Shown: positions 1 through 64,000 of the stretch, one piece after another | Layout: each line of letters begins with the position of its first letter | Position numbering within the stretch: position 1 is the stretch's first letter | Source of the DNA: a virus | IMG/VR virus record: IMGVR_UViG_3300027734_000045 | Coordinates: 57,062-121,061 of that record | Length of the DNA stretch: 64,000 bases | Reading direction: 5' to 3' (one strand) | Made by a program: the position numbers and the translations under genes | The notes under the pieces: generated by a model | What the model saw: the letters and a program-made list of their open reading frames with translations, nothing else | Databases searched by the model: none | Told to the model about the DNA's origin: nothing

Positions 1-1
1 T

Positions 2-3000
2 CGTGAACTGTATTTGAAAGATCTCTTCGCTAAGAAGAAGGCCGAAATAGACGAAGCTAGTAAAGCTACAGGACCTTCACCTGATGCTGCCGCTGAAGGC
101 AAGGTGAAGGCCAAGAACAAGGCCGAGGCAAAAGGCAAGATGGCCGAGCCTGCCACGGACGCGCAAAAAAACTACGTAAAGGCAATGCTGAAGAACCCAG
201 CAGTTCCAGACGATGTTCGCTCTAGAATTCAGGCTGACCTCGATGAGCAAGGCGACGCGATAAACAAGAACGACATCGGTCTTCACATCGCTGAGCTAAA
301 GAACTACCCGAGCAAGAGTCTGCCGACAGACAAGATGTATAACTCGATACAGCGTGAGCTCTACGCCCGCGGAGCCTCTCCTGAAGAAGTCGATAAGATT
401 CTTGCTGACCTGCCTAACATGGACAAGAAGCAGGCCTCAGACCTAATCGGTTCGCTGAAGGAGAAACCAGACCTTGCCGGCGAAGAGGCAACTAAAAACG
501 GATTTGAAGAAACCACCAATGAGTCTGATAAGTACGATGGTCAGCGCCGCTGGACGAAGGTTGAAGCAGGTAAGCGAACTACAGTTCTGCTAAACGGTGA
601 TGGCTGGAGAGTTAATCACCAAAGCAACGTAGACCCAGCAACTGGAACCTGGAACGACTCGCAAATGCAGTCGATAGACCACGACTCAGAAAAGAGTTCC
701 AGCGCCGACGACGTGTTTAAGAACGCGGCTGACACCCACGAAACTCTCGGAGCCAAGGAAGAGCTTCCAATCGACGAGAGTGCTGTTGCCGCTGACGTAG
801 CCGCAGAAGTTAAGGAGCTTAGCGACAAGCAAAAAGAGCCTGCCACCGATAAGCAGCGCGCGTTTGTTGATAGTCTTCTTGCCAACCCAAAGGTTCCAGC
901 CGACGTAAAGAGTGACATCGAGTCTAAACTTGCCGCAAAGCCAGACATGAACAAGGCAGAGATTGGCGAGATTATTGGTGCCCTAAAGAAGCTCCCTGGC
1001 TCAGACGCACCTACCAGTAAGATGCTCAACTCAGTAAAGCGCGAGCTCATCGCACGTGGCGTTCCAGTCAACGAGGCGAATGAGACTAGAGCTAACCTAG
1101 ACGGCATGAGCAAGAGCGAGGTCTCAGACCTAATCAGCAAGCTAAAGAGTAAGGACGATGCCGCAGGAGCTCAAGCAGCGGCTAACGGCTTTGTTGAGGC
1201 CACCACTCCAGAGGACCAGGCAGGCGGAGTTCGCAGGTTCAACCTACTTGGAAGTGACGATGAGCTTCTAGCTGCACTTACGCTAGACGGCGAAGGCTTC
1301 ACCGTGAACCGCAAGGATGAGAACGGCGAGGACGACGAGTTGTTCCTTGGTCGCAACCTAGGTAGCTTTGAGAGAATCGCAAACGCGGCTAAGGCTGCGC
1401 AGGACCTAAAGAACACAGACGTCACTAAGACTCCTGGATTCGACAGTGAGTCAGACAGAGAAAAGAAGATTGCTACGGCTACGTACAACAGACCTGGAGA
1501 CAGTGGCACCTGGATGGAGGGCAAGACTCCAGATGGACAGCGCGGTTGGTCGTACTACGATGCCGATGGAAATGTTACTGAGGTAACTGAAAATCCCGAT
1601 GGCTCATTTACTAGACGCAGCAGCGACGCCCCTGAGCCTGTCACCTTTGATAGCGTAGACGAGGCGTTCTCGCTTGACAGTAAGCCAAGCGACACTGGCA
1701 GTAAGATGTCAGACTTCCAGGACGACTTTGACGACATAATCGAGGCGGTTCAAGGACTAGACTTGTCAGGAGACGATGAGTCAAGCGACGACACTCCTGC
1801 GTCAGACCTAAAGAACTACGTGTCTAATCAAGTTACGCAAGCGGAAGAGCTCATCAAGAAAGGTGACCTTCTCTCCGCGCAGGCCTCGCTGGCCCTTGCC
1901 GCGGCTGACGCAAACGATTCAGACGTCCCTGGAGCAGATGAGCTAGGAGACGCGCTGAACAACGCAGCTAAGTCGATAGCTGACATTAGAGAAGCGCAAA
2001 AGGCACTTGGCCAAGGTAGTGGCGGCGGAGATGAGCCTCCAAGCACTAACGCTCCTTCGTCTGCAGGCGACGACGACTTTGAAAACAACGTACGTGACGT
2101 CTCTGGCGACATCATGAGCATAGGCGAGGAACTAGACAAGAACCTCAAGAGCTCTGCGATAAACGCCATAGAAGAGCGCGAGGTTGCAGACGGTAGAACT
2201 ATTCTAAAGAACGCAGAAGACTCAATGGGTCAGGCGCAGGAGGCACTTGCCGCTGGAGACACTGAGACTGCAAGAAAGCTTATCGACCAGGCAGCTAGTC
2301 AACTAGCCGACGCGTCAGACGTCTTCGAAAACATCTTGGACCAGTCCGATGAAGGCAAGGCGGTAAGAAAGCTTGGAAAGAGTGCCGGTGACCTCGCTCT
2401 TAAGATAAGAGAAACTCTTCTTGATGGACAACCGCGAGGCGGAGGATCTGCCGGTGACAGAATCTTTGGCAAGGCTGGAATCTCCGATGACAGAATCATG
2501 CAGGCCATGGAGGACGTTGACGACTGGGTGGCATCCGAGAAAGGCAACGAGGTTTCTGGATGGGATAACAAGGTAGGCAACCTAGACCAGATGATTTCTA
2601 GTTTCAACGACGAGCCAGAGGCGCGCATGCAGAAGACCGCAGAGGCTCTGTACGAGCTAGGTCGTGAACTTGAAGACAATGGCTACAAGGATTCTGCGAA
2701 CACCTTGTTCGACATGTCCAAGGCACTTTCAGACGAGTTCTACGGTGACTCTGACGAAGACGAAGACGAGACCTCCACTTCAGGCACTGCAGAGTACGCG
2801 CCGGCGACAGACTGGACTCCTGCTGAGAACGGGTTTAACTTTACTGGCGGAGATGAGCCGGGAGAGGTCTCAGCAGCCTTAGCTAAAAAGAAGAAAAAGG
2901 TAGAAGACCTTATCGCAGATGGCGACTACGGAGGCGCGCTAGACGAGCTCTTCGACGGAGCGGCGAGCATTCCAATGAGCCGCGCCATGGAAGACGACCT

Positions 3001-6000
3001 CTCTGGATCGTACGACGGCATTCAAGATGGAGACGTCTTCTACCAAAACGCCGATACCATAGTCTATAAAACCAAGGATGGTCGCTGGAGAGTCTACTCT
3101 AAAGACGAGACGGACGGGTTTATCGACACCGGAGAGCCTGCCACTGACCAACTAGCCGACGAGCTTCTTAAGGAGATGATGGCGCCAAAGAGTGATTGGA
3201 CACAGGCAAGATTCTATGACCCTCGCCTAAATGACTTGTTCCACGCCAACAACGCGCCTGGCCCGAGCGGAAACCCAGCTAACCACACGAGTACTCCTAA
3301 CTACAAGATTAGCTTCGACGGTCTTCGCATGCCAGACGACTGGGCAGGTGACCTTGGTCTTCCTGAAAAGGGCGAGGAAGAAGAACCTTACTCTGACGGT
3401 GAACTAATCGACACCTGGCTAAAAAATAACGGTCTAGATGAGCTTGGCGTAAAGTGGGACCCAAGCTCAACAGAGACTACGTTTGGCGGAGCAAACGTCA
3501 ACTTTGAGATTCCTGAAGGTGCCAAGGACAAGTTTGGCGAGGCCTACTATGGAGAAGGTGCCACCTGGAAGGACCTCGAAGACGACGAGATTCCAGAGGC
3601 CATCGAAGGCGGAGAACCCTCTTCATCAATCTATTCAGACACCGAGAAAGCTGCGATGAATCGCAATATCGGCGACAGCGTAGTAGTAGTTGGTAAGAAG
3701 GGCAAGGAGAAGCCTGGAAAGATTATCGGCGTCGTACCTAGTTCTATCGGACAGTACATAGTAGAGCACGATGATGGAAGCACCTCTCTTCCTTGGTACT
3801 TTGACCTCAAGCCAGAAGGCGCAGAAACTCCTTCCGCTGACAAAAAGCCTACAGAGGCCAGATTCAACGGCAAGATTGGCGACAGCGTAGTAGTAGTTGG
3901 TAAGAAGGGCAAGGAGAAGCCTGGAAAGATTATCGGCTACGTACCTGGCTCAATCGGGCAGTACATCGTAGAACACGATGACGGAAGCTCCTCTCTTCCT
4001 TGGTACTTCGACATGAAGGCAGACGGCTTAGAAACTCCTTCCGCAGATGGAGAAGGTACTACAACCTCTCCAGCAGAAACTGAGAAACCTAAAAAGGGTA
4101 ACCAGATTGGCGAACGTATCGTCGTGATTGGTAAGAAGGGCAAGGAGAAGCCTGGAAAGATTATCGGCTACGTACCTGGCTCAATCGGGCAGTACATCGT
4201 AGAACACGACGATGGAACAACATCTCTTCCTTGGTCCTACGAAACTAAACCTGAAGGTGGAGAAACTAACCTAGGCTCAAGCGGCAGAAGCTCCGAGCAA
4301 GTGGCTAGAGACGCAGAAAACGCTAAGAAGACTGCGAACGAGCTTGCCGCGGAGTGGAACAGCAAACCTTTCCCTATCGCAGACCCAGACAGTCTTGCCA
4401 GTGAAGAGTCTCTCACTAAGATGAGAAACATACTGCTAGACGGCGCAACCAACTCTGATTACTTTGGTCCAGCGTTGAAGGCAATAGACGACCCAAATCT
4501 GTCAGGCACCGAGAAACTACAAAGAATCGCTGACGCGCTAACTGAACGTGGAGTTGGCTCTGATGGAAAAGGCGTCGACCTCCCTAATGCAAACCCTGGA
4601 CTTCCTCTAAACGGAGACTACTCTGGAAGAGAAAAGGCCTTGTGGGCTAAGTCAAACATAACAAGGGCGCTAAATCTAAATGGAATTTTCTCTACCAAGG
4701 AAAAAGAAGCAGGAAAAGATAAGCTAAGTCCTAGGCTACAAAAAATCGTTGACGCAGAGCTAAAGAAGCGCAGTGAAGGTGACGAGGGCAACGAAGGTAC
4801 AGGTGGTGTCGACCCAAAAGTACCAAGCCCTAGTAAGCCAGGGGGAGGTGGCGCAGAGGCTAGTACCAGCGAAAACTCCTCGCCGGAGCTCACGTCAAAG
4901 GTAGAAGGAACAAACGCGCAGCTCACAAAGCGCTTTGCCTCTCGCGACGAACGAGACGCCTGGCTAAAAAGCATTCCTAAAGGAGCAGAGGCCGGAATTG
5001 CAATATCTATATCCAGCCCGACTGACTTTGATTTTTACAACAAAAAGCGTGAACACTACGAAGTAAAAATCGACTTCGACACGCGCACCGAGGGGCTAGG
5101 CGTGCCTAAGGGGTTAGGCGCAGGTAGAAAGAAGGCTATCGAGTGGGCCGAAAAGGAAGGATTCGATCTCTCTGAGGGAGAGCACAGCAGCGAATCCCTG
5201 GTTCCAAAGGTTAACGTTGACGACAAGATTACAATGTCCAACATTAGATTTGATGACAAGATCGACCAAGCCGAAAAGATTGAGGCTAAACTAAAGCCTG
5301 GAGAAGAAAAGGACTCAGCGAGACTTAGAATTAAGTTGGCTAGAGACAAGATTTCTAAGGCAAGAAAGGCTCGCCTAGACGGAGACCTCGAGGAAAGCGA
5401 AAAGCTAACTGAGGAGGCCTCGGCCGAGCTAACCGCGATGGCTGAGGACATAGAAAAATACATGGTTAGCCCAAAAAGCCAAGACGCTAAGTATGGATTA
5501 AAGAACAAAGAGATACGAGAAGACGCAGCAAAGCTAGCCAAAGCAGTCGAAGCAGTTACGGCAAAAAGTAGAATAGCCTTTGCTGAAGAAAAAGAGGCTA
5601 AGTCGACTGAGTCTTCTGCATCTAGCTCAAGTACCATAACAGGCGACAAGTACAAGAAACTTATCGACAACGCGTACGAAAAGTACGACCCGGGAGTAGC
5701 TCAGCACAGCTGGGACACAAAGGGAATTGGCGAGTCAATCATGTCTCACCTTACCGGGATAGCTGACGACATCAAGTCAGGCAAGGAACTAGACGCCAAG
5801 GACGCCGCAAAGAAGATGCGTCAGCTTGCCTCGATGTACAACGAACTTGCTGACGCAGCAACTGGCAGTGAGGGAGAAGATGGAGCTGAGTGGAGCACAG
5901 ACGACTCCTCGATACAGGACCTTATCCAAGGTGCCCAAGAACTTGAGAAGCAGGCTGACCTGCTTGACCCTAAGGCGGTCGATAGCCCAAAAGCTGAAGC

Positions 6001-9000
6001 GCCTAGCGAACCTGACAGCGGTGAAACACAGGAGCCTATTTCAGTAGACAGTGTACTTACAGATGGAAGTTTAGCCAGCAAAATTACAAAGAACGCAGAC
6101 ATGGACGCAGCTGAGCTCGAGCAGCTGAGCACCAGAATAGCTAAAGAGTTAGAGAACAATCCTCAACTAGCCGCGGTGCTAAAGCTTAGTGGAGATAGTC
6201 CTATTCTTAGCGCCCTTGAAGAACTAAACTCCTCTAATGGAGAGTCTTCACAAGGTTTAGAAGGCGACCTCAACGTTCTAAGAGACACCCTAGACTCTAC
6301 AATAGAAGACAGCGAACTAATAGACTCGCTAACTAGGCTGCTAAAGAGCGTAGAAAAGAAAAACAACACCAAGAACCTAACTGGTTTTAAAAAGATTAGC
6401 GAGGCCAAGGGCTCTAACCCAGGTGGAATCTACGAGGACCCTAAGACAGGCGAGCGCTTCTACGTAAAGTTCCCTAAGTCAACACTTCATGGCGAAAACG
6501 AGGCACTTGCCTCAGCCATCTACGAAGAGCTAGGTGTACGCTCAGTCAAGGTCGAGCAGGGAGAACTTGATGGCAAGCCTGTCACCTACACCAGGATGAT
6601 AGACGGCGCTAAGAGTGACCTAAAGGATAAGCTATCAGACAAGTTCTACATGAAGCAGCTGCAGGAAGGCTTTGCGGTTGACGCTCTTCTTGCCAACTGG
6701 GACGTGGCCGGCCTAGAGTACGACAACGTGGTATCTGACGCAGAGGGACTTCCTGTTCGCGTTGACCCAGGAGGCGCGCTTCTGTTCCGCGCTCAGGGAA
6801 CTCCAAAGACAGACGACCAGTTCAATGAAAACGTACCCGAGCTGGACACCTTTACCGACAAGAACAGCTCGCGTCCTGCCGCCAAGATATTTAGCTCGAT
6901 GACTGCAAGTGAAAAGTTGGACTCCGCGGTAAAGCTTAGTGACCTAGACGATGACGTTATCGATAACTTGGTGAATGAACACATCTCAGATGAAGCCGCG
7001 GCAGATAAGCTAAAGAAGCTCCTCAAGGCCCGTAGGGACAACATCCTAAGCAAACTAGTATCATCTAAGGTATTCGAAGACGAGGCCTCTAAGCAAGGCG
7101 AGAGCAGCGAACCGGACGAGGAATTCCCGCCGTACGCCTATGGCGAAAAGAAGTCGCACTCTGAAGGTGACCGAGTTGACGTGCTGTGGGACCCTAAAAA
7201 TGGCGTAGAAATGACAGGCGAGGTCGTGTCTGGTCCAACTGAAGACCAGATGTATAAGATTAGGCTCGATGACTCAAAGGTTAATGGCGACCAGGCTGGC
7301 AATGTAATAACTGCTAACATAGTGTCTCTTCGTCCAGAGCAGGCAAAGCCAAACTTTGATGAAGACGAGAAACCTGCTGCAGCTCCTGAGGTGAAGACCT
7401 CTACAGGCGAGCTAAAGCCTGGAGACAAGGTTGTCTACAAGGACGGCTCAACTGGAACTATCGTCAAGGCGGACAAGAACCCTAAGTACGTTCACGTTGC
7501 GATGGACAGCAAGGGTGGAAAGCTTCAAATCAAGGCTCTAAGCAAGTTGACCAAGGTCGAGAGTGCGCCAGACGAAAAGGCAGCGCCTGCTCTATCTCCA
7601 TCTGGTAAGAAAATCGTTCCTAAACCTACTGCCAAGACTGTGCCAACGAAAACTGAGCCAGAGCCAGCAGCGGATGCAGACGCCACCTCCACTGGATTCA
7701 CTAACTTCAAGGACGCGAACGGCGTCACTTGGTCATCGTCCATAACGCAGAAGTCCAATGGCGACACTGTAATTAAGTGGGATGGCACTAACGGAGAAAC
7801 GTTCCCGGTCTACCTAGAGTTAGATAGCTTTGCTGGTACTTGGAAGGTAATGAAAACTGACTGGGCAGGACATCCGTTTTTAGTAAAGGACACCTGGGAC
7901 TCAGACAGCGCCGGGGCTCTTAACTTCGTGGCCAATGAAATTAAAGGCGGCCAGGGCGCGACAGACGACCTTGGAGATGAGCCGTCTATAGTTCCACTGA
8001 AGCCAGTTGGCAACGACATGCTTGCGTTCAACGACGGCAATGGAACAACCTATCCCGAGCTGCCTTCAGTAGTGCTGCTAAAGGACCCTGACTCTGCAGA
8101 CTCTAACCCAAAGTATTGGATTCAAATTGAGCCTGCGGCAGACCAAAACTGGTCGCCATTTGAGGACCACATGAGCTCTCCCGCCACTCGTTCTCTTGCC
8201 GAGGCGATTAGCATAGTCAACTCTCATCTAAAGAATAAGGGAGTTACTAAGGAAAACGTCGATAGTCAAGTTGGAGACAAGGAAGTTGTAAAGTGGGACG
8301 TGTACGGTCCTGGTCTAGTGACAAGCAACGTGGACACCAAGGCCTTAGCTGAAACCGGATTGATGTCTCCAGTCGACCCGACTAAGCCGATGTTTAGGGT
8401 TAAAGAGACTCCTGAAGGGTCGCTGGACTTGGTAATAGTTCCGCCTGACACTAGCGGACTGGACTTAACTGCTATTACAGTTCCTGACTCTGAATCGCTT
8501 GACGTTGCCGTCTCGGAGGCTCTGGCTGCCGACTACAAGGAGACAAGCAACTATACGCCAAATGAAAAAGAGATTAACTGGATTCAGGCGCTTAGTGGAA
8601 ACCACCTCAAGGACACGTCTAAGTGGGACGTAGATATGCTAAAGAATGCGTCATCAACTGGCACCGATGTAACTAAAAGTGGCAACGCTGGAGACGGCTA
8701 CATCGTAGACTCTAAGCAGAGGCCAATAGGTAAGGGAGAACTTGTAGTTCTGTCTGACGGTAGAACTGGAATATTAGCCCACGTAGGTCTTCCAGATGGA
8801 GAGATAAAGTACGACGCTCCTCAACCTACCGCGACAATTGTTTTTGCCGATGGAAGCACTGAAGCTGTAGACTCAGACAAGATTAGAGGTATTGGAAGAT
8901 CTCTCTCGATGGGTTACAACGCAGGCAGTGAGCTAACTAGAATTAAGAGACGCTATGAGCTGCAGAACATGGAGAAGACAGGAGTGGACCTTACTCCTGA

Positions 9001-10804
9001 GCAAAAGGCCGCGGCGGCTTCTAAACCGTTCTTTACTGGTCGAATCGTGAAAGACGCGAAGGGGGAGGAAGGCTTTATCGTCGAGGATAAGGGAGACGGC
9101 TACTTCAAGGTCCAATTTGGCGATGGCCACATCAAGTCAAGAGCCGGAAGTAAGCTCACCGCGACCGATAAACAGGTTAGGGACTACAACGGTCTAATGT
9201 ACACAGCTACCCACGTTAGAAAAGGATACGTCAAAGGCCTAATGAACTACGGGCAGACTGGCGGAGAGGGACTCGCAGTCCCGGTTCAACTTTCTGACCC
9301 GGGACAGAAGACCACTGCCGCTGGAGTTTCATACGGCAACGTGAAGGTTACCAAGAACGCGCTTGGAGCTCAACAGGTTGTTGTCGACAACCCGTTGCCT
9401 CCAACTGAGTCCGGCTTTACCAGCATCCCATCTCTCTCAACGGCCGTAGAGACAACGCTAAACCCTGACGACCCGCAGGCCGCTCTTAGAGGAGCCTCCG
9501 CAGCCTGGGACTCAGACTCAATTGAGGACCTAGACGTTAGATTCATGAGAGCAATCAACGAAAAGGGTGAGGACTCACTGTCCGCGAAGTTTAAGCTAAC
9601 TGCCTGGGCTGGAGACGCGTTTATAAATGACCTAATGAAACGCGCGGCAGAAGGCGACCAGAGCGTGACTATCACTGACGCGCTGCGCGTTCCAAAGCAG
9701 GTGATTAACTCCAACGGTGTTCTTTCATACGACCCATCTGAGCTTTCTGCAGCAGGCTTGACAGGAGCCGCGTATTCAAGCAGCGAAGGAACTACCGCCA
9801 CGGTCACCTTAGACGATGGCACTAAGATTGTCTTTATGAGAGCTGATAACGCTACAAAGGCTAAGGGAGAAGGAGTCAACCTCTCGAGCGGCACCAACGT
9901 GATTGCCTTCCACAACAAGGTGCTGGTTCTCTTCCCAGAAGGAGCTAAGAACGACCCAGACGCAATCGCTAAGGTGCTGGCACAGGCTGGAGTCCGCGAT
10001 TCCAGGCCGGCGACAGAAGCGGACGCTAAGACACTTATAGAAAACCGCCTAATCAGCATCTTTGCTGGAAAGACCAACCCGAAAACAAATCCAGGTGGCG
10101 CGACTAGAGCTACTCTCCTTGACGAGGTAAAGGCTAAGTTCGACATCGGACCGGAGGACGTGACCATGTCCACCGGCGGCGGCGGTAGAGTCGAGATGAG
10201 GCTGTCAGAAGAAAAGGCCAAGGCGCTTGCTAAAAAGACAAACATCGCTCACTTCAAGCACACGTGGCACAGTACCGGTCAAATAGCCCAAAACATGGGA
10301 GAAAGCGACGAGGACTTTAGAGATAGAGTTGCAGACGCGGTAGCCGCTAAGCTGGCGACTCCTCAAGGCGGACTTCTTTCTACGACCACTCGCTGGACAG
10401 AGGGTATCCCGACGTCAGGAATGAGCAGCGCCTCTGACGTAAAAACAGGCGGTGGAGACTACGTGTTCTTGACCCCACAAGGCGCCTGGGCTGGCAAATC
10501 TGGAAGCTATTACAACGGAGCGCCTACCATCTACTTCTCTCCAGAGAAGCTCTTCCGTAGACTTGACTTCTGGGCGAACGCGACTGACAAGTATGGCGCT
10601 AGGTCCGAGAGCAAGACAGCCATGACCGACATGGTTCCTGGCTCCTACGAGGCCATGTTCAAGCAAAGAGTTAGCTTTGACGACCTAGACTCTCTACAAG
10701 TAAGAACAGATGCGCATAGGGATGCACTTATAAAGGCGCTTAAAAAGCGTGGAGTCTACGACTTTGGCGGAGTGCCAATTGAGCAAATAATACAGGTAAG
10801 CTAA
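2..10804 (+). CDS. Giant multidomain protein (>3,600 aa, 5'-truncated), probably virion-associated; helical repeats, SH3/Tudor-like repeats, PI3K/HipA-like kinase domain, C-terminal ART-like domain
   Basis: Frame is open from nt 2 (CGT GAA CTG TAT TTG), so TTG at 14 is probably not the start. Kinase-like GSNPGG..FYVK..NEALA..DALLANWDV..DN..RVDPGG at about 6385-7050; C-terminal H..GGLLS..DYVFL..YEAMF. Lies just upstream of the head genes. Confidence 0.75.
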   Translation, partial: RELYLKDLFAKKKAEIDEASKATGPSPDAAAEGKVKAKNKAEAKGKMAEPATDAQKNYVKAMLKNPAVPDDVRSRIQADLDEQGDAINKNDIGLHIAELKNYPSKSLPTDKMYNSIQRELYARGASPEEVDKILADLPNMDKKQASDLIGSLKEKPDLAGEEATKNGFEETTNESDKYDGQRRWTKVEAGKRTTVLLNGDGWRVNHQSNVDPATGTWNDSQMQSIDHDSEKSSSADDVFKNAADTHETLGAKEELPIDESAVAADVAAEVKELSDKQKEPATDKQRAFVDSLLANPKVPADVKSDIESKLAAKPDMNKAEIGEIIGALKKLPGSDAPTSKMLNSVKRELIARGVPVNEANETRANLDGMSKSEVSDLISKLKSKDDAAGAQAAANGFVEATTPEDQAGGVRRFNLLGSDDELLAALTLDGEGFTVNRKDENGEDDELFLGRNLGSFERIANAAKAAQDLKNTDVTKTPGFDSESDREKKIATATYNRPGDSGTWMEGKTPDGQRGWSYYDADGNVTEVTENPDGSFTRRSSDAPEPVTFDSVDEAFSLDSKPSDTGSKMSDFQDDFDDIIEAVQGLDLSGDDESSDDTPASDLKNYVSNQVTQAEELIKKGDLLSAQASLALAAADANDSDVPGADELGDALNNAAKSIADIREAQKALGQGSGGGDEPPSTNAPSSAGDDDFENNVRDVSGDIMSIGEELDKNLKSSAINAIEEREVADGRTILKNAEDSMGQAQEALAAGDTETARKLIDQAASQLADASDVFENILDQSDEGKAVRKLGKSAGDLALKIRETLLDGQPRGGGSAGDRIFGKAGISDDRIMQAMEDVDDWVASEKGNEVSGWDNKVGNLDQMISSFNDEPEARMQKTAEALYELGRELEDNGYKDSANTLFDMSKALSDEFYGDSDEDEDETSTSGTAEYAPATDWTPAENGFNFTGGDEPGEVSAALAKKKKKVEDLIADGDYGGALDELFDGAASIPMSRAMEDDLSGSYDGIQDGDVFYQNADTIVYKTKDGRWRVYSKDETDGFIDTGEPATDQLADELLKEMMAPKSDWTQARFYDPRLNDLFHANNAPGPSGNPANHTSTPNYKISFDGLRMPDDWAGDLGLPEKGEEEEPYSDGELIDTWLKNNGLDELGVKWDPSSTETTFGGANVNFEIPEGAKDKFGEAYYGEGATWKDLEDDEIPEAIEGGEPSSSIYSDTEKAAMNRNIGDSVVVVGKKGKEKPGKIIGVVPSSIGQYIVEHDDGSTSLPWYFDLKPEGAETPSADKKPTEARFNGKIGDSVVVVGKKGKEKPGKIIGYVPGSIGQYIVEHDDGSSSLPWYFDMKADGLETPSADGEGTTTSPAETEKPKKGNQIGERIVVIGKKGKEKPGKIIGYVPGSIGQYIVEHDDGTTSLPWSYETKPEGGETNLGSSGRSSEQVARDAENAKKTANELAAEWNSKPFPIADPDSLASEESLTKMRNILLDGATNSDYFGPALKAIDDPNLSGTEKLQRIADALTERGVGSDGKGVDLPNANPGLPLNGDYSGREKALWAKSNITRALNLNGIFSTKEKEAGKDKLSPRLQKIVDAELKKRSEGDEGNEGTGGVDPKVPSPSKPGGGGAEASTSENSSPELTSKVEGTNAQLTKRFASRDERDAWLKSIPKGAEAGIAISISSPTDFDFYNKKREHYEVKIDFDTRTEGLGVPKGLGAGRKKAIEWAEKEGFDLSEGEHSSESLVPKVNVDDKITMSNIRFDDKIDQAEKIEAKLKPGEEKDSARLRIKLARDKISKARKARLDGDLEESEKLTEEASAELTAMAEDIEKYMVSPKSQDAKYGLKNKEIREDAAKLAKAVEAVTAKSRIAFAEEKEAKSTESSASSSSTITGDKYKKLIDNAYEKYDPGVAQHSWDTKGIGESIMSHLTGIADDIKSGKELDAKDAAKKMRQLASMYNELADAATGSEGEDGAEWSTDDSSIQDLIQGAQELEKQADLLDPKAVDSPKAEAPSEPDSGETQEPISVDSVLTDGSLASKITKNADMDAAELEQLSTRIAKELENNPQLAAVLKLSGDSPILSALEELNSSNGESSQGLEGDLNVLRDTLDSTIEDSELIDSLTRLLKSVEKKNNTKNLTGFKKISEAKGSNPGGIYEDPKTGERFYVKFPKSTLHGENEALASAIYEELGVRSVKVEQGELDGKPVTYTRMIDGAKSDLKDKLSDKFYMKQLQEGFAVDALLANWDVAGLEYDNVVSDAEGLPVRVDPGGALLFRAQGTPKTDDQFNENVPELDTFTDKNSSRPAAKIFSSMTASEKLDSAVKLSDLDDDVIDNLVNEHISDEAAADKLKKLLKARRDNILSKLVSSKVFEDEASKQGESSEPDEEFPPYAYGEKKSHSEGDRVDVLWDPKNGVEMTGEVVSGPTEDQMYKIRLDDSKVNGDQAGNVITANIVSLRPEQAKPNFDEDEKPAAAPEVKTSTGELKPGDKVVYKDGSTGTIVKADKNPKYVHVAMDSKGGKLQIKALSKLTKVESAPDEKAAPALSPSGKKIVPKPTAKTVPTKTEPEPAADADATSTGFTNFKDANGVTWSSSITQKSNGDTVIKWDGTNGETFPVYLELDSFAGTWKVMKTDWAGHPFLVKDTWDSDSAGALNFVANEIKGGQGATDDLGDEPSIVPLKPVGNDMLAFNDGNGTTYPELPSVVLLKDPDSADSNPKYWIQIEPAADQNWSPFEDHMSSPATRSLAEAISIVNSHLKNKGVTKENVDSQVGDKEVVKWDVYGPGLVTSNVDTKALAETGLMSPVDPTKPMFRVKETPEGSLDLVIVPPDTSGLDLTAITVPDSESLDVAVSEALAADYKETSNYTPNEKEINWIQALSGNHLKDTSKWDVDMLKNASSTGTDVTKSGNAGDGYIVDSKQRPIGKGELVVLSDGRTGILAHVGLPDGEIKYDAPQPTATIVFADGSTEAVDSDKIRGIGRSLSMGYNAGSELTRIKRRYELQNMEKTGVDLTPEQKAAAASKPFFTGRIVKDAKGEEGFIVEDKGDGYFKVQFGDGHIKSRAGSKLTATDKQVRDYNGLMYTATHVRKGYVKGLMNYGQTGGEGLAVPVQLSDPGQKTTAAGVSYGNVKVTKNALGAQQVVVDNPLPPTESGFTSIPSLSTAVETTLNPDDPQAALRGASAAWDSDSIEDLDVRFMRAINEKGEDSLSAKFKLTAWAGDAFINDLMKRAAEGDQSVTITDALRVPKQVINSNGVLSYDPSELSAAGLTGAAYSSSEGTTATVTLDDGTKIVFMRADNATKAKGEGVNLSSGTNVIAFHNKVLVLFPEGAKNDPDAIAKVLAQAGVRDSRPATEADAKTLIENRLISIFAGKTNPKTNPGGATRATLLDEVKAKFDIGPEDVTMSTGGGGRVEMRLSEEKAKALAKKTNIAHFKHTWHSTGQIAQNMGESDEDFRDRVADAVAAKLATPQGGLLSTTTRWTEGIPTSGMSSASDVKTGGGDYVFLTPQGAWAGKSGSYYNGAPTIYFSPEKLFRRLDFWANATDKYGARSESKTAMTDMVPGSYEAMFKQRVSFDDLDSLQVRTDAHRDALIKALKKRGVYDFGGVPIEQIIQVS
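3665..4255 (+). repeat. Three near-identical copies of a ~50-aa SH3/KOW-like module within the giant ORF
   Basis: IG(D/E)xxVV(V/I)GKKGKEKPGKIIGxVPxSIGQYIVEHDDG repeated three times; ttggtaagaagggcaaggagaagcctggaaagattatcggc is identical in all three copies. Confidence 0.9.
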
Positions 10805-10811
10805 GGTAGAG

Positions 10812-11474
10812 ATGATGCAAGGTAAGCCAATTTTTAGAAAAATAGACCGCGGTGGCGACAAAATCTACATGCAAGGACCGGCTGTCCTGCAGATAGGCAA
10901 GCCACGCCTAGACGAGATAACCGGCTACGTTCCCATTGTGTCCGTGCAGCTAAACTACGATAGGGTGTCAAAGGCCTACTCAGTGATGGCCTCGGGAGTC
11001 TACAGAGTTAGAGAGTACGAGCTAAAGTCTATAAATGACTTTAAGTTTATGCCTACTCTCAATAAGATAACATTTGAGTTTCAAGGTACAATGTATACTG
11101 TACGACCGTTCAAAGACGAGGACGGCCACTGGGCTTCAAGCACAGAAGGTCCAGTTCCTTCAGACATACTAGAGGACATCCTGGTCAACAGCTTTAAGGC
11201 GGAAATTGGAGAAGAGAATCTGTTCATGAACGAATCATTAACGGCTCTTACAGACGAGACAACTGGCGAGGTTGTCTACCTGTTGTACACCGGAGCAAAG
11301 AAGACCTTCACGCGTAAAGGCGGAGAATGGCTTGAGCTTCACGACCCTAAGGGCGAGCTACTTGATGGACTAAACCTCTTTGACGTGGTTCCGGCCTTTG
11401 TAAAGTTCTATGACGAGAAGAACGGAAAGGTCTCTGAAAAGGACATCAATAAATTTGAAATGGAAATGAGCTAG
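10812..11474 (+). CDS. Hypothetical protein (220 aa)
   Basis: ORF 7 nt after the giant gene, with aaggtaga upstream; no recognised motif. Confidence 0.75.
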   Translation: MMQGKPIFRKIDRGGDKIYMQGPAVLQIGKPRLDEITGYVPIVSVQLNYDRVSKAYSVMASGVYRVREYELKSINDFKFMPTLNKITFEFQGTMYTVRPFKDEDGHWASSTEGPVPSDILEDILVNSFKAEIGEENLFMNESLTALTDETTGEVVYLLYTGAKKTFTRKGGEWLELHDPKGELLDGLNLFDVVPAFVKFYDEKNGKVSEKDINKFEMEMS

Positions 11475-11482
11475 GACACGCC

Positions 11483-14400
11483 ATGGCAAAAATAGCAGGG
11501 TACAATTCTTCTCTAGTTCTTTTGGTTGAAGGCGAGAACGCAGTCGTCGTTGACACCAGCAAAAACCTTGTGGTGGACTCTGGAACTAAGGAGGCTCTAG
11601 CCTCAAAGAAAAATTGGAAAAAGAGCAAGAGCTGCGAGGTTACTCCAGCGATGCTAGAGATAGCAGACGCAGCACTTTCGTCTCTAGACGTTTCGGTTAT
11701 CACCGCGGCTGCTGGTAGACTGTACACTGTCCCTAGCTCAGTGCAGGCAGAGGCAAAGAAGGCGCTTGAGTGGCGCAAGGAGCACAAGCGCGGCGGAACT
11801 CCAGTCGGTCTAAGCACCGCGCGCACTCTTGCCAAAGGCGGTCAAATTGGACTTCAAAAGGTTCGTCACATCGCGAAGTACTTCCCTCGTCACGAGGTAG
11901 ACAAAAAGGCTAAGGGCTACGAACGCGGTGAAGACGGATTCCCGTCTAATGGCCGCATTGCCTGGGCTCTCTGGGGTGGAGACGCCGGTTGGCGCTGGGC
12001 AAAAAACATCGTTGAGCGTGAGAACAAGAAGGCTCTTACCTCTGATGGATACGCTCTTCCGGGATACTCAATAGACGACGACACCTACGCTATTAGCGAG
12101 CCTGGCTACGGAGCAGATTTAAACGCATTTGGAGACGCGCACGCGTTAGACGATGGCGGTCCTGAGTTCATGGCTCGTGTTCGTATGGATGGCTCCGGCA
12201 TGGACCGTCTATACAAGGTCGACGTCGATGGGCGTGTCTACTTCTGGGATGACGGAGGCTGGGACGACCTAGGCTCTATCGATGGAGACATTTACTTCTA
12301 CGACAAGTCTCTTGATGACCCGTATGACGACTGTGATAAGTCTCACTTCATAATCGACCCTGACTCGGCGCTAATTATTTCTGCGCTTCTTCAACAGGAC
12401 CCGTACACCAACGTGTCGGTTGATGACATCGACTCACATGAGGCCTCTCTTGCTAGAAACGCCATCGCCGAAGAAGACTGGGGCATGGTTGACCGAGTTG
12501 CGCGGGCGAGCGACGAAGACCCTTACTATCCGATGATGGCAGCCGCGGCTATGCCGGTAGACAAAGAAGCAGAAAAAGAGGAAGCTCCTGCTCCTGCCGT
12601 AGACACTAAGGGAATCTTAGGAGAGCCACATAAGGAGGACAACGCTCCTGCCGCTAAAATCGACAGTGAACTTCCTGCTCTTACCGCAAAAGACCTTGGC
12701 CTAATTCTAAACGACTGGCCTGGTTGGGTTATGGACCAGAGAAAGACCACGACTGAGCAAGGACTAGTTGCACAGCGCACGACTACCTCCGATGACTACT
12801 CAGTCAGCGATTCAGTAGACACGGACAAATCCTATGAGCACCCTCTACTAAAGCCTTGGCTAGACAAAAAGGCCGCTGGCATCTCAACAAAGTCTACTGA
12901 TAACCCGGCGCTACTGTCTGCCGCTGAGCCAGTCTCAGCTAAGCCTACAACAGTAAAGGACATAGAAGAGGCTGCCAAGGAGACAAAACCTGGCTCCGAG
13001 GTCACTCCTGGCAAAACAGACGTGCAACCTATGTACCTAGCATTTGTTTCTCCTGATGACCCTCACGCGGTGTTTGACCTTATTGCACTTGTTCCAGCGA
13101 GCTCAACCTCTAACCAGCCGATGACATACCGTCGTCAGGATAAGAAATGGGTGCGCTATCCAAGTGCTCTGCAGGACCTAAAGTCAGCTACTCCTCCGCC
13201 AGTCGTGCCTCTTGATAAGGAAGCACTGGACGCTACTCTAAAGCAGATTGACGGCATGTACGAAGCACTAAACGCGTCAGTGTTTTCAGTTGACCACCAG
13301 CTGATGGTGCTTTGGGGTCCAAGCGCTGTACGCATGGAAGACGCGCTGGTCGCCGCAGGTGGAGTAGACAAGAACCGCGGCAACGCGGAAAGACTCCGCA
13401 GGTACTGGTCTCACGGCAAGGGAGCAGCTAAGATTCGCTGGGGCACAAAGGGTGACTGGTCTCGCTGTGTTCGTCATCTGTCTAAGTTCCTTGGAGTTAG
13501 AGCTAAGGGATACTGCCAGTTGCGCCACAAGGAAGCAACCGGCATGTACACCGCTACTCACGCCAAACTCGACCGCGCAAAGCATAACTCAAATTCAGAG
13601 TTTATTATGGAAGAGGTCTACGCTAAGAACACGGGAGTTCCGACTGCTGTGACTGAGCAGGACATGGCTAAGAAGTTAACCGAAATCATGGTTGAGCACG
13701 ACGACGTGTACGACCACCACTGGAAGCCTGAGCCACAGATTGTCGATGACCTAAAGAGGCTAAATCTTCTAGACGACGAAGAGTTCGAAGCGATAGTTGC
13801 GGCTGGAGGTTTTGACAGAAACCGCGGAAACGCAGAAGAGCTTCGCCGTTATTGGACTGTAGGCAAGGGCGCTAAAAAGATTCGCTGGGGAACCGGTGGA
13901 GATTGGACTAGATGTGTTAGGCAGCTGTCTAAGTACCTAGGCCCACGCGCTAAGGGATACTGTCAACTTCGTCACAAGGAAGTGACTGGTGAATACACCG
14001 GTGACCGAGCTCACATGGAAAAGTATGGCCATCTAAAGAAAAAGACCTGGCGCGACCGTCTAAAGCTATTTAGCATCGAGGAAAAGGTTATTGAACTTGC
14101 CGAGCGAGACGCACTGGCAGCAGGCCTACGAGAGAGAATGGGTCTCACTGCTTCAGCGGTAGAGACAGGCGCGGGTTCGGCGTTTAGAATTCCATTGGCA
14201 ATCCCAGAGGACGTCGAGTCTGGTGACGGCCGTCTATTCAAGAAGGACTCAATTACTGTTCGCGAGTTGCCTATCCCGCTTCTATGGCAGCTAAAGACAG
14301 GAGAGGGCCACAGTGGCTCTGTTGTAGTTGGTCGCGTCGACCGTCTTGAAAGAGTGGAAAACGGTATCGGAAATGCCTATGGTGTTTTTGATGACGGCAA

Positions 14401-15511
14401 GCATGGCAAAGAGGCTGAACGCCTTGTTCGTGCTGGCTTCCTTCGTGGAGTGTCAGCGGACATGGACCAGTTTGAGGCAAAACAAACTAAAAGCAAGAAA
14501 AAAGATGCTGCTGAGGACGACGACATCTCCGCTGAGAAAATCGTTATAAATAAGGCCCGTGTCATGGCCATTACAATAGTACCTAAGCCAGCATTTCAGG
14601 AATGCAAAATTCTTATCGACTCCGATGAGCTAGAAAATCCCCAGGAGGAAATTATGATTCTAAACGATGGAATCTATGTCGACGATGTCGACGCAAGTGA
14701 CGCAGCTGCACTGGTTGCCTGTGGAGCAGTTGCTGGATCGATTCCAGTAGTGCCACCGGCTAACTGGTTTGTAAACCCTAAGCTGTCTAAGCCGACTCCG
14801 CTAACTGTCGACGACAGTGGTAGAGTATTTGGTCACATTGCCGCTTGGCACGTTGACCACATCGGCTTGACCGCGGGTACTAAGCCACCGCGCAGCAGAA
14901 GCAACTACGCGTACTTCCACTCAGGAGTTGTCCGTGCCGATAATGGCAAGGACGTGCCTGTTGGCCAGTTGACACTCGCTGGTGGACACGCATCTATCGA
15001 GGCAAGTGCCTACGACGCAGTCAAGCACTATGATGACACAGCATCTGCCGTTGCAGACGTGCACGCTGGAGAAGACGAGTTTGGAATCTGGGTTGCAGGA
15101 GCTCTACGTCCTAGCGCGCAGCCGGAGCAAATTCGTGCACTTCGTGCTTCCGCTCCTTCAGGTGACTGGAGACCAATCAAGGGCTCACTTGAGCTTGTTG
15201 CAGTGTGTCAGGTAAACGTTCCTGGATTCCCAATTGCACGAGCACGCGTTGCCTCAGGTCAGGTTATGGCCTTGGTTGCAGCTGGTGCAGCGGTTCTTGC
15301 TAAACTAAAGCAGGACCCAATGACAGAACTGGCCTCCAGAGTACGTGAACTCGAGCAGTTTACTGGCAAGGAGCTTGCAACCAACGCGGCCAGTGCCAAG
15401 GCAAGATTCGCGTCTATCGTTGACGAGATGCCAAGCAAGAAGCCTGTGACTGCAAGCGTGGACTCCATGAGAGCCAAGATTGCAGCCGCCCAGGAGGCCC
15501 TGGGAAAATAG
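11483..15511 (+). CDS. Capsid maturation protease, multidomain (1342 aa)
   Basis: Prohead-protease-like core GDGRLF..LPIPLLWQ..H.GSVVVG..GVSAD; C-terminal VFGHIAAW..HYDDT..PSGDWR..VNVPGFP domain as in actinophage proteases; two RYW..GDW.RC..GYC..H repeats; upstream of the capsid gene. Confidence 0.8.
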   Translation: MAKIAGYNSSLVLLVEGENAVVVDTSKNLVVDSGTKEALASKKNWKKSKSCEVTPAMLEIADAALSSLDVSVITAAAGRLYTVPSSVQAEAKKALEWRKEHKRGGTPVGLSTARTLAKGGQIGLQKVRHIAKYFPRHEVDKKAKGYERGEDGFPSNGRIAWALWGGDAGWRWAKNIVERENKKALTSDGYALPGYSIDDDTYAISEPGYGADLNAFGDAHALDDGGPEFMARVRMDGSGMDRLYKVDVDGRVYFWDDGGWDDLGSIDGDIYFYDKSLDDPYDDCDKSHFIIDPDSALIISALLQQDPYTNVSVDDIDSHEASLARNAIAEEDWGMVDRVARASDEDPYYPMMAAAAMPVDKEAEKEEAPAPAVDTKGILGEPHKEDNAPAAKIDSELPALTAKDLGLILNDWPGWVMDQRKTTTEQGLVAQRTTTSDDYSVSDSVDTDKSYEHPLLKPWLDKKAAGISTKSTDNPALLSAAEPVSAKPTTVKDIEEAAKETKPGSEVTPGKTDVQPMYLAFVSPDDPHAVFDLIALVPASSTSNQPMTYRRQDKKWVRYPSALQDLKSATPPPVVPLDKEALDATLKQIDGMYEALNASVFSVDHQLMVLWGPSAVRMEDALVAAGGVDKNRGNAERLRRYWSHGKGAAKIRWGTKGDWSRCVRHLSKFLGVRAKGYCQLRHKEATGMYTATHAKLDRAKHNSNSEFIMEEVYAKNTGVPTAVTEQDMAKKLTEIMVEHDDVYDHHWKPEPQIVDDLKRLNLLDDEEFEAIVAAGGFDRNRGNAEELRRYWTVGKGAKKIRWGTGGDWTRCVRQLSKYLGPRAKGYCQLRHKEVTGEYTGDRAHMEKYGHLKKKTWRDRLKLFSIEEKVIELAERDALAAGLRERMGLTASAVETGAGSAFRIPLAIPEDVESGDGRLFKKDSITVRELPIPLLWQLKTGEGHSGSVVVGRVDRLERVENGIGNAYGVFDDGKHGKEAERLVRAGFLRGVSADMDQFEAKQTKSKKKDAAEDDDISAEKIVINKARVMAITIVPKPAFQECKILIDSDELENPQEEIMILNDGIYVDDVDASDAAALVACGAVAGSIPVVPPANWFVNPKLSKPTPLTVDDSGRVFGHIAAWHVDHIGLTAGTKPPRSRSNYAYFHSGVVRADNGKDVPVGQLTLAGGHASIEASAYDAVKHYDDTASAVADVHAGEDEFGIWVAGALRPSAQPEQIRALRASAPSGDWRPIKGSLELVAVCQVNVPGFPIARARVASGQVMALVAAGAAVLAKLKQDPMTELASRVRELEQFTGKELATNAASAKARFASIVDEMPSKKPVTASVDSMRAKIAAAQEALGK
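15502..15508 (+). other. Putative -1 programmed frameshift heptamer G_GGA_AAA at the protease gene stop
   Basis: CTG GGA AAA TAG; the -1 frame is stop-free and continuous with ORF 15610-16065. Confidence 0.7.
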
Positions 15512-15609
15512 TTGCGGTTGAGGCCAGCGCAGCTGGACTTATCAACCAAGAAGGCGATAAGTACAATGCAGACACTCAACCGCGGGACATCAAGGGAAAG
15601 TTTAGAACA

Positions 15610-16065
15610 GTGCTAGCACGTCTAAAGCAAGACCTAGGTGTCGCCGGCCTTGACGCGGCTGTTAAAAAAATTGCCGAGGCAGAAAACATAAATAACGCCG
15701 GCAACTACGTAGAGGCTGCGGCTCGTGCAAACGACGTCATAAGTCTCGTCGACCGTGTTCATAGTGGAGCCCTAACCGGTCCGTCACTAGAAAACATTAG
15801 AGAGTCAGCTGGTGCTCTTGGAGCTGCGATGGCCAACCTGCCATTGCCGTTTGGTCAAGAGAACCAAAAGCTGGCATTCAGCGATCTTCCTCCTTCACTG
15901 AAGAATCTTGTGAAAAGCATGATTCCAAGGGTAGAAGCGAGGATAGGAGATAAAGACGCGCGAAGTGCAATCAAGCCTTTGCAAGACTTTATGTCAGGCG
16001 GAGCACTGTACAGTCAGAGCCAATTATCGGCCGAGATGAACACTTTACTCCGGTTGCTTACTTAG
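15610..16065 (+). CDS. Helical head-associated protein, probably made as a frameshift extension of the protease gene (frame open from 15502)
   Basis: In-frame upstream sequence encodes YNADTQPRDIKGKFR, a PRD..G.F motif typical of phage head proteins; no well-spaced RBS before GTG 15610. Confidence 0.65.
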   Translation: MLARLKQDLGVAGLDAAVKKIAEAENINNAGNYVEAAARANDVISLVDRVHSGALTGPSLENIRESAGALGAAMANLPLPFGQENQKLAFSDLPPSLKNLVKSMIPRVEARIGDKDARSAIKPLQDFMSGGALYSQSQLSAEMNTLLRLLT

Positions 16066-16184
16066 AAGCAATATACAATAATGTACTAGGTGGAGCGCCT
16101 ACATGCAAACGCGTGGAGTCCCTTTACCTTGAACTAACAAGTGGTAAGTGAAATACACTTACTCAACTGTCCTTAGGAGGAACA
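16066..16184 (+). promoter_or_regulatory. Promoter and structured leader of the capsid gene
   Basis: TACAAT at about 16074; stems AGGTGGAG/CTTTACCT and GTAAGTG/CACTTAC; AGGAGG RBS before GTG 16185. Confidence 0.5.
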
Positions 16185-18230
16185 GTGGACCAGATTAAGT
16201 CACAGGTAGACAACCTGGCTGACCTTAGCGACGAGCAAGTCGCTGAGCTCCAGGCATCTATCATCAGTGAATTCGAATCGGTCGAGGGTCAGGAACCTAC
16301 TCCACAGACTGTTGACGCTATGACTTCGCTCGCAGACATGCTTGACACCGTCCGCGGTGAGACCAAGCGTCGCGAAGCAGCTACCCAGGAGCTTGCAACG
16401 CAAGCCGCCGAGGCTGCTATGCGTGTTAAGGGCGAGGAAGAGGCACCAGCTGACGCTGAGGCATCCCATGAGGAAGCACCAGAAGAAGTTGGAGAGACTC
16501 CTGAAGAGGAGAAGAAGGAAGACGAGATGACTGAAGAGTCAGCTGTGTATTCTGCCGAAGCCGCTCAAGAAGCATCAACAACTGCTGAAGCCGGAACCGA
16601 CGAACCTGTCGCCGATGAAGAAGTACCCCCAACCGAAGAAACACCTAGTGCTCCTCAAGAAGAGCAGAAAGAGCAGGCCCCAGTGACCGCTTCAGCAGAA
16701 GAGAGCTTCCAGGCTCCAGCTGACCGCCAGCCTGTAGTCGAAGTTAAGGAAGCAAAAGTGGCAATCACCGCTGGCGCTGACATTCCTGGCTACACCGCCG
16801 GCAGCACCATCGACAACCTAAGCGAAGTAGCTTCAGCTATGGAAAAGCGTATCCACTCGCTTCGCCGCGTTAACGGAGGAGACGGAGAGCAGCACATCGT
16901 TGCGTCCTTCACCACCGCGTACCCAGAGTCACGCACTCTAACAACCGACGCAGAGTCAAACTGGACCAAGATTCAGGCAGTCGCGGGACCTGAGGCACTT
17001 GTTGCTTCTGGTGGTCACGCTACTCCATTCGAGGTCAAGTACGACATCTTTGCAATCGGTTCTACCACCATTCGTCCTATTCGCGACTCTCTACCTCGCT
17101 TCCAGGCTGACCGTGGCGGTATCCGTTTCATCACTCCACCTAGCTTCGCTGGCGCAACATACGACAGCGCAGTTGGTATCTGGACAGCCGGTGTTGACCA
17201 ATACGGAGCAAACGGACTAACTGCATTGTCACTTAGCGCGACTGCAATTTCTGGTAGCTCAGGTGCATACGTAATTGGTGTAACTAACAACACTATTCCA
17301 GTTGGCGCAAAGGTAACCTTTGGTACTATTGGAACTGCTACTACACTAAGTAACATCACAGCTAACGTGACTGCGTCAACAAGCACCACTATTACCATCG
17401 ACACCACAACTGCTATTTCAGGCACTCCGTCTTCCGGTACCGTGTCTCCTGTAACAGTGAAGGGCTCATACACTGCATCTGCAGCTTCTGAAAACACCGT
17501 TGCAACTGACGCTGTAACACTACAGCTACAGTTCGGTAACTTGATGTCTCGTGCTTACCCAGAGTTGATTGCTCGTCACAACGAACTTGCTCTAGTACAG
17601 CACGCTCGTGAAGCTGAGGACAACCTGTTGGCTAAGATCAACGCGGGTTCTACTGCAGTCACCACGCAGACCAACCTTGGTTTTGCTCGTGACTTCCTAG
17701 TTCAGGTGCGTCGTGCAGCTATGGCTTACCGTTCACGTCACCGTATCGATCCTCAGACTCGTCTGAAGGCAATCCTTCCGGTGTGGGTTTACGAGGCAAT
17801 GGCAGCTGACCTAACCTTGGCAATGCCAGGCGACGGCACTCTAGCTGTGTCAAAGTCAGAGATCGATGGTTTCCTATCGGCTCTAAACGTTGACGTTGTC
17901 ACTCACCTAGACGACAGCTCAAACAACGGTGTATTCGGTACCCAAAGCGCCGGTGTACTGCTCGAGTTCCCGGACACCTTCCGTTGGTTCTTGTTCGCTG
18001 AAGGAACATTCTTGTTCCTAGACGGCGGAACTCTAGACCTAGGTATCATCCGTGACAGCTCTCTAGTTGGCACAAACGACTACAAGATGTTCATTGAAAC
18101 ATTCGAGAACGTTGCAAAGGTTGGTATCGAGTCTCTAGCGATTACCTCAACCATCAACGTATCTGGTGCAGCTGCGGCTCTTGTAACTGCAACATCAACA
18201 ACATCTGCTGCTACATCTAACGACCTGTAA
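16185..18230 (+). CDS. Major capsid (hexamer) protein with N-terminal acidic scaffold region
   Basis: Acidic/coiled-coil N-terminus, then ALVASGG..P....YDI..LPRFQADRGGIRF and EGTFLFLDGGTLDLGIIRDS.L..TNDY..F.E.FE, as in actinophage hexamer proteins; strong RBS. Confidence 0.88.
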   Translation: MDQIKSQVDNLADLSDEQVAELQASIISEFESVEGQEPTPQTVDAMTSLADMLDTVRGETKRREAATQELATQAAEAAMRVKGEEEAPADAEASHEEAPEEVGETPEEEKKEDEMTEESAVYSAEAAQEASTTAEAGTDEPVADEEVPPTEETPSAPQEEQKEQAPVTASAEESFQAPADRQPVVEVKEAKVAITAGADIPGYTAGSTIDNLSEVASAMEKRIHSLRRVNGGDGEQHIVASFTTAYPESRTLTTDAESNWTKIQAVAGPEALVASGGHATPFEVKYDIFAIGSTTIRPIRDSLPRFQADRGGIRFITPPSFAGATYDSAVGIWTAGVDQYGANGLTALSLSATAISGSSGAYVIGVTNNTIPVGAKVTFGTIGTATTLSNITANVTASTSTTITIDTTTAISGTPSSGTVSPVTVKGSYTASAASENTVATDAVTLQLQFGNLMSRAYPELIARHNELALVQHAREAEDNLLAKINAGSTAVTTQTNLGFARDFLVQVRRAAMAYRSRHRIDPQTRLKAILPVWVYEAMAADLTLAMPGDGTLAVSKSEIDGFLSALNVDVVTHLDDSSNNGVFGTQSAGVLLEFPDTFRWFLFAEGTFLFLDGGTLDLGIIRDSSLVGTNDYKMFIETFENVAKVGIESLAITSTINVSGAAAALVTATSTTSAATSNDL

Positions 18231-18244
18231 AAAGCAACGTCTTT

Positions 18245-18278
18245 TTGCTGGGGTGGTCTTTTATGGCCACCCCAGCAA
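18245..18278 (+). terminator. Strong hairpin after the major capsid gene (terminator or mRNA-stabilising stem)
   Basis: TTGCTGGGGTGG..CCACCCCAGCAA inverted repeat; no clear 3' U-tract. Confidence 0.6.
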
Positions 18279-18311
18279 TAAGAGTAAGATTTTAAATTAA
18301 GGATTTGAAAA

Positions 18312-19403
18312 ATGGCTTTTCCAAAGAATGGCGTAGTAGAGGCACCAAAGATTATGCCCTCCGCTTTTGGCCTACTTGCAGTAGTCAAGCCTGAGAATTC
18401 TGCAGACGAAGACATGTGGATTCGTGGGTTTTCGCAGGAATACGAAACTGAACTCTACGCAGCAAAAAACTGGGATGACACCGACACTACTAGTTCTGTA
18501 GTTGTAGCTGCAGGTGTCCCTAATTATTTCACTAAAATTGATCCCTTCTTTGTTGAAGTAGAAGAGCTTCGCTCAGGCTTAGGATTTCTAGGTCTTGACC
18601 GCATCGAACGTCTAAAGCGTCAACTTGAGGGTGTCACTCAAGACGCTATGGAGCAAGAACTTTGGGACGGTGGTATTCGAATTAGTGAAAGCCACCCTAA
18701 TCGCGCTTTAGTTTCTTCTGGAGTTACCGTTCTTGATGGTACGGGACTTTCATCAAAACGTGCTTTGGCAGTGCTAGAGCATGGCATTGGTGCGGCATCA
18801 GAATCTGGCGAGCAGGGAGTTATTCACGCAACTCGCGATGTAGTTGCTCTTTTTTCAGCCAACTCAAATATGCTTTTTCACGATAAAATTAGTGAACACT
18901 TGCAGACCTATGGTGGAACGCCTATAGTTGTCGGCAGTGGCTACAGTGGTAACGGTCCTCGTATTGCGGTTGCTACAGCAACTATTAGCGGTAGCACTAC
19001 GCTAACTATCAACACTTCAGGCGACCACTACCTACTTGCAGGTGACACTGTTCGCTACTCTGTAGTTGGAGCAAACATCAACCAGTCCTCTACTTCTACA
19101 GCAGTTGTCACTAAAGTCGACGCTGACACAGTAACAATTACTATTGCAAGTGCCACTAACCAAGGTCAAGAACCGGTTACTGGCTTTATTCAGCAGTTGG
19201 GAACCAACTCTGCAAAATGGATTTACGGCACAGGAACTGTTCGCTCATACGTGGGCAAGGTCGATGTCGTAAACGACAACTTAGCTCAAGGCTATGACGT
19301 GTCGGGTAACAAAAATGACATGCGTCTCAAAGCAATCCGCCCAGCGGCTGTTTACTTTGACACATCCATCCACCTAGCTGTTCGAGTCGATCTAACAGCC
19401 TAA
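18312..19403 (+). CDS. Major capsid pentamer (minor capsid) protein
   Basis: Follows the hexamer gene; P.FGLL.V, PFFV, E..LW.G, GVIH, T.GGTP.VVGSGY, W.YGTG.V motifs. Confidence 0.75.
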   Translation: MAFPKNGVVEAPKIMPSAFGLLAVVKPENSADEDMWIRGFSQEYETELYAAKNWDDTDTTSSVVVAAGVPNYFTKIDPFFVEVEELRSGLGFLGLDRIERLKRQLEGVTQDAMEQELWDGGIRISESHPNRALVSSGVTVLDGTGLSSKRALAVLEHGIGAASESGEQGVIHATRDVVALFSANSNMLFHDKISEHLQTYGGTPIVVGSGYSGNGPRIAVATATISGSTTLTINTSGDHYLLAGDTVRYSVVGANINQSSTSTAVVTKVDADTVTITIASATNQGQEPVTGFIQQLGTNSAKWIYGTGTVRSYVGKVDVVNDNLAQGYDVSGNKNDMRLKAIRPAAVYFDTSIHLAVRVDLTA

Positions 19404-19425
19404 CAAGAAATAAGGAGAAAAGGCT

Positions 19426-20958
19426 ATGCCTACTCAAGATTACGCAGCCAGCATCCAGGGTGTGGCCATCCGTGTCACCCGTTTGGACGCCGCTGGTAAG
19501 CTACTAAACGGACCAGGCGACAGCTACGTAACGTCAGCTTTCATGCGTGTTTCGTTCACTCCAGAATACGAAGAAGGCGACGAAATAACCGAGAAGTCGG
19601 CTAACGGCGCAGTTTGCGTGACCTATAAGTCTCCAGACACACTAAAGCGTATTACCATGGAACTTGCTATCTGTGAACCAGACCCAGAGCTAACTAACCT
19701 AGTTGCCGGTGGTCTGCTTCTTCGCAAGAACCTTGGAACAACACTCGCTGACGCAGCTACAAAGACCAGCTCAATTGGTTGGGCAGCTCCAGCTGTTGGA
19801 GACGACCCTGCTGGCTACGGTGTAGCTATTGAGGCATGGTCACTTGCAATCAAGGATGGAAAGAGGGCGACAAGCCTTCCTTTCTTCTACTGGGTATTCC
19901 CGTTCGTGAAGCTGCGCCAGTCTGGCGACCGCGTAATCGAAAACGGCATGCTTGCAAGCACCTTCGAAGGTTATGGTCTAGGAAACATCAACTTCAACTG
20001 GGGTCCTGATGGCCGTTGGGAATTCCCAACCGCCGCGGAGCGTCCGTACTCATACGCGCGTTCAGATTGGGCGCCAACTGGTCTAAAGGGTTTCTACACC
20101 TGGAACTACATCGGCGAAGGCTCTACTGAGCTCAACACTCCTGCCTACAACGCAGTTACCTCTCTAGACGGAATCTCAGCTGTAACAGCTACAGCTAAAC
20201 TAAGCTCTAACGTGGTGACCTTGACTACTACCACACCTCACGGTTTCGTAAACGGTCAGACCGTTACAGTTGAGGGTGTTGACCGTTCGTTCGTAATCAC
20301 TAAGAAGAAGCTAGACACTAACGTGGTTACACTTACCTTTGGAGCTAAGCACAACTTCATAGTTAACGACACCATCGTGGTTGCCGGAGTTGACAGCACC
20401 TTCAACGGCACCTACACCGTTGCAAGCGTGCCTGCCGGTGAAACTACTCTCACCTACGCGAAGACCGCGGACAACGTCACAGAGGTCAACGTCAGCGGCG
20501 GAACTGCTACTCGTACTCTGTTCGATGGTTCATACGCCATCAGCGGTGTACCGAGCACGACTTCGTTCACCTACGCACGTACTCACGCGAACGTTGCTGG
20601 AATGCTCTTGGCCGCAGGCACAAGCGGAAGCGCCTTTACCACTGCTTCAGCTCACGGCTTAGCGGTTGGAGACAGAATCAACGTCACTGAAGCTGTCTCA
20701 TCTGTTGCAGGTGCGTATAACGTAACTAACGCGCTTATCACAGCAGTCGGCAGCACGACAACCTTAACCATCGACACGACACCTTCGGGCACCTGGACAT
20801 CGGGCGGAACTGTAGCTCTTGTCGTACCTTCTGGTTCAGTTGTCTCAGTTCCATCGGTCAGCGGAGCTTCAAGCTACAACGTCCCTGGAAACGTCAACTT
20901 CAATGCTGACCTAGCAGTTGACCGCGTAATCAGCTCAAACGAGGACCCAACCGCGTAA
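19426..20958 (+). CDS. Major tail tube protein with C-terminal beta-sandwich domains
   Basis: IRVTRLDA.G..EEGDEIT.K.ANG.VC..ELAICEPDPEL..YWVFP motifs of actinophage major tail proteins; position in the operon. Confidence 0.85.
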   Translation: MPTQDYAASIQGVAIRVTRLDAAGKLLNGPGDSYVTSAFMRVSFTPEYEEGDEITEKSANGAVCVTYKSPDTLKRITMELAICEPDPELTNLVAGGLLLRKNLGTTLADAATKTSSIGWAAPAVGDDPAGYGVAIEAWSLAIKDGKRATSLPFFYWVFPFVKLRQSGDRVIENGMLASTFEGYGLGNINFNWGPDGRWEFPTAAERPYSYARSDWAPTGLKGFYTWNYIGEGSTELNTPAYNAVTSLDGISAVTATAKLSSNVVTLTTTTPHGFVNGQTVTVEGVDRSFVITKKKLDTNVVTLTFGAKHNFIVNDTIVVAGVDSTFNGTYTVASVPAGETTLTYAKTADNVTEVNVSGGTATRTLFDGSYAISGVPSTTSFTYARTHANVAGMLLAAGTSGSAFTTASAHGLAVGDRINVTEAVSSVAGAYNVTNALITAVGSTTTLTIDTTPSGTWTSGGTVALVVPSGSVVSVPSVSGASSYNVPGNVNFNADLAVDRVISSNEDPTA

Positions 20959-20967
20959 GAGTATTAA

Positions 20968-21020
20968 GAAGGGCGGCGCGTCAAGAATAAATGCAATCTA
21001 GACGCGTCGCCTTCTTTCTT
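20968..21020 (+). terminator. Intrinsic terminator after the major tail gene
   Basis: GAAGGGCGGCGCGTC..GACGCGTCGCCTTC stem followed by TTTCTT. Confidence 0.65.
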
Positions 21021-21036
21021 AGCTAAAGGAGACTAA

Positions 21037-22134
21037 ATGACAGCTCTATGGGTAACACCGGCCGAACTTGGTCAATACGCTAACACCGAGTTTGCTCAGG
21101 AAGCCTGCGAGGCCGCTTCGTACCTACTCTGGGGAATGTCCGGTAGAAAATACACCGGAGTAACCACCGTCACCGAGAAATACGTTTGCGCGAAGCGCGC
21201 GTATCGCATCGGCGCGTCCTCTAAAAATTACTACGCCGCTCTTATCTCCGGCGAGGTATACAACATCCCAATCTCTGACTTCGACCAGTACGCCGAACTT
21301 GTCGCTGACGGGCTATCTCCAGAGTCTAGAGTTAGACTACGCGGAAGACCGGTCACGCAGATACATGCGATTAGAACTCGAGACGGTAAAATCGTAGACC
21401 CGAGCGGGTACTACTTAGTAGACCACTCAACAATCCAAGCCTCCTCAGGCGTGCCGTGGACTCCGTGTAACATAGAGGTCACCTATTCGTACGGCAGCGA
21501 GGTTCCAGCCGCTGGAAAAATGGCCGCTCGCACGCTGGCACTAGAATTTGCAAAGCTCTGGGCAGGAGACGATGACTGCATGCTTCCACAGCGTATTACG
21601 TCTATCTCTCGTCAAGGAGTCTCCTACACGCTGCTCGACAGCCAGGACTTTATCGCAGAGCTACGGACAGGTCTTTACGCCATTGACTTGTTTTTAAAGA
21701 CCGTAAACCCCGATGGAGCTAAGTCCCGTGCAAGAGTCTTTTCTCCAGATGTTCCACGGGCGCGTAGGTACACTCCAAAGAGTCCTGTTCTTGCGGCTAG
21801 CTCTTTGCTTGACATCGTCATAATCAAGGACAACACGGCTAACTACTCTACGGTCGGCAAGGGACTAGACACGACTATCTTTGTCGACGAGCCAGGCTGG
21901 TCTCCAAAAGTTGTAGTGCACAACTGGAGTGGCACCAAGTCCGTGCAACTACCAGGCGCATTAGTCGGCGCGTCTGACGTATCTTTTTCAATCGACTATA
22001 AGAACGCGTTGTCTATTCTTGGAATGGTCGACCCGGGAACCTGGACGCTATACGCAACTAAGATTGTCGGCGGAGTCGAGAGTCTAGTAGAATTAGCTAC
22101 AGGAAATCTAAAAATCCAGTTATACACCACCTAA
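21037..22134 (+). CDS. Head-to-tail adaptor protein
   Basis: AS..LW..SGR.Y, VTY.YG..VP..G..AA..LA.E, C.LP.R.TS.SRQGVS.T, TG...IDLF...VNP motifs. Confidence 0.75.
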   Translation: MTALWVTPAELGQYANTEFAQEACEAASYLLWGMSGRKYTGVTTVTEKYVCAKRAYRIGASSKNYYAALISGEVYNIPISDFDQYAELVADGLSPESRVRLRGRPVTQIHAIRTRDGKIVDPSGYYLVDHSTIQASSGVPWTPCNIEVTYSYGSEVPAAGKMAARTLALEFAKLWAGDDDCMLPQRITSISRQGVSYTLLDSQDFIAELRTGLYAIDLFLKTVNPDGAKSRARVFSPDVPRARRYTPKSPVLAASSLLDIVIIKDNTANYSTVGKGLDTTIFVDEPGWSPKVVVHNWSGTKSVQLPGALVGASDVSFSIDYKNALSILGMVDPGTWTLYATKIVGGVESLVELATGNLKIQLYTT

Positions 22135-22150
22135 CAAAGAAAGAGTAATC

Positions 22151-22387
22151 ATGACAGTATACCAAACTAACTTTACTGCTGACGACGTTATCTACGTTGA
22201 AAACGGAGTAGTTGTCGCTGTTGGCCAGCAGAAGGTAGAAGAGCCTAAGGTTGTAGAAGAGCCTAAGGTTGCAAAAAAGGCTGAGGTTGTTGAAGAGCCA
22301 GAGGTTGTAGAACCTGAGGTTGTTGAAGAGCCAGAGGTTGTAGAACCTGAGGTTGTTGAAGAGGCAGTGTCAGAAGACGCTGAATAG
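22151..22387 (+). CDS. Small acidic protein with EEPEVV repeats
   Basis: 78-aa ORF filling the gap in the operon. Confidence 0.6.
   Translation: MTVYQTNFTADDVIYVENGVVVAVGQQKVEEPKVVEEPKVAKKAEVVEEPEVVEPEVVEEPEVVEPEVVEEAVSEDAE
22283..22363 (+). repeat. 33-bp tandem repeat (about 2.5 copies)
   Basis: gaggttgttgaagagccagaggttgtagaacct repeated exactly, then a partial copy. Confidence 0.85.
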
Positions 22388-22389
22388 CA

Positions 22390-22896
22390 TTGAGCCTGCC
22401 TGTAAACTTAGCTGACGTTTCGGTAGACGCCTTACATCTAAAAAACATGATGGATGGCGTCATCGAGCGCGTCTGCTCTATCTACCAATCGTACAACGTC
22501 CCACTTCCAAATAAGAAATACTGGACGATGGGAACGCCGGTTATAGACTGTGAACAGGTAGTTGCCTCATTTAGCCAGTTGTATTTAGGCGCGCCGGGAG
22601 ACCAGGCCTCAGAGCCACAGCGCTGTAACGTGCCAAGAACTGTCACAATGACCGTAAGTATCGCTAGATCGTTTCCTACGTCTGGTCAAAACGGACGACC
22701 TCCGTCTGCTGAGACTATAGAAAAGGCGTCATCTCTATCTGCGATAGACGCTTGGATTCTCATAGAATCTGTTCGTCTCTTTGACATGTGGGACGACAGC
22801 ACCTTTGGCCCTGGAGTAATTGCAACTGTCGACGTGGCAGAGCCTACCGGTGGAATCCAGTTAGTAAATATGCAGCTAACTATGGCGGTTCCATAA
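22390..22896 (+). CDS. Neck/tail-terminator-like structural protein
   Basis: Position between adaptor and tail chaperones; DC.Q..V and R..P motifs. Confidence 0.55.
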   Translation: MSLPVNLADVSVDALHLKNMMDGVIERVCSIYQSYNVPLPNKKYWTMGTPVIDCEQVVASFSQLYLGAPGDQASEPQRCNVPRTVTMTVSIARSFPTSGQNGRPPSAETIEKASSLSAIDAWILIESVRLFDMWDDSTFGPGVIATVDVAEPTGGIQLVNMQLTMAVP

Positions 22897-23315
22897 TGGC
22901 TATTCAGGTAGAAAAAATAGGCAATTTCAAAAAGAATCAGCCGGCGTTCGACAACTTTTTCAACGAGCCTGCCGGGCAGACCGGAAGATTTATACACAAG
23001 AGAATCACTAAAAAGATTCTTGTAGGCGCTAAGGGCAAGGTCGGCGTAAAGTCTGGAGCTCTTAGACAAAGCATTCGTCCAACACACATTAGAATTCCTG
23101 CCGGACAGTTTGTCATAATCGGCTCTGGGCTAGACTACGCGTACCTACATCACGAAGGAACACGGCCACATCTTATAGTGCCTAACCAGGCTAAAATGCT
23201 GCGTTTCGTTTCCCATGGAAGAATGGTGCACACGCGGATTGTACGCCACCCTGGAACAAGACCAAACCACTATCTAACACTTCCAATGCTAGAGGCTCTT
23301 TGGGGCATAAGGTAA
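22896..23315 (+). CDS. HK97 gp10-like neck/tail completion protein
   Basis: VKSGALRQSI..YAYLHHEGTRPH.I.P..LRF..V.HPGT.PN.YL; ATG at 22896 overlaps the upstream TAA, so it is preferred over 22788. Confidence 0.75.
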   Translation: MAIQVEKIGNFKKNQPAFDNFFNEPAGQTGRFIHKRITKKILVGAKGKVGVKSGALRQSIRPTHIRIPAGQFVIIGSGLDYAYLHHEGTRPHLIVPNQAKMLRFVSHGRMVHTRIVRHPGTRPNHYLTLPMLEALWGIR

Positions 23316-23413
23316 TAAGTCACCTTTGCTGTACGATGGTACAATCGTTTAGGGACAACACCCATATCCAAATACCGTAACACACACCCTATACAGCAGA
23401 TTGGAAAACGCTA

Positions 23414-23755
23414 ATGACAGCAAATAGATTCAAAGACTTTGGCTCTGGAGTATCAGACATCACAAAGGAACCTCTTGTATTTAAGCTCTATGGAGAAGAA
23501 TACAGATGCATGCCTAACGTTCAAGGAAAAGTTATGCTAGAACTTGTGGCCGACTCTTCCTCTGAGGACCCAGCGGTCTCAGCAAGAACACTTGCAACAT
23601 TTTTTAGCAAGGTACTTTTAAAGGAAGACCTTGAAAAGTTTAACGAGCTTCTCGACAGTCAGGACAAGATTGTCTCAGTTGAGACTCTAAGCGAAATCAG
23701 TGCTTGGCTTATTGAACAGTACACTTCACGCCCAAATCAGCAGCCAGAGGTTTAG
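23414..23755 (+). CDS. Tail assembly chaperone (short form)
   Basis: Two ORFs before the tape measure gene; ends near a slippery site. Confidence 0.75.
   Translation: MTANRFKDFGSGVSDITKEPLVFKLYGEEYRCMPNVQGKVMLELVADSSSEDPAVSARTLATFFSKVLLKEDLEKFNELLDSQDKIVSVETLSEISAWLIEQYTSRPNQQPEV
23731..23737 (+). other. Putative -1 frameshift heptamer C_CCA_AAT of the tail assembly chaperone
   Basis: CGC CCA AAT in frame; the -1 frame is open from 23716 into ORF 23803-24162. Confidence 0.65.
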
Positions 23756-23802
23756 CAGGCTGGGCAATAGACCTCTGGCACATAGTTAACGGAAGAGCAC
23801 TA

Positions 23803-24162
23803 GTGAATGGCCTTAGATTAGCGGACATGGATGCCGCAGACATGCTAGATGTCATTCACTACTTCTTCGACCAGGACATAAACTACGCATCGGGCGAGCA
23901 GGCGGAGGCGCACTCTCAGGTGCGTTCCGCTATGTATAAGGATTTATACAACATAGAGTACAAGTATGGAGTTAGCAGTAAGAACTCCAACAAGTACAGT
24001 TCTACTACATACGTAGCTGACTTCGACCTAGAGGAAGAAGAGCTAAAGCCTGTAGACCCAGTGAAAAAAGCAAGAGAAGTAAAGCCATACGTTGCTCCTA
24101 CTACGGTCGACGTAGATGGAAAGCGCCCCTTTGGCTCGATGCTAGACGCGCCATTAGCTTAG
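23803..24162 (+). CDS. Tail assembly chaperone, frameshifted C-terminal part
   Basis: In the -1 frame relative to 23414; upstream in-frame WAIDLWHIVNGRAL; directly precedes the tape measure gene. Confidence 0.7.
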   Translation: MNGLRLADMDAADMLDVIHYFFDQDINYASGEQAEAHSQVRSAMYKDLYNIEYKYGVSSKNSNKYSSTTYVADFDLEEEELKPVDPVKKAREVKPYVAPTTVDVDGKRPFGSMLDAPLA

Positions 24163-24180
24163 GTTAGGAGGTGAGATGTA

Positions 24181-27100
24181 GTGGCCGGTAACATAGTCGG
24201 TAGTGCTTATGTGCACATTCATGCCATAACCAAAGGCATTGGTAGAGAAATTGAAGAAGGTCTAAATAAGACCAAGGTCAACACTACCGGCGCAGGCAAC
24301 ATCGGCAAGAAAATTGGCGACACAGTTTCTAAGAGCATCAGCGATGGAATGACTGGTGGACTAAACAGAGGAAGCGGACAGGCGCTCGCGGCGCTTCGTA
24401 AGACTCAAAATGAGGCTGCTAGAATGCAGCAAAAGTTTATTAGCAACGCTAAAAAGGGTCCTAAGTTTCTTGACGCTCTAATCGAGCCAGGCTCTGCGGT
24501 ATTCCAGGAAGTTAAGCAGGCTAGAGAATCCTTCAATCAACTTACCAAGTCCGGTATGAAGATGACAGCTATCATTGGAACTGTAATCACGAGCGTGTCA
24601 GACCTAGTCATTGGACTTGGAGCTCTTATCTTTGGTGCCGCTGCAGCAGCTCCAGCCTTCGTGGCTCTTGCTGGAGTCTTTATTCAATTCAAACTTGGAA
24701 TGCTTGCCACCAAACTTGCCATGCAGGGAGTTATGGAGGCTACCGGAGCTCTCTGGAAATCGCAGACCGCGCTGAATGACTCCTTCCGGGCGGCACGTCT
24801 TGAATTTAGAAATCTAAAGTTCGAGGCAGAGGGTGCAGCCTACGCAGAAGAAGGAGCAGCTCTTGCACTGCAGCAGGCTAAAATCGCGTTGCAAAGAGTT
24901 CAGGACCTTCCGCCTAATACTCAGGCAAGACGCCAGGCTGAGCTTGCGTACAAGCAGGCAGACCTATCATATAGACAGGCTATCGACAAAACAAAGGAAG
25001 CCACTCGCGCGGTAGATAAGGGTATTACCGCTACTCAGGCTTACCAGCCATTTGCCTCGCTAACTAAGACACAGCTTGCGTTTACTAAGTTCCTCGTGAC
25101 TCTCCGTCCAAAGATGCAGGAGCTTCGTGGAATAGCGGCTGACAGCTTTATTCCTGCACTGCGAGACGGAATCAGCACTCTTGTTAATCGCGACTTTGGA
25201 ATGTTTAAGACAGGAATTGGAAATCTGTCGAAGGGAATGTCAGGACTAGTAAAAGGTCTATTTGGCGCCTTTGACGACCCTAAGTTTAAAAAGAGTCTAA
25301 GCCAGGTTTTCGCTGGAGCAGGAGATACCTTACCTAAACTAGGAAAAACCTTTGGAAACGTATTTAAGCTTATAATGACGTGGGTTTCCGCCGCGCAACC
25401 TCTTATCAAAACGTTTAGTACCTGGCTTGAAAAGACCACGGGAAATGCGTCTAAGCTATTCCAGTCTAAGAAGGACAGCGGAGAGCTTACTAAGTTCTTT
25501 GAAAACGCGGGAGTAGTCGCAGCTAAGCTCGGCGCTATCATTAAAAACGTATTTACGATGCTTAACAGCTTTACCAAGGCTAACGCCGGACCAGGCTCTG
25601 GCGGGCAAATGCTTCTCGACTGGATAAAGGACGTATCCGGAAAGTTCGCCGAGTGGACAAAGTCCGCGCCAGGACAAAAGAGCCTGTTCTCCTACTTCAA
25701 GGATGGCGCCGCTAACTTCAAGCAGATGTCGCAGACAATCGGAAAGTTTATCAAGCCGCTATTCACGATGGCCGGTGACCCAGACATCAAGCAGATGTGG
25801 GCAACAATTGGAGAGGCTGCTCCTAACTTTGAAAGTATTCTAAAGAAGACACGCGAGGCAGCTCCCGCGATGGGAAGACTAGTCAAGCAAATCATTCGAG
25901 TAATCGACACCTTCACAGACCCAGGGCAAATCAAGGCGTTCTTTGACACGTTCACTAAAGCGCTAAAGATGGTTGGAGACTTCTTCAATCAGCCGTGGGT
26001 CAAGAGCATTATGACTTGGCTTGGTCCAATAACTGGTGTCCTGCTTGCGCTAGGAACAATCGGCTCAGTTGGACAAAAAGTCTTTATGGCCTTGGCCGGT
26101 CACATACAGGTGTTTGCCTCTCCAATGAAAAAGGCTATTGGGTACTTTACCGAACTAGATACTGGTATCATGAAGGTTGGAAGACACAGCAAGGCTCTTG
26201 ACACTCTTGCCGCGCCTTCGGACGCGCGGTTTAGTAAGATAGCTCGTGCAGGTAGACGAACTGAGTACATGGCACCTACAAGCAGACGCGCCATCAAGGA
26301 AATCACTGGGCAGGGTCTAGCGATTGGCAAGGCAGACGCGATGGCTGGAATGCCGATGACGTCAGTTCGCGCAGGCAGCAGAAAAGAGCTTAAGGCGTTT
26401 AGCCAAGGACAGAGTCTTGCTGCTGGCTCAGGTCCACTAACTTACGCTAAGGGAATTCCAGCTACAGACGCAGCCACTACTGGATTCCAAAGAATGGGTA
26501 TCGCTGCTAAGACCGCGCTGCGTGACATTGGCAAGGGCTTTGGAGCTCTAGGCGGAATGCTAAAGAGAAACTGGGTAATCCTAGCCATTGCCGCCTTGGT
26601 CGTGGCACTTGTTGCGTTGTACAACAAGTCTAAGGACTTCCGCGACCTTATGAACACCTACATGAACAGTGTAGGCAAGGTTCTTATGAAGACCTTCAAG
26701 AGCATCATGATAGCTCTACAGCCGTTGATCGACGCGTTCATGGAGCTGTTTGATGCTTTGTTTGGTGGAGAAGGCGGAGGAGGCGGCTTAGTAGGCATGC
26801 TTCTGACTGCACTTAAGCCTGTTCTTGGAATAATTATTGGCGTTATAGCTACAGTGCTTCAAGCAGTGGCTCCACTGATCGTTCTACTGGTCAAGGTGCT
26901 AGTTCCAGTTCTAACCTTTATAGTTGACATCATCACCGCCTTGGTCAACGGAATAAACCTTGTCGTTGGCGGAATACTTTCTATCTTTGGAGTAAAAAAC
27001 GACATGGGCTCTGTAGATTCAACTAGCAGTCCTGACCTGACCGACGTCACCGAGAAAAATAAAGTTGACTGGGCGCAAATAAACAAGGACCAAAAGGAAG

Positions 27101-28020
27101 CTGCCACTCGTCAAATGGAAGCCGCTAACCAACAGTTAGAGGCTGCCAAGGGAACTAAGGACAAGGGAGACGACAAACTAGCGGCAGCGTACGCAAACGC
27201 TGTAGAGATGCAAAACGTTCAGAAATCAAGCGCGTTTGAGCAACTAATTTACTACTTTGAAAAGTCTAAGAGCGAGACCGACCCGACCAAGGTTCGCGCA
27301 CAGCAGGCTAACATGATTGCTATAGCTAAAAAGATTCCTTTTGCTACGGCAGACATAAAGCGACTTAGTGGAGCTAAAAACACCGAGGAAGCTGCCTTTG
27401 CGGCGTACAAGGCTGCACTGGCCAACTTTAAGAAAAACTCCACCGATGAAAACGCAAAAGTAGTCGCGCAAAAACGGCTTGTCACCCAAAACGCAAGATC
27501 CACCTATCAAGGACTTCGCAGTCAGCTTACCACTAAATACGCTAGATACTCTATAGACCCTGCTACCGGAAACATCATAGACAGAGACGCTGGCGGCGCG
27601 CCGGTTGACACTGCTTCGACTCCTACCACGTCTTCTTCTTCACCAACTGGTACAAAAACTAGCACTGCTAAGACCACGACCACGACCACCGCGGTTCCTA
27701 CCGCTGGTTCTGTTGACTGGACCGCCATAAACGCCCAGTTGACGACGCAGAACGGCACGCTAGTAAGCATAAAGGAAAACATCGAGGGTGGAAATAGGCT
27801 TCTTAAAACTCTAGTCACTCTAGGCAAGGAAGACGCCATCAAGCAGACAACTCTAACCACGTTGTACGCTGCTGGATTTGGATTGACCCAGAGTGCATAC
27901 CCGGTGATTACGATTGGCGGAAAGAGAATGGGAATTTCTGAAACAAATGCTCTATCCCAGAATGTCCTAGGACTTTCTTACCAGGCCGTTTTAGACAGAA
28001 CTGATGAGTACGGACGCTAA
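24181..28020 (+). CDS. Tape measure protein
   Basis: 1279 aa, helical and Ala/Gly-rich with periodic W/F, hydrophobic segments, N-terminal VGSAYV.I; AGGAGG RBS. Confidence 0.9.
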   Translation: MAGNIVGSAYVHIHAITKGIGREIEEGLNKTKVNTTGAGNIGKKIGDTVSKSISDGMTGGLNRGSGQALAALRKTQNEAARMQQKFISNAKKGPKFLDALIEPGSAVFQEVKQARESFNQLTKSGMKMTAIIGTVITSVSDLVIGLGALIFGAAAAAPAFVALAGVFIQFKLGMLATKLAMQGVMEATGALWKSQTALNDSFRAARLEFRNLKFEAEGAAYAEEGAALALQQAKIALQRVQDLPPNTQARRQAELAYKQADLSYRQAIDKTKEATRAVDKGITATQAYQPFASLTKTQLAFTKFLVTLRPKMQELRGIAADSFIPALRDGISTLVNRDFGMFKTGIGNLSKGMSGLVKGLFGAFDDPKFKKSLSQVFAGAGDTLPKLGKTFGNVFKLIMTWVSAAQPLIKTFSTWLEKTTGNASKLFQSKKDSGELTKFFENAGVVAAKLGAIIKNVFTMLNSFTKANAGPGSGGQMLLDWIKDVSGKFAEWTKSAPGQKSLFSYFKDGAANFKQMSQTIGKFIKPLFTMAGDPDIKQMWATIGEAAPNFESILKKTREAAPAMGRLVKQIIRVIDTFTDPGQIKAFFDTFTKALKMVGDFFNQPWVKSIMTWLGPITGVLLALGTIGSVGQKVFMALAGHIQVFASPMKKAIGYFTELDTGIMKVGRHSKALDTLAAPSDARFSKIARAGRRTEYMAPTSRRAIKEITGQGLAIGKADAMAGMPMTSVRAGSRKELKAFSQGQSLAAGSGPLTYAKGIPATDAATTGFQRMGIAAKTALRDIGKGFGALGGMLKRNWVILAIAALVVALVALYNKSKDFRDLMNTYMNSVGKVLMKTFKSIMIALQPLIDAFMELFDALFGGEGGGGGLVGMLLTALKPVLGIIIGVIATVLQAVAPLIVLLVKVLVPVLTFIVDIITALVNGINLVVGGILSIFGVKNDMGSVDSTSSPDLTDVTEKNKVDWAQINKDQKEAATRQMEAANQQLEAAKGTKDKGDDKLAAAYANAVEMQNVQKSSAFEQLIYYFEKSKSETDPTKVRAQQANMIAIAKKIPFATADIKRLSGAKNTEEAAFAAYKAALANFKKNSTDENAKVVAQKRLVTQNARSTYQGLRSQLTTKYARYSIDPATGNIIDRDAGGAPVDTASTPTTSSSSPTGTKTSTAKTTTTTTAVPTAGSVDWTAINAQLTTQNGTLVSIKENIEGGNRLLKTLVTLGKEDAIKQTTLTTLYAAGFGLTQSAYPVITIGGKRMGISETNALSQNVLGLSYQAVLDRTDEYGR

Positions 28021-29414
28021 TGCCAACTAACCTACTGACTAATTCAAGTTTCGACGTCGACGCTGCGGGGTGGACGGCGCTAAACTCTACTATAGCCCGC
28101 GTAACTACTCCAGCTCCAAAGAGTGGCGCGGGCTGTCTAAGCGTGACCAAGCAGGCAGCAGCTAACACCGGCTTCGCGCTTACTAACAAGATAGCGCTTG
28201 CCTCGGCTCAAACTAACCCGGCCGACCCTACTCGAGTCTACGGCTTTACTGGAAATCTTTTGGTAAATCAGGTCGGGCACTCGTGCACGCTAAACATCTA
28301 CATAAGATGGTACGATGCGTCTAACACTCTAGTTGTCTCAACCACGCGCTCAGTCATAAACATCTACGCTGGCAGAGGCTGGGTGCCATTTGCTATGTAC
28401 GCGACTGCTCCTGTCACGGCAACACAGGCCACGGTTGAGATTTCACAAGCAGACGCTCCATCAAACGGAGACATCTTCTACGCTGACGAGCTAAGTTTCT
28501 TCGCGCTAACACAGAGTCAAAAGACCGAGATAGTTAACGAAGTAATCGCGCCGCTGCCAACGTCTATTCAAAACCGTCACCTTACTGGACCTCAGTTAAA
28601 GGCCGACATCTCCTTTGCAGGGCTTACTTTAAATACGATAGACGCGAGCAACGTAGTGTGGGTCTGCACTGACATGGTTGGCTGGTGGGGAATGTCAGAC
28701 ATCGAACTACCTGACATTCCGCGTGGTCTAGAAGACGGTTCCTTTGATTCGAATCCAAGAAGACTTGCTAGACAGATTAGCCTTACAGGCTCGTTCCTGC
28801 CACGTGACGCGAGCTACGTGGATGACGCTAAGTCTAACTTATTTAGGGCGATAAACGCAGCCCACGGTGGAGCCTGGCTCATAGTCGACGAGCAGCCGAC
28901 CAAGGCTGCGTACGTAAGACTTGCCGCTAAGCCAGTTCTTACAAACATGACAGCTCGTGGAAAGCATAACTTCGAGATTCCACTTAGAGCTCCAGACCCT
29001 ATAAAGTACAGCTGGAACTACGCCGATAAGCTTGGCTACGAGTCAGTCTCTAGCACAGCTCCAGCGACTGCTATTCCAATAAACAATCTTGGAAACATAG
29101 CCGTTGGCGCTGTCTTTACTATAACTGGTCCTGCGCCTATAGGCGCCTTCGTGACCTGCGTGTTTGACAACGACAGCGTGTCGACTACTGAAACAATTAC
29201 CCTCGTCAAAGCGCTAACTGCGGGGCAAAACTTGGTTATAGATACCTATGCTAAGAGTATAACTCTAGATGGTGCTACCGCTGGAGCAAGAGCGTACGTG
29301 TCCACTACCTTTGACTGGATAAAGCTACGACCTGGACAGAATAGTCTGCAGCTAACTAGCTCCGACAGCGGCGCTAGACTTGCGATTAAGTATCGCTCTG
29401 GCTGGACCGGATAA
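28020..29414 (+). CDS. Distal tail (Dit-like) protein with N-terminal carbohydrate-binding module
   Basis: NLLTNSSFD..GW CBM-like start; GWWG..R..G..R.ISLTG..L.APDP.KY..W..L.PG.N..YRSGW. Confidence 0.78.
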   Translation: MPTNLLTNSSFDVDAAGWTALNSTIARVTTPAPKSGAGCLSVTKQAAANTGFALTNKIALASAQTNPADPTRVYGFTGNLLVNQVGHSCTLNIYIRWYDASNTLVVSTTRSVINIYAGRGWVPFAMYATAPVTATQATVEISQADAPSNGDIFYADELSFFALTQSQKTEIVNEVIAPLPTSIQNRHLTGPQLKADISFAGLTLNTIDASNVVWVCTDMVGWWGMSDIELPDIPRGLEDGSFDSNPRRLARQISLTGSFLPRDASYVDDAKSNLFRAINAAHGGAWLIVDEQPTKAAYVRLAAKPVLTNMTARGKHNFEIPLRAPDPIKYSWNYADKLGYESVSSTAPATAIPINNLGNIAVGAVFTITGPAPIGAFVTCVFDNDSVSTTETITLVKALTAGQNLVIDTYAKSITLDGATAGARAYVSTTFDWIKLRPGQNSLQLTSSDSGARLAIKYRSGWTG

Positions 29415-29455
29415 AATATAACTTGACCATGAAAGACGATTAGACGGAGATTTAC

Positions 29456-32400
29456 ATGAGCGTTGACACTCCAAAGTATCGATACCTTGTCGCCAATTTT
29501 ATTACTGGTGAAGTTCTATTAGAGCTACAACTAACAAACGTATCGTTTGGTAGAAACCTAAAGTCTCCAGGACCGTTTTCTGGAACCATTCCAGTTCTGC
29601 CTGGAACAAACGTATCTGAGCTGTATAACGCGACTATGCCTGGTAAGACAGCGCTATACGTATTGCGAAATAACGCCGTTGTGTGGGGAGGGTTGCTTTG
29701 GACTCGAGAGTACAACATCTTTGAAAGAATAATTTCTCTAACTGGTTTGGAGTTTCCTAGCTATCTAAACCGAAGACTTATCTGGAAAACCTACTCATTT
29801 AGCTATAATTCAAGAGTGATTAGAGACTACACAGACGCCAGCGGAAAGGCACGCGTAGTTGTTGACAAAAACGACTCGCATGGTTTCATGCCTGGTGACT
29901 CAATAAATCTGCAGTACGACGGTGCGGCTATCTACTACAAGTACGACAATTTTAAGCTAAAGGTCTTAGCGGACCCTGTGCCAGTGAACGACGTAATTTA
30001 TGAGTCACAGGTTGTCGTGCCAAACGTTACGTCAACTAAGTACTCATACAACAAGGGGTATAAAAAGGTAGTTGCAGAGATAGTCCTAAACGACGACCCG
30101 ACTCTTCTTGCCAATCAGTGGTTCACAGTTTCTAATGTCTCTGAGTTCTACAATGGCAGCTACAGATGTATAGCCAGTCCGGGAGACGGAGATGACGTAC
30201 CATACTCGGTAATCTACGACATCGGGAAAAAAGACACTAAGATAGCCATAAATAAGATAGTCACCTCTAAAACCAGCGTGGCAGCTGACAGAACTGTGAC
30301 GTTCTTTTTAGATACTAAGCACGTTCACTTCTTTACAACTGGCACAGCCGTAAACATAACTGGCTTCGCTGGAAGCTGCATCGCTGGAACTGCAAGTGAA
30401 CTAAATCTGTACAACGGAGTCTACGTGGTCACAAGCGTGGACTACGTGGGAAACAAGTTTACCGCTAAGGCTCCGACCGGCGCGGTGAACAACAAGACCT
30501 ATACTAAATACAAGGTAGTAAATGGCAAGACGGTGACCAATCTTGCAGCCTCTAGCTCCTTTGGCGAGGTAGACATAGTCAAGCCAACAAGCAAAACGTT
30601 TACAACAGTCGTGGTGAGCCAGAGCGGCGGATTTGACAACTACGTGCTTACTCTAAACAACGTTACCGACCTCTACGTAGGGCAGTACGTGCAGCTCGCG
30701 GGAGTGCTGAACCAAGTTCCGCTCGGAGGAACTGGAACCTTTGACCTTGGAGACCTAAACGAGCAAGGGCTAATCGGCGACGCAGACGTGCTTCCGATAA
30801 TCACAAACGTAGACTCCGTAAATAGCAAGGTCACGGTAAAGAACCAAGGTCTGTCGTACTCTCCTACGTTAGGAACGTACAGCGGCGCTAACGTGACGGG
30901 GTCAGAGCTGACGCCATACATTCTAAGACCTACGTTAGTCGACCTAAACGTGCCAAAGAACGCTATCTCGTCTTTAGTCACTACGGCTACAACCTTCTGG
31001 GTGCAGTCAAGATACAAGATAACTGCGTGCAAGATCGACAAGACTGGAACTGTAACTGCTACGCTAGATACTGCAAATCACAGTCTTATTCAGGGAGCAG
31101 GCTTTTACGTCTACGGGCTAACAGGTAGCACCACGACTCAAAAGAACTACGCCGGCTACGTAAATAACAACGGATGGGATAGCACCGACTCCGTAAAGGC
31201 CGTAGGATACACGGTCCTGGACATAGGAAAAAATTCTCAAAAGAACGTCATAAAGTTCAAGGTTGCCGGAGACCAGAACGATAAAATAACCACCGCCGTC
31301 GCGCTGCCTGCTCAAACGACTGCGTATCTAGAGGTCTTTCCAAACACGGTGCAAACAAGTAAGTTCTGGGGTTCACCAGATGGCTCGCTTAGCGCTACCG
31401 TTTTGGTTGGCGTAAATAGCTACGAGTACGTAAGAGAGTTGCTGCGCAACGTGCTCGAGGACTTTCAGTCTTATCGCTTTGCGAACAACCAGATTGAGCC
31501 TGGAGTCACTCTGACCCAGACCGGCATCGTTGGCTATGATACCACTACTGCAAGCGGAGGTCGCGTAAAGGTTGTGCTCACCTTAGACGCTCCAAGTAAG
31601 CTTATAGTTGGAGAAAAGTTTAGAGTACTCAACGTTGGAACTGCGGAAGGTAATTTAGTTAGCGGGTTCTACACGGTGTCAGAGGTAAGCAACGATCTAG
31701 AGACCGAGGTATACACGGTATCCTACTACGTAGCCGCAAGCGAGGTTAGCTCGCCAGATGCGACGTACGAACTGGCTGAGACGCGCTTGTTCCCTAGGTA
31801 CAAGAAAATCTCTTGGGATGGAAAACTAAAAAAGACACAGTGCACTATACGAGTGTATAACCCAGACGCCGTGACTGACCTAATCTCAGACCTCTACACC
31901 AACATTTCTCTGAACATTGGAGACTACATAACCGCTAAAAGTATAGACCTGCCTAACAGTGGCTCTCTCCTATACGACACAAACGCGGCAAAGATAACAC
32001 GCCTAGTCTGGAAGAATAGTGGCGCAATTTCTAGCAAGTACGTAGAAGTGACCTATAACTCGCCAGCTCAAAGCGTGAAAGGAAAGCAGCCAGAGGGCGT
32101 GCAGGCTGAAACAAGTAAGAGCATTCAATTTGACTACCTAAAATACGCAGTCAGCGGTGGAGTTGCGACCGTGACGTTGTACGTTCCTGGAAACTATAAC
32201 CTGACCGACAACACCATAGGACTTAGAGAAGGTGACGTAGTTAACCTGAGTGTCACGACTGAAAAGGGCAAGACAAACTCTAACTCAGCGTATGACACCA
32301 CTAAAAAGAAACGCGCTATAGTTATTTCAACAACTGATTCGATGAGAAGTAAGTCAGTGGACAATCCAGACAAAAAGAGCACTGACAAAAAAATTACAAG

Positions 32401-34300
32401 AACCGAGGTAGTGCTACAGTACGAAGAAGTTCTTGCCACTAGACAGTCTACTAAGAACGCCTTTATAAAGCAAAGTGGAAAGATTACGTTCTACCTAAAG
32501 CGAATCGACGACTACGCCAAGGTTTCCGCGGGGCACGTCGCTCAACTCATAAAGCCATACGCGATTAGGTCCAAGTCATTTGGAGAATTCCCTAACTCAG
32601 CGGACATGGGCGGACTAAACTTTTCAATTGAAAAACAGATACAGAGCGTCGCGCTATCGAGTGACGGTATCGCTACGATAACGACAGCAACTCCTCATAA
32701 TTTCAACAGAGCATCAGTAGTCAACAACATTACGGGTATAGAGCAGTCTGGCACGACTACAACTATCTACTTTGACAGACGCCACAACATCTCTCCTACC
32801 GACACTGTAAAGATTTCTAACCTACAAATTCCTCTAAACCCGACTATACAAAATGAATACAACGCAACGTACATAGTCACCGAGGTAAATGGAACTGCAA
32901 ACTACGACGCCGGTCCATGGTTTGTAAAGTTTATACATGGAACAAGCAGAACTCTTTCACAGAGAACCGCGAGTGGTATCTTGTATAGCGGAAGCTCGCA
33001 GATAATTGTACGAATAATCTCTAGTGATAAGACTTTGTCTATTTTTAATGGAGACTACATAATCTATAGCGAGCCGACCTCGACAAGTTTCACCTACCAA
33101 CTTTCTAGAAGATGCGCGGTGCTACAGAATACTGAGATTATTAGCGTTGCTGGAAACGTGTCCAGGTTGAGATTTACTACTGACGCGACATATAACTACG
33201 CAGTCGGGCAAAACGTCAAATTGACTGGTGCGTCTGGAAGTCCATACAATGCGATAAATGGAGTCTCTCTTGAGGTGAAGGCTGTTGATACCTCTAGAAA
33301 CACCTTTGACGTAGACTTTAATAACGCGACTATCGCGGCCTTCGGCGAAAGCTCGGTACTTGACTTTGGCAGCAACGTTTTTGTGAGCTACCCGCAAATG
33401 ACTACTACAAACATTAGTGCTGTCACGACTACGCTTGCGACTGCCACTCTAGATGGAGGAATAGTTTCTGGCACGGACTTTATCAAAGGCTCAGACTATC
33501 AAAACGTGGCTAAGCACCTTGACACATACTCAAATTCAATAAATGGATTTGAATACCGAATAGACGCGAACTACAACGCGACTACTAATAAGTTTGAAAA
33601 AACGTTTGTGTTTATTCCAATAAACTTCTACGACCCAAAGCCGGGCGAGGTCTCTGACCCAAGCAGATTTGGCGCCGACCAGCTGCAGTTTGAGTACCCT
33701 GGAAACATAATCAACGTCTCTCTTGCGGAATCTGCTGAGGAAGGCAACACGAGGTTCTTCGTCGTTGGCGACACGCAGACAGGCGACGCAGAAACAAACC
33801 CGTACAGCTCAGCGGCTTCTTCGACTGACCTTCTTGGAGCCGGGTGGCCGCTGCTAGAGGGAACTGAAAAGGCGGAATGGCCTATCCTTGCCAACGCCTT
33901 CACCGGTAAAACTCCAGGCAACGTTGACCGCTGGAGTAATAACGATATAGAGGCTGACCTATACAAAACAGCTAGGCGCTATCTAACTCAAAGTAGACCA
34001 CCAACTGGGCAATTCAGCGTCGTGGTAAACGGAAACTTTGAGCCGCAGGTTGGTACCTACGCTCCAGGAGACTGGTGCCAGGTTAACATCGACAATCCAT
34101 TCCTAAAACAAAGACTGCAGAGCGGGCTGGAGCCAAGAAACACTACCTTTGTTAGAAAGATAGATGGGTACACGGTAGAGGTGCCAAACTCTCCGGCTGA
34201 ACCAGAGAGAGTCACTTTAAATCTAAAGACCGAGTGGATGGTCGACCGGTTCCCGGCGCAAATTGCAGCTGACGATGAATACATTCAGGGGTCTTACTAA
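29456..34300 (+). CDS. Minor tail (baseplate hub-like) protein with many inserted beta-sandwich domains
   Basis: YRYLV....TG...EL..V.F...L..PG.F.G..WGG..W N-terminus and NGFEY..FEYPGNI..GWPLL..GTY.PGD C-terminus, split by large inserts. Confidence 0.8.
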   Translation: MSVDTPKYRYLVANFITGEVLLELQLTNVSFGRNLKSPGPFSGTIPVLPGTNVSELYNATMPGKTALYVLRNNAVVWGGLLWTREYNIFERIISLTGLEFPSYLNRRLIWKTYSFSYNSRVIRDYTDASGKARVVVDKNDSHGFMPGDSINLQYDGAAIYYKYDNFKLKVLADPVPVNDVIYESQVVVPNVTSTKYSYNKGYKKVVAEIVLNDDPTLLANQWFTVSNVSEFYNGSYRCIASPGDGDDVPYSVIYDIGKKDTKIAINKIVTSKTSVAADRTVTFFLDTKHVHFFTTGTAVNITGFAGSCIAGTASELNLYNGVYVVTSVDYVGNKFTAKAPTGAVNNKTYTKYKVVNGKTVTNLAASSSFGEVDIVKPTSKTFTTVVVSQSGGFDNYVLTLNNVTDLYVGQYVQLAGVLNQVPLGGTGTFDLGDLNEQGLIGDADVLPIITNVDSVNSKVTVKNQGLSYSPTLGTYSGANVTGSELTPYILRPTLVDLNVPKNAISSLVTTATTFWVQSRYKITACKIDKTGTVTATLDTANHSLIQGAGFYVYGLTGSTTTQKNYAGYVNNNGWDSTDSVKAVGYTVLDIGKNSQKNVIKFKVAGDQNDKITTAVALPAQTTAYLEVFPNTVQTSKFWGSPDGSLSATVLVGVNSYEYVRELLRNVLEDFQSYRFANNQIEPGVTLTQTGIVGYDTTTASGGRVKVVLTLDAPSKLIVGEKFRVLNVGTAEGNLVSGFYTVSEVSNDLETEVYTVSYYVAASEVSSPDATYELAETRLFPRYKKISWDGKLKKTQCTIRVYNPDAVTDLISDLYTNISLNIGDYITAKSIDLPNSGSLLYDTNAAKITRLVWKNSGAISSKYVEVTYNSPAQSVKGKQPEGVQAETSKSIQFDYLKYAVSGGVATVTLYVPGNYNLTDNTIGLREGDVVNLSVTTEKGKTNSNSAYDTTKKKRAIVISTTDSMRSKSVDNPDKKSTDKKITRTEVVLQYEEVLATRQSTKNAFIKQSGKITFYLKRIDDYAKVSAGHVAQLIKPYAIRSKSFGEFPNSADMGGLNFSIEKQIQSVALSSDGIATITTATPHNFNRASVVNNITGIEQSGTTTTIYFDRRHNISPTDTVKISNLQIPLNPTIQNEYNATYIVTEVNGTANYDAGPWFVKFIHGTSRTLSQRTASGILYSGSSQIIVRIISSDKTLSIFNGDYIIYSEPTSTSFTYQLSRRCAVLQNTEIISVAGNVSRLRFTTDATYNYAVGQNVKLTGASGSPYNAINGVSLEVKAVDTSRNTFDVDFNNATIAAFGESSVLDFGSNVFVSYPQMTTTNISAVTTTLATATLDGGIVSGTDFIKGSDYQNVAKHLDTYSNSINGFEYRIDANYNATTNKFEKTFVFIPINFYDPKPGEVSDPSRFGADQLQFEYPGNIINVSLAESAEEGNTRFFVVGDTQTGDAETNPYSSAASSTDLLGAGWPLLEGTEKAEWPILANAFTGKTPGNVDRWSNNDIEADLYKTARRYLTQSRPPTGQFSVVVNGNFEPQVGTYAPGDWCQVNIDNPFLKQRLQSGLEPRNTTFVRKIDGYTVEVPNSPAEPERVTLNLKTEWMVDRFPAQIAADDEYIQGSY

Positions 34301-37300
34301 TGGGTAGTTATAACGAAGATAGAAAAAGAAACGTAGCTGCGTACATTCTTGACATGCAGAACAGGCTTTCACAGGTTGAAAGAAACAGGACCAGGACGAC
34401 TGGACTTGCCGCCAACGCGGTGTCGGCGACAAACCTAACGGGAGAAGTTGTTTTATCTGACAACACCATAAGAAGCGCTAACTACGTCGAGGGATACTCC
34501 GGCTGGAGTATCGACGGAGATGGAAACTCTGAGTTTGCAAACGTGTTTGTTCGTGGAAACATCAACGCAAACTCTGGAACAATTGGAAACTGGACCATCA
34601 GCAATGAGATAGTCACGCGTAGATTTAATAAAAAGGTAGCCACTATAACCGCGGTCACCTGGAGCGATGGAGTTATCAAGTTCACCGCTGCCAATACATT
34701 CAACGCCGGCGAGTACGTCACGATAAGCGGTATAGACCCAGATGACTATAACTTTTACGACATCGAAATCGATTCAGCTACGTCGACCTACTTTACTGTG
34801 CTTAGTGACGCCGCAGCAGACTACGTTAGTGGCGGAACTGCTGAGTTGGTATACGCTGGAACATACGTAGAAAACCTAGACATTGGACTTGATGACGAGA
34901 CTACGTCGAGTGGAAGCTACGTTGGGCTCTACACGTCGCCAAATCTAAGAACCGCTGGTCTCTATTTGCGAGACTACTCAAAGAGAGAATTTGACTACGG
35001 CTACTTCTCAAACGCGGGTGTCTCCTATGTCTCAGCTGAGGACATTAACTTATTAGAAAATCCGACCTTTGAATACAAGGATTCTCTAAACGCGATAAAC
35101 TACAGCGCGGCCTCCTGGACCGCTGGAACCGGACTAACTCTTTTGGCAGGTGGAAAGGACTTTACCGCTGGAACTCCGCTGTATGCAGCCTCGCCAAAAT
35201 ACGGAGCACAGGTCACGTGGACGACTGCAGTTTCAACGTACTTTACTGGAAAACTTCACTACACGGCTGGCAAGTCCTATGCCGTGTTTAAGAATAGAAG
35301 AAACCTGTACCTCGGACTAAAAGTCTTCCCGCTATACACTCCGGTCGAAAAAACCGTCACCGCGGTTGAAGGAGTACGAGTAAGTGGAACTGTCACCGGC
35401 GCAACTTCAACAGCGACAACGGTGACCTATACTGGAACAAGCCTACAGTTCGAGCTTGGCCAAAGGTTGACCGTCACAGGTTTTGGAAACGCAAGATGCA
35501 ACGTCTCTAATGCAATAGTCTCGGCAAAGAGTGGAACTACCTCGGTGACGGTGCTATCAAATGGCGATAGCGGCATTACTTCTACCGCGTCTACCGCGGA
35601 CAACGCAGTCACTGGACTTCTTAAGATTACCGCTGCCTCGCATGGATTTACTGCGGGGCAGGTAGTGTTCCTTGACTTTGATGCTGGGTACCTTGAGCCA
35701 GAGTTCGGTGAAGTAGTCAATATGTATTCCCCGCACACCATAGCCAATGGAACGAGTGGCTACACCTTCGTGGTAAGCACCTTTGGATTAGCCGCTGGGT
35801 CTTTCCACGTACCTGCTGATTTTTCTGACATAGAGGTCTCGGCCATGAGCGTAATTCCACATGGCTCTAGAGCGACTAAGGCGTTTAGCGTTTACGAGGC
35901 AGCCTTTGACCTATCTAGCATTCGTCTAAGGTACGACAATGGCAGCACTACGAATCTTTCTAGCGTACTTGCAGCCACGACGGCGGCCGAGTGGAGCGCC
36001 GGGACAAACAAGTATCTAATCAGCAACGCCAATTCATACATGCTCGGTAGACTTGACACCGCGGTAAAGATTCCGCCGATGACGCAAGCCAACGAGATAG
36101 TTATAAGTGGAGAGAAAGTCGAGGCAGCTTACCTGGCTGCCGACCCTACTGCCTATGGCTTAGACAAGGATATATTTATAGACCTTCCTGGCTGGCTCTA
36201 TCCGCACGATGGAAACGGCGTTGTGTCGAATACGCCTACTAAGATTGCAAGCATTGGATACATACTTGACGAAGTCTATTTCTCTTCATCTAACTCGTTC
36301 TTCTACGGAAGCGGCGGAGGCTCGTACCGCTGGTACGCGACTACTGACACGACTCCCAGCTACGACCCGGCACAGGCCTCGGTTGAGGGAACGAAGACCT
36401 GGCTAAACATCGACCTAGGCAACCAGTCAGCGTCGCTCGACTACTTTGACTACATCAAGTTTAAGCCACAGGTGTTCACCAAGGCTCTCAAGGAAAGACC
36501 TTCGATTGGCGTCTTTGACGCAGTCGTTCCATACATTAAAACAAACGACCCGGCTCCAGAGATTACCACTGTTAGCTCTGGACAGTACGAGTACATTATT
36601 GCAAGTGATTACAGAAACGTAAGCTCTCATCTAAAAACGACTACCGGAGAGCGGTCTTCTGCGTTTGAGATTTCTGCACTGTATCGGGACATCTCGGCGA
36701 GCTCTGGAAGTGAGACTGGTCGCAAGGGAGCGCTTGTCGGCGGAGTCTACGACGGCCTATCTAACTCGACAACCTTGTACCTATCTAGCGACTCTCTGCA
36801 GTGGAGTTCTAACTACATAAGTCCAACTAATCCAAACTACGCGCAAGTGAGATTTGCTGACAAGGCGTACTTTAACATTCCGGTGCGAATAGCAAGCAAC
36901 ATGTCTCTCAGTGGAACCTTCTATGGTGCTGGAAGCATCGTCACCTCAAGTGGAAACATTAGAACCACCTCTGGCAACGTCTACACTACAAGCGGAAACA
37001 TCTACACCACAAGCGGCAACATTTACTCTACGTCTGGAAACATCTACACCACGAGCGGCAGCATCACCGCAAGCACGTCACTGAACGGACAAACTCTAAG
37101 ACTTAGCTCGACTGACAACATCTCGCTAGGAAGCAACACTCACGCATTCCAAATCGGCGATAGCACTTCAACTAACCTTCGTTTAGACACCAACGAGGTG
37201 CAGGCGCAGGGATACACGTCTCCTAACCGGACTACAGCTGACCTATACTTAAATAAGCTTGGTGGAGACGTTTTCATTGGAAACACTGGAACAAGCAACC

Positions 37301-37875
37301 TAACCGCAAATGGAACTATCACTAGCGGTGGAATAGTCTACAGCGGTTCTAACTTATACACCAACGGCATAACTACAACCACGTCGTGGTTCTCAAACGC
37401 CACAGACTTTACGGCTTTGGTTAACGGCGTAATTCACTCAAGTAACACTGGTGGAGAAGCTCTGCGTCTGTCTAGAAAGAGCAGCACCGGCGCTGTAGTT
37501 AACTTCTACTACGGTAGCGCGACCGTAGCGGGTCACATCGACGTTACCGGCACGTCGTCGGTTAGCTACATCACTAGCTCTGACTATCGACTAAAAGAAA
37601 ATGTAGTCGCAATCAGAGACGCGGCGTCTAGACTTAAGAATCTAAATCCTGTGCGCTTTAACTTCAAGGATGAACCTGGACGAACCGTTGACGGTTTTCT
37701 TGCACATGAAGTTGCTGCGTACGTTCCGGAGGCGATTAGCGGTGAAAAGGACGCTGTAGACGAAGATGGAAACCCTATTTACCAAGGTATCGATCAATCT
37801 AAGATGGTTCCACTACTAACCGCGGCTTTGCAGGAGGCTATCGCAAGAATCGAAGTTTTGGAAGGAAGAGCATAA
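34300..37875 (+). CDS. Tail fibre/receptor-binding protein with C-terminal intramolecular chaperone (peptidase S74-like)
   Basis: IRS.NY..G..GW.I..DG..EF.N..VRG.I.A.SG.IG.W N-terminus; TSSDYRLKENV..LNPV.F..GFLAHEV..P C-terminus. Confidence 0.85.
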   Translation: MGSYNEDRKRNVAAYILDMQNRLSQVERNRTRTTGLAANAVSATNLTGEVVLSDNTIRSANYVEGYSGWSIDGDGNSEFANVFVRGNINANSGTIGNWTISNEIVTRRFNKKVATITAVTWSDGVIKFTAANTFNAGEYVTISGIDPDDYNFYDIEIDSATSTYFTVLSDAAADYVSGGTAELVYAGTYVENLDIGLDDETTSSGSYVGLYTSPNLRTAGLYLRDYSKREFDYGYFSNAGVSYVSAEDINLLENPTFEYKDSLNAINYSAASWTAGTGLTLLAGGKDFTAGTPLYAASPKYGAQVTWTTAVSTYFTGKLHYTAGKSYAVFKNRRNLYLGLKVFPLYTPVEKTVTAVEGVRVSGTVTGATSTATTVTYTGTSLQFELGQRLTVTGFGNARCNVSNAIVSAKSGTTSVTVLSNGDSGITSTASTADNAVTGLLKITAASHGFTAGQVVFLDFDAGYLEPEFGEVVNMYSPHTIANGTSGYTFVVSTFGLAAGSFHVPADFSDIEVSAMSVIPHGSRATKAFSVYEAAFDLSSIRLRYDNGSTTNLSSVLAATTAAEWSAGTNKYLISNANSYMLGRLDTAVKIPPMTQANEIVISGEKVEAAYLAADPTAYGLDKDIFIDLPGWLYPHDGNGVVSNTPTKIASIGYILDEVYFSSSNSFFYGSGGGSYRWYATTDTTPSYDPAQASVEGTKTWLNIDLGNQSASLDYFDYIKFKPQVFTKALKERPSIGVFDAVVPYIKTNDPAPEITTVSSGQYEYIIASDYRNVSSHLKTTTGERSSAFEISALYRDISASSGSETGRKGALVGGVYDGLSNSTTLYLSSDSLQWSSNYISPTNPNYAQVRFADKAYFNIPVRIASNMSLSGTFYGAGSIVTSSGNIRTTSGNVYTTSGNIYTTSGNIYSTSGNIYTTSGSITASTSLNGQTLRLSSTDNISLGSNTHAFQIGDSTSTNLRLDTNEVQAQGYTSPNRTTADLYLNKLGGDVFIGNTGTSNLTANGTITSGGIVYSGSNLYTNGITTTTSWFSNATDFTALVNGVIHSSNTGGEALRLSRKSSTGAVVNFYYGSATVAGHIDVTGTSSVSYITSSDYRLKENVVAIRDAASRLKNLNPVRFNFKDEPGRTVDGFLAHEVAAYVPEAISGEKDAVDEDGNPIYQGIDQSKMVPLLTAALQEAIARIEVLEGRA
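36949..37070 (+). repeat. 7-aa (21-bp) degenerate repeats SGN(I/V)YTT in the tail fibre
   Basis: SGNIRTT SGNVYTT SGNIYTT SGNIYST SGNIYTT SGSIT. Confidence 0.8.
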
Positions 37876-38003
37876 TGTACATGATTCTAAAGGTGTTGAA
37901 CGATGAAGTTGAGGAATTTGCGGTGTATGACCGAATCTCAAGAACCGAGGTGGCTAGGTACGCGACTTATGGCGAGGCACTAGAAGACCTCTTATCAAGA
38001 TAA
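37875..38003 (+). CDS. Small protein (42 aa) absent from the ORF track
   Basis: TAATG coupling to the fibre gene; MYMILKVLNDEVEEFAVYDRISRTEVARYATYGEALEDLLSR. Confidence 0.6.
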   Translation: MYMILKVLNDEVEEFAVYDRISRTEVARYATYGEALEDLLSR

Positions 38004-38068
38004 CTAAGACTAAACCATATAGGATAGATAGGTAATACCCCACAGGACAAGGATAAGGAAAAGACAAG

Positions 38069-38266
38069 ATGGCTCAAGACAACCAAGCCGACCAAGGCGA
38101 ATTTTTAGGTAACGTTCTAGTGCTAACTAGAAATCAACTAGCGTCTGCTATGAACGCATGCACTGAACTAGAGGCTGCATTGACTATAGAAAGAAAGCGC
38201 AATGAAGAGCTAGCTGCTCGAGTCGCTGAACTAGAGTCTCAGACTAAGGCAGCTACGGATAAATAA
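38069..38266 (+). CDS. Small coiled-coil protein
   Basis: AAGGA RBS; heptad pattern; TAATG coupling downstream. Confidence 0.7.
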   Translation: MAQDNQADQGEFLGNVLVLTRNQLASAMNACTELEAALTIERKRNEELAARVAELESQTKAATDK

Positions 38267-38736
38267 TGATTAACGTAAAAGATGGCGCCAGAACTCTTCA
38301 ATTTGATGGAGAGCTTTTAGGTACGTCTTCTTCATACAGGAGAGGCTCTGTCCGCTGGATTGAGTTTGAGCTGTATAGAACCAAGAGCGGTTCGTATGTT
38401 TTGTCTCGTGTTGGAGTTTCACTGGTCTTCCATGGAGCGGCGTGTCCTCTAGTAAAGAGATACAGTCTTACTGAGGCGCCGGTTGAAGACCTAACTGAAC
38501 GCTCTCTTCCTTGCGAGCAGTGCAACCCTACTGATGACGTAGATTTAGTGTTCCCCGAAAAGAGTAGAAGCTGGGCGCAGGTTAGCGAAGAGCCGCAGGC
38601 TGTTCTAGACGCGCTTTACAAGTACGATGACGGTGGAGCAAGGTACCTAACAAACGTGGCGCAAAGGCTATTAGAAGATTCAGCCGAAAAAGACTCCAAA
38701 ATAGATGAAGTCTACAGGATAGAACTTATCCCATAG
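38266..38736 (+). CDS. Hypothetical protein with probable Zn-binding H/C residues
   Basis: RW.E..LYRT..G.YV motif; H...C and CxxC. Confidence 0.7.
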   Translation: MINVKDGARTLQFDGELLGTSSSYRRGSVRWIEFELYRTKSGSYVLSRVGVSLVFHGAACPLVKRYSLTEAPVEDLTERSLPCEQCNPTDDVDLVFPEKSRSWAQVSEEPQAVLDALYKYDDGGARYLTNVAQRLLEDSAEKDSKIDEVYRIELIP

Positions 38737-38738
38737 CC

Positions 38739-38747
38739 TGTTATAAT
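38739..38747 (+). promoter_or_regulatory. Extended -10 promoter TGtTATAAT of the nucleotide-modification operon
   Basis: TGTTATAAT about 25 nt before ATG 38773, with an AAAGGA RBS. Confidence 0.55.
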
Positions 38748-38772
38748 TGAACAAAGACGCAAAGGACAAAAG

Positions 38773-39783
38773 ATGTTTATAGTAATCGAAGGCACAGACG
38801 CCTCAGGTAAGAGTTCACTTACTCAGGCTGTCGAAGAAGAAATCGCAAGCAGGCTCCAATCAAGGCTGCCTATCAACTCATTCCATAAGGGTAAACCTGA
38901 GGAAGAGACTCGTCGTTGGGTTTTGCGTGATTACGTTCTGTCAATAGAAGATAAGTCATTCGTAGACAAGGCGACACTCGCTGACCGCTGGCACTGGGGA
39001 GAAATAACCTACGCTCCGCTAAAACGTCCACACACTAACAAGGACGGATACGGCCTTCTTGGAGAGGCTGGGTGGCGCTGGGTGGAACTTTTTATGGCTT
39101 CCCGTGGTATCCAACAGTTCTGGCTTTACCAGCCTCTAAGTGTCATAGAGGGCCGTCTAAAGGCGCGTGGTGATGACTATGTCTTGCCTGATGAGCTACC
39201 TTTTATTCTAGAACAATACGGCAAGGCAGCCGAGCAAATCATTGGCCTAAAGAAACTTCAACCTGCTCCAGACAGCCTAGATGAGATTCCAAATCTCGCT
39301 AAGGAAATTGTTGACCTAGCGCTTGTCAAGGCTGAGTCCGTTAGAGCTCTAAGAGACTTTGGTCCGTACATCGGAGTTCCTAAGCCTAAGGTTCTGCTAG
39401 TCGGCGATAGGCACAATGCCACTAAGCGCTATGGGCACGAGACTAACCTTCCATTTATGCCTGTTGATGGGAACTCAGGCGAGTATCTTCTCACTGCTCT
39501 TCCGGCAGATGAGTGGAAGAACATCGGACTTATAAACATAAACGACCATCCGGAGATGTTCCGTTCTCTTTGGGAAGCGCTAGGCTGTCCGCCGATAGTA
39601 GCGCTTGGTCGCCTGGCCGAGCGAGGCCTAGTTAAACAAGGATTCATAGATTCTCAATACAACGTTGCTCCGCATCCGCAGCGGGTGCGCAGATTTGCAA
39701 ACTCTAGAAAACAAGAATACGGCGAGGCGATACTTAGATTAGCCGACACTACAGATAAGGAAGACAAATGGATACTGCGATAA
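38773..39783 (+). CDS. Thymidylate/dNMP kinase fused to a C-terminal uracil-DNA-glycosylase-like domain
   Basis: P-loop IEGTDASGKSS and DRWH..E..Y; C-terminal KVLLVGD..PF...GNSG.YL..PPIVALG..A..HPQ matches the UDG superfamily layout. Confidence 0.75.
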   Translation: MFIVIEGTDASGKSSLTQAVEEEIASRLQSRLPINSFHKGKPEEETRRWVLRDYVLSIEDKSFVDKATLADRWHWGEITYAPLKRPHTNKDGYGLLGEAGWRWVELFMASRGIQQFWLYQPLSVIEGRLKARGDDYVLPDELPFILEQYGKAAEQIIGLKKLQPAPDSLDEIPNLAKEIVDLALVKAESVRALRDFGPYIGVPKPKVLLVGDRHNATKRYGHETNLPFMPVDGNSGEYLLTALPADEWKNIGLININDHPEMFRSLWEALGCPPIVALGRLAERGLVKQGFIDSQYNVAPHPQRVRRFANSRKQEYGEAILRLADTTDKEDKWILR

Positions 39784-40622
39784 TCAACATCAAAGACGGA
39801 GTCAATGGCTACGTTGACCTAGTGCAACATGTTTTAAAACACGGTAAGGAAGTGGCTCCACGTGGGCAGAAGACCAGAGAAATTGAAGACGCCATCATTA
39901 GAATCGATGATGTCTACAACACTTTGCCTTTAGGAATCAACCGTGGAACCGTTCCTGGAATCGGTGCTGTAGAGGCTTGTCAGCTACTTGGAGGAAGCAG
40001 CATCCCGGAGCTAGTGATAGCCGTTGGTCCACAGTTCAAAAACTTTGCCGAGGATAACGGAATCTTTCACGGTGCGTATGGACTTAGAACCAATGGGCAA
40101 TACGACGTTATTATCGAAAGACTCAAGGCAGACCCTGATACTCGCCAGGCCGTAGTCACAATCTGGAATCCAGAGTACGACCTGCAGCCAAGCAAGAGAG
40201 ACTATCCTTGCACGGTTTTACATCAATTTAGAATTCGTGACAATAAACTAAACATGAGCGTCTACATGCGTTCCAATGACGTTTGGCTTGGTGCCGCCTA
40301 CGACTTCTTCCAGTTTACCCGTGTTCAGTTGGCTATTGCTTCAGTGCTAGGAATCGAACCTGGAACTTATAACCACCACGTCGGCTCGCTTCACATCTAT
40401 GAGCAGCACTACGAGGCTGCAGACAGTCTCAAGTATAGTGATAAGATTATTGATGTGCCGTTTATAACTGGAGCAACATGGGCAGAGGTTAGCGACTCAG
40501 CAAATGACGCTTTGTTTGCCGCCATGGATGTTAAGCCACTAGATAGCATAAGCCAAGACGCACGCTGGTACGCCGAGGCAATGAAAAACGCAATCAAGCG
40601 CAACGCTGAGAAGAGTGAGTAA
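39768..40622 (+). CDS. Thymidylate-synthase-family enzyme, dCMP hydroxymethylase-like
   Basis: DYPCT..QF.IRD.KL..MRSNDVWLG...D..VGSLHIY; Asp at the position of ThyA Asn177, as in T4 gp42. Confidence 0.82.
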   Translation: MDTAIINIKDGVNGYVDLVQHVLKHGKEVAPRGQKTREIEDAIIRIDDVYNTLPLGINRGTVPGIGAVEACQLLGGSSIPELVIAVGPQFKNFAEDNGIFHGAYGLRTNGQYDVIIERLKADPDTRQAVVTIWNPEYDLQPSKRDYPCTVLHQFRIRDNKLNMSVYMRSNDVWLGAAYDFFQFTRVQLAIASVLGIEPGTYNHHVGSLHIYEQHYEAADSLKYSDKIIDVPFITGATWAEVSDSANDALFAAMDVKPLDSISQDARWYAEAMKNAIKRNAEKSE

Positions 40623-40862
40623 ATGCCAGAAGACGGCGAGCAGTACATAGACCTAGGCATTAGCCACCTACGTATTGTCGCCGTTCAACTTCACGTGGTC
40701 TACAAAGAACTACGCGAGGCCGGATTCGATAAAAGTGAAAGCTTATATCTAATCTCGCAGCTGCTTGTTGTGTCTACTCCTGAAGTAGACAGTGGACCTT
40801 ATAGATACGACAACTACAACGACAATGAGAGAGACGATGACGATGATGGTGCAGGAGCCTAG
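40623..40862 (+). CDS. Hypothetical protein (79 aa)
   Basis: Abuts the upstream stop; LH..Y..L..AGF...E.L pattern. Confidence 0.6.
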   Translation: MPEDGEQYIDLGISHLRIVAVQLHVVYKELREAGFDKSESLYLISQLLVVSTPEVDSGPYRYDNYNDNERDDDDDGAGA

Positions 40863-41319
40863 GCCGTCCTGGGACGAAGTTTGGATGGACGTTGCTAGAA
40901 CTATTAGCAAACGTTCAAGATGCTCTAGAGCGCACGTAGGCGCAGTAGTAGTTTCGGCTGAACAGCGAATAAGCGCGACTGGCTACAACGGCCCGGCTGC
41001 GAATCTAAAAGTACAAGGCGACTGCATAAATTGGTGCGACAGAGCTAAGGGTCTTACTCCACTTGACAATACCTATGATTCTTGTCCGTCTATTCATGCT
41101 GAGGCCAACGCTCTTTTATACGTAGACCGCTCGAGAATTGAAGGCGGAACTATCTACGTTACTGGTGCTCCGTGTATGCAGTGCGCCAAACTTATCAGCA
41201 ACTCTGGACTGCGTAGAGTCGTCTCCATTGTTAGGCAGATAGATGTGCACAGAAAGCCAGAACGCGTGATAGACTATTTACGTAGCTGCGGAATAGAAGT
41301 ATCTACCATTGAGGAGTGA
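40843..41319 (+). CDS. dCMP deaminase
   Basis: RPSWD..WM..A..RS.C..VGAV..GYNG..HAEANA..PCxxC; start at ATG 40843 or 40846 is more plausible than GTG 40792. Confidence 0.9.
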   Translation: MMVQEPRPSWDEVWMDVARTISKRSRCSRAHVGAVVVSAEQRISATGYNGPAANLKVQGDCINWCDRAKGLTPLDNTYDSCPSIHAEANALLYVDRSRIEGGTIYVTGAPCMQCAKLISNSGLRRVVSIVRQIDVHRKPERVIDYLRSCGIEVSTIEE

Positions 41320-41322
41320 CAA

Positions 41323-43143
41323 ATGACACGTGGATTAGAAGAAGTAAAGTTAGACCTAGTTGATAGCGTTGAAAAGGCAGGACAGTTTCTAACCTGGCTT
41401 GGAGAACGCAGGCCACACAACGCTATAGCCATTGACACTGAAACAGGAGAGCTTCCTGGTCGCCCGCGCTCAGATGCGCTTTCTCCTTGGCACGGCAGAC
41501 TTCGTTTAGTGCAGGTTGGGGATGCGATGCACGGCTGGGCGATTCCTTGGGACGAATGGGCTGGAGTCTTCTACCAAGCAATGAACAAATACGATGGTCA
41601 AATCGTGTGTCACAACATCGCCTTTGAAGCTAAGTTCTTTGAGATTCAGTCTAAGTGGAGTATGCCTTGGCAAAAGGCGCACGACACTATGATTATGGCT
41701 CAAATTATCGACCCGCTTGGCTCTGGCGCTTTGAAGAGGCTGACATCACAATACGTTGACAGCAGGGCGGCTGCTTTGCAGTCTAACTTAGATAACGCTT
41801 TGATAGACAACGGTTGGACCTGGGGAACTGTACCTACAAACTTTGAACCGTATTGGGCCTATGGCGCACTGGACACTGTGCTCACGATGAGACTGTGGGA
41901 AAAGTTCTGGGAGAAATGCGGACCTGATGGACCTTATAGCAGATCGTACGAGCTTGAGATGGCTGCAAGAAAAATAGTCACTCGCATGGAACTCAACGGA
42001 GCGCGCATCGATTTAGATTATTCGCGTAAGAAATACGAAGAACTTAACAGCTATACTGAGCAAGTGAAGGCTTGGGCAAGAGACACGTACAATGGAGTTT
42101 CTATTACCAGCAACATTCAACTAGTTAGGTTGTTTGAAAGCATGGGAGCTGAGTTCACTGAGTTTACTGCGACTGGCCAGAAATCTGCTACTAAGGACCA
42201 ACTAAGACTTCTAGTGCGAGACGGCTCCCCAGAAGTACAGAATTTAGCTCAAACAGTTTTGGCTCAACGTAAGGCAGATAAACTAGCCAACACCTACTTC
42301 CTAAACTTTATAAATGACAACATTAACGGATTCGTTCACCCGTCTGTAAAGACTCTTGGTGCGCGTACTGGTCGCATGTCTATCACTAATCCTGCACTGC
42401 AGACTCTACCTAAGGGCGATGACACTGTTCGCCGTGCATTTATTCCTAAGGACGAAGACCACGTAATCGTGACCTCTGACCTTGACCAAGTCGAGTTTCG
42501 TATGTTTGCGTCGATGTCCAAGGACCCTAACCTAATCAGCCTGTTCAACCTTGCTGACGCAACTGGTTCGGACCCGTTTACTGAGATTGGCCGTGAGATT
42601 TATGCTGACCCGTCTATGCAACGTTCAGATAAGAGACGTAATCTAATCAAAGGCGTAATCTACGGTCGTCTTTATGGAGCCGGAGTTGAGAAGCAGGCAA
42701 TCACTGCTGGTGTTGCAAAAACACAGATGCAGGCTGTGTCAGACGCCTTTGACACTAGGTTCCCAGGCATGTCCGTCTTTCAAAAGCAAATCGATGACCT
42801 TGGCATGCGCAGACTGCGAGCTGAAGGTCAAGGATACGTTCACACTTGGACTGGAAAACGTCTTCCTTGTGATGACGACCGCACCTATACCTTAGTGAAC
42901 TATCTGATTCAAGGTGGAGCTGCTGAGGTATTTAAGAACAACTTAGTAAAGTTAGACCAAGCAGATTTGACAGATTTGCTTATCGTGCCGGTGCACGATG
43001 AAATCGTACTAAACGCACCAAGAAAAGATGTCAAAGAGATTATGCAGACTGTAAAGGAGTGTATGACTACGACAGAGGGATGGGCAGTTCCGCTCACCTC
43101 GGGAATCGATGGACCACTTGAAACGTGGGGAGATAAATACTAA
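41323..43143 (+). CDS. polA: DNA polymerase family A with 3'-5' exonuclease
   Basis: IDTET, HN..F, HDT, Y...D exonuclease motifs; RTGRMS..P.LQ; DLDQVEFR; K....YG.LYG; NY.IQG; VHDEI. Confidence 0.95.
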   Translation: MTRGLEEVKLDLVDSVEKAGQFLTWLGERRPHNAIAIDTETGELPGRPRSDALSPWHGRLRLVQVGDAMHGWAIPWDEWAGVFYQAMNKYDGQIVCHNIAFEAKFFEIQSKWSMPWQKAHDTMIMAQIIDPLGSGALKRLTSQYVDSRAAALQSNLDNALIDNGWTWGTVPTNFEPYWAYGALDTVLTMRLWEKFWEKCGPDGPYSRSYELEMAARKIVTRMELNGARIDLDYSRKKYEELNSYTEQVKAWARDTYNGVSITSNIQLVRLFESMGAEFTEFTATGQKSATKDQLRLLVRDGSPEVQNLAQTVLAQRKADKLANTYFLNFINDNINGFVHPSVKTLGARTGRMSITNPALQTLPKGDDTVRRAFIPKDEDHVIVTSDLDQVEFRMFASMSKDPNLISLFNLADATGSDPFTEIGREIYADPSMQRSDKRRNLIKGVIYGRLYGAGVEKQAITAGVAKTQMQAVSDAFDTRFPGMSVFQKQIDDLGMRRLRAEGQGYVHTWTGKRLPCDDDRTYTLVNYLIQGGAAEVFKNNLVKLDQADLTDLLIVPVHDEIVLNAPRKDVKEIMQTVKECMTTTEGWAVPLTSGIDGPLETWGDKY

Positions 43144-43610
43144 TGACAAAAATGATTTTAGCAGTAGACCCTGGCAAGGCGACAGGAATGGCGCTATTTA
43201 CCTTTGAGGTTGGCAGTGAGCCAGAACTAGTCTGGTCTATAGAGGTTCAACAGCACGAGTACGCTGAGCCTATTCGAAACACGCTGCTTCTTGCAGACTA
43301 CTCGGGTGTCTCTCTTGAGATAGTCTGCGAAAGATTTACGATAAACGCGCAGACAGTAAAGAACACTCAGGCGCCATACTCACTTGAGCAGATTGGAATT
43401 CTAAAGCAATGCATGATGGACAAGTTGATTGACCCGGACTCAATTGTGTTCCAGTCTCCAGCTGACGCTAAGAGAATGTTTACCAACGAGGCACTCAAGA
43501 AACTTGAGTATTGGCACAAGGGTGGAGAGGGTCACGCTCTAGATGCGATTAGACACGGGCTTCTTCGGCTAGTAAAAACTGGTTGGAAGCCTCTTAGACT
43601 GCTCCAATAA
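43143..43610 (+). CDS. RuvC-like Holliday junction resolvase
   Basis: ILAVDPG..TG, V.E, H..DA.RH RNase H-fold pattern. Confidence 0.8.
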   Translation: MTKMILAVDPGKATGMALFTFEVGSEPELVWSIEVQQHEYAEPIRNTLLLADYSGVSLEIVCERFTINAQTVKNTQAPYSLEQIGILKQCMMDKLIDPDSIVFQSPADAKRMFTNEALKKLEYWHKGGEGHALDAIRHGLLRLVKTGWKPLRLLQ

Positions 43611-43628
43611 AAACAAGAAATAATACCA

Positions 43629-43675
43629 CATACTAATAGAAAACACAGACAAACTGTAAAAATCGTGTTAGTATG
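43629..43675 (+). promoter_or_regulatory. Probable promoter (TGtTAGTAT) overlapped by inverted repeat CATACTAA/TTAGTATG
   Basis: AT-rich gap before the helicase gene, with AAAGGA RBS downstream. Confidence 0.4.
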
Positions 43676-43700
43676 TTTTTAGTGACGAAAGGAATACACA

Positions 43701-45509
43701 GTGCCAGTATACGCTGAAATTGACCCAAATGGTAAGCACGTAGTGCTAACCGCTGACTGGAGATTCAAGGAGCTCTGCAAGAGCGTTCCAGGCGCAAGCT
43801 ACAATGGCAAGGAACAAGTATGGAGAGTTCCTGTTTCTTGGGGAACATGCTTGGCCTTGCGTTCAACATTTAGAGATGAACTAATAATCGGCGAAAATCT
43901 TTCCACCTGGGCAAACAACGAATTAGCTACACGAATCAATCCTGCCAATGAGCTAAGAGACCTAGAGGTGCTGCCTGAAGGAGAAGGCGACCAAGACCTT
44001 TTCCCGCATCAACGTGCAGGAGTTAAGTTTTTGGCCACAGCTCGCAGAGCTCTTCTTGCGGATGAGCCAGGTCTAGGAAAAACCGCTCAGGCTATCCGAG
44101 CTATCAAGGAGCTACAGGATAGAGGTGAACAGGTGTTTCCTGCGCTTGTCGTTTGCCCGAACACGCTAAAGAAAAACTGGAAGCGCGAGTTTGAGAGATG
44201 GTGGCCTGGAGTCAACGTAGAAGTAATCAAGGGTTCGGCAACACAAAGGCGAAATCAGTTTGAAGCAGAGAACGTTGATGTCTATGTTATCAACTGGGAG
44301 TCTCTGCGCACTCATTCTCGCTTATCGGGATACGGTTCAATTGCACTTGCTCGTTGCATCGAGTGCGGAGGCCACGATGAAAAGGTCACGGCCAATCGTT
44401 GTGAGGTTCACCTACGAGAATTAAACAAAATCGACTTCAAGGCTGTGGTGGCCGATGAGATTCACAGGTCAAAGGAGCCTAAGTCTAAACAGACTAGAGC
44501 TCTGTGGGCCGCAACGGGAAACGCAGACATTAGATTTGCACTTACTGGAACACCTATAGCTAATAACGTGCTAGACCTATGGGCGATTCTTCACTGGATA
44601 GCTCCAGAGGAGTGGCCAAGTAAGAGTCGCTGGATTGACCGCATGATTGACATAATGCTAAACGCGTTTGGTGGAATGATGGTTCTTGGTGTAAAGCCTC
44701 TAATGGAGCCAGAGTTCCATGCGTCTATAAATCCTAGAATGCGTCGAATGCTAAAGGCTCGCGTGCTTCCATGGCTGCCTGAAATGATGTTCGAGAGACG
44801 TGATGTCGAGATGTCTACTAAGCAGAAGAAAGCTTACGAGCAGATGCGCGACAACATGATTGCAGAACTTGAAAACGGAGAGGCTATCACGGCTCCTAGC
44901 GCGCTGACTCAAACTACGCGTCTATTACAGTTCGCTAGTTCATACGCAGAGAACACATTTGACGAGGTCTCAGGTGAAACTAGAACTGTGTTGACAGCTC
45001 CGTCTGCCAAGGTTGATGCTCTAATGGAAGACATTAGCAATGGAGACTTTGGAGATGACTCTGTCGCAGTGTGCGCGGTGTCTAGACAGCTAATTGAAAT
45101 TCTTAGCGCTGAGCTAACAAGCGCTGGAATAGCCCATGGACTAATTACAGGTGCTCAAAATGAAGATGAACGTCAGAAGTCAATTGACGACTTCCAGTCC
45201 GGTAAAACTAAATGGATTCTGTTTACAGCTCAGGCTGGAGGTGTCGGTGTGACCTTGACTGCAGCTCGCAGACTAGTTATGCTCCAGAGACCTTGGTCTC
45301 TAGTCGACCACAAGCAGGCTCTAGATCGAATCCATAGAATTGGTTCCGAAATACACGATTCAGTAGTTATAATGGACTATATAACTGAAAACACGATTGA
45401 GGAACGAGTACTTCAAGTCTTAGAAACTAAGGCTGATAACTTCGAGCAAATCGTGAAGGATAAAGACAAATTACTAGCGATGCTCAAGGACGACAAGGAA
45501 AGCAAATAA
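43701..45509 (+). CDS. SNF2-family (SF2) DNA helicase
   Basis: LADEPGLGKT, DEIH, LTGTP, GVGVTLT, QA.DRIHRIG. Confidence 0.92.
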   Translation: MPVYAEIDPNGKHVVLTADWRFKELCKSVPGASYNGKEQVWRVPVSWGTCLALRSTFRDELIIGENLSTWANNELATRINPANELRDLEVLPEGEGDQDLFPHQRAGVKFLATARRALLADEPGLGKTAQAIRAIKELQDRGEQVFPALVVCPNTLKKNWKREFERWWPGVNVEVIKGSATQRRNQFEAENVDVYVINWESLRTHSRLSGYGSIALARCIECGGHDEKVTANRCEVHLRELNKIDFKAVVADEIHRSKEPKSKQTRALWAATGNADIRFALTGTPIANNVLDLWAILHWIAPEEWPSKSRWIDRMIDIMLNAFGGMMVLGVKPLMEPEFHASINPRMRRMLKARVLPWLPEMMFERRDVEMSTKQKKAYEQMRDNMIAELENGEAITAPSALTQTTRLLQFASSYAENTFDEVSGETRTVLTAPSAKVDALMEDISNGDFGDDSVAVCAVSRQLIEILSAELTSAGIAHGLITGAQNEDERQKSIDDFQSGKTKWILFTAQAGGVGVTLTAARRLVMLQRPWSLVDHKQALDRIHRIGSEIHDSVVIMDYITENTIEERVLQVLETKADNFEQIVKDKDKLLAMLKDDKESK

Positions 45510-46444
45510 TGACAACAGTAGAACCAATCAAAATCTCTAACTCTGAGATTCAAACATTCAAGGATTGCCGTCGCAAGTGGTGGTTAGCTTATTACCGTAG
45601 ACTGCAACCAAAAAACAAAAACAAGACGGGCGCACTTGCACTTGGTTCTCGTATTCACGAAGCACTTGACATGTACTATTCAACTGGTCAGGATTTGCTC
45701 GAGGCTCACGCAGAACTTCTAAACAAAGACCGTGAACTGTATAAAGCGGAATGGCGCGACCTAAGTGAGCTTGAGTCTGAAGGCGAACTTGGCCGCATCA
45801 TGCTTGAAGGCTACCTGCAGTGGGTAGACGAAGAAGGCATCGACGCTGAGCTAGAAATGATTTCCACTGAGGAGATTATCTCAATGCCTTTGATGGAAGG
45901 CCGCGTAGAGCTACAAGGTAAACTAGACATGCGTGTTCGTCGCAAGGGCGACGGAGTGCGTATGTTTAGAGACTTTAAAACCGTTGGCGGTTCTTTCTCT
46001 GACTTTGCAAACCAGGCTCAAATGAACGAACAGATTCTTACCTACATGCTTCTTGAGTCAGCTCAGAACAAAGAAGGTGAACGTTCCGAAGGTGGAATCT
46101 TTACCATGCTAAAAAAGGTAAAGAGAACCGCGAACGCAAAGCCTCCGTTCTTTGAACAGATTGAAGTTCGCCACAACGTGTTTACTATGCGTTCGTTTTG
46201 GCAGAGACTGCACGGCACGCTTACCGACATGCTTCGAGTGCGCGATGCTTTAGATGAAGGTGCAAACCCGCAGTTTGTAGCTTACCCGACTCCATCTAGA
46301 GACTGCAAGTGGAAGTGCCAGTTCTATTCAGTGTGTCCGCTAATCGACGACGGCTCTGCGGCAGAGCAGGCAATCAGCGAGCTATTTGAAGAATCTAATC
46401 CGTACGCATACTATGGTCAGGAAGACCCAAAGGGTGATGCGTAA
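45509..46444 (+). CDS. Cas4/RecB-like PD-(D/E)xK exonuclease
   Basis: SNSE...F..C.R.W, GS..H, GKLD..DFKT, Q...Y, C.WKC.F..VC. Confidence 0.85.
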   Translation: MTTVEPIKISNSEIQTFKDCRRKWWLAYYRRLQPKNKNKTGALALGSRIHEALDMYYSTGQDLLEAHAELLNKDRELYKAEWRDLSELESEGELGRIMLEGYLQWVDEEGIDAELEMISTEEIISMPLMEGRVELQGKLDMRVRRKGDGVRMFRDFKTVGGSFSDFANQAQMNEQILTYMLLESAQNKEGERSEGGIFTMLKKVKRTANAKPPFFEQIEVRHNVFTMRSFWQRLHGTLTDMLRVRDALDEGANPQFVAYPTPSRDCKWKCQFYSVCPLIDDGSAAEQAISELFEESNPYAYYGQEDPKGDA

Positions 46445-46508
46445 TGAAGACTTTATTGCAATTCCGCAATGAGAAAACAACAACAACAAATGAAGGAAGG
46501 ATGAGAGT

Positions 46509-47264
46509 ATGTCAGACGTTCAACGTTCACTAACCATAATGGTTTATGGCGAGTCTAAGGTTGGTAAGTCAACCTTTGCTGTTACAGCACCATACCCACG
46601 TCTCATGCTTGACGTAGAAGGCGGACACCGTTTCTTGCCTATCAACGTAAAGTACTGGGACCCACTGCGCGAGGAGCCACCAGTTGCCGACGGCACTTGG
46701 GACACCTGCGTAGTACCAGTTCGTGATTACGATACTGTCCTAAAGGCTTATCAATGGCTACAGCTTGGTAAGCACCAGTTCAAATCACTTATCATCGACT
46801 CAGTATCTGAGTTGCAGGTTAAGTGTATGGACAACATCGCTGGAGTAAATCAGATGCAGATGCAGCAGTGGGGCGAACTACTTCGTCACATGGGTTCTCT
46901 GCTTCGCGATTTGCGTGACCTAACGATGCACCCTACCGCTCCGCTAGAAGCAGTAGTTCTAACCGCGATGGCAAGACCTAGCCAGGATGGACGCACGCGT
47001 CCTTACCTGCAAGGACAACTTGCAATCCAGGCTCCGTATTTTTACGATGTCCTTGGAGCAATCAACGTTGAAACCATCCAAAATCCTGACCCAACTCAAC
47101 CTCCATACCGCGCTCGTCGCATGTATGTTGAAAGAACTGACAAATACGAAGCCGGCGAACGCGTCCAGGGCCGTCTTGGTCAAATCGTTGAGCAGCAGGA
47201 CCTCGGAATCGAGCGTATGCTCGACATGATTTTCGGTCCAAAGACCGAGAGCAAGTCGGTCTAA
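46509..47264 (+). CDS. AAA ATPase (Sak4-like recombination protein)
   Basis: YGESKVGKST, LD.EGG, IIDS; lies between the nuclease and the SSB. Confidence 0.82.
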   Translation: MSDVQRSLTIMVYGESKVGKSTFAVTAPYPRLMLDVEGGHRFLPINVKYWDPLREEPPVADGTWDTCVVPVRDYDTVLKAYQWLQLGKHQFKSLIIDSVSELQVKCMDNIAGVNQMQMQQWGELLRHMGSLLRDLRDLTMHPTAPLEAVVLTAMARPSQDGRTRPYLQGQLAIQAPYFYDVLGAINVETIQNPDPTQPPYRARRMYVERTDKYEAGERVQGRLGQIVEQQDLGIERMLDMIFGPKTESKSV

Positions 47265-47310
47265 CCAATCCCGGTTAGTCGATAACTACAGAAAGATAAG
47301 GAATCTCATT

Positions 47311-47862
47311 ATGAGTTCATTAAACTGGGGAGACCTAGTAAAGGACGCCGGAGAATCTTCCGGCGGTCAATACGAGCCGTTGCCAGACGGTGACTACGAC
47401 CTGAAGGTAATCGAGGCTTCGGCCGCGGTTTCACAGTCAGGTAAAACCATGTTCAAAATCACTACTGAGGTTCAGGCAGGTGCGTTCGCTAAGCGTCGTA
47501 TCTGGGACAACTTGGTAGTATCTCCAGACAGCCCAGCTGCTCTAGGCATCTTCTTTTCGAAGATGGCCGCGCTTGGTCTGCCTCGCGAGTACTTCATGGG
47601 AAACCCAAGCAACGCGACTATTGAAGCCGCTATTCTAAATCGTGCATTCCGCGCGCAAATTGGCTCACGTGTGTGGCAAGGCGCTAAGAAGAACGAGATT
47701 AAGAAGTACTACGTTGCTCCTGCGGCTGGCGTTGCTGCCGCTGTAGCTCCTGCTGCTCCAGCACCCGCTCCAGCACCCGCTGCTGCTCCAGCTCCAGCAC
47801 CCGCTCCAGCGCCGGCCGCAGCTCCTGTAGCTGCTGCTGCTCCACCTGCATCGCCGTTCTAA
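47311..47862 (+). CDS. Single-stranded DNA-binding protein (DUF669-like) with Pro/Ala-rich tail
   Basis: YEPLPDG.Y...V......S..GK.M..NE.K; (AP)n linker ending in PF. Confidence 0.78.
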   Translation: MSSLNWGDLVKDAGESSGGQYEPLPDGDYDLKVIEASAAVSQSGKTMFKITTEVQAGAFAKRRIWDNLVVSPDSPAALGIFFSKMAALGLPREYFMGNPSNATIEAAILNRAFRAQIGSRVWQGAKKNEIKKYYVAPAAGVAAAVAPAAPAPAPAPAAAPAPAPAPAPAAAPVAAAAPPASPF

Positions 47863-47868
47863 ACGGAT

Positions 47869-47912
47869 AGTTGTTGTCCTGGGTTCTCTGATAGAGTGCC
47901 CAGGACGCAACT
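47869..47912 (+). terminator. Hairpin after the SSB gene
   Basis: AGTTG..GTCCTGGG..CTCT/AGAG..CCCAGGAC.CAACT. Confidence 0.5.
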
Positions 47913-47930
47913 CTAACTTCAAGGACTACA

Positions 47931-49145
47931 ATGAAAATTCTTATGACAGGCTATACAGCCTTGCAGATTGGTAATCCAGTCCGCAGTATTCAAAAAATCA
48001 ACGTTCCAGCATCTATCGTGAAGGCGCTGCGTGACGCCGGACACGAGGTCGATTGGCGGAAGGTCACCGTTGGCGAAGACCTATCTATGTACGATGTTGC
48101 CTGGATAAACTTGGCGCCAATGAACTCGCTAAATGGACGCCATGGAGCGATGGGTACTCTGTACACTTTAGCTTCTGGTCTACCTTGCGTAGGCTTCTTC
48201 GATGACTGGCAGTTCAACGCTGTGTTCAACGGTGCACGCGCGCTAAAGCGTGACACGACTAAGATGCTTTATAAGCACCTGTTTGGTCCAGCAGACGCTC
48301 GTGGCACTGAGGCAGCTACGCATTTTAGCCGCAAGTCAGTAGACGAGGCTATAGCTCGTATTGAAGCTGTAGACCCGGCTCGAGCAAAGAAAATCTCCTT
48401 CGAGAGATACTACATGTTAGACAAAGACGCAGACGTCGAGCCTTACGAAAAAATGCTCATTGAGTCAGCTAGTCTTCTTCTAAATGATCGTTGGGCTGAA
48501 GGAATGGTTCCAGTGTGTCCAATGTATGGTTTTGGTGATCGTTCACTTGTGCGCAAGCGTATGCCAAAGGACATGGGCGCAATCGAGGCGCTAGACCCAA
48601 GCCCGACTATTTATGAGCTTCTAAATGAGGTTGCTCCGGCTGCACCTGAAACCAAAAAACGCGGCTGGGTACTTGGCGCGCTTATGCCACACGACACCTG
48701 GTTAGATAAGAAAACTATTTCCTGGCCTGTAGAAATCGTTGGTAGTCGCAAACTTGTTCGTGAACGCGGCGGTCAGCGCTTTGACACAGAGAAAGAAGTG
48801 CTAGAGTTCTATAACCAGCACTGGGGAATTATGTCTCCGCCTTACATGCACTCTGGCTCAGGCTGGTGGCGTAGTCGTTTTATGTACGCAGCCCGTGTTG
48901 GTTCTATCCTGTTGACTGAGAAGGGTGAAGCCAATGGGCTTGGCTCAGCTTACAACGTCACTCTCGCTCAGGTTGAGAAGATGTCAGACGAGGAGCTAAA
49001 GGCTACAGCAGACGCACAGGCCCAAGCGCTTCGCGCATTTATGCCAACCTATCAAAGCTTCGCTGAACACTGTGTAAGAATCGTAGAACGAGCTGTGAAA
49101 GAAGACAAGGGCCTAAAGCTAAATCCTGACGGCACTCGAGCATGA
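47931..49145 (+). CDS. Glycosyltransferase-like protein (GT-B type), probable DNA-base glycosyltransferase
   Basis: MKILMTG..AL..AGHEV..DLS.YD start; G...PPY...GSGWWR.R...A donor-binding-like segment. Confidence 0.7.
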   Translation: MKILMTGYTALQIGNPVRSIQKINVPASIVKALRDAGHEVDWRKVTVGEDLSMYDVAWINLAPMNSLNGRHGAMGTLYTLASGLPCVGFFDDWQFNAVFNGARALKRDTTKMLYKHLFGPADARGTEAATHFSRKSVDEAIARIEAVDPARAKKISFERYYMLDKDADVEPYEKMLIESASLLLNDRWAEGMVPVCPMYGFGDRSLVRKRMPKDMGAIEALDPSPTIYELLNEVAPAAPETKKRGWVLGALMPHDTWLDKKTISWPVEIVGSRKLVRERGGQRFDTEKEVLEFYNQHWGIMSPPYMHSGSGWWRSRFMYAARVGSILLTEKGEANGLGSAYNVTLAQVEKMSDEELKATADAQAQALRAFMPTYQSFAEHCVRIVERAVKEDKGLKLNPDGTRA

Positions 49146-50164
49146 GCAAGATTTTGGTGACTGGAATGTCAGCACCACAGGCGTCTCAAAAGGCTAACTC
49201 TCGAGGTTTAAGTTTTACTAAAGTCGTAGTTGACGCGTTGTCTGAGCTTGGCCACGAGGTTCACTGGTCTCTGCCCTCGCTAGACTGGACTGAGGAAGAC
49301 TTGTCTTTATTTGACTCGGTTGTAGTTGGAGTTTCTCCGCTAACGAGTCTAAGTGCTAACTACTCATACGGTGGTCTTCATGCTATTGGAGAACTAAAGG
49401 ACAGTGACAAACTTACCCTACTAATCGATGCTCCACAGGTTGCTCAAATAGGTGCGGGTCTACGGGCAGTTAGAAGTAATCCTGATAGCCTCACTAAGGC
49501 ATTCTATTCGAATAGGCCAGGGTATCAGCGGGTGACGGATTCGAGTGTCTCTAAAAGGCTTCTAGCCACCGCCGAGTGGTTGCTGGACGAGCAGTGGCCA
49601 ACAACTATCTATCCCGAGTTGCCGTGGAAAGATTCCGACTCGACAGAGCAACTTCTTCCTAGTGGAGCTAAAGGTGCGTTAGTTGGAATCAACCGAGACA
49701 TCGCTCTAATCGAAAAAGACCTACTTACTGCAAGAAGAGAGAAGTGGGTAGTCGACAGCTACACGACTCCATGGGCTAAGTCTACAGTAAAAACTATCTC
49801 ACTCCCGACTGCTCCTATGAAGTGGCATAAGGGATGTGACGACGTCATGGTCCAAACTCAAATTGCTCGGTCAATTGGAGCACTAATAACTCCTTACAGA
49901 CAAGACGGCACTTGGTGGAGCTACAGATACGCTCAAGCGCTGTCTGCCTACACACCAATAGCTACAGGCTGGCAAGAGAGCGGGAAACTGCACGACTCCT
50001 GGAGTTTCTTAGCGGCAACTATTGAAAGTGCAAGTCAGAATATACGTGATGGTATTTCTATAGAACAGCGTGAGTCCTACGTGGCGGCCATTCCAAGTAT
50101 AATCGAAACCAATAAGAAACTTCAAGACACACTAAAAATTACAAAAAGAAAGGTAATACTATGA
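49142..50164 (+). CDS. Second, paralogous glycosyltransferase-like protein
   Basis: KILVTG..AL..LGHEV..DLS.FD and G....PY...GTWW..RY..A parallel the upstream gene; ATGA overlap. Confidence 0.65.
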   Translation: MSKILVTGMSAPQASQKANSRGLSFTKVVVDALSELGHEVHWSLPSLDWTEEDLSLFDSVVVGVSPLTSLSANYSYGGLHAIGELKDSDKLTLLIDAPQVAQIGAGLRAVRSNPDSLTKAFYSNRPGYQRVTDSSVSKRLLATAEWLLDEQWPTTIYPELPWKDSDSTEQLLPSGAKGALVGINRDIALIEKDLLTARREKWVVDSYTTPWAKSTVKTISLPTAPMKWHKGCDDVMVQTQIARSIGALITPYRQDGTWWSYRYAQALSAYTPIATGWQESGKLHDSWSFLAATIESASQNIRDGISIEQRESYVAAIPSIIETNKKLQDTLKITKRKVIL

Positions 50165-50649
50165 GCGATAACGTGCTTTTTAAAAAGTGGCTCGAGAAAA
50201 CAAGAGAGCTTCAAAAAGAAGTTTACAAAATAGACTACGCCTCAATGGAAGGCGATAGCCCAGAAAACATCAATAACCTAGTTGAGTACATTCGCTGGAA
50301 CATGCTTGCCATTGACGATGAGCTAGCAGAAATGCGCCAGGCAATCTCGTGGAAGCCGTGGCAGCATGACGAGCCATACGCAGACCGCGAGGAGCTAATC
50401 AAGGAAGCCGTAGACGTTCTGCACTTCGTGGCTAACATAATCGTAGCTGCTGGAGGAACTGACGAGGTACTAGATGAGTTCTACGTAGCTAAGATGGAAA
50501 AGAACCGTGCAAGACAGACCGCTGGATACAAGGTCAAGGCCGAGGGAATCAAGTGCGTAATGTGCTCGCGCGCGTTAGATGATGTGGCACCTAGCGAAAA
50601 TCATCCAAATGTATGCGTAAAGTGTGATGAAGAAGATAGGAACAAGTAA
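50161..50649 (+). CDS. All-alpha dNTP pyrophosphatase (dimeric dUTPase/dCTPase, MazG-like) with C-terminal CxxC..CxxC
   Basis: DELAE....WKPW....EAVDVLHF....Y..K..N..RQ. Confidence 0.85.
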   Translation: MSDNVLFKKWLEKTRELQKEVYKIDYASMEGDSPENINNLVEYIRWNMLAIDDELAEMRQAISWKPWQHDEPYADREELIKEAVDVLHFVANIIVAAGGTDEVLDEFYVAKMEKNRARQTAGYKVKAEGIKCVMCSRALDDVAPSENHPNVCVKCDEEDRNK

Positions 50650-51068
50650 TGGGAAGCGTAGATTTTGAATGGGTAAGACAACAGTTTATTGAGTCTAAAA
50701 CTAAAATCGTAGTTGGTCTAGCCGTAATGAAGCTACTTGAAACTTGGCAAGAGATTGACCTAACACCAGACCAGGCAAAAGAAGTCTTTGAAATCCTAGG
50801 TTCTTTAGCGCAAGGTCACGCCATAGCAGCGAGCAAACCTGATGAGGTCTGGGTTGGCGCTAGACGTGGAGACCTAAAGGTTGGAGACGAAGTTCGTGTC
50901 AAGCGTGACGCCTACTCTGGAGAGCTAGGTACTCTTCACAATGGGCGCCGAGGAAAAATTATAGCAATTAGAAGTGGTGACATCATCATAAGAACTCTTG
51001 ACAACAAGAGTCCATCATTAGATGGAGTACACTACGCTCCTGACCAGTTAGAAAAGAGAATCGTCTAA
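50649..51068 (+). CDS. Hypothetical protein with C-terminal SH3-like barrel
   Basis: LKVGDEVRVK..HNGR.G.I; translationally coupled on both sides. Confidence 0.65.
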   Translation: MGSVDFEWVRQQFIESKTKIVVGLAVMKLLETWQEIDLTPDQAKEVFEILGSLAQGHAIAASKPDEVWVGARRGDLKVGDEVRVKRDAYSGELGTLHNGRRGKIIAIRSGDIIIRTLDNKSPSLDGVHYAPDQLEKRIV

Positions 51069-51376
51069 TGACAGAAGAATCTAAAAATGAACTTCCTAGA
51101 ATTGAGGCTTTGCGTGAGGCTGCAAGAATTATCTCTGGTGATAGAGACGTGCAGTATGGAGCTCCAGAAGATAACCTAGGACGTATAGCTAAGCTGTGGT
51201 CGGTTTTATTTGAAAAAGAGATTACGGCTCAAGACGTGGCGATGGCGATGGTCGCACTAAAGATGGCTCGCTATGTGAACAAGGGAGACTTCCAGCCCGA
51301 CACCTGGATTGACATCGCTGGATACGCTGGAATTGGCTATGAAGTTGGCAAACCTAAGAACGAGAGCAATCTATAA
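51068..51376 (+). CDS. DUF6378-like helical protein (possible nucleotide hydrolase)
   Basis: A..I..GDR..QYG.P......IA.LW...DVA..M..LK.AR...D.W.DIAGY. Confidence 0.75.
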   Translation: MTEESKNELPRIEALREAARIISGDRDVQYGAPEDNLGRIAKLWSVLFEKEITAQDVAMAMVALKMARYVNKGDFQPDTWIDIAGYAGIGYEVGKPKNESNL

Positions 51377-51414
51377 AATCTTTGCAAATGTGACTATTTT
51401 TCGTATTTATAGTT

Positions 51415-51420
51415 TATAAT
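51415..51420 (+). promoter_or_regulatory. -10 element TATAAT
   Basis: AT-rich gap; AAAGGA RBS before ATG 51444. Confidence 0.45.
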
Positions 51421-51443
51421 GGAATTATTACGAAAGGACAACC

Positions 51444-51983
51444 ATGCAAACATTCGTTCCACTGACAACTAAGTTCTCTGACATAGCGCAGGTTCTAGAC
51501 AACAAGCGACTAAACAAGCAGGCACTAGAAGGCTGGCAGATTCTTATGGTTCTGACCAGGCTAAACCCAGACGGCTCACAGCGCGTAGTCAAAGGCTGGG
51601 CGAACCATCCAGCAGTCAAGATGTGGGAAGGCCACGAAGTAGCTCTTCACGACTACATCCAGGAGATGGTTATCGAATGGAAAAAACGTGGCTTCAAGTC
51701 GACCATCGGAGACAAGGCTGCACAGACCATGCAGCACGCCAAGGCTAACGGTTTTGACATCGATACGTACACTCTCCCGTCTTGGATGGTTGACCATGAA
51801 GTTCATGAACTCGTTGCGGCTAGTCACCGGGTAGCTCTTCTAAACAAAAACTATCAGTGGTACACGCAGTTCGGTTGGCAGGAAGACGACGGAATCTATC
51901 CTGAAGTTTACACGTATGTTTGGCCTAATGTTGACGGCACGTACATCATAGGTGAACCAAGAGCCACTTTAGCCAACAAATAG
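51444..51983 (+). CDS. Pyrimidine-dimer DNA glycosylase-like protein (T4 endoV/MSMEG_6728-like)
   Basis: MQTF.P...A..LD.KRL.KQ..E..QIL..W.NHPAV.MW.G...SH...L..K...Y. Confidence 0.78.
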   Translation: MQTFVPLTTKFSDIAQVLDNKRLNKQALEGWQILMVLTRLNPDGSQRVVKGWANHPAVKMWEGHEVALHDYIQEMVIEWKKRGFKSTIGDKAAQTMQHAKANGFDIDTYTLPSWMVDHEVHELVAASHRVALLNKNYQWYTQFGWQEDDGIYPEVYTYVWPNVDGTYIIGEPRATLANK

Positions 51984-52117
51984 AGGTCACCAGGCGGTCG
52001 TAGAGACACTTTCACGCCTGCGCCCAGGTACTAATACCCCCTAAAAATTCAAGAAACACCGGGGCTTTTACCCAAAACTTTTGCTCTAAACCCTGTAATA
52101 TTTTTATAGGCGCTGGA

Positions 52118-52465
52118 ATGGAAGCAATGAAAAGAGAATCTCGCATAGGTGAGTCTCTGTGGCAGGAGTGGACCGGAGACGGCTACGAATCTGCTAACGA
52201 AAATGCCGTCGTGTTCTTTACAGAGGAGCACGTCGACGTCGAAATTGACGTAGTGCAACGCGCACTTGCTTCCGCTTTACAGCGAGACGGCTCTGTCTCC
52301 TCTCTCGGACAGGGCTACAAGGCGATTGAAGACGCCATAATCACGCAAGGATACGCTGGACAGGTTGACGGAGAACCGGACCTAACTCTATGCGATGACC
52401 AGGGAGAAACCAGGTATGGAGACTGCGTTGAAAGCGTAGTTGCCGTCACCTGGGTAGAGGTGTAA
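52118..52465 (+). CDS. Hypothetical acidic protein
   Basis: 115-aa ORF ending 1 nt before whiB. Confidence 0.65.
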   Translation: MEAMKRESRIGESLWQEWTGDGYESANENAVVFFTEEHVDVEIDVVQRALASALQRDGSVSSLGQGYKAIEDAIITQGYAGQVDGEPDLTLCDDQGETRYGDCVESVVAVTWVEV

Positions 52466-52466
52466 G

Positions 52467-52976
52467 TTGACAAAAAATAACGACATGTCTTGGCAAAAAG
52501 ACGGAGTCTGCGCTAGACCAGAAAACAAGGGTAAAGAGACGTTCTTCTTCTCAAGTAAGACGGACGAAAAATACCAGGCAAAGAACATGTGCTTCTCCTG
52601 CCCTGTAAGACGAGACTGTGTCAAGTTCGCTCTCGAGACAAAACAAATCTGGGGTATCTGGGGTGGAAAAGACGAAGGAGAAATCCGCAGGACTCTTTCT
52701 GTGTCCTGGAACGGTCAGGAATCAAGAAGACAGAGACCGCCTCAATGTCCTTATTGCAACGCAAGAACTAGTAAGTTGCAGACTATAGTGGCTGACGTTC
52801 CCGGCGGTGGGCGATGGACCACGATGAAACTTGTAAATTGCACTGAGTGTGACTTTACTTGGAGAAGTAGAACTAGTGCTAACGCTGTAGAGACTTATCA
52901 CATTCAAAGAAGCGAAAAACTCGCAAAGAGCGAAGAAGAAAAGAAAGCTAAGAAGCCTAAAGCTTTACCGGAATAA
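52467..52976 (+). CDS. whiB: WhiB-family Fe-S transcription factor with C-terminal zinc ribbon
   Basis: W...C..FF..AK..C..CPV...C...AL...GIWGG, followed by CPYC..CTEC. Confidence 0.88.
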   Translation: MTKNNDMSWQKDGVCARPENKGKETFFFSSKTDEKYQAKNMCFSCPVRRDCVKFALETKQIWGIWGGKDEGEIRRTLSVSWNGQESRRQRPPQCPYCNARTSKLQTIVADVPGGGRWTTMKLVNCTECDFTWRSRTSANAVETYHIQRSEKLAKSEEEKKAKKPKALPE

Positions 52977-54144
52977 CTCGTACATATTCTCGCGGGTCAA
53001 AGTCTCCGCCAATAACCATCGTCAGTAGACCTGGCTTGGATTCTAAGCCCGCTCGGTCTCTAAACCACTCAGACCCGGGGTCAGTTGTTGGCGCCTGTAC
53101 CCAGAAGCGATGGCCGATGTCCATACACTTGTAGTTGTGGAAGTGTCCTGACACCCAGACGTCTGCCATTCCAAGTGAAGTCTGTCCTGCCGCTTGAGCA
53201 GAGATGTACTTCAATGGGTCTCTTGCCTGATGTCCATGAAACAGACCAAGCATGCAGCCGTCTATGTCTACTGTTAGAGTTTGGTGACCTGACGATGGGT
53301 AGCGAAACTCAATGTGTTGCAGCGCTGGATTCTCTGCGCAGGCGTCTTGGACTGCCGCTGCAATCTCAACGTTCCAGCCGTCTGCCGGGTCAGCCGCAAC
53401 TAGCCTAGTGGCTTCATCGTGATTGCCGTTTACAACGGGTATGACCATTCGTTCCGCTAGCGGAGCAAGAGCCTTGACCTGTGCCATAAGCAAGCGTCTT
53501 GCAACGCGAACCTGCTCAGTTAGTCCTAGGTCAGAAGCTGCCTGCCCTTGAAGTCTTCCACCTTGAGAAACGTTTCCTTCGACGTGGTCTCCAGGTAAGC
53601 CTAGAACTATTGTTCCTAGATTTAATCCCATGCGAGTTAGCGCCTGATAGTGAGCAACGCTTCCCTCGGTTAGATGAAGGATTCTTTCAATGGACTGCTG
53701 AGTTCCTTGGCCGTTAGCTTTCTTACCGATTTGCTGGTCGCTTGGAAATACTGAATAAGCGCCTTGTCCGGTGTTTGGCTTAATTCCTTTTTCTGGGCGC
53801 CACTTTTTAATTTCGTCTATAAGCTGTTCGGCGTCAAGTCTATTGTCGTTTGAGTAGCCGGCTGGAGCCAGGTTTACTCTAAGTGACTCTAAAAACTCTC
53901 CATCATACTTCTGCCACTTGCCTCTTCTCATCGAGGTAATCACCCAGTCGTTTGGGTTTAGGCCAAAATCTTCTAGCACTGCTCTTGCGTCCTGCAGCTC
54001 ACTCGCTGGGCGAGGAGTTGAGATTACGTATCCACCTCGCTGGTCGTCAAGGTCCATGCGAGCACGCCAGTCTTCTGGCACGTTCAACGACTTGTAGTCT
54101 GAACCAGAGTTTCCTGGACTAGATAAACTTTCAAAAAGACCCAT
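52957..54144 (-). CDS. Calcineurin-like metallophosphoesterase (Mre11-like)
   Basis: SD.Q.GK, GD..E, GNHD, HGH, GHFH. Confidence 0.85.
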   Translation of the reverse strand: MGLFESLSSPGNSGSDYKSLNVPEDWRARMDLDDQRGGYVISTPRPASELQDARAVLEDFGLNPNDWVITSMRRGKWQKYDGEFLESLRVNLAPAGYSNDNRLDAEQLIDEIKKWRPEKGIKPNTGQGAYSVFPSDQQIGKKANGQGTQQSIERILHLTEGSVAHYQALTRMGLNLGTIVLGLPGDHVEGNVSQGGRLQGQAASDLGLTEQVRVARRLLMAQVKALAPLAERMVIPVVNGNHDEATRLVAADPADGWNVEIAAAVQDACAENPALQHIEFRYPSSGHQTLTVDIDGCMLGLFHGHQARDPLKYISAQAAGQTSLGMADVWVSGHFHNYKCMDIGHRFWVQAPTTDPGSEWFRDRAGLESKPGLLTMVIGGDFDPREYVRVIPVKL

Positions 54145-54148
54145 GTCG

Positions 54149-54433
54149 CTATCCTTGCTTTTCCGGTGAGTAGCAACCGCAGACAGTTCTGCGATGGCGA
54201 TCGATCATTGTTGTTGAGACGTGAATGCCTTCGTCTCGGAGAGCTATGACTATGTTCGCAGACGTGACCCTGCCCGGGTGACCTTTTGGAGATTCAACGG
54301 CTTCCTTGAGTCGTTGCTGGTCGTTGCTCTGTAGCCGCTCGTCTTCAAACGCCTTGGCTATTGTGCACTTGCGAGTGCTCCTAGTTGGAACGCTGTCAGC
54401 ACCGCCGCTCTTGAGTCGCTCACTAAACGACAT
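54149..54433 (-). CDS. Small probable DNA/Zn-binding protein
   Basis: C.I....I..AL...G...S...I..HRR..C.C; ends 4 nt before the phosphoesterase. Confidence 0.65.
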   Translation of the reverse strand: MSFSERLKSGGADSVPTRSTRKCTIAKAFEDERLQSNDQQRLKEAVESPKGHPGRVTSANIVIALRDEGIHVSTTMIDRHRRTVCGCYSPEKQG

Positions 54434-54532
54434 GTTGGTTCCTGTCTATCTGGGGCTTTGTACCCGTTTAGACAATTGTATACCTTGGAAAGTAAAATAA
54501 CTATGCCACGAGGAGCATAATAATTGGAGCAG

Positions 54533-54850
54533 CTATTTGCGCTTTTTTGCTACAGGCTTGTCTGAAGCCACCATGGCGACAAGAATCTCCTTGACCAATT
54601 TGATTTCCACTGATGTCTCGCGGCTGCAGGCTTCGATGTTGTTTACCCTGTCTGCCAATGAGGTTCCACCGTTTTCCCAGAGCTGATGCTCGACTCTGTC
54701 TAATCTGTCGGCTATAGTTCGTCCTTGCTCGTCTTTTCCAATTGCATCTGAGACCTTGCGGGCTACGTTGTATATCGCTATTAGCGCTCCAACTATCACA
54801 CCGATAGCTGTAATAACGGCGGAAATCATGAAAATACTATCGAACTGCAT
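54533..54850 (-). CDS. Single-pass membrane protein with coiled coil
   Basis: N-terminal hydrophobic helix; RL.RVE.QL..NGG.SL.D.V..IE. Confidence 0.7.
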   Translation of the reverse strand: MQFDSIFMISAVITAIGVIVGALIAIYNVARKVSDAIGKDEQGRTIADRLDRVEHQLWENGGTSLADRVNNIEACSRETSVEIKLVKEILVAMVASDKPVAKKRK

Positions 54851-55090
54851 TAGGTCCTCTATCGCGTGTTTTTGGATTACCTATATTATACGGGCAGATT
54901 TAGAGGCCGTGCTCCCATATAATCTCTAAAACAGGCGAAGCTGTGCTGTGTAGGCTTAGGCAATGGATTATAGTAGACATACTGCAAACACCGCAAATTG
55001 AATAAATTGCGAAATGACAGAAGACATCTAAATAAAATGTTTAGCATCTGTAGACAGTTGTCACAGACGTGGGTTATCGGAGAGGCTCAA
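54851..55090. promoter_or_regulatory. Divergent intergenic control region with palindromes
   Basis: TTTAGAG..TATAAT.CTCTAAA (54899-54930); TCTGTAGACAGTTGTCACAGA (55047-55067). Confidence 0.45.
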
Positions 55091-55321
55091 ATGCAACAGA
55101 CAAAAAGACGAATGAGTATAAGAAACGTGGCTATGACCTATGGTATTCCAGCCCGTACTGTTGCTAGAGCTGTAGAGCAGGGGGAACTGCCAGCCTTGCG
55201 CACCATAACCGAAACAGGCAGAGAACGCGCGTATATATCTGCGGAAGACGTAGAACGTTGGCTTTCCTTACTCTCAGTTGAAAATCAGGCGACTAGTAGC
55301 AGAAGCGCGCAGGGACAGTAA
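55091..55321 (+). CDS. Helix-turn-helix DNA-binding protein (excisionase/MerR-like)
   Basis: S...VA..YG....TV.R.V..GELPA....R.YI...DV..W; GAGG before ATG 55091. Confidence 0.75.
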   Translation: MQQTKRRMSIRNVAMTYGIPARTVARAVEQGELPALRTITETGRERAYISAEDVERWLSLLSVENQATSSRSAQGQ

Positions 55322-57954
55322 TGACTTCATGGGAATCAGCAAAAGGTAGACTTCTTCCAGGAGCCGAATGGTACGCGCAACAAGGTTGGAGAATTCTTCC
55401 ATGCTATGGAATAGTTGATGGCCGTTGTACCTGTAATGGATTACACACCGAGCCTAAGGACGTCGGTAAGCATCCAAGTATTAGTGAGTGGCAAGTCTAC
55501 TCTAGCACTGACCCAGGCACAGTTCGCAAGTGGTGGGAGTCAGCGCCTGAAAGCAACATCGCAGTTTTTTGTAAGGCATCAGGTTTTCTAGTTATAGACG
55601 TTGACCCTCGTTCCGGTGGTGAGGCTTCGTTTGAAAAGTTTGAAGAGCTCGTAAACTTCAACTTGCCTAAGACCGTCGAGGCTCTAACCGGCGAGTATTC
55701 ATACAAGGGAAAGCTTGCCAGAGGGCGACACCTATACTATAGGGTAGACCCAAATGAACAGCTAATTGGAAGACTTGACAAAGAGCTTCCCGGAATTGAC
55801 ATCAAGCACAACGGATACGTGCTGGTCGCGCCGTCGCGACACTTCTCTGGAAACACCTACGACTGGAAACCTGGCCAAGCTCCATGGGAAATCGAGATTG
55901 CACAGGCTCCCGAGGAACTGCTTCAAGTCTTACGAAAAAAGAACCGTAGAAGCGGAAGTGCGCTTGGCCAAGGTGACTGGTCGTTCATGGACAACCTTGA
56001 ATACAGTGGCGAACGAGTAGACATCGAGAAGATGCTTGATGAAGGAATTGCCGAAGGTTCTCGCGCAGTTGACATCTATCGACTTGCCTGTGCACTTGCA
56101 AACAAGATGGGCGTTGACACTGAGTACAAGAGACTGGCTCTTGAAACTCTAATGATTCGCTTCAATCACGAGAAGGTTCGTCCGCCTATGGACCTCGAGG
56201 GACCTAACTCGTTGCTAATGCACGTGAGACGCGCCATGGACTTTGTAGCTGAGAATGGACATAGACGAGATGGAATGTTCCCCGGAGTACTCAGTGAGTG
56301 GGCTAGAAGGTCTCAGGCTGAGTCTCAGAGCAGTGCACAAGGTGGTGACACCGAACGAGTCGGAACGTCTGACCCAGATGACTCGCGTGATAGCAACGTA
56401 AATCAGCTTCCTGGAACTTTAGGTGGCTCAGTAAAGGCCTCGGTCACGGGCGGAATCTCTATAGCGCAGGCTTTTGCTGGCAGCAACGTTGATGTTCCTA
56501 AGGACCCAGACGCGCTTAGCGAGGCTGAAGGTGGTACACCTGGAATGCGTACTCTAAGTGATACTGGAAACGGCCGTAGACTCATTGACACCTTTGGCTC
56601 CGCCGTTCGGTACACTCCTGGACTAGGTTGGTTCCACTGGAATGGAGACTACTGGAAGCCAGACGTTGAAGAACTTGAAATGCGTGAGCTTGCAAAGCGC
56701 CTAGCGACCGTAATCGCCTCTGAGGTCGTCAACTACACTGACCTAAAAGAGCAGAACGACGTTGTTAAGTGGGCTCAACAGGCTAAGTCAAATGGTCGTC
56801 TTTCCGGCGCGCTAGAGTCCGCGACATCTGACCCTCGCGTGACTGTTGGAGTAGACACCTGGGACAGCGACTCTCACCTGCTTGGTGTTCAAAATGGTGT
56901 CATTGACCTTCGCACTGGAGAGCTACTAAAAGGTCAACCTAATCTTTACATTACTAAACGCGCTCCTGTGGCGTACACTCCTGGACTTACAAACGTTCGC
57001 TGGCAGGAATTCATAGACTTCGCTACAGGTGGTGACAAGGAGCTTCAGGACTGGCTACAGAGAGCTGCCGGATACTCGTTAACCGGTCTGCGTACTCAAG
57101 ACGTTATGTTCTTAGTTTATGGTCCGCCTGGCTCCGGTAAGAACACCCTGGTCGAGGCTATCGTAAAGTGCATGGGTACTCAACAGTATGCGTGGCCTTT
57201 AGACTCTAGCATTCTTGCTCAAGGAGATGGACAGGCTCATGGTTCGGACCTTTATCACTGGGCTGAGCTTCGTGGTCGTCGTATGGTTTGGGTTGATGAG
57301 CTTCCAGAGTCTGAGCGCATGAAGGAAAACTCCGTTAAGAAGCTAACTGGTTCATCTGAAATCTCTGCTCGTTCTCCTGGAGAGAAGCCGTTTACGTTCC
57401 AGTCACAGGCAAAACTTTGGGTGACAACTAACCACAGACCGATAATCAACGATGACGCGATGTGGCGTCGTCTGCGTCCAATTCCACTTATAAAGACTCC
57501 AGAGAAGCCAGACCCAGACCTGAAGGAATACTTCTTCGACCCAGAAGGCGCTCTGCCTGCCGTCCTGTCTTGGGCAGTTGAAGGTGCTATCAAGTACCTT
57601 GGTTCTTCTGCTCGTGACCCACTTGGTTGGTGCGCAGCTGTTGCTGACGCCGCTGAAATCTATCGCAAGAACGAAGACAGAATTGGCATGTTCCTAAACG
57701 AAGAAACTCTTGAGGTAGCAGGAGCTGCGGTGTCTATCAAGGACGTCTACGCGGTCTACCGGTTCTGGAGTGAAGGCCGTGGAGAAAAGGCACTATCGCA
57801 GATAGGTTTCCATAGGAAACTTGCTGACCGTGGAGTTGAAATCCTAGGTCAGGGCTCAAGGGCTGAGATTTTAGGAAGAGTAATGGCGCCTAGGGCGGTT
57901 GAGCGCAGTGAAGTATCCTGGACAGAAAACGTGCTAAAGGCAAAGACATACTAG
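55321..57954 (+). CDS. Bifunctional primase-polymerase fused to D5/SF3 helicase
   Basis: A..Y...GW.I.P..KHP..WW..N....VIDVD..G.HLYY..GYV..PS; D.GNG.R; YGPPGSGKN; WVDE; N..P. Confidence 0.92.
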   Translation: MTSWESAKGRLLPGAEWYAQQGWRILPCYGIVDGRCTCNGLHTEPKDVGKHPSISEWQVYSSTDPGTVRKWWESAPESNIAVFCKASGFLVIDVDPRSGGEASFEKFEELVNFNLPKTVEALTGEYSYKGKLARGRHLYYRVDPNEQLIGRLDKELPGIDIKHNGYVLVAPSRHFSGNTYDWKPGQAPWEIEIAQAPEELLQVLRKKNRRSGSALGQGDWSFMDNLEYSGERVDIEKMLDEGIAEGSRAVDIYRLACALANKMGVDTEYKRLALETLMIRFNHEKVRPPMDLEGPNSLLMHVRRAMDFVAENGHRRDGMFPGVLSEWARRSQAESQSSAQGGDTERVGTSDPDDSRDSNVNQLPGTLGGSVKASVTGGISIAQAFAGSNVDVPKDPDALSEAEGGTPGMRTLSDTGNGRRLIDTFGSAVRYTPGLGWFHWNGDYWKPDVEELEMRELAKRLATVIASEVVNYTDLKEQNDVVKWAQQAKSNGRLSGALESATSDPRVTVGVDTWDSDSHLLGVQNGVIDLRTGELLKGQPNLYITKRAPVAYTPGLTNVRWQEFIDFATGGDKELQDWLQRAAGYSLTGLRTQDVMFLVYGPPGSGKNTLVEAIVKCMGTQQYAWPLDSSILAQGDGQAHGSDLYHWAELRGRRMVWVDELPESERMKENSVKKLTGSSEISARSPGEKPFTFQSQAKLWVTTNHRPIINDDAMWRRLRPIPLIKTPEKPDPDLKEYFFDPEGALPAVLSWAVEGAIKYLGSSARDPLGWCAAVADAAEIYRKNEDRIGMFLNEETLEVAGAAVSIKDVYAVYRFWSEGRGEKALSQIGFHRKLADRGVEILGQGSRAEILGRVMAPRAVERSEVSWTENVLKAKTY

Positions 57955-58042
57955 CTAAGAAACACCGGGTCTGCTCTATTTAACAATTTCAAGACGTTAT
58001 AGGATAAACTAGCGTTAGCGACGTCTTTGGGAGATAGGCGTC

Positions 58043-58078
58043 TTGGAGAGCCGGGTTCGCGTAGACCCGGCTTTCCAA
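58043..58078. terminator. Probable bidirectional terminator between convergent genes
   Basis: TTGGAGAGCCGGGT..ACCCGGCTTTCCAA. Confidence 0.65.
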
Positions 58079-58086
58079 ACAACAGT

Positions 58087-58365
58087 CTAAACCTCTAAAT
58101 CGACTAGGTCTGTTTCGTAGAGATTTTTAGAAGTCGCAGTCAGCTTTCCTTCTTCGTTGAAATAGACTATCTTTTTTGTCATAAGGTAATCTAAAATTCT
58201 TTCTCTTTCGAAGATAGCGCCAATCTCAAACGAGGCAGTTGCCTCGACAGTGGTCCTGACCGCGTCTAACAGCGTGACAACCTCTCTTTGCAGCTCGTCT
58301 ATCTCGGTCTGCTGGTCTTGTATAATCACTTGAAAAACTGCGTTATCAAGCATTAGGTCAGTCAT
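58087..58365 (-). CDS. Hypothetical coiled-coil protein
   Basis: ATG 58365 (MTDLMLD) is preferred over the upstream start; G...ERERI motif. Confidence 0.6.
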   Translation of the reverse strand: MTDLMLDNAVFQVIIQDQQTEIDELQREVVTLLDAVRTTVEATASFEIGAIFERERILDYLMTKKIVYFNEEGKLTATSKNLYETDLVDLEV

Positions 58366-58472
58366 TCTTTGTTTTCTTTTTGAGACTCTTCCAAACACGA
58401 GCACCTCCGGATGTTAACTACGTGATAGATTTATTCTATAGAAGTAATTGAATAGAGTAGGGCAAAACACCA

Positions 58473-58646
58473 GTGTCCGATAGCAAGTCTAAGTCGAACG
58501 CATGTCAGAAATGCGGAGAGGTTTACGTAGTCAATACGCTGGCGCGTTGCTGCGAGCTTAAGCACGAAGGACGCGTGTTTGTTAGAGATCCAAGACAGGA
58601 GCCAAGAAATAAGCGTGACAGAAAGAAGAGCGATGAAGACAAATAA
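58473..58646 (+). CDS. Small zinc-finger-like protein (57 aa) absent from the ORF track
   Basis: CQKCGEVYVVNTLARCCELKH with a basic tail; stop overlaps the next gene's start. Confidence 0.55.
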   Translation: MSDSKSKSNACQKCGEVYVVNTLARCCELKHEGRVFVRDPRQEPRNKRDRKKSDEDK

Positions 58647-59652
58647 CTTAGTGAGTGAGGCGTTGTCCAATGGTGGAAAATTAGTTCCGCTCGTGATTCC
58701 GAGTGAGCTGCCGCTTGGAGCAGGAGTTATGAATCCGTCGGTGTTTGTAAACTCTAAAGATGAGATTTTAGTAAACGTGAGGCACATAAACTACACCTTG
58801 TACCACGCTGAAAACAACCAAAGATTTATAAGTCGCTGGGGTCCACTTGCGTATTTGCACCCTGAACAGGACATGGCGCTTAGAACTACTAACTACATCT
58901 GCAAGTTAGATGAAAATCTTGCTATGACTGGATACGGAGTTGTTGACACATCTAAGTTAGACGTTACGCCGCTGTGGGAGTTCACCGGAGAGGAAGACTG
59001 CAGGCTAGTTCAGTGGGAAGACAAGTACTACGTAGTCGGCGTGCGCAGAGACACTACTCCAAACGGACAAGGTCGAATGGAGCTAAGCGAGGTAGAGATA
59101 GACGAAAGCTCGTGGACGATAAAAGAAGTTTCTAGGCTTAGAATTCCACCGCCTGTTGACGTTCACTCTTATTGTGAAAAAAACTGGATGCCGATTTTAG
59201 ACATGCCTTATCATTTTGTGAAATGGACTTCTCCGACTGAGGTTGTTAAGACCTATCCAAAATTGCCTCCTAGGTGCGAGCAGGTTATCGTCTCTGAAGG
59301 AGTAAAGGCAACTAAAGACCAAAGAGGCGGCTCTCAGGTTTTAAGGTGGAATGACCACTACATAGCTATAACGCATGAGGTTGACTTGTATAAAAACTAC
59401 CTTGGTCAAAAAGACGCTGTGTACCGCCATCGGCTTGCGGTCTGGGACGACTCGTTTACCCTTGTTGGTTTATCTAAGCGTCCTATCTCTTTTCTTGACG
59501 CGCAGGTAGAGTTTGTGGCTGGAGCTGCACGCTACAAAGATAGCCTATTGATAAGCTTTGGATTCCAGGATAACGCTGCGTACATTCTGCAGACTCCATC
59601 GAGCGTTGTAGATAGACTAATAGAGGAAGCGATAGAGGATGAGCTACGATAA
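58633..59652 (+). CDS. Five-bladed beta-propeller glycoside-hydrolase/phosphorylase-like protein
   Basis: NPSV, G.ED.RL, CEKNW.P, RGGS, H, VEF.AG, FG..D motifs; ATG 58633 is the likely start. Confidence 0.75.
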   Translation: MKTNNLVSEALSNGGKLVPLVIPSELPLGAGVMNPSVFVNSKDEILVNVRHINYTLYHAENNQRFISRWGPLAYLHPEQDMALRTTNYICKLDENLAMTGYGVVDTSKLDVTPLWEFTGEEDCRLVQWEDKYYVVGVRRDTTPNGQGRMELSEVEIDESSWTIKEVSRLRIPPPVDVHSYCEKNWMPILDMPYHFVKWTSPTEVVKTYPKLPPRCEQVIVSEGVKATKDQRGGSQVLRWNDHYIAITHEVDLYKNYLGQKDAVYRHRLAVWDDSFTLVGLSKRPISFLDAQVEFVAGAARYKDSLLISFGFQDNAAYILQTPSSVVDRLIEEAIEDELR

Positions 59653-60220
59653 GCAAATAGGAAGTCTGGTCTCTGAGCTTTCAAATGAACCGTTCAGTCC
59701 CTCGCTAAACTTTAGAATAGGCTTAGAATACGAAAAAATAGGACAGGCTGCGTCGGCCGTTAGCTTTTTTCTTAGGGCAGCGGAGTATGGCTATGAGACA
59801 GACCCACTCTTAGTCTACTCATCGCTTCTTAAAATCTCACTGTGTATAGAAGAACAGAGTGACAGAAAACACACGGTAAGCAACGCTATTCTACAGGCCA
59901 TTGCGTATAGGCCGGAGAGACCTGAGGCGTACTTTCTGCTTTCAAAGTTTTACGAAAAAGAAGGCAACTGGCAGGAGTGCTACACCTTTGCAAGTGTAGG
60001 CCTGTCGTGCCTAAAAAATTCTATCGTAAAGCTTCCGGTGGCTATTGGAGAGTACCACGGAGACTACGCTCTTGAGTTTGAAATTGCGATTAGCGCCTGG
60101 TGGATTGGCAGAAGAGAAGAGAGCATCGAACTTCTTAAAAATCTAAGCGCTAGACCTGAACTAAGTCTTTTGTATAGAAACGCCGTAGAAAATAACCTAA
60201 AAAACCTAGGTATTTATTAG
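59639..60220 (+). CDS. TPR-repeat protein
   Basis: A....P.RPEAYFLL...YE....W..CY..A and E..I.AWW.G...E helical repeats. Confidence 0.75.
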   Translation: MSYDKQIGSLVSELSNEPFSPSLNFRIGLEYEKIGQAASAVSFFLRAAEYGYETDPLLVYSSLLKISLCIEEQSDRKHTVSNAILQAIAYRPERPEAYFLLSKFYEKEGNWQECYTFASVGLSCLKNSIVKLPVAIGEYHGDYALEFEIAISAWWIGRREESIELLKNLSARPELSLLYRNAVENNLKNLGIY

Positions 60221-60221
60221 T

Positions 60222-60464
60222 CTACCACTTACCAAGCGGGCACTTAGCTGCCTCTAGTTTTGTTTTAAATTCCATAAAACAGCCGCACTTCTTGCACTGG
60301 TCTATAACTTTGATAAGTTCTGGGCAAGCTCTGCAGATAGCCATACGCTCTTCAGCGTGACTCTCGTCAATCTTACGAGTCTTCGGGTTTAGCAGGTCTA
60401 ACGGTGTTACACCGTTCTTTTCCTTGTACTGCTCCCAGCGGGACTTCTTAGGCTCCGTGCTCAC
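60222..60464 (-). CDS. Small Cys-rich protein (DUF6171-like)
   Basis: R..IC..C......QC..CGCFM..KT.L....CP.GKW. Confidence 0.78.
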   Translation of the reverse strand: MSTEPKKSRWEQYKEKNGVTPLDLLNPKTRKIDESHAEERMAICRACPELIKVIDQCKKCGCFMEFKTKLEAAKCPLGKW

Positions 60465-60849
60465 CGTGGAACGGCTCCAATCCAGTCATGTCTCTTTCAA
60501 GGATTACAAACTCCCCATTTACAAAAAGTGCATTTGGAGACTCAACATATAGACCATAAGGATAATCAGTTAAAACCAATACCTGTGGATTACTTAGTAA
60601 GATACTTCCAAAATAGTCTGAAGTCTGAAACTCTTCCAATACCTGATTATCTTTTAAGAAACGAACCGTTACTCCATCATGCTCTGGATATTCATTTGAT
60701 ATATCCACTACCTCGTCTGCATCGGTAAAAATACTAGCATGTTGTTGCGACAAAGGCAAGTCATAAAGACATTGTGTGTCTATAACCCAAACTAGTGCAA
60801 CACCTCTAGTTCCACTTGGAGTAAAAATTATTGAGTCATCAGTAAGCAT
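60448..60849 (-). CDS. Hypothetical protein
   Basis: 133-aa ORF in the minus-strand operon; AT-rich. Confidence 0.65.
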   Translation of the reverse strand: MLTDDSIIFTPSGTRGVALVWVIDTQCLYDLPLSQQHASIFTDADEVVDISNEYPEHDGVTVRFLKDNQVLEEFQTSDYFGSILLSNPQVLVLTDYPYGLYVESPNALFVNGEFVILERDMTGLEPFHGEHGA

Positions 60850-60858
60850 ATTTATATC

Positions 60859-61329
60859 CTAACAATCGTAAGTCCATCCACCTGGATCAACAGGAGAACA
60901 GGTAGCACCTACACCTAGGTCTGCTGGAGCACAAACAGATGTTGATTGGCAACAGCCAAGAGATACTTGTCCACTTGTGCACCGTTTTCCAGACCCACCT
61001 CCTGATGGAGTAACCGAGTTGCTTGGAGAAGACGGCACACTTAAGACGTTGATTCCAGTCCCATAGTTTGCTGTAGCGGTTACGGTAAAAGTATACGCAG
61101 TTCCACTAGTTAGTCCGCTAACTGTTATCGGGCTAGTTGCACTAGAACCCGTGATGCTTCCAGGACTGGAAGTAGCTGTGTAGGTTGAAATTGTATTATT
61201 TTTACCTTTGTAGACAGACGCAGTGAATGGTACGGTAGCACTAGTAGTTCCCGCTGTTGCAGTGCCTATGGTTGGAGCGGCTGGCTGCTTGCCATCTCCT
61301 GACGCTACGACTCCTATGTGTAGTGGCAT
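60859..61329 (-). CDS. Fibronectin type III domain protein with Cys-rich tail
   Basis: P.APTIGTATAG..SATV.FT..YT.TS.PG..SPITV.GL..GT.YTF.V.A; ATG 61329 is coupled to the upstream stop. Confidence 0.8.
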   Translation of the reverse strand: MPLHIGVVASGDGKQPAAPTIGTATAGTTSATVPFTASVYKGKNNTISTYTATSSPGSITGSSATSPITVSGLTSGTAYTFTVTATANYGTGINVLSVPSSPSNSVTPSGGGSGKRCTSGQVSLGCCQSTSVCAPADLGVGATCSPVDPGGWTYDC

Positions 61330-64000
61330 TAGGCGCTCAAGTCTCCTGCAAGTAGCCAGGTGCACGAGGACGCTCCGCTTGCAAGGCATATCAGCGTGGC
61401 GACTGAGTACTGGGCTCTTATTTTAGTTCCTGGAGTTGAGTAGCCTGTTACGCCGGCGCCGGTAAACGTGACTGTTACGCCTGCCGTTAGAGCTACTAGA
61501 GTTATTTGCGTGCCTACTGGTGCGTTGTAAAGTCCTGTGCCAACAGTGAACGCAAACGCACCGTTCATTTGGACCACTGTGTTATAGTCAGACGTAGTGA
61601 GAGTGTACGCTGCTGTTTTAGCTGTTCCATTTACGCCTGGGAAGTCTCTACCTTGAATACCCTGTGTGCCTTGAATACCTTGTGTACCTTGCACGCCTGT
61701 CGCACCTTGCGCGCCTGTTGTACCTTGAATGCCTTGTGTACCTTGCGCGCCTTGAACACCTTGCGAGCCTGTTGCTCCTTGAGAACCTGTTGCGCCTGTA
61801 GTTCCTTGAATACCTTGCAGGCCTTGTGTTCCTTGTGAGCCTGTTGTTCCTTGTGAGCCTGTGGCACCTACTTCACCTGCTATTGCTAGTATCCAGTTGC
61901 TACTTGAGCCTGAACCGACAAATCTGTCAATAGTAACACTTATTCCAATACCTTCTTCATAGAAAGCACCAATCGTTCCTTCTAGGTATTGAGCGGCATT
62001 AGCACCATTAATAATCCTGATACGCATACCAATGTAATAAGCACCATATTTATTTAGGTCAAAAGATTTACCGCCAGTAGCAAAAGTATTAGAAGTTGTA
62101 CTTAGAACTCCATCGTATCCAGTGCCAGTAGTACCTTGTGTACCTGTAAGACCTTGTGTACCTGTTGTACCTGTCGTTCCTTGTGTACCTGTCGTACCCT
62201 GTCTTCCTTGAATGCCTTGTGTACCTTGTGCGCCTGTTGTACCTTGAATGCCTTGTGTACCTTGCGCACCTGTCGCACCTTGTGCGCCTGTTGTACCTGT
62301 TGTACCTGTTGTACCTGTTGTACCTTGTGTACCTTGCGCACCTGTTGTACCTGTTGTACCTGTTGTACCTGTTGTACCTTGAATACCTTGTGTACCTTGC
62401 GCACCTTGTGCGCCTGTTGTACCTGTTGTACCTGTTGTACCTGTTGTACCTTGAATGCCTTGTGCACCATTTGTTCCTGAGGTACCTTGTGCGCCTGTTG
62501 TACCTGTTGTACCTGTTGTACCTTGAATGCCTTGTGAGCCTGTTGTTCCTTGTGTGCCTACTACTGTGCTCCAGGTAGGCGTTGCGCCTGCACCAGCTGA
62601 AGTTAGGACTTGACCTGAAGTACCTGCGGAAGTGTTAAGAATAATAGGTGAAGTAGTGCTAGATAGAGTTAATCCTGGGACACTTATAGCACCGTAAATA
62701 GTTCCTCCAGCACGAGGCATCATTGTCTGTGACCACATGTCGGAGTTGAAGTTGTACGCCCATAGATGCTGGAGTCTAAGTTGAGTGCTGTTAGGTGCTG
62801 AAATTGTGTAGCGAACTTGGTTGATACCTGTGGCGTTGCTGTTGGTTAGTCCAGAAACTGAGGTAAATATGTCTTCGCTGGTGTTTGACGTAGTTGTAGA
62901 CACCGTGACCCATGAGCTGCTGTCTAGTGAAAATACTTCTATGGTTACGCTGTTAGCTCTAAAAGTAGTGCTTCCAAAACTAATTCCAACCCAGGCACCG
63001 TAGGTGAGTGTTCTAGGAAGAGGAACAGTAATGACAAGTGGGAAAGTAAATCCGCTGGTTGGGCTGATGTTGAAAAAGCTAGCCGTGCCGTCGAACATGG
63101 CGTCCCAGTTGGCATTTGAGATTGAATAGGCGCTTCCGTTTTGTGTTGCAGCTACAGCGGAGCCGCGGAGCCTAGCGTTAGCCATGTCGTTTGTAAGGTA
63201 GGTGTTGTACATCAACCTACCCTCTGGGTTATGACCAGCAAAGTAGCTAGACGTGGTAGAAATAAATGATGACGACCATGTTGGAGTTGTTCCAGCGCCT
63301 GCTGAAGTAAGAACTTGTCCAGTAGTTCCTTGTGCGCCATTCAAGGTTAGTGGCGACGTTGCTCCTGAGAGTGCGACACCTGCTGGAGTTGCGATGTTTC
63401 CAGTGAACGAGTTCGTGGCAGCGGTGTACGTTAGTGTTCCCTGGCCATTAGTGCCATTGCCACCAGAAGCGATAATACGAGAATCAAAGTCAATCGCTGT
63501 TGCGCCAGAGTGGAAGTCGATGAACGGAGTTGTCGCCGCTCCGCCTGTGTAGCCGATTTCGAAACCAACGCTTGCGTTTAGACCTGGACCAAGGTTTACA
63601 GAGTTGTTCCAAGTCTGGTTGCCTGTAAAAGTGTTATTAGCAGAAAGTCTAGGAACTTTAGCTGTATCAATGTCAATAGTTACGGCTGCAGAACCAGTGA
63701 AGGGGCTTGTTCCAGTTGTGGCTGTAAGACCTTGAGTTCCAATTGTGAGTGCGTTAGCTACTACAGTTCCTTGACTTCCCTGTAGACCTTGAGTTCCCTG
63801 TGCACCTGTTGCGCCTTGCGTACCTGTGATTCCTTGAATGCCTTGGATTCCTTGTGTTCCTTGAGAACCTGTAGCGCCTGTAGTTCCTGTTAGGCCTTGG
63901 ATTCCTTGTGTTCCTTGCGAACCTGTAGTTCCTTGTGAGCCTGTTGTTCCTTGTGAGCCTGTGTCGCCTTTATCGCCTGTTCTTACAAAGGTGACTATAA
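61329..64000 (-). CDS. Collagen-like fibre protein (5'-truncated, >890 aa)
   Basis: Frame is stop-free to the window end (..VTFVRTGDKGDTGSQG..PFIDFHSG..DSRIIA..); long Gly-X-Y tracts; C-terminal RAQYS.ATL..W.L.GDL. Confidence 0.85.
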   Translation of the reverse strand, partial: IVTFVRTGDKGDTGSQGTTGSQGTTGSQGTQGIQGLTGTTGATGSQGTQGIQGIQGITGTQGATGAQGTQGLQGSQGTVVANALTIGTQGLTATTGTSPFTGSAAVTIDIDTAKVPRLSANNTFTGNQTWNNSVNLGPGLNASVGFEIGYTGGAATTPFIDFHSGATAIDFDSRIIASGGNGTNGQGTLTYTAATNSFTGNIATPAGVALSGATSPLTLNGAQGTTGQVLTSAGAGTTPTWSSSFISTTSSYFAGHNPEGRLMYNTYLTNDMANARLRGSAVAATQNGSAYSISNANWDAMFDGTASFFNISPTSGFTFPLVITVPLPRTLTYGAWVGISFGSTTFRANSVTIEVFSLDSSSWVTVSTTTSNTSEDIFTSVSGLTNSNATGINQVRYTISAPNSTQLRLQHLWAYNFNSDMWSQTMMPRAGGTIYGAISVPGLTLSSTTSPIILNTSAGTSGQVLTSAGAGATPTWSTVVGTQGTTGSQGIQGTTGTTGTTGAQGTSGTNGAQGIQGTTGTTGTTGTTGAQGAQGTQGIQGTTGTTGTTGTTGAQGTQGTTGTTGTTGTTGAQGATGAQGTQGIQGTTGAQGTQGIQGRQGTTGTQGTTGTTGTQGLTGTQGTTGTGYDGVLSTTSNTFATGGKSFDLNKYGAYYIGMRIRIINGANAAQYLEGTIGAFYEEGIGISVTIDRFVGSGSSSNWILAIAGEVGATGSQGTTGSQGTQGLQGIQGTTGATGSQGATGSQGVQGAQGTQGIQGTTGAQGATGVQGTQGIQGTQGIQGRDFPGVNGTAKTAAYTLTTSDYNTVVQMNGAFAFTVGTGLYNAPVGTQITLVALTAGVTVTFTGAGVTGYSTPGTKIRAQYSVATLICLASGASSCTWLLAGDLSA
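61650..62560 (-). repeat. 9-bp-period Gly-X-Y repeats (GTQ, GTT, GAQ, GIQ)
   Basis: Runs of tacctgttg/accttgtgt, interrupted by a non-repeat domain at about 61880-62120. Confidence 0.9.

Follow-up and report, generated by a model that had tools for sequence, protein, structure and literature searches.

The window analysed here is a stretch of 64,000 nucleotides that corresponds to positions 57062-121061 of the 121,061-bp record IMGVR_UViG_3300027734_000045, derived from an uncultured siphovirus-type phage that probably infects actinobacteria. It begins within a giant gene, of which it contains a 3,600-codon open frame (ORF scan, positions 2-10804, forward strand; Table 1). In the upstream record sequence this frame opens at position 54675, and a GTG at 54690, overlapping the stop of the preceding gene, gives a protein of 4,391 aa. 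The protein is already on the record as P0018 (4,357 aa, TTG start); the GTG is preferred because the residues ahead of the TTG align with the N-termini of seven homologs. The genes of this region are ordered TerL, portal, Dps-like, giant, p220, protease/scaffold, major capsid protein (MCP), major tail protein, adaptor, tape measure and Dit. The original prediction, made from the letters of the window, had placed a giant frame of more than 3,600 aa, with acidic linkers and repeats, beside the head genes. The frame has now lengthened, the portal and Dps-like genes lie on one side of it and the protease/scaffold and MCP genes on the other, and both linkers and repeats are found, as described below.

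The Dps-like gene between portal and giant gene encodes 803 aa and has in common with the giant N-terminus a DUF5824-like segment. The Peptidase_S78 match of the protease/scaffold-like protein is weak (E 0.0034). A thymidylate-synthase-family gene is also present within the window, and megablast of the window's first 20 kb against GenBank phages returned no match.

Modular organisation of the giant protein

The giant protein is strongly acidic (net charge -242), devoid of cysteine and punctuated by nine acidic linker segments, in which, per 40 aa, D/E make up 30% or more and hydrophobic residues no more than 25%; the internal proteins of phage T4, in contrast, are basic. When the whole protein was compared with Pfam, PHROGs and NCBIfam, nothing exceeded the thresholds apart from phrog_636, and some 3,500 aa have no enzyme signature in these scans; the last 1,600 aa gave only chance-level rows against PDB sequences. 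The phrog_636 family (function unknown) matches both copies of a ~165-aa module with an E-value of 1.4e-10, and these copies are 37-48% identical by internal BLAST.

Further along the chain, three tandem repeats of ~56 aa, 57-77% identical among themselves, have no Pfam counterpart even when hits up to E 10 are admitted. An HMM of this repeat finds exactly three copies in the protein and the other small modules are thus not its relatives at this sensitivity. Four further small segments are beta-rich candidates. W2455-2520 gave sub-threshold matches to YajC (24.3 bits, cut-off 28.2) and CarD_TRCF_RID (E 0.094), and W3000-3065 a sub-threshold match to the 53-BP1 Tudor domain (E 0.055); W2365-2440, and W2900-2965 taken as a separate segment, matched nothing in Pfam, and the whole-protein Pfam scan gave Tudor_3 at E 0.15 in the W2900-3065 region. 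Of the at least six SH3/Tudor-like modules that had been proposed, the three tandem repeats are confirmed as repeats and the four beta-rich segments are candidates; no Pfam match above cut-off supports the SH3/Tudor assignment. We also considered a hydrophobic-[T/V]-A-[A/S] motif as a processing code at domain boundaries. It occurs seven times in the protein, against 2.8 +/- 1.7 in 500 shuffles (15 of which reach seven), with four occurrences within the first 131 residues and three elsewhere; it was rejected as a chain-wide code and is an N-terminal cluster.

Table 1. Features of the giant gene and of the genes downstream. Positions are those of the window unless marked as record; W, residue in window numbering.
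Feature	Position	Strand	Basis or remark
Giant gene, full	record 54690-67865	+	4,391 aa; GTG start
Giant gene, 3' 10.8 kb	1..10804	+	first 2,372 nt upstream of window
~165-aa module, two copies (W42-207, W272-438)	125..1315	+	internal BLAST; phrog_636
Three tandem ~56-aa repeats (W1221-1422)	3662..4267	+	small beta-barrel-like sequence pattern
Protein-kinase-like domain (W2122-2345)	6365..7036	+	AF2, Foldseek, VIA, conservation
Kinase catalytic-type codons	Lys 6467-6469, Glu 6500-6502, Asp 6701-6703, Asn 6725-6727, Asp 6764-6766	+	codons checked
Two candidate small beta modules (W2365-2440, W2455-2520)	7094..7561	+	candidates; sub-threshold Pfam matches for W2455-2520
Two candidate small beta modules (W2900-2965, W3000-3065)	8699..9196	+	candidates; sub-threshold Pfam match for W3000-3065
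Alpha/beta domain before ART (model residues 62-264)	9392..10000	+	AF2 model
Predicted ART-fold domain (W3404-3600)	10211..10801	+	Foldseek, VIA, conservation
ART codons	His 10259-10261, Arg 10391-10393, Asp 10436-10438, Tyr 10460-10462, Asp 10586-10588, Glu 10649-10651	+	conservation of His, Arg, Tyr and Glu
p220, 220-aa orphan gene	10812..11474	+	7 nt downstream of giant gene
1,342-aa protease/scaffold-like head protein	11483..15511	+	phrog_859, phrog_18402, phrog_3244 (head maturation protease)
Major capsid protein	16185..18230	+	phrog_777 E 5e-79, residues 421-672

A protein-kinase-like domain

The AF2 model of the kinase-like domain (pLDDT 87.5) has 121 matches in the PDB at E<=1e-3 by Foldseek, with CtkA of Helicobacter pylori first (E 6e-7). 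VIA superimposes it on CtkA with a Z-score of 15.8 over 199 residues (rmsd 3.2), followed by CotH (13.9), PI4KII-alpha (12.8), MavQ (12.0) and HipA (11.5), so that both protein and lipid kinases are found among the fold neighbours. The domain has a Gly-rich loop and a DxGG metal-site motif, and five catalytic-type residues (K2156, E2167, D2234, N2242 and D2255) are each conserved in 90 of 90 relatives; in the model the Lys lies on a strand, the Glu on the next helix and the Asp/Asn/Asp set at catalytic-loop and DFG-like positions. In a PDB profile search (E 0.026), the LANWD segment, which contains the xNxD motif of the catalytic Asp, is aligned with ...LLGNFD of CtkA. ESM Atlas leads for this region were HipA_2, PI3_PI4_kinase and LepB_N, at 0.91. 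Taken together, the model and the conservation support an atypical protein-kinase-like domain of the CtkA/CotH/PI4K/HipA branch. It differs from the known members in being at most 19% identical to CtkA, HipA, CotH and PI4KII, in being set inside a phage head-block protein, and in having no covering model in Pfam, PHROG or NCBIfam.

A predicted C-terminal ART-fold domain

The C-terminal domain was modelled within a 531-residue AF2 model (pLDDT 79.4). The top five Foldseek matches of this model are DarT entries (probability 0.90-0.99, E 0.015-0.065), and VIA gave DarT1 (Z 7.6), DarT (7.3 and 7.0), yeast Tpt1 (6.8, over 108 residues), Mycobacterium tuberculosis DarT (6.7) and SopF (5.4). DarT thus comes out on top in two independent aligners, and the higher-ranking ART-type matches all belong to enzymes that use NAD+; the match is nevertheless of middling strength, with Foldseek E-values of 0.015-0.1 and VIA Z-scores below 8, which can reflect a common arrangement. 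Over 149 cluster representatives, His3420 is conserved in 146/148, Arg3464 in 148/148, Tyr3487 in 130/147 and Glu3550 in 145/147, and the His, Tyr and Glu are on predicted strands. The spacing His-44-Arg-23-Tyr-63-Glu can be compared with H13-38-R51-20-Y71-89-E160 in DarT2, these four being active-site residues of that enzyme according to the accessible part of PMC9967889. By order, spacing, predicted strands and near-invariance, the set may correspond to the DarT active site. The fold comparisons support an ADP-ribosyltransferase (ART) fold for W3404-3600, with DarT and Tpt1 as the nearest solved folds. The Tpt1/KptA catalytic set is Arg-His-Arg-Arg; here the residue preceding the invariant His is Lys, Asn, Gln or Glu in the aligned family, not Arg. 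Since the fold neighbours DarT and Tpt1 act on nucleic acids, and since an invariant Arg lies between the His and the Tyr (as R51 does in DarT), the target is more likely to be a nucleic acid than a protein.

There is no sequence-profile relation to DarT: the PF14487 profile, run against the six-frame translation of the genome, gave nothing at E<=1, the Pfam ART models match none of 22 family members at E<=5, and two profiles of the C-terminal module (A2 and A5) gave only chance-level rows against PDB sequences. No model in Pfam, PHROG or NCBIfam covers the module. The ESM Atlas offered Shigella_OspC as a lead (0.90), a label carried by 33% of one cluster. In BFVD the C-terminal model had matches weaker than E 1e-3 throughout, iridovirus 422L and a betabaculovirus ORF32 among them; the accessible part of PMC9503650 relates to DarT-like ARTs an 'ORF28 family' of baculo-, asco- and iridoviruses, which may or may not include these two proteins. 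DarT is a ~200-aa toxin of a toxin-antitoxin pair, whereas the ART here is fused to a giant predicted virion protein, has no DarG-type partner (neither the macrodomain PF01661 nor NADAR PF08719 was found in the genome at E<=0.1) and is preceded by ~280 conserved residues that DarT lacks. The alpha/beta domain in this preceding part belongs to the C-terminal module and is conserved in the relatives, including the short MuF forms; its own fold matches are weak (RNA triphosphatase tunnel, Z 5.0; START, TBP and type III chaperone, Z ~4).

The kinase-like domain and the ART-like C-terminus of the original prediction have thus each found an enzyme-fold match. Its parallel with Alt-type enzymes does not hold, since T4 Alt is an R-S-E type ART of the PF03496 (ADPrib_exo_Tox) family and the giant protein has no match to PF03496, the nearest folds of its C-terminal domain being those of DarT and Tpt1.

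Relatives, gene order and MuF fusions

Clustered at 50% identity, the proteins with the C-terminal module form at least 511 groups, most of them giants whose gene order is the one seen here. Used as a single protein, the C-terminal 531 aa found no relative in viral_contigs; the scan with the tighter alignment (A5) found 49 loci. In these IMG/VR loci a protease/scaffold homolog is downstream in 39/49, the MCP downstream in 26/49 and the portal upstream in 15/49, the loci without such neighbours being mostly at contig ends. Scoring of 8,000 candidates yielded 2,051 relatives of the portal protein (E<=1e-10). In the conservation comparison the relatives are 24-51% identical. Kinase and C-terminal module occur together in 90 of 113 long members, and the module ends within 40 aa of the protein terminus in 86 of the 113 long representatives. 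The comparison of domain content across homologs that had been suggested as a check gives the following pattern: the C-terminal module is conserved and the middle is variable, with enzymes that are exchanged. Among 15 giant homologs, RNase_T was found in seven, ADPrib_exo_Tox in six and UvrD helicase in three; GNAT, NUDIX and helicase domains also occur. The N-terminal ~230-aa domain of the giant protein is present in 78 of 150 representatives, and in 77 of these 78 it starts no later than residue 52.

Phage_Mu_F is fused to the C-terminal module, above the Pfam cut-off, in four of six distant relatives (L039, L041, L046 and L056), and a local profile detects a homologous MuF-type N-terminus on the module in all 13 short-form loci. 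Such an N-terminus occurs in four of the 150 representatives, three of which also have the kinase; L056, for instance, combines MuF, kinase and ART-like module. The giant protein itself has no MuF domain (PF04233) by Pfam, and a six-frame scan of the genome at E<=1 detected none either. The idea that its N-terminal domain is a degenerate MuF was rejected, because hhalign against the MuF regions of the relatives gave a probability of 0.1. Since the phage has no MuF gene of its own, the giant gene appears to occupy the MuF slot.

Discussion

Based on the domain content and the position of the gene, we propose, with a probability of roughly 0.6, that the giant protein is a polyvalent virion protein that travels in the capsid and enters the host along with the DNA, where its kinase and ART act on host molecules. 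Of the original interpretation, both enzyme-fold calls are retained and the Alt-type wording is dropped; the 'targets' that it would have phosphorylated and ADP-ribosylated were of no stated kind. Capsid delivery is still something that we infer, now on stronger grounds, from the place of the gene in the head block, the gene order in IMG/VR relatives and the MuF fusions; the short relatives fused to MuF support packaging. Against the proposal speak the N-terminus unrelated to MuF, the Dps-like gene that comes between portal and giant gene, a net charge unlike that of the basic T4 internal proteins, the middling strength of the ART match and the missing macrodomain or NADAR antidote. A few copies would be built into the prohead through the N-terminal ~230-aa domain, at the position held by MuF in the relatives. 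The acidic, cysteine-free chain of small domains could then thread out through portal and tail with the DNA, and in the new host the kinase, with ATP, and the ART, with NAD+, would modify host molecules before phage gene expression, the purpose being host takeover or counter-defence. When the portal (alignment of 16) and the N-terminal 235 residues of the giant protein (9 rows) went through complex prediction without controls, the score was 0.00 ('no answer'), which is evidence neither for nor against this scheme.

According to the available part of Iyer et al. 2017 (PMC5512222), polyvalent proteins are predicted to be packaged and injected, with ARTs and kinases as typical cargo. The giant protein, like these, is a very long multi-enzyme polypeptide of a portal-terminase phage and shows two of their defining features, namely two effector-type catalytic domains in one ORF and a location among virion genes; none of the Pfam families of polyvalent-protein domains matches it. 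The kinase described in the same part of PMC5512222 is without a C-terminal subdomain and occurs mainly in (pro)phages of Verrucomicrobia/Chlamydia and Bacteroidetes, whereas the kinase found here, with a helical C-lobe still in place, falls beside CtkA and CotH. That part of the article describes neither the DarT-like ART nor the N-terminal domain. The logic proposed here is also that of T4 Alt, a packaged ART (PMC5576092, PMC5512222, in their accessible parts) injected from the head with the DNA; unlike Alt, the ART-like domain of the giant protein is not of the R-S-E type. We found no DarT-like ART or CtkA-like kinase described in a phage head protein in the literature searched, although supplementary domain tables (Iyer 2017, Jamet 2017, the 2022 NAD-ADPr survey) could list them. 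The strategy is probably a known one, that of a polyvalent or MuF-type injected effector, with domain families for which Pfam, PHROG and NCBIfam have no model.

A chain of such great length, built of modular repeats and linkers, encoded within the assembly block and free of enzyme signatures over ~3,500 aa, would also suit a mainly structural internal head or core protein that organises the DNA or aids ejection, the enzyme-like domains being relics. We regard this as improbable, because the catalytic-type residues are invariant or nearly so in both domains and because the homologs exchange enzymes (RNase_T, ADPrib_exo_Tox, UvrD), a pattern of effector cargo and not of a scaffold. A late protein that is never packaged is an unlikely explanation too, although less so. 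In the producing cell such a protein could, for instance, act by phosphorylation or ADP-ribosylation on assembly proteins, host factors or DNA, and its place in the head block would reflect timing only; many late genes are indeed non-structural, the giant protein lacks a MuF domain of its own, and the DUF5824-like segment is common to its N-terminus and the Dps-like protein. However, the C-terminal module recurs as a MuF fusion, most loci whose flanks are long enough retain the order from portal to protease/scaffold, and the nearly fixed N-terminal location of the ~230-aa domain is that expected of a targeting module.

MuF proteins such as SPP1 gp7 belong to the head, where they are bound to the portal, and MuF toxins have been modelled by Jamet et al. 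2017 (PMC5576092), as far as the accessible parts of PMC5576092 and PMC5512222 go; like the giant protein, they are encoded in the head/packaging block after the portal and have a C-terminal effector domain. The ART could accordingly be the tip of a MuF-type polymorphic toxin, a growth-arresting toxin or NADase serving competition or superinfection control, with p220 as the immunity protein. The MuF fusions among the relatives and the frequent location of the ART close to the protein end are compatible with this, as is p220, which by tblastn (27-41% identity) lies directly downstream of the giant gene in 22 of the 49 loci and is possibly a partner of the giant protein. We nonetheless give this alternative little credence. 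In polymorphic toxins it is the C-terminal part that varies, the reverse of what is seen here, and in comparison with MuF toxins the giant protein is 5-10 times longer and has an unrelated N-terminal domain. p220 is without a recognisable fold family (no relative in Pfam, PHROG, NCBIfam or PDB) and tblastn did not find it in the loci further removed, all 13 of the MuF short forms among them. Moreover, exact peptide patterns, a search of limited reach, found only two loci in 185,579 species genomes, both on MAG contigs, so that the available data give no sign of a temperate, prophage lifestyle. 

A more specific form of the proposed delivery, tentative and rather doubtful, is that the C-terminal enzyme is a capsid-delivered nucleic-acid ADP-ribosyltransferase, using DarT-type chemistry as a phage offensive weapon and not as a host defence. 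The injected enzyme would ADP-ribosylate host DNA (or RNA) and stop host replication and expression; the phage DNA would be spared, perhaps through base modification (cf. the thymidylate-synthase-family gene); the CtkA-like kinase, inherited invariably with it, would deal a second, independent strike on host proteins; and the N-terminal domain, partly common to the Dps-like protein, would be a MuF-independent capsid-targeting signal.

Injected phage proteins act ahead of any phage gene being read; apart from T4 Alt, N4 vRNAP and some MuF toxins, to our knowledge only few have been studied closely. The giant gene represents a large family without a library name, in a phage lineage abundant in metagenomes. 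If its ART modifies nucleic acid, DarT-like chemistry would also be found on the phage side of the conflict. The natural series from MuF-ART through MuF-kinase-ART to the giant with a new N-terminus may provide a handle on how cargo is targeted to capsids.

Among 50,697 GenBank phage records, only Actinomycetia phage DSL-LC01 matches both the kinase and the C-terminal module. Its gene order is the same as here, and its 3,289-aa 'hypothetical protein' WJZ48510.1 is 35.8% identical over 41% of a 1,600-aa query; the giant-like gene is not discussed in the accessible part of the genome paper (PMC10611076). In Gordonia phage GodonK the unannotated gp67 (1,479 aa), encoded after the portal, has the kinase domain in common with the giant protein and does not match the C-terminal module at E<=1e-3. 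A protein of phage Jeremy carries PF03496 at its C-terminus.

Results

A giant gene in the head and tail block

The first bases of the window already belong to a long frame of 3,600 stop-free codons, and the virus record containing it (121,061 bp, rated 90% complete) is readable upstream of the window, where the frame opens at position 54675 of the record (G000:C1). Translation from a GTG at 54690, in a 4-nt overlap with the end of the gene before it, yields a protein of 4,391 aa (referred to as the giant). The public gene call (P0018) has a TTG start 34 codons later and a product of 4,357 aa; we prefer the GTG because seven homologs have N-termini to which the intervening residues align. The frame of more than 3,600 aa in the original prediction is thus real, and larger once its upstream sequence is read. 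PHROG and Pfam scans put the gene among the head and tail genes of a siphovirus-type phage, beside the head genes as had been proposed, with the portal gene upstream and the protease/scaffold and major capsid genes downstream. The 1,342-aa head protein combines protease-type with scaffold- or portal-labelled PHROG matches and is unusually long for a prohead protease. The major capsid protein (681 aa) matches phrog_777 at residues 421-672 only, and the ~420 residues ahead of that match may represent a fused domain of scaffold type.

Genes around the giant gene and features of the giant protein, in order (W, residue of the window translation; full-length residue = W number + 791; L002, stretch of the record that includes the portal and 803-aa genes; residue counts, relatives in which the residue is kept)
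Feature	Coordinates	Evidence or count
Large terminase		PHROG and Pfam scans
Portal	L002:12535-14268	phrog_776, E 1e-104
803-aa protein, directly upstream of the window	L002:14283-16694 = G000:C1:52282-54693	ferritin/Dps-like PF00210, E 4.6e-17; DUF5824, E 8.4e-7
Giant gene, part inside the window	window position 2 to stop at 10804	
p220, 220-aa orphan	window 10812-11474	starts 7 nt after the giant
1,342-aa protease/scaffold-like protein	window 11483-15511	
151-aa orphan		
Major capsid protein	window 16185-18230	phrog_777, E 5e-79
Major tail protein, head-tail adaptor, tape measure, Dit		
Thymidylate-synthase-family gene (locus L057)	window 39807-40424	PF00303, E 2.6e-28
Motif cluster (LTAA, LTAS, LTAS, LVAS)	full-length 35-131, upstream of the window	
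~165-aa module, two copies	W42-207, W272-438	phrog_636
Three tandem ~56-aa repeats	W1221-1422	57-77% identical
Kinase-like domain	W2095-2345	
Kinase residues	Lys2156, Glu2167, Asp2234, Asn2242, Asp2255	each 90/90
C-terminal module	W3070-3600	
ART residue	His3420	146/148
ART residue	Arg3464	148/148
ART residue	Asp3479	147/147
ART residue	Tyr3487	130/147, plus 9 Phe
ART residue	Asp3529	147/147
ART residue	Glu3550	145/147

The nearest GenBank phage is DSL-LC01, a metagenome-assembled Actinomycetia phage with the same gene order and an unannotated giant homolog of 3,289 aa. In the available text of its paper, the host is predicted to be actinobacterial and the phage is connected with Gordonia phage GodonK; the homolog is not discussed there (PMC10611076). 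GodonK gp67, encoded directly after its portal, has one domain in common with the giant, the kinase. GenBank contains no cultured relative with the complete domain set. Scoring of 8,000 candidates gave at least 2,051 portal relatives at E<=1e-10; identity is 69-79% for the top 120, many of which come from contigs of 90-150 kb. Judged by its portal, this phage lineage is common in metagenomes and nearly absent among GenBank phages.

A predicted CtkA-like kinase domain

The kinase-like domain has 16 relatives of similar length in a collection of 5.8 billion proteins. An alignment of the query with 13 of them displays a Gly-rich GSNPGG loop, a YVK lysine, an NE..LA glutamate, LANWD...DN and R.DPGG, and was the basis of an AlphaFold model (pLDDT 87.5, pTM 0.83). 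With this model Foldseek retrieved 121 PDB chains at E<=1e-3, with Helicobacter pylori CtkA at the top (E 6e-7, TM 0.61) and actin-fragmin kinase and ordinary protein kinases after it. A second structural aligner, independent of Foldseek, also matched CtkA (Z 15.8, 199 residues, rmsd 3.2), then CotH (Z 13.9), PI4KII-alpha (Z 12.8), MavQ (Z 12.0) and HipA (Z 11.5). A profile search against PDB sequences detected CtkA weakly (E 0.026), with LANWD opposite the ...LLGNFD of CtkA. Together with the five residues kept in all 90 relatives that carry the domain, these matches substantiate the kinase-like domain originally suspected: the giant is predicted to bear an atypical protein-kinase-like enzyme that by all signs is active. 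Among its fold neighbours are protein kinases and lipid kinases, and either substrate class is compatible with it.

A predicted DarT-like ADP-ribosyltransferase module at the C-terminus

An exhaustive HMMER search with the C-terminal module against 1.84 billion cluster representatives gave 511 matches at E<=1e-3, 135 of them at E<=1e-30. The 150 matches listed include 113 proteins of at least 1,000 aa, the longest with 7,004 aa; in 86 of these 113 no more than 40 residues follow the module, and 90 also possess the kinase domain. Twenty-two aligned members gave no Pfam match even at E<=5, PHROGs and NCBIfam were negative, and no PDB chain is related to the module by sequence. In an AlphaFold-type model of the 531 C-terminal residues (pLDDT 79.4), Foldseek ranks 1-5 are all DarT structures (probability 0.90-0.99, E 0.015-0.065, target TM up to 0.52), with yeast Tpt1 and Mycobacterium tuberculosis DarT lower in the ranking. 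The second aligner returned DarT1 (Z 7.6, 151 residues, rmsd 3.2), DarT (Z 7.3 and 7.0), Tpt1 (Z 6.8), M. tuberculosis DarT (Z 6.7) and SopF (Z 5.4), with OspC3, CopC, TreX and CteC below SopF; all these ART-type matches span model residues about 335-531, the ART domain itself being W3404-3600, and their scores are middling, the aligner flagging Z <8 with a warning. The assignment nonetheless carries weight, since the two methods agree and the higher-ranking ART-type matches are NAD+-using ART folds.

In the predicted model, the first ART strand bears His3420, a later strand Tyr3487 and the start of another Glu3550, and the invariant Arg3464 falls between His3420 and Tyr3487. The resulting order and spacing (44, 23 and 63 residues) are comparable to those of H13, R51, Y71 and E160 in DarT2 (38, 20 and 89; residues from the available text of PMC9967889 and PMC11543638). 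By order, spacing and predicted strands, the four residues may be the counterparts of the DarT2 active site, and they are nearly invariant across 149 representatives. The DarT-like pattern was tested both by fold and by conservation, and the ART-like C-terminus of the original prediction holds. The Pfam DarT model has no match in the phage genome, which also lacks macrodomain and NADAR genes; the predicted domain is thus DarT-like in fold and outside the DarT family. The ~280 residues ahead of it (model residues 62-332) are co-conserved with the ART and match other folds only weakly: a sheet of the triphosphatase-tunnel, START or TBP-like type (Z 4-5), and a small unit of three helices.

Linkers, small modules and the N-terminal domain

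The giant has a net charge of -242, not a single cysteine and nine linker-like segments in which Asp/Glu make up 30% or more, which confirms the acidic linkers noticed earlier. The duplicated ~165-aa module, which matches a PHROG family of unknown function, is the sole part of the giant known to PHROGs. Of the six or more SH3/Tudor-like modules claimed, which are thus confirmed in part only, the triple ~56-aa repeat is real and four more small beta-rich stretches are candidates, resembling SH3/Tudor-type barrels by eye; Pfam support is nil for the repeat and at best sub-threshold for the stretches (best matches YajC, 24.3 bits against a cut-off of 28.2; 53-BP1 Tudor, E 0.055; CarD_TRCF_RID, E 0.094).

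The protein starts with a conserved domain of ~230 aa, present in 78 of the 150 representatives listed and beginning no later than residue 52 in 77 of these 78. By hhalign this domain is unrelated to the MuF head domain, and a genome search found no MuF gene in this phage at E<=1. Its first ~110 positions resemble the DUF5824 region of the 803-aa Dps-like neighbour (E 4e-6 against seven proteins), which hints at a targeting or assembly element common to both. Of the giant's seven hydrophobic-[T/V]-A-[A/S] motifs, four are clustered in the first 131 residues, at the N-terminal domain, and may be processing or recognition sites.

Related loci, MuF fusions and the variable middle

A tight alignment of the ART region, used as query, led to 49 related IMG/VR loci. 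Kinase and ART are in the same ORF in 33 of them (1,502 to over 4,000 codons, several cut by contig ends). By tblastn (E<=1e-5), a protease/scaffold homolog is downstream in 39/49, a capsid protein downstream in 26/49 and a portal upstream in 15/49; most loci without detected neighbours have too little flanking DNA. The orphan p220, which has no relative in Pfam, PHROG, NCBIfam or PDB, directly follows the giant-type gene in 22 of the 49 loci and could be a partner or immunity protein of the giant.

A kinase-less short form (638-784 codons) occurs at 13/49 loci, in none of which p220 was detected. In a Pfam scan, three short forms and a 2,022-aa protein from a Halomonas MAG contig exceeded the curated cut-off for Phage_Mu_F at the N-terminus (E 1e-14 to 1e-21), and two other relatives scanned did not. 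A local profile of the MuF region recognised all 13 short forms and four of the 150 representatives listed, three of these four with the kinase. Predicted MuF-ART, MuF-kinase-ART and giant forms therefore all exist. In the variable middle of 15 homologs scanned, we found RNase_T (7), ADPrib_exo_Tox (6), UvrD-type helicase (3), NUDIX (2), GNAT (1) and WYL (1) domains, none of which is present in the giant itself. A 1,931-aa protein on a Myxococcota MAG contig (L055:700-6492) joins an N-terminal Annexin repeat (E 6.9e-16) to the same C-terminal ART-like module.

Discussion

The giant gene and its context, two enzyme folds with conserved residues, and the family architecture are established here, and proteins of this kind are already known, as polyvalent virion proteins (Iyer 2017), MuF toxins (Jamet 2017) and packaged ARTs such as T4 Alt. 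In contrast to known packaged effectors, the giant has an ART of the DarT/Tpt1-like type, for which Pfam, PHROGs and NCBIfam hold no model, and in its family this ART is constantly paired with a CtkA-like kinase. It also differs from MuF proteins in having a non-MuF domain at the MuF position, and from polymorphic toxins in that conserved and variable parts are reversed, and it is very large. In the available text of the literature searched, no such giant is described. A role of the family as cargo carriers fits, because homologs bear other effector domains mid-chain.

According to the available text of two papers, MuF proteins such as SPP1 gp7 are portal-bound head components, and for injected toxins the accepted model is a MuF fusion (PMC5576092, PMC5512222). 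From the related loci and MuF fusions, we infer that the giant is probably packaged in the capsid. A few copies would be recruited into the prohead by the N-terminal domain; the acidic, Cys-free string of small domains would then unfold and travel with the DNA through the portal and tail channel. In the host cell, the kinase (with ATP) and the ART (with NAD+) would modify host targets ahead of phage gene expression. As a lead for the ART target, nucleic acid appears likelier than protein, because DNA bases or RNA phosphates are the substrates of the nearest ART folds and because the extra invariant Arg parallels R51 of DarT. A thymidylate-synthase-family gene is also present in the window; hypermodification of the phage DNA, if true, would bear on whether a DNA-directed ART could leave that DNA intact.

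Follow-up and report, generated by a model that had tools for sequence, protein, structure and literature searches.

A predicted T4-like pathway for cytosine hydroxymethylation and glycosylation in an uncultured lake actinophage

Results

Organisation of the locus

The window, a stretch of 64,000 nucleotides (positions 57,062 to 121,061 of the IMG/VR record IMGVR_UViG_3300027734_000045), comes from the 121-kb record of an uncultured lake phage of the siphovirus type, which has an actinobacterial host and a family A polymerase. All the open reading frames named in an earlier note on this DNA were recovered at the same coordinates. The genes and features considered here, in window positions, are the following.

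38773..39783, + strand: dNMP-kinase-like protein, 336 aa, extended by a C-terminal domain of ~150 aa (PHROG and PDB profile match)
39768..40622, + strand: thymidylate synthase (TS)-family enzyme, 284 aa, predicted dCMP hydroxymethylase (5hm-dCMP synthase) (PF00303)
40302..40304, + strand: Asp179 codon (GAC), opposite the specificity residue Asn177 of ThyA (alignment)
40792..41319, + strand: dCMP deaminase-family enzyme, 175 aa (PF00383, dCMP_cyt_deam_1)
41323..43143, + strand: family A DNA polymerase (PolA) with 3'-5' exonuclease domain (PF00476, PF01612)
43143..47862, + strand: intervening replication and recombination genes, context only (annotation and profile matches)
47931..49145, + strand: GT1, 404 aa, GT-B fold, proposed DNA hmC glycosyltransferase (predicted structure)
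49142..50164, + strand: GT2, 340 aa, GT-B fold, GT1 paralogue, proposed second DNA glycosyltransferase (predicted structure, hhalign)
50161..50649, + strand: all-alpha dNTP pyrophosphatase, 162 aa, T4 gp56 homologue, proposed dCTPase/dUTPase (PF08761)
50649..51068, + strand: 139-aa protein with no assigned function, travelling with the module (DSL-LC01 homologue)
51068..51376, + strand: DUF6378 protein, 102 aa (PF19905)

The dCMP deaminase-family gene (PF00383, E 9.1e-21) lies directly upstream of the PolA gene (PF00476, E 1.7e-54; PF01612, E 4.2e-7), as had been noted, and its position between the TS-family and PolA genes is kept in 76 of 80 related loci. The interval 43143..47862 holds a gene called RuvC-like in relatives, a SNF2 helicase, a PD-(D/E)XK nuclease, an AAA_24 protein, which carries a RecA-like annotation in phage DSL-LC01, and DUF669; these genes are context, outside the modification chemistry. 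The reported absence of sugar-donor synthesis genes from the window extends to the whole 121-kb record, where GLF, NTP_transferase and Epimerase had no match anywhere.

A TS-family enzyme with hydroxymethylase-type residues

The TS-family enzyme matched PF00303 with an E-value of 2.9e-27, and it scored under every NCBIfam TS equivalog cut-off (e.g. 90.1 vs 174.55 bits). Its best PDB match was the CMP hydroxymethylase MilA (5b6d, E 2.5e-22). The replacement of ThyA Asn177 by Asp, claimed from the sequence, was borne out by alignment with E. coli ThyA, in which the GAC codon at 40302 encodes the aligned residue Asp179. More broadly, D145, C148, T149, D171 and D179 correspond to ThyA positions 143, 146, 147, 169 and 177, so that the catalytic Cys is kept (Cys148 aligns with C146), and E58, Y94 and R166 are likewise retained.

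Positions 143/147/169/177 of ThyA were used as a diagnostic signature, following the rules of PMC13326640, by which an acidic residue at ThyA L143 provides water access, a hydroxymethylase keeps D169 and a 5-hydroxy-dCMP synthase of the RB69 type requires D169N. This signature is D-T-D-D in the enzyme of the window and in 119/119 listed family members, and it is identical in aligned T4 gp42 and, as read off a pairwise alignment, in MilA. RB69 gp48, the 5-hydroxy-dCMP synthase that provides the positive control for the D169N rule, has E-T-N-D, as published; the enzyme of PaMx74, described in a preprint as a 5mC phage, has N-P-D-D, SPO1 gp29 has DNDN and ThyA itself LHDN. Since D-T-D-D is shared with T4 gp42, unlike RB69 and PaMx74, hydroxymethyl is preferred to hydroxy and methyl as the group that this enzyme is predicted to add, the distinction from methyl having been checked against a single methylating phage enzyme (PaMx74). 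Of the three products originally considered, hydroxymethyl is thus the one supported by D143/T147/D169/D177 (ThyA numbering).

Two other assignments were not supported. A 5-hydroxy-dCMP synthase like RB69 gp48 needs Asn at ThyA D169, where Asp171 is kept here, and a dCMP methyltransferase of the Xp12/PaMx74 type, which would be ThyA-like, non-acidic at 143 and usually accompanied by DHFR, was disfavoured by comparison with one reference enzyme, given D143/T147 in place of N143/P147, a different clade and no accompanying DHFR. In the phylogenetic tree, the PaMx74 enzyme groups with ThyA (support 98/96) and the clade of the present enzyme joins a Gordonia phage clade (96/94), while the T4 and RB69 enzymes stand apart on very long branches and the deep nodes are weak. 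The 121-kb genome carries this one TS-family gene, and searches of it for ThyX and DHFR found none.

Accessory nucleotide enzymes

The first gene had been described as a dNMP kinase/UDG-like fusion, of which the kinase half stands. Residues 1-176 form a P-loop dNMP/thymidylate-kinase-like domain, with a match to PHROG 761 'thymidylate kinase' (E 5.1e-8, residues 1-149) and, for the family profile, to YorR (PDB 2axp, E 1.5e-8, residues 3-176); 20 of 29 orthologues match Thymidylate_kin. The UDG label is tentative, as its matches are sub-threshold: PF03167 was hit by 10/29 orthologues at E<=1, with a best value of 0.0097, and one ESM-Atlas lead also points to UDG, while the C-terminal ~150 aa of the window's own protein gave no match to Pfam UDG or to a PDB chain. 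The domain may be a member of the UDG superfamily. The kinase-like protein is proposed to phosphorylate 5hm-dCMP as an analogue of gp1.

The all-alpha dNTPase can be identified as a homologue of T4 gp56, with matches to dUTPase_2 (PF08761, E 3.7e-10), a family which T4 gp56 itself matches, and to gp56 by BLASTP (26% over 136 aa, E 4e-10), and it is proposed to be a dCTPase/dUTPase. The following 139-aa protein had no Pfam, PHROG or NCBIfam match; a homologue 47% identical occupies the same place in DSL-LC01. The last gene was correctly recognised as DUF6378-like (PF19905, E 9e-28, 96.8 bits vs a cut-off of 27.1), without showing any tie to the pathway in which it had been placed; the protein had no PDB relative, and the accessible text of papers naming the family concerns unrelated phages.

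Two paralogous GT-B proteins

The two glycosyltransferase-like paralogues proposed earlier are related over their full length (hhalign probability 98.9%, E 1.5e-17, 321 columns). In AF2 predictions (pLDDT 79.6 for GT1 and 91.0 for GT2), both are modelled as full-length GT-B folds with two Rossmann-like domains. The best Foldseek match of GT1 was T4 BGT (1qkj, E 2.4e-6); by VIA, PimA (2gej, Z 17.3), SenB (17.1) and T4 BGT (1nzd, 16.6) were tied, and an Atlas match fell in a PF09198 cluster (TM 0.61/0.69). For GT2, T4 BGT came first by VIA (1nzd/1qkj, Z 18.4, rmsd 3.6-3.8, 295-296 residues aligned), leading SenB by ~1.4 Z. The GT-B fold is generic. Sequence methods linked neither protein to BGT, AGT or any Pfam glycosyltransferase family: GT1 and GT2 had no Pfam match, PF09198 included, hhalign against BGT gave probabilities of 0.6% and 2.8%, and PF09198 was matched by 0/136 GT2-family members. 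The accessible text of bioRxiv 2023.12.21.572611 reports phage GT-B enzymes which glycosylate 5hmC and resemble BGT at Foldseek E-values of 1e-5 to 1e-7, the same strength of likeness as seen here.

Co-occurrence across phages

The GT2 family was found in 14 of 50,697 phage records, namely DSL-LC01 and 13 Gordonia records; among cultured phages, its carriers are DSL-LC01 and eight Gordonia phages, which all share this TS lineage and are also its nearest cultured carriers. D-T-D-D was present in 5/5 Gordonia TS enzymes tested. GT2 is kept in the same slot in 45/49 judgeable related loci, and the Sixama GT genes are separated from the TS gene by ~22 kb. GT1 has homologues in 56 phage records, some of them from T4-like phages of Aeromonas and Erwinia that carry a gp42-type enzyme, and the three non-actinophage carriers tested (phiAS4, FBB1 and MW202657) all have a D-T-D-D enzyme. 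A UDP-galactopyranose mutase gene lies between the two GT genes of DSL-LC01 (GLF, E 5e-30) and another beside the GT1 homologue of Erwinia phage FBB1. From this co-occurrence with D-T-D-D enzymes, which is the evidence that bears on their acceptor, GT1 and GT2 are proposed to act as DNA hmC glycosyltransferases.

Discussion

Phage T4 produces glucosyl-hmC with the gp56 dCTPase/dUTPase, the gp42 dCMP hydroxymethylase, the gp1 dNMP kinase, the Cd deaminase and alpha- and beta-glucosyltransferases. We infer from sequence, fold and co-occurrence, with a probability of roughly 0.6, that the present phage follows a similar route, making hmC in place of C before replication and glycosylating it afterwards. 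The gp56-like pyrophosphatase would hydrolyse dCTP (and dUTP) to monophosphates, keeping plain C out of DNA and supplying dCMP to the Asp-type TS homologue, which would hydroxymethylate it at C5 with methylene-tetrahydrofolate and water. The phage kinase and the host NDP kinase would then raise 5hm-dCMP to the triphosphate, for incorporation of hmC into DNA by the phage PolA. Because the phage has no thymidylate synthase of its own, the dCMP deaminase would most likely provide dUMP for the host enzyme. After replication, the two GT-B transferases would glycosylate the hydroxymethyl group with a host NDP-sugar as donor, yielding either two linkages or a disaccharide. The earlier note had proposed T4-like modification and glycosylation of cytosine, and in silico a conserved kit for it is present (Asp-type TS homologue, kinase, gp56-like dNTPase, deaminase and two GT-B proteins). 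GATC is the most strongly avoided 4-mer of the genome (63 observed vs 376 expected, O/E 0.17). This avoidance counts against the idea, since DNA with a sugar shielding each C would not be expected to show it.

The likeness to T4 covers the same set of steps, the D-T-D-D signature of gp42, a gp56 homologue, a dCMP deaminase and two GT-B transferases with T4 BGT as best or tied structural match. Unlike T4, however, this actinophage is of siphovirus type, has a family A polymerase and lacks a TS or DHFR of its own; its TS homologue appears to form a separate lineage, its kinase is YorR/thymidylate-kinase-like with an extra domain, GT1 and GT2 are related to each other but not, in sequence, to BGT or AGT, and the module is split around recombination genes.

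Parts of this arrangement have been described before. In the accessible text of bioRxiv 2024.12.05.627091, Asp-type TS, deaminase, MazG and PolA genes lying together mark modified-cytosine phages and contigs (104/149 vs 17/277). The MetaGPA contigs of that preprint and of PMC8670742, Xp12/PaMx74 included, share the neighbourhood (with PRA-PH/MazG), but the enzymes characterised in the portions available made 5mdC, whereas hydroxymethylase-type residues and glycosyltransferases are found here. Contigs combining GT-B and TS genes are likewise known from the accessible text of bioRxiv 2023.12.21.572611, which links ~28% of GT-B contigs to a TS homologue; its GT53/GT66/GT94 5hmC enzymes share the BGT-like GT-B fold at similar Foldseek E-values, but are described there in the neighbourhood of methyltransferase and TET genes, whose products act post-replication. 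The glycosylated 5-hydroxycytosine pathway of RB69/DLP3/RL38JI (PMC13326640) has in common the Asp at N177, a kinase and DNA glycosyltransferases, and its relatives employ UDP-galactopyranose mutase, as DSL-LC01 does, but its synthases are D169N while Asp169 is kept here. Among cultured phages, the Gordonia phages Sixama, Forza, GMA2, GodonK and Phendrix show the same order of kinase, TS (D-T-D-D), deaminase and PolA, and of the GT2-like gene, MazG and WhiB; in them, a 416-aa glycosyltransferase that bears a different annotation immediately precedes the GT2-like gene. They differ in a TS identity of only 35-39%, a GT block ~22 kb away from TS, a Sixama kinase of 198 aa without the extra domain, and a C5-methyltransferase-like gene which is absent here.

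The step most exposed to another explanation is glycosylation. The phage could incorporate hmC and leave it bare, with the GT-B enzymes acting on virion proteins or host envelope polymers, which seems unlikely though it deserves weight: the fold fits lipid, small-molecule and protein transferases nearly as well as BGT, GT1 and GT2 lack sequence homology to DNA transferases, and the accessible text of PMC10611076 has the authors reading the UDP-galactopyranose mutase of DSL-LC01 as a cell-wall auxiliary gene. Against it, the GT genes sit in a replication/nucleotide module beside the gp56 homologue and not among structural genes, and they co-occur with a D-T-D-D enzyme in unrelated phage lineages, at varying distances. 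The deaminase, for its part, could act on modified dC nucleotides, and if it converted the 5hm-dC nucleotide in part or in full, 5-hydroxymethyluracil, possibly glycosylated, would replace T besides, or instead of, hmC for C. We regard this as quite improbable: the same dCMP deaminase in T4 serves simply to feed thymidylate synthesis, the host thymidylate synthase can provide dTMP, and nothing marks the enzyme as specific for modified substrates. What speaks for it is the lack of a dTMP-making enzyme in the phage, together with seven deaminases of modified-cytosine contigs which, in the accessible text of bioRxiv 2024.12.05.627091, gave 5hmdU in vivo from 5hmdC.

An Xp12-like scheme, with dCMP methylated by the TS homologue, 5mC replacing C and the deaminase turning part of the 5m-dC nucleotides into thymidine nucleotides, would match the gene content well, as a single dCMP-specific TS homologue with a deaminase and no other TS is the exact Xp12/PaMx74 layout, and 5/7 deaminase-linked enzymes tested made 5mdC (accessible text of the same preprint). 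It is nevertheless very unlikely, for the PaMx74 enzyme has N143/P147, groups with ThyA and is accompanied by a DHFR gene, whereas that of the window has D143/T147, belongs elsewhere in the tree and lacks DHFR, and the accompanying glycosyltransferases would find no hydroxyl to act on. That the gene is an ordinary thymidylate synthase with unrelated neighbours, as public annotations would have it, is hardly credible given Asp, Thr and Asp in place of N177, H147 and L143, respectively, scores far below the equivalog cut-offs and a cytidylate hydroxymethylase as best solved relative.

Under the preferred T4-like reading, the glycosyltransferases offer a further, more tentative suggestion, which we hold at somewhat less than even odds: GT1 and GT2 would represent a large DNA-glycosyltransferase family not covered by Pfam (529 representatives at 50% identity), the pair building an undescribed glycosyl-hmC in this phage, which could be a disaccharide or carry a sugar other than glucose. 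In relatives with UDP-galactopyranose mutase, galactofuranose is the likely sugar. Besides freshwater actinophages and Gordonia phages, some T4-like phages of Aeromonas, Vibrio and Erwinia share the GT1/GT2 family, and the pathway as proposed would be a known anti-nuclease strategy, here assembled from mostly unnamed enzymes.

Organisation of the gene run

The IMG/VR record measures 121,061 bp and is rated about 90% complete; the window is its right-hand 64 kb. The stretch from 38.7 to 51.4 kb of the window is a single run of genes, all on the plus strand, and the genes named in the earlier note, a sequence-only reading which proposed a cytosine hypermodification pathway here, were observed as it stated them.

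Genes of the run at 38.7-51.4 kb of the window, in order
1st, plus strand: kinase-like protein, 336 aa
2nd, 39768-40622, plus strand: thymidylate synthase (TS) family protein, 284 aa (PF00303, E 2.9e-27)
3rd, plus strand: dCMP deaminase (PF00383, E 9.1e-21)
4th, plus strand: PolA
5th, plus strand: protein bearing a RuvC-like annotation in relatives
6th, plus strand: SNF2 helicase
7th, plus strand: PD-(D/E)XK nuclease
8th, plus strand: AAA_24 ATPase, RecA-like by annotation in phage DSL-LC01
9th, plus strand: DUF669 protein
10th, 47931-49145, plus strand: GT1, proposed glycosyltransferase, 404 aa, without family match
11th, 49142-50164, plus strand: GT2, proposed glycosyltransferase, 340 aa, without family match
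12th, plus strand: dUTPase_2/MazG-type pyrophosphatase (E 3.7e-10)
13th, plus strand: unknown protein, 139 aa
14th, plus strand: DUF6378 protein (E 9e-28)

The DUF6378 gene is followed by a pyrimidine-dimer DNA glycosylase directly past the module (window 51444-51983; Pyr_excise E 3.2e-18; same name on the DSL-LC01 counterpart) and then by a WhiB regulator, which is consistent with an actinobacterial host. DUF6378 itself, which the earlier note had listed in its second cluster, falls outside the case. Neither it nor the 139-aa protein gave a PDB relative or a family clue to a role.

Among named phages the closest is DSL-LC01, an Actinomycetia phage assembled from a metagenome, whose gene order is identical and whose TS homologue, GT1 and GT2 share 62%, 29% and 35% identity with those of the window. 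The order kinase-TS-deaminase-PolA is kept in 76/80 related IMG/VR loci. Directly upstream of the kinase, in 72/80 of these loci (60-81% identity), lies a gene for a 156-aa protein (window 38266-38736) with no match in the family search and 28-33% matches in the Gordonia phages Sixama and GMA2; this protein may be part of the nucleotide module. A 79-aa ORF (window 40623-40862) follows the TS homologue and overlaps the GTG start of the deaminase by 71 bases; it is kept in some relatives only (34-60%) and has no family match. Elsewhere, the window holds a giant ORF (window 2-10804, extending beyond it upstream; 4391 aa in the whole genome) followed by large ORFs which are presumably structural, an 877-aa Prim-Pol/D5 primase-helicase (window 55321-57954) and, on the minus strand, a collagen-repeat protein (window 61329-63998).

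A predicted dCMP hydroxymethylase

Asp had been noted in the TS homologue in place of ThyA Asn177, and codon 40302 is indeed GAC, encoding Asp179, which aligns with Asn177 of E. coli ThyA. Among solved structures, its best relative is that of the CMP hydroxymethylase MilA (5b6d, E 2.5e-22, over residues 29-216); genuine thymidylate synthases in the PDB search match its C-terminal half only, and it scores far under the cut-off of every NCBIfam TS equivalog.

Published rules relate active-site residues to product. According to the available part of PMC13326640, N177D confers dCMP as substrate, an acidic residue at L143 accompanies hydroxymethyl and not methyl products, and D169N is a mark of flavin-dependent 5-hydroxy-dCMP synthases; the available part of PMC8670742 adds H147 as a further position differing between modified and unmodified contigs. 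At ThyA positions 143/147/169/177, the alignment gives L-H-D-N in ThyA and D-T-D-D in both the T4 dCMP hydroxymethylase gp42 and the window's TS homologue. The same four residues were read from the pairwise alignment with MilA, and they occur in 119/119 relatives within the best 120, query counted, of 941 proteins at E<=1e-5. As a positive control, RB69 gp48 (E-T-N-D) reproduced the published D169N rule. SPO1 gp29 and CP-51 carry D-N-D-N, and the enzyme of PaMx74, a phage listed in the accessible part of bioRxiv 2024.12.05.627091 among those with 5mC replacing C, carries N-P-D-D; the rule separating methyl from hydroxymethyl products has one methylating phage enzyme as its control. In a tree of 20 rows the PaMx74 enzyme joins ThyA (support 98/96) and the window's TS clade joins the Gordonia-phage clade (96/94). 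The branches leading to T4 and RB69 are long, and the deep nodes are weak.

No second TS-family gene, ThyX or DHFR was detected in the whole genome. A hydroxymethylase leaves its folate unoxidised, so the absent DHFR fits such an enzyme, if weakly. Signature, tree, lone TS-family gene and absent DHFR together lead us to a predicted dCMP hydroxymethylase forming a lineage of its own, a prediction which rests on the residues. The core of the earlier proposal, a 5-modified dCMP which is then glycosylated, is supported in silico, and its choice of hydroxymethyl, hydroxy or methyl is narrowed by D-T-D-D to a probable hydroxymethyl group.

Enzymes of the nucleotide pool

Pairwise alignment of the 162-aa pyrophosphatase with T4 gp56 covers 136 residues (26% identity, E 4e-10), and both proteins match Pfam dUTPase_2; gp56, according to its T4 database record, clears dCTP/dCDP and dUTP/dUDP from the nucleotide pool. 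Residues 1 to ~176 of the kinase-like protein resemble SPbeta YorR and thymidylate kinases, and 20/29 of its orthologues match Thymidylate_kin. The fusion of this kinase to a uracil-DNA glycosylase (UDG)-like domain, suggested in the earlier note, fared less well: UDG (PF03167) matches no part of the genome at a cut-off as loose as E<=10, and the C-terminal part searched alone matched nothing in PDB or Pfam. Among the orthologues, UDG is the sole recurrent non-P-loop family (10/29 at E<=1, best 0.0097, all sub-threshold), and one ESM Atlas neighbour cluster of the domain has UDG in 12% of its members; a UDG-like C-terminal domain is accordingly kept as a lead. The window's deaminase may act on dCMP or on a 5-modified dC nucleotide; deaminases of such neighbourhoods can favour the latter, as shown in the available part of bioRxiv 2024.12.05.627091, where an Asp-type TS, deaminase, MazG and PolA neighbourhood is described as a marker of modified-cytosine contigs (104/149 versus 17/277 contigs).

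Fold and family of the putative glycosyltransferases

The two TRANSFERASES, GT1 and GT2, had been taken for paralogues and are so: hhalign of their family profiles spans 321 columns (98.9%, E 1.5e-17), with an insertion of about 55 residues in GT1. By sequence they are linked to no known transferase: neither has a Pfam, PHROG function or NCBIfam match, their profiles retrieved nothing from PDB sequences but one chance match (E 0.75), hhalign gave no link to T4 beta-glucosyltransferase (BGT), and Pfam over 136 GT2-family members returned single sub-threshold Glyco_transf_4-type matches at most. The GT2 family comprises 529 representatives at E<=0.001 in a library of 1.84 billion proteins; a search for the context of distant GT2 relatives, made with the single protein P0376, retrieved no viral contig.

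AlphaFold models built from the family alignments reached a pLDDT of 79.6 for GT1 and 91.0 for GT2. Searched with Foldseek against PDB, the GT1 model retrieved BGT first (1qkj, E 2.4e-6, TM 0.47/0.52), and for GT2 BGT (1j39) ranked third by E-value and highest by TM (0.58/0.58). With VIA, BGT came first for GT2 (Z 18.4, rmsd 3.6-3.8, 295-296 of 351 residues), followed by SenB (17.0), PimA (15.8) and T4 alpha-glucosyltransferase (15.0), and for GT1 there was a tie of PimA (17.3), SenB (17.1) and BGT (16.6). Independently, the ESM Atlas model of GT1 lies next to a cluster of PF09198, the BGT family (TM 0.61/0.69). In these models both proteins have a firm GT-B fold and a suggestive likeness to BGT in particular. 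The acceptors of GT-B enzymes are many, and the modelled fold by itself cannot say whether DNA is the acceptor of GT1 and GT2.

Co-occurrence with D-T-D-D enzymes

The company these genes keep can help on that point. By tblastn, the GT2 family is present in just 14 of 50,697 phage records, that of DSL-LC01 and 13 from eight Gordonia phages; these phages are also the nearest cultured carriers of the TS homologue. D-T-D-D was found in the five of these eight looked at (Sixama, GMA2, Forza, GodonK and Phendrix), the other three being BlueNGold, Boopy and Mareelih; both key families are thus present in cultured phages. Sixama has, in order, an annotated glycosyltransferase, the GT2-like gene, MazG, a C5-methyltransferase-like gene and WhiB, and this block lies ~22 kb from the kinase-TS-deaminase-PolA block, so the link between GT2 and TS outlasts rearrangement.

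The GT1 family extends to 56 phage records (Aeromonas 19, Vibrio 17, Gordonia 13, and others). Three of the 42 carriers outside Gordonia and DSL-LC01 were inspected: the T4-like Aeromonas phage phiAS4 and the T4-like Erwinia phage FBB1 each have a second, gp42-like TS homologue with D-T-D-D, a UDP-galactopyranose mutase adjoining the GT1 homologue in FBB1, and in the spring-water siphovirus MW202657 a D-T-D-D enzyme adjoins the polymerase and NTP-pyrophosphatase. The GT1 homologues of phiAS4 (L098:3895-7167) and FBB1 (L100:3937-6062) occupy a variable stretch running from motA to anti-sigma factor/holin genes; that of phiAS4 is the middle of three tandem ~350-aa ORFs.

The slot of the putative glycosyltransferases and the presumed sugar donor

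The slot could be judged in 49/80 related IMG/VR loci (of the others, 23 stop short of DUF669 and 8 run on for <2.6 kb past it): 43 hold GT1 and GT2, 2 hold GT2 without GT1 and 4 hold neither. The three of these four that were inspected (L078:18168-20697, L084, L088) carry instead an unknown of 412-416 aa and, after it, ORFs of ~253 and 172-176 aa; these two smaller ORFs, in L078, the one locus scanned, gave sub-threshold matches to APH (E 2.4e-4) and HAD (E 4.8e-4). By hhalign, the proteins replacing GT1 in some relatives (L078, 415 aa; L089, 435 aa) and Sixama gp126 have no kinship to GT1 or GT2. The replacement ORFs call to mind a set, described in the available part of bioRxiv 2023.12.21.572611, of HAD/APH, cytidylyltransferase and GT-B proteins which places heptose on 5hmC; in its behaviour the slot is like a swappable sugar-decoration cassette.

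In DSL-LC01 the GT1-like and GT2-like genes flank a true UDP-galactopyranose mutase gene (GLF E 5e-30). That phage also has, as does Sixama (L093:8803-10101), a C5-cytosine-methyltransferase-like gene near MazG; the two DSL-LC01 features concern L001:16509-17606 and L001:20560-21804, and the window's genome has neither gene. The absence of sugar-donor synthesis genes, previously noted for the window, extends to the whole genome (no GLF, NTP_transferase or Epimerase), and the donor would therefore be an NDP-sugar of the host, as in T4.

Avoidance of GATC

One observation sits oddly with the proposal. GATC is the most under-represented 4-mer of the whole genome (63 observed versus 376 expected, O/E 0.17), unexpected were every cytosine shielded; a nuclease which tolerates the modification, incomplete replacement of cytosine or a cause other than restriction may explain it. 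Palindromes containing C/G have a median O/E of 0.96, statistics too weak to argue for protection. Low values were also recorded for ATAT (0.31), TTAA (0.47) and AAATTT (0.31). The nine public runs holding the phage do so as assembled contigs and are of no use for the modification question, because contigs cannot show base modification; no RNA run is listed among them.

Significance

The T4 pathway is the model for DNA carrying sugar-linked hydroxymethylcytosine (hmC). No paper retrieved in the literature searches proposes hmC in actinophages, though supplements of two NEB preprints may list contigs of this clade; the available parts of the GMA2 (PMC4524720) and DSL-LC01 (PMC10611076) papers do not propose it, and that of bioRxiv 2023.12.21.572611 reports large-scale mining of GT-B-like phage enzymes linked to thymidylate synthase homologues.

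If the reading is true, a transferase family which every library fails to recognise would receive a name, and sugar-coated hydroxymethylcytosine would extend beyond the enterobacterial T-even phages and be common as well in the abundant actinobacterial phages of lakes, given the 941 homologues of the enzyme. Sugar-hmC DNA is resistant to many nucleases and to some library-preparation methods, and its presence would therefore matter for the sampling of these phages in viromes.

Follow-up and report, generated by a model that had tools for sequence, protein, structure and literature searches.

Why should a phage nucleotide kinase carry a domain that resembles a uracil-type DNA glycosylase, and on what could such a domain act? 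This question is raised by a gene in the 64,000-nucleotide stretch of viral DNA analysed here (the window; positions 57,062 to 121,061 of the IMG/VR record IMGVR_UViG_3300027734_000045). The first-pass annotation, made from the letters alone, had described the C-terminal part of the gene product as a UDG-superfamily domain fused to a dNMP kinase and had linked this fusion to the modification of cytosine. 

Organization and occurrence of the kinase-UDG protein

The gene encodes two domains, a nucleotide kinase and a C-terminal domain of 147 aa that is referred to here as mini-UDG (Table 1). AlphaFold2 models the entire protein with a mean pLDDT of 91.1 and a pTM of 0.91. That the reading frame is not a chance one is shown by its 393 full-length-type homologues (E ≤ 1e-3, out of 5842 candidates); the 120 of them that were listed measure 304-339 aa and span 89-100% of the query. 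The mini-UDG domain alone matches 533 representatives of 50%-identity clusters at the same threshold, and it is attached to a nucleotide kinase in 122 of 150 diverse representatives. Stand-alone viral versions of 127-137 aa, without any kinase, also exist. Odd architectures were observed as well, namely four stand-alone-looking proteins of 136-150 aa (P0154, P0165, P0193, and P0252) and one protein of 421 aa (P0253), and a search for loci related to P0165 and P0253 found nothing. A search for close relatives of shorter length gave two proteins (158 and 109 aa), which may be fragments.

Existing annotations of the homologues go no further than 'thymidylate kinase', 'gluconate kinase', or hypothetical protein. 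No description of a fusion between a kinase and a UDG was found in the literature searched, a body of text that lay outside most subscription journals, and in the paper on DSL-LC01 the word 'thymidylate' occurs 0 times. In the genomes of 185,579 prokaryotic species, the mini-UDG was found at a single locus, a 7-kb MAG contig with the same phage module. The mini-UDG is almost confined to phages, and the kinase-UDG fusion is common in uncultured phages.

Table 1. Features of the kinase-UDG gene and of the genes around it, in window coordinates
Feature	Position	Strand	Basis or remark
Kinase-UDG gene, whole (336 aa, kinase + mini-UDG)	38773..39783, including stop codon	+	ORF
Kinase domain and linker helix, aa 1-189	38773..39339	+	YorR/thymidylate-kinase-like P-loop nucleotide kinase
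P-loop EGTDASGKS, aa 6-14	38788-38814	+	
DRWHWGE, aa 71-77	38983-39003	+	
RGDD, aa 132-135	39166-39177	+	
Mini-UDG domain, aa 190-336 (147 aa)	39340..39780	+	Structure comparison; 39361-39783 corresponds to aa 197-336
Motif A equivalent GDRHN, aa 211-215, end of strand 1	39403..39417	+	hhalign columns
LPFMPVDGNSGEYL, aa 226-239	39448..39489	+	F228 corresponds to the stacking Phe of family-4 PFVG; GNSG to GAAG
N255, end of strand 2	39535..39537	+	Aligned with the base-reading Asn of family-4 UDGs
IVALGRLA, aa 275-282, strand 3 and helix start	39595..39618	+	Pairs with family-4 I(V)TLGxxA
Equivalent of motif B, HPQRVRRF, aa 301-308, following strand 4	39673..39696	+	H301 corresponds to the His of family-4 HPAA
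Overlap of kinase-UDG gene end and TS homologue start, 16 nt	39768..39783	+	ORF coordinates
TS homologue with C148, D179 (ThyA N177D), D145 (ThyA L143D), D171 (ThyA D169)	39768..40622	+	PF00303 E 2.9e-27
dCMP deaminase	40792..41319	+	PF00383 E 9e-21; PHROG 174 E 2e-46
Family-A DNA polymerase (PolA), no UDG domain of its own	41323..43143	+	Syntenic DSL-LC01 gene annotated DNA polymerase I
Candidate DNA glycosyltransferases: two GT-B-like paralogues of 404 and 340 aa	47931..50164	+	
All-alpha NTP pyrophosphohydrolase, dimeric dUTPase family (candidate dUTPase/dCTPase)	50161..50649	+	PF08761 E 3.7e-10
Pyrimidine-dimer DNA glycosylase family gene	51444..51983	+	PF03013 E 3.2e-18

Fold and family relationship of the mini-UDG domain

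The model of the mini-UDG domain (pLDDT 93.1) has the four-stranded parallel sheet common to families 1-6 of the UDG superfamily. In structure comparisons with VIA-align, it matches the T. maritima family-4 UDG 1l9g with a Z of 12.3 (rmsd 3.1, 131 residues aligned), UdgX 6ail and the T. thermophilus UDGb 2d3y with a Z of 11.6 each, and the UDG domain of the phiLo PolA 9qhs with a Z of 9.8. Named UDG-superfamily enzymes occupy 12 of the 13 top rows, and the first clearly unrelated row has a Z of 6.5. Foldseek supports the assignment with an E of 6.4e-6 and returned 38 matches at E ≤ 1e-3. Both methods agree with the annotated assignment to the UDG superfamily, with families 4 and 5 as the closest. 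The family-4 UDGa enzymes (TM0511, 1l9g/1vk2; T. thermophilus, 1ui0/1ui1; S. tokodaii, 4zby) share the alpha/beta fold and the order of elements with the mini-UDG, and the catalytic acid, the stacking Phe, the Asn, and the motif-B His are equivalently placed. However, they comprise about 190-200 aa compared to 147 aa, and the mini-UDG has lost both their Cys-bearing KCRPP...C segment and the hairpin that precedes motif B. Unlike them, it is joined to a kinase and occurs almost only in phages.

Judged from profile comparisons, the likeness to known UDGs at the level of sequence is very weak. The window protein has no match to PF03167 (gathering threshold 24.3 bits) at E ≤ 1, and sub-threshold matches to this family occur in 17 of 33 family members, the best with an E of 4.3e-4. 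Searching the PDB sequences with the mini-UDG family profile gave 0 matches at E ≤ 10, and phmmer with the window protein found YorR only and no UDG. An hhalign comparison of 33 C-terminal domains with 29 canonical family-4 UDGs (GEAPG / HPAA), a profile built from 29 Coriobacteriia genomes, was collinear over 123 columns with a P of 0.0018, at an hhalign probability of only 14.7%. Against the single N-terminus of SPO1 gp31, the E of 0.48 was not significant; the 5 relatives of this SPO1 domain that a search retrieved were not enough to build a profile.

Conserved residues and the lack of an Fe-S cluster

The four motifs noticed in the first-pass annotation are present in the order given there, with LLVGD at aa 208-212, PF...GNSG..L at 227-239, PPIVALG..A at 273-282, and HP at 301-302, and hhalign identifies the four with motif A, the stacking Phe, the base-reading Asn, and motif B of family 4. 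Conservation was counted over 64 diverse homologues, down to about 33% identity, in which the motif residues form the most conserved columns. Invariant in 64/64 are G211, F228, P230, N255, G279, H301, P302, R307, and F308. At position 212, whose D in the window protein hhalign pairs with the GEAPG catalytic Glu of family 4, 45 sequences have D and 19 have E. Other positions are nearly fixed (S235 61/64, G236 58/64, A282 60/64, Q303 61/64), R214 occurs in 48/64, and position 306 is R in 59/64 and K in 5/64. The stretch after motif B, with R306 and R307, is presumably where the motif-B loop of a UDG contacts DNA. The net charge of the domain has a median of +1 with a pI of 7.9, values that are not informative. 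As far as conservation goes, the domain thus keeps the residue set of a catalytically competent UDG, with the acid, the stacking aromatic, the Asn, and the motif-B His.

The motifs themselves are divergent. The family has G[DE]xR in place of family-4 GE(A/G)PG, keeping only the Gly and the acid, so that the annotated description of GDRHN as a non-canonical first motif holds; Arg stands there in place of the Pro of families 3-5. Similarly, HPQxVRRF shares only HP with the family-4 motif B HPAAVL (family-4 motifs from PMC4787834). Family-4/5 enzymes and UdgX hold a 4Fe-4S cluster by four conserved Cys, one of which is His in UdgX. No conserved Cys column is present among the 64 mini-UDG sequences, and the profile alignment shows a gap where family 4 has its Cys-bearing segment. 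Because a mini-UDG domain contains only 0-3 Cys (median 1), compared to a median of 5 in the 29 family-4 UDGs, no 4Fe-4S cluster is expected. We conclude that the last 147 aa form a minimal domain of the UDG superfamily that is derived from the family-4/5 branch and lacks the Fe-S cluster. The combination of G[DE]xR, HPQxVRRF, and the deleted Fe-S segment therefore defines a separate, almost phage-only UDG lineage.

Such conservation bears on whether the domain catalyses a reaction at all. It could instead be a non-catalytic module that binds DNA or a partner in the replisome or in dNTP synthesis and thereby tethers the kinase to the fork, as modelled on vaccinia D4 with its polymerase and on N4-like PolA UDG domains without catalysis. 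UDG folds of phages and poxviruses are indeed known as structural parts of replisomes (PMC13697223), the vaccinia holoenzyme 8q3r gives a VIA-align Z of 6.6 to the mini-UDG, motif A is non-canonical, and the gene lies near PolA. However, the four catalytic and recognition positions are invariant over the 64 sequences, whereas the N4-like domains have reportedly lost the catalytic residues (PMC13697223). A purely non-catalytic role is thus one that we consider improbable.

The identity of the base-reading residue bears on another suggestion of the first-pass annotation, namely that the domain attacks unmodified host DNA. As an offensive glycosylase, it would excise unmodified host cytosine, or the differently modified base of a competitor, and leave abasic sites. 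T4-type phages destroy host DNA containing cytosine, and the almost phage-only occurrence of the domain would fit a similar weapon. In human UNG, it is an Asn-to-Asp change that confers cytosine excision, and the mini-UDG keeps Asn. The UDG fold can be retargeted to modified cytosines, as in Brig1, a defence glycosylase that is likewise divergent, nearest to family 4, and set in the context of hmC phages (PMC11078745). Brig1, however, is bacterial and has an enlarged pocket with a base-reading Glu, and it excises glucosyl-hmC, whereas the Watson-Crick-face residue of the phage-encoded mini-UDG aligns with the Asn that recognises uracil in the S. tokodaii UDG (PMC11078745). Because this Asn is invariant, as in uracil enzymes, while the hmC-directed Brig1 has Glu, an attack on host cytosine now appears less likely, and we consider an offensive role very improbable.

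The kinase domain

The family profile of the N-terminal domain matches SPbeta YorR 2axp in the PDB at E 4.5e-21 over positions 1-164, and thymidylate kinases from E 7.7e-6. Foldseek confirms the likeness to 2axp (E 4e-7, TM 0.80 on target), and a match to PHROG 761 'thymidylate kinase' was obtained at E 5e-8. EGTDASGK and DRWHWGE are invariant in 24/24 sequences. The domain is thus homologous over its whole length to YorR (2axp/3kb2), with the P-loop and the DRxxxG motif of a YorR-like nucleotide kinase. It is not a thymidylate kinase in the sense of TIGR00041, whose cut-off of 83 bits lies well above the 17.7 bits of the window protein, and PF02223 is absent from its Pfam matches at E ≤ 1; two divergent relatives exceed the 27-bit cut-off of PF02223 (P0136 with 28.8 bits and P0229 with 41.3 bits). 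PADLOC gave P-loop-level matches only (VakA and PDC-M51B) and nothing for the C-terminal domain. The assignment of the N-terminal domain as a YorR/thymidylate-kinase-like nucleotide kinase is therefore strongly supported, and its fusion to the mini-UDG in one reading frame is as the first-pass annotation had proposed.

The TS homologue and the conserved cassette

The annotated 16-nt overlap with the downstream TS gene is confirmed by the ORF coordinates, and it recurs in related loci, being 16 nt in 71/81 and 13 nt in 5 more. Such an overlap probably leads to translational coupling of the kinase-UDG protein and the TS homologue. The best solved relative of the latter is the CMP hydroxymethylase MilA (5b6d, E 2.5e-22), and its alignments to TS and MilA show how the residues pair. 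A 5hm-dCMP synthase is recognised by a kept ThyA C146, N177D, L143D/E, and a kept D169, whereas 5ho-dCMP synthases have Asn at D169 (PMC13326640). Across 81 aligned homologues, C148 is present in 81, D179 in 80, D145 in 81, and D171, the Asp of the RSND motif at the D169 column, in 80, so that the signature is that of a 5hm-dCMP synthase. Since 5ho-dCMP synthases have Asn where this TS keeps Asp, the pathway to 5-hydroxycytosine (hoC), also considered in the first-pass annotation, seems less likely. The co-occurrence with Asp-type TS genes, which the annotation had proposed as a test, is seen at the ThyA-N177 column in 80 of the 81 homologues. Both a UDG fold and a link to modification loci, on which the annotation had staked its claim, were found. 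Prediction of a complex between the TS homologue and the kinase-UDG protein returned a score of 0.00 ('no answer'), which speaks neither for nor against binding.

The gene order kinase-UDG, TS, dCMP deaminase, and PolA is conserved in 80/81 loci, and the 81st contig ends inside the TS gene. The record holds only one TS homologue, and ThyX was not found in it. Further downstream are two GT-B-like genes that are mutually paralogous (BLASTP E 2e-9) and have no Pfam match; in the ESM Atlas, they match a cluster that is 100% PF09198 T4-Gluco-transf (score 0.96, TM 0.61/0.69) and also GT4 clusters, which is a lead only to their being DNA glycosyltransferases. The adjoining NTP pyrophosphohydrolase matches PHROG 18650 'dUTPase' at E 6e-20 and, weakly, dimeric dUTPases in the PDB (E 1.3e-3). 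The gene of the pyrimidine-dimer DNA glycosylase family is the only repair-type partner found, and members of this family are presumably also AP lyases, going by T4 endonuclease V. A self-contained base-excision set was looked for in the 121-kb record, whose completeness is estimated at 90%, but neither an ATP-dependent ligase nor an AP endonuclease of the Xth or Nfo type turned up.

The cassette probably replaces cytosine with hydroxymethylcytosine. The T4 hmC pathway consists of the dCMP hydroxymethylase gp42, the dNMP kinase gp1, the dCTPase/dUTPase gp56, the deaminase Cd, and alpha- and beta-glucosyltransferases, and the same set of functions can be read from the genes of the window, with an Asp-type TS carrying L143D, a kinase, an all-alpha NTPase, a deaminase, and GT-B-like proteins. 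The kinase here, however, is YorR-like, whereas that of T4 is of the gp1 type, and we know of no UDG domain in T4.

Comparison with related phage systems

YorR-like 'nucleotide kinases' also occur in the cytosine-hypermodification clusters of DLP3, RB69, and RL38J1, where they adjoin MilA-like TS homologues and glycosyltransferase genes (PMC13326640), as the kinase here accompanies a MilA-like TS homologue and candidate glycosyltransferase genes. No UDG domain is described for them in that paper, in whose main text 'UDG' and 'fused' each occur 0 times, and their TS homologues make 5ho-dCMP (D169N), whereas the TS homologue here keeps D169. More closely matching are the cultured Gordonia phages Forza (gp180-179) and Phendrix (gp182-180), which have a kinase, an Asp-type TS, a dCMP deaminase, and PolA as here; the deaminase of Phendrix is annotated as such. 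The kinase of the Gordonia module is 30% identical to the kinase here over 151 aa (E 1e-17), and the Asp-type TS proteins of Forza and Phendrix are 38% and 36% identical to the TS here. Their kinases comprise 262 and 260 aa; in Forza, an unrelated tail replaces the UDG domain, and the match of the 260-aa Phendrix protein is confined to the kinase part. In the Forza genome, a search at E ≤ 0.1 detected neither kind of UDG. Because the Forza cassette is without a UDG, the pathway does not require the domain, whose presence is therefore not accounted for by the deaminase. The idea that the UDG domain tracks the dUMP-making dCMP deaminase was accordingly discarded, as Forza has the deaminase and no UDG.

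Forza also bears on the possibility that the whole protein is a DNA-directed kinase, in which a 5-hydroxymethylpyrimidine, flipped out of the DNA by the UDG-like domain, is phosphorylated by the kinase on its hydroxymethyl group to give a leaving group for further hypermodification. The 5-hmdU DNA kinases are the model for this reaction, which would give a direct reason for an obligatory fusion and for the compact predicted structure (pTM 0.91), and the downstream GT-like genes imply post-replicative DNA chemistry. However, Forza has the same kinase without the UDG domain, and the kinase is of the YorR/Tmk NMP-kinase type with its DRxxxGE motif. In addition, no Pfam family recognisably of the 5-HMUDK type appears among the matches of the window protein at E ≤ 1, and the conserved acid and His would be unnecessary for mere base flipping. 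There is thus little reason to expect a kinase acting on DNA, and we give it hardly any weight.

A UDG fold fused to an enzyme of the replication module, in phages with modified pyrimidines, is likewise found in the PolA-UDG proteins of the SP15-like phages phiLo and YerA41 and of SPO1-like phages. In phages whose DNA is modified, PolA-fused UDG domains with conserved Glu and His remove dU in front of the replication fork (PMC13697223). In the SP15- and SPO1-like phages, the partner of the UDG is a polymerase and the genomes are T-modified, whereas the mini-UDG is joined to a nucleotide kinase within a cytosine-directed pathway. SP15-like phages also carry PolX and ligase, whereas the record here has no ATP-dependent ligase.

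Proposed function of the kinase-UDG protein

The protein may be a bifunctional component of a T4-like cytosine-replacement pathway. The neighbouring TS homologue would supply 5hm-dCMP, which the YorR-like kinase would phosphorylate, and the mini-UDG would be an active, monofunctional DNA glycosylase for uracil-type bases. Candidate substrates are uracil incorporated from dUTP, as the dCMP deaminase of the module makes dUMP, and/or 5-hydroxymethyluracil, which could arise from deaminated hmC or hm-dCMP. The domain would then exclude uracil-type bases from the modified genome as it is replicated, in the manner of the polymerase-fused UDG domains of SP15-like phages, and the resulting abasic sites could be processed by the host or by the gene product of the pyrimidine-dimer glycosylase family. 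We tentatively favour this combination of a 5hm-dCMP kinase with an active U/5hmU DNA glycosylase, at a confidence that falls a little short of even. It is supported by the fold, the motif mapping, the invariant residues, the uracil-type Asn, the precedent of the PolA-fused domains, the YorR likeness of the kinase, and the gene context; against it stand the very weak sequence likeness to known UDGs, the Arg in motif A, the lack of ATP-dependent ligase and Xth- or Nfo-type AP endonuclease genes in the record, and the UDG-free cassette of Forza. The glycosylase reading gives no account of why the UDG is fused to a kinase rather than to a polymerase.

Alternatively, the UDG-fold pocket might bind or hydrolyse a free deoxynucleotide such as dUMP, 5hm-dUMP, or dTMP, either as an N-glycosidase that purges uracil-type dNMPs before the kinase or as an allosteric sensor that gates it. 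In the 122 of 150 representatives mentioned above, the domain is fixed to a nucleotide kinase and not to a DNA enzyme, the gene is apparently coupled in translation to a nucleotide-making TS homologue, and the pTM of 0.91 suggests a fixed arrangement of the two domains. TS homologues are also paired with N-glycosidases in nucleoside-antibiotic pathways, as MilA is with MilB. Moreover, dUMP fits a UDG-fold pocket, as indicated by the title of PDB 6ajp ('UdgX and deoxyuridine monophosphate'), and AP endonuclease and ligase genes of the types named above were not found in the record. On the other hand, we know of no UDG-superfamily enzyme that acts on mononucleotides, the conserved basic stretch R306/R307 lies at the presumed DNA-contact loop, and the stand-alone viral domains have no kinase to serve. 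A nucleotide-level function is on balance unlikely, although it carries real weight. In a more specific form, which appears rather doubtful, the mini-UDG would act as a pool gatekeeper within the kinase that destroys or excludes the free dUMP or 5hm-dUMP arising from the deaminase of the module and lets 5hm-dCMP alone proceed to the diphosphate. If this were true, the domain would be the first mononucleotide-acting member of the UDG superfamily, and a dNTP pathway would be seen to proofread its substrates in a new way.

Implications

The mini-UDG constitutes a large, almost phage-only branch of the UDG superfamily, comprising 533 clusters at 50% identity, that lies below the Pfam threshold. 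A UDG of 147 aa without an Fe-S cluster could be a useful reagent. The Gordonia phages that have the same cassette minus the domain, the absence having been searched genome-wide in Forza, offer a natural comparison. In abundant freshwater actinophages, the mini-UDG is the one unexplained part of a conserved cassette that probably replaces cytosine, and its substrate would show either how phages with modified cytosine handle uracil-type bases or a new use of the UDG fold.

The kinase-UDG gene and its distribution

The stretch singled out by the first-pass annotation lies in a two-domain open reading frame, in which a YorR-like kinase (residues 1-189) is followed by a 147-aa domain of the uracil-DNA glycosylase (UDG) superfamily type (residues 190-336), here called mini-UDG. 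The annotation had described motifs in the order of UDG families 4/5 after the kinase, including a non-canonical GDRHN, and a 16-nt overlap with the thymidylate synthase (TS) gene. All four quoted motifs are present in the order claimed, namely LLVGD/GDRHN (208-215), PF...GNSG..L (227-239), PPIVALG..A (273-282), and HP (301-302), and the overlap is borne out by the start of the next frame. The virus record holding the window has 121,061 bases and an estimated completeness of 90%.

Coordinates of the features discussed (window positions unless a compared locus, L-number, is given)
Feature	Coordinates	Strand	Remark
Frame at window start	14-10804	+	single 3596-aa ORF, cut by the window edge
Upstream gene	38266-38736	+	156 aa, directly upstream of kinase-UDG
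Kinase-UDG gene	38773-39783	+	336 aa
Annotated UDG span	39361-39783	+	residues 197-336
TS homologue	39768-40622	+
Acidic ORF	40623-40862	+	79 aa, between TS homologue and dCMP deaminase
dCMP deaminase	40792-41319	+
PolA	41323-43143	+	family-A DNA polymerase
102-aa ORF	51068-51376	+	PHROG 474 and 1167
WhiB-like regulator	52467-52976	+
Non-abutting locus	L080:6417-7390		about 970 nt between kinase-UDG and TS
Forza gp180 kinase	L116:6995-7783		262 aa
Phendrix gp182 kinase	L120:6001-6783		260 aa

A length-matched search with the whole protein returned 393 homologues at E<=1e-3 from 5842 candidates, and the 120 listed are 304-339 aa long with query coverage of 89-100%. The gene is genuine, and it normally occurs as the fusion. 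The C-terminal 147 aa, searched against 1.84 billion cluster representatives, gave 533 matches at E<=1e-3, of which 208 reach E<=1e-10 and 8 reach E<=1e-30. Among the 150 of these 533 that were listed, 122 (293-362 aa, median 318) have both an N-terminal P-loop and a C-terminal HPQxxRRF; the P-loop is absent in 26 of the other 28, several of which begin within the kinase domain and seem to be fragments. Rare alternative architectures among the 150 are four proteins of 136-150 aa that start at the domain boundary without a P-loop (P0154, P0165, P0193, and P0252) and a 421-aa protein, P0253, which has no Pfam match and holds the mini-UDG mid-protein (residues 94-216). The ESM Atlas contains viral clusters of 127-137 aa with a Pfam UDG label on 18-36% of members, and only two shorter proteins were found among close relatives.

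The nearest named relative, at 52.5% identity over the whole protein, is in the lake metagenome-assembled Actinomycetia phage DSL-LC01, where the counterpart bears the annotation 'thymidylate kinase' and the genes after it are labelled thymidylate synthase, deoxycytidylate deaminase, and DNA polymerase I. The main text of the DSL-LC01 paper contains the word 'thymidylate' 0 times and does not discuss the gene. The full protein was found in DSL-LC01 only among 50,697 phage records. Among prokaryotes (one genome per species for 185,579 species), the search gave a single locus, on a Coriobacteriia MAG contig of 7 kb carrying the same phage module. The family is thus nearly absent from cultured phages and from cells.

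Fold and family assignment of the mini-UDG

AlphaFold2 gave a confident model of the whole protein (mean pLDDT 91.1, pTM 0.91). The C-terminal domain was also modelled alone, from 64 diverse sequences (pLDDT 93.1). Comparison of this domain model with 48,161 chains by VIA-align placed first the family-4 UDG of T. maritima (1l9g; Z 12.3, rmsd 3.1 over 131 residues), then UdgX (6ail) and the family-5 UDG of T. thermophilus (2d3y), both at Z 11.6, the phiLo PolA-UDG structure (9qhs; Z 9.8), SMUG1 and SMUG2 (Z 8.9 each), and MUG/TDG (Z 8.2 to 7.6), with the first unrelated fold at Z 6.5. Foldseek concurs (E 6.4e-6; 38 matches at E<=1e-3), and the modelled domain has a UDG fold.

Sequence methods alone barely detect this kinship. 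Pfam gave no UDG match on the window protein and only below-threshold ones in 17 of 33 family members, the family profile had no match among PDB sequences, and comparison with the single SPO1 gp31 N-terminus gave no significant match. For this reason, a profile of 29 canonical family-4 UDGs (GEAPG, HPAA..) from Coriobacteriia genomes was built and aligned with the mini-UDG profile. The resulting local alignment is collinear over 123 columns and modest on its own (P 0.0018, probability 14.7%). Its pairings (mini-UDG/family 4) are G211-D212/G-E of GEAPG, F228/Phe of PFVG, GNSG/GAAG, N255/the Asn that ends strand 2, ALG/TLG, and H301/His of HPAA. In the model, these positions fall where strands 1, 2, 3, and 4 end, the usual sites of UDG motifs. 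The small size of the mini-UDG and its lack of an Fe-S cluster are explained by gaps at the family-4 segment KCRPPxNRDP...C and at the hairpin before motif B, and by the scarcity of cysteines (0-3 per domain vs a median of 5 in family 4). G211, F228, P230, N255, G279, H301, P302, R307, and F308 do not vary among 64 homologues with identities as low as about 33%; position 212 holds D in 45 of them and E in the other 19. No defined family fits when the domain is set against the published UDG motifs (PMC4787834), and we read the mini-UDG as a probable separate lineage of the family-4/5 branch with its catalytic set intact.

Kinase domain and the probable cytosine-modification cassette

The N-terminal domain resembles SPbeta YorR (Foldseek E 4e-7; family profile E 4.5e-21), followed by thymidylate kinases and PPK2-type kinases, and its EGTDASGK, DRWHWGE, and RGD motifs are invariant in 24 of 24 sequences. 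Among 81 related loci (DSL-LC01 and 80 from IMG/VR), 80 have the order kinase-UDG, TS homologue, dCMP deaminase, and PolA, and the last contig stops inside the TS gene. This sample is redundant yet not trivial, as its 78 full-length kinase-UDG proteins form 46, 36, and 19 clusters at 95%, 80%, and 60% identity, respectively. The overlap with the TS gene is 16 nt in 71 of the 81 loci and 13 nt in 5. One locus carries an inserted gene; only in L080 do the two genes not abut.

The TS homologue is closest to the CMP hydroxymethylase MilA (E 2.5e-22). Published diagnostic positions, in ThyA numbering, are N177D, marking dCMP as substrate, L143D/E, marking a non-methyl product, and D169N, marking 5-hydroxy-dCMP synthases (PMC13326640, 2026). 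In the window protein and 80 homologues, C148 and D145 are found in 81/81 and D179 and D171 in 80/81, the lone exception being a broken gene; compared with those positions, the columns carry the signature of a putative 5hm-dCMP synthase, not of a 5ho-dCMP synthase. The virus record holds neither another TS nor a ThyX. Further downstream are a dimeric-dUTPase-family NTPase, a pyrimidine-dimer glycosylase homologue, and a pair of paralogous GT-B-like genes that have a T4 glucosyltransferase cluster among their Atlas neighbours, so that the predicted gene set resembles the T4 hmC pathway. YorR-like 'nucleotide kinases' occur within the DLP3, RB69, and RL38J1 clusters, and a kinase of this type paired with a TS homologue has therefore already been published; the main text of that source uses 'UDG' 0 times and 'fused' 0 times (PMC13326640). 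DSL-LC01 (OQ999401) has a UDP-galactopyranose mutase gene, ORF125 (PMC10611076), as does Rhizobium phage RL38J1, which galactosylates 5hoC (PMC13326640), a hint that the modified base may carry a furanose sugar in the clade of the window phage.

Several other genes were observed in the window. The 156-aa upstream gene, without a Pfam or PHROG match, has equally placed counterparts of 60-77% identity in most of the related loci reaching far enough upstream, and the very acidic 79-aa ORF has a counterpart of 31-52% identity in some related loci, not all. The 102-aa ORF strongly matches PHROGs labelled 'phosphofructokinase' (E 1.4e-29), a label that its small size makes implausible; with the dUTPase-family NTPase on one side and the pyrimidine-dimer glycosylase gene on the other, it may be part of the nucleotide cluster. 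The WhiB-like regulator (PHROG matches down to E 1e-13) is consistent with an actinobacterial host.

The cultured Gordonia phages Forza and Phendrix encode a homologue of the kinase (30% identity across 151 aa) that adjoins an Asp-type TS, with dCMP deaminase and PolA nearby, as in the window. Unlike the window protein, the Forza kinase lacks the UDG domain, its last 100 or so residues past the kinase core not aligning with it, and searches of the Forza genome for both kinds of UDG were negative at E<=0.1. The older cassette does not require the UDG domain, which is therefore a lineage-specific addition. The idea that a dCMP deaminase alone calls for a UDG was rejected, given that Forza has the deaminase nearby in a genome without a UDG.

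Proposed function and novelty

On homology and synteny, the kinase would most likely phosphorylate 5hm-dCMP supplied by the coupled TS homologue. The mini-UDG is most likely an active monofunctional glycosylase that would excise uracil-type bases from DNA, since all four catalytic or recognition residues are strictly conserved and the base is read by an Asn, as in uracil enzymes, in contrast to the Glu of Brig1, whose target is a cytosine derivative (PMC11078745). The same reading is suggested by the UDG domains fused to phage PolA, which have the same pair of Glu and His and remove dU in front of the fork in phages whose DNA is modified (PMC13697223). Possible substrates of the mini-UDG are U, derived from dUTP, and 5hmU, arising by deamination of hmC or hm-dCMP. 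Two points count against this reading: the virus record has no ligase and no AP endonucleases, and repair leaves the fusion to a nucleotide enzyme unexplained.

Because of these points, and because the activity is itself inferred, four alternatives are retained. With a nucleotide enzyme as fusion partner, the mini-UDG might act at the nucleotide level, as an N-glycosidase or a sensor, which we consider unlikely. Distinctly less probable is a non-catalytic tether, set against the strict conservation of the catalytic residues. Less probable again is an offensive glycosylase, and the least probable is that the fusion protein is a DNA-directed kinase, its kinase resembling nucleotide enzymes.

Fold, kinase type, and surrounding pathway all belong to kinds already known, and a literature search found no paper describing a mini-UDG/YorR-like kinase fusion. 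What is new is a UDG lineage that has its own motifs, lacks an Fe-S cluster, scores below the Pfam threshold, and is obligatorily fused to a YorR-like kinase.
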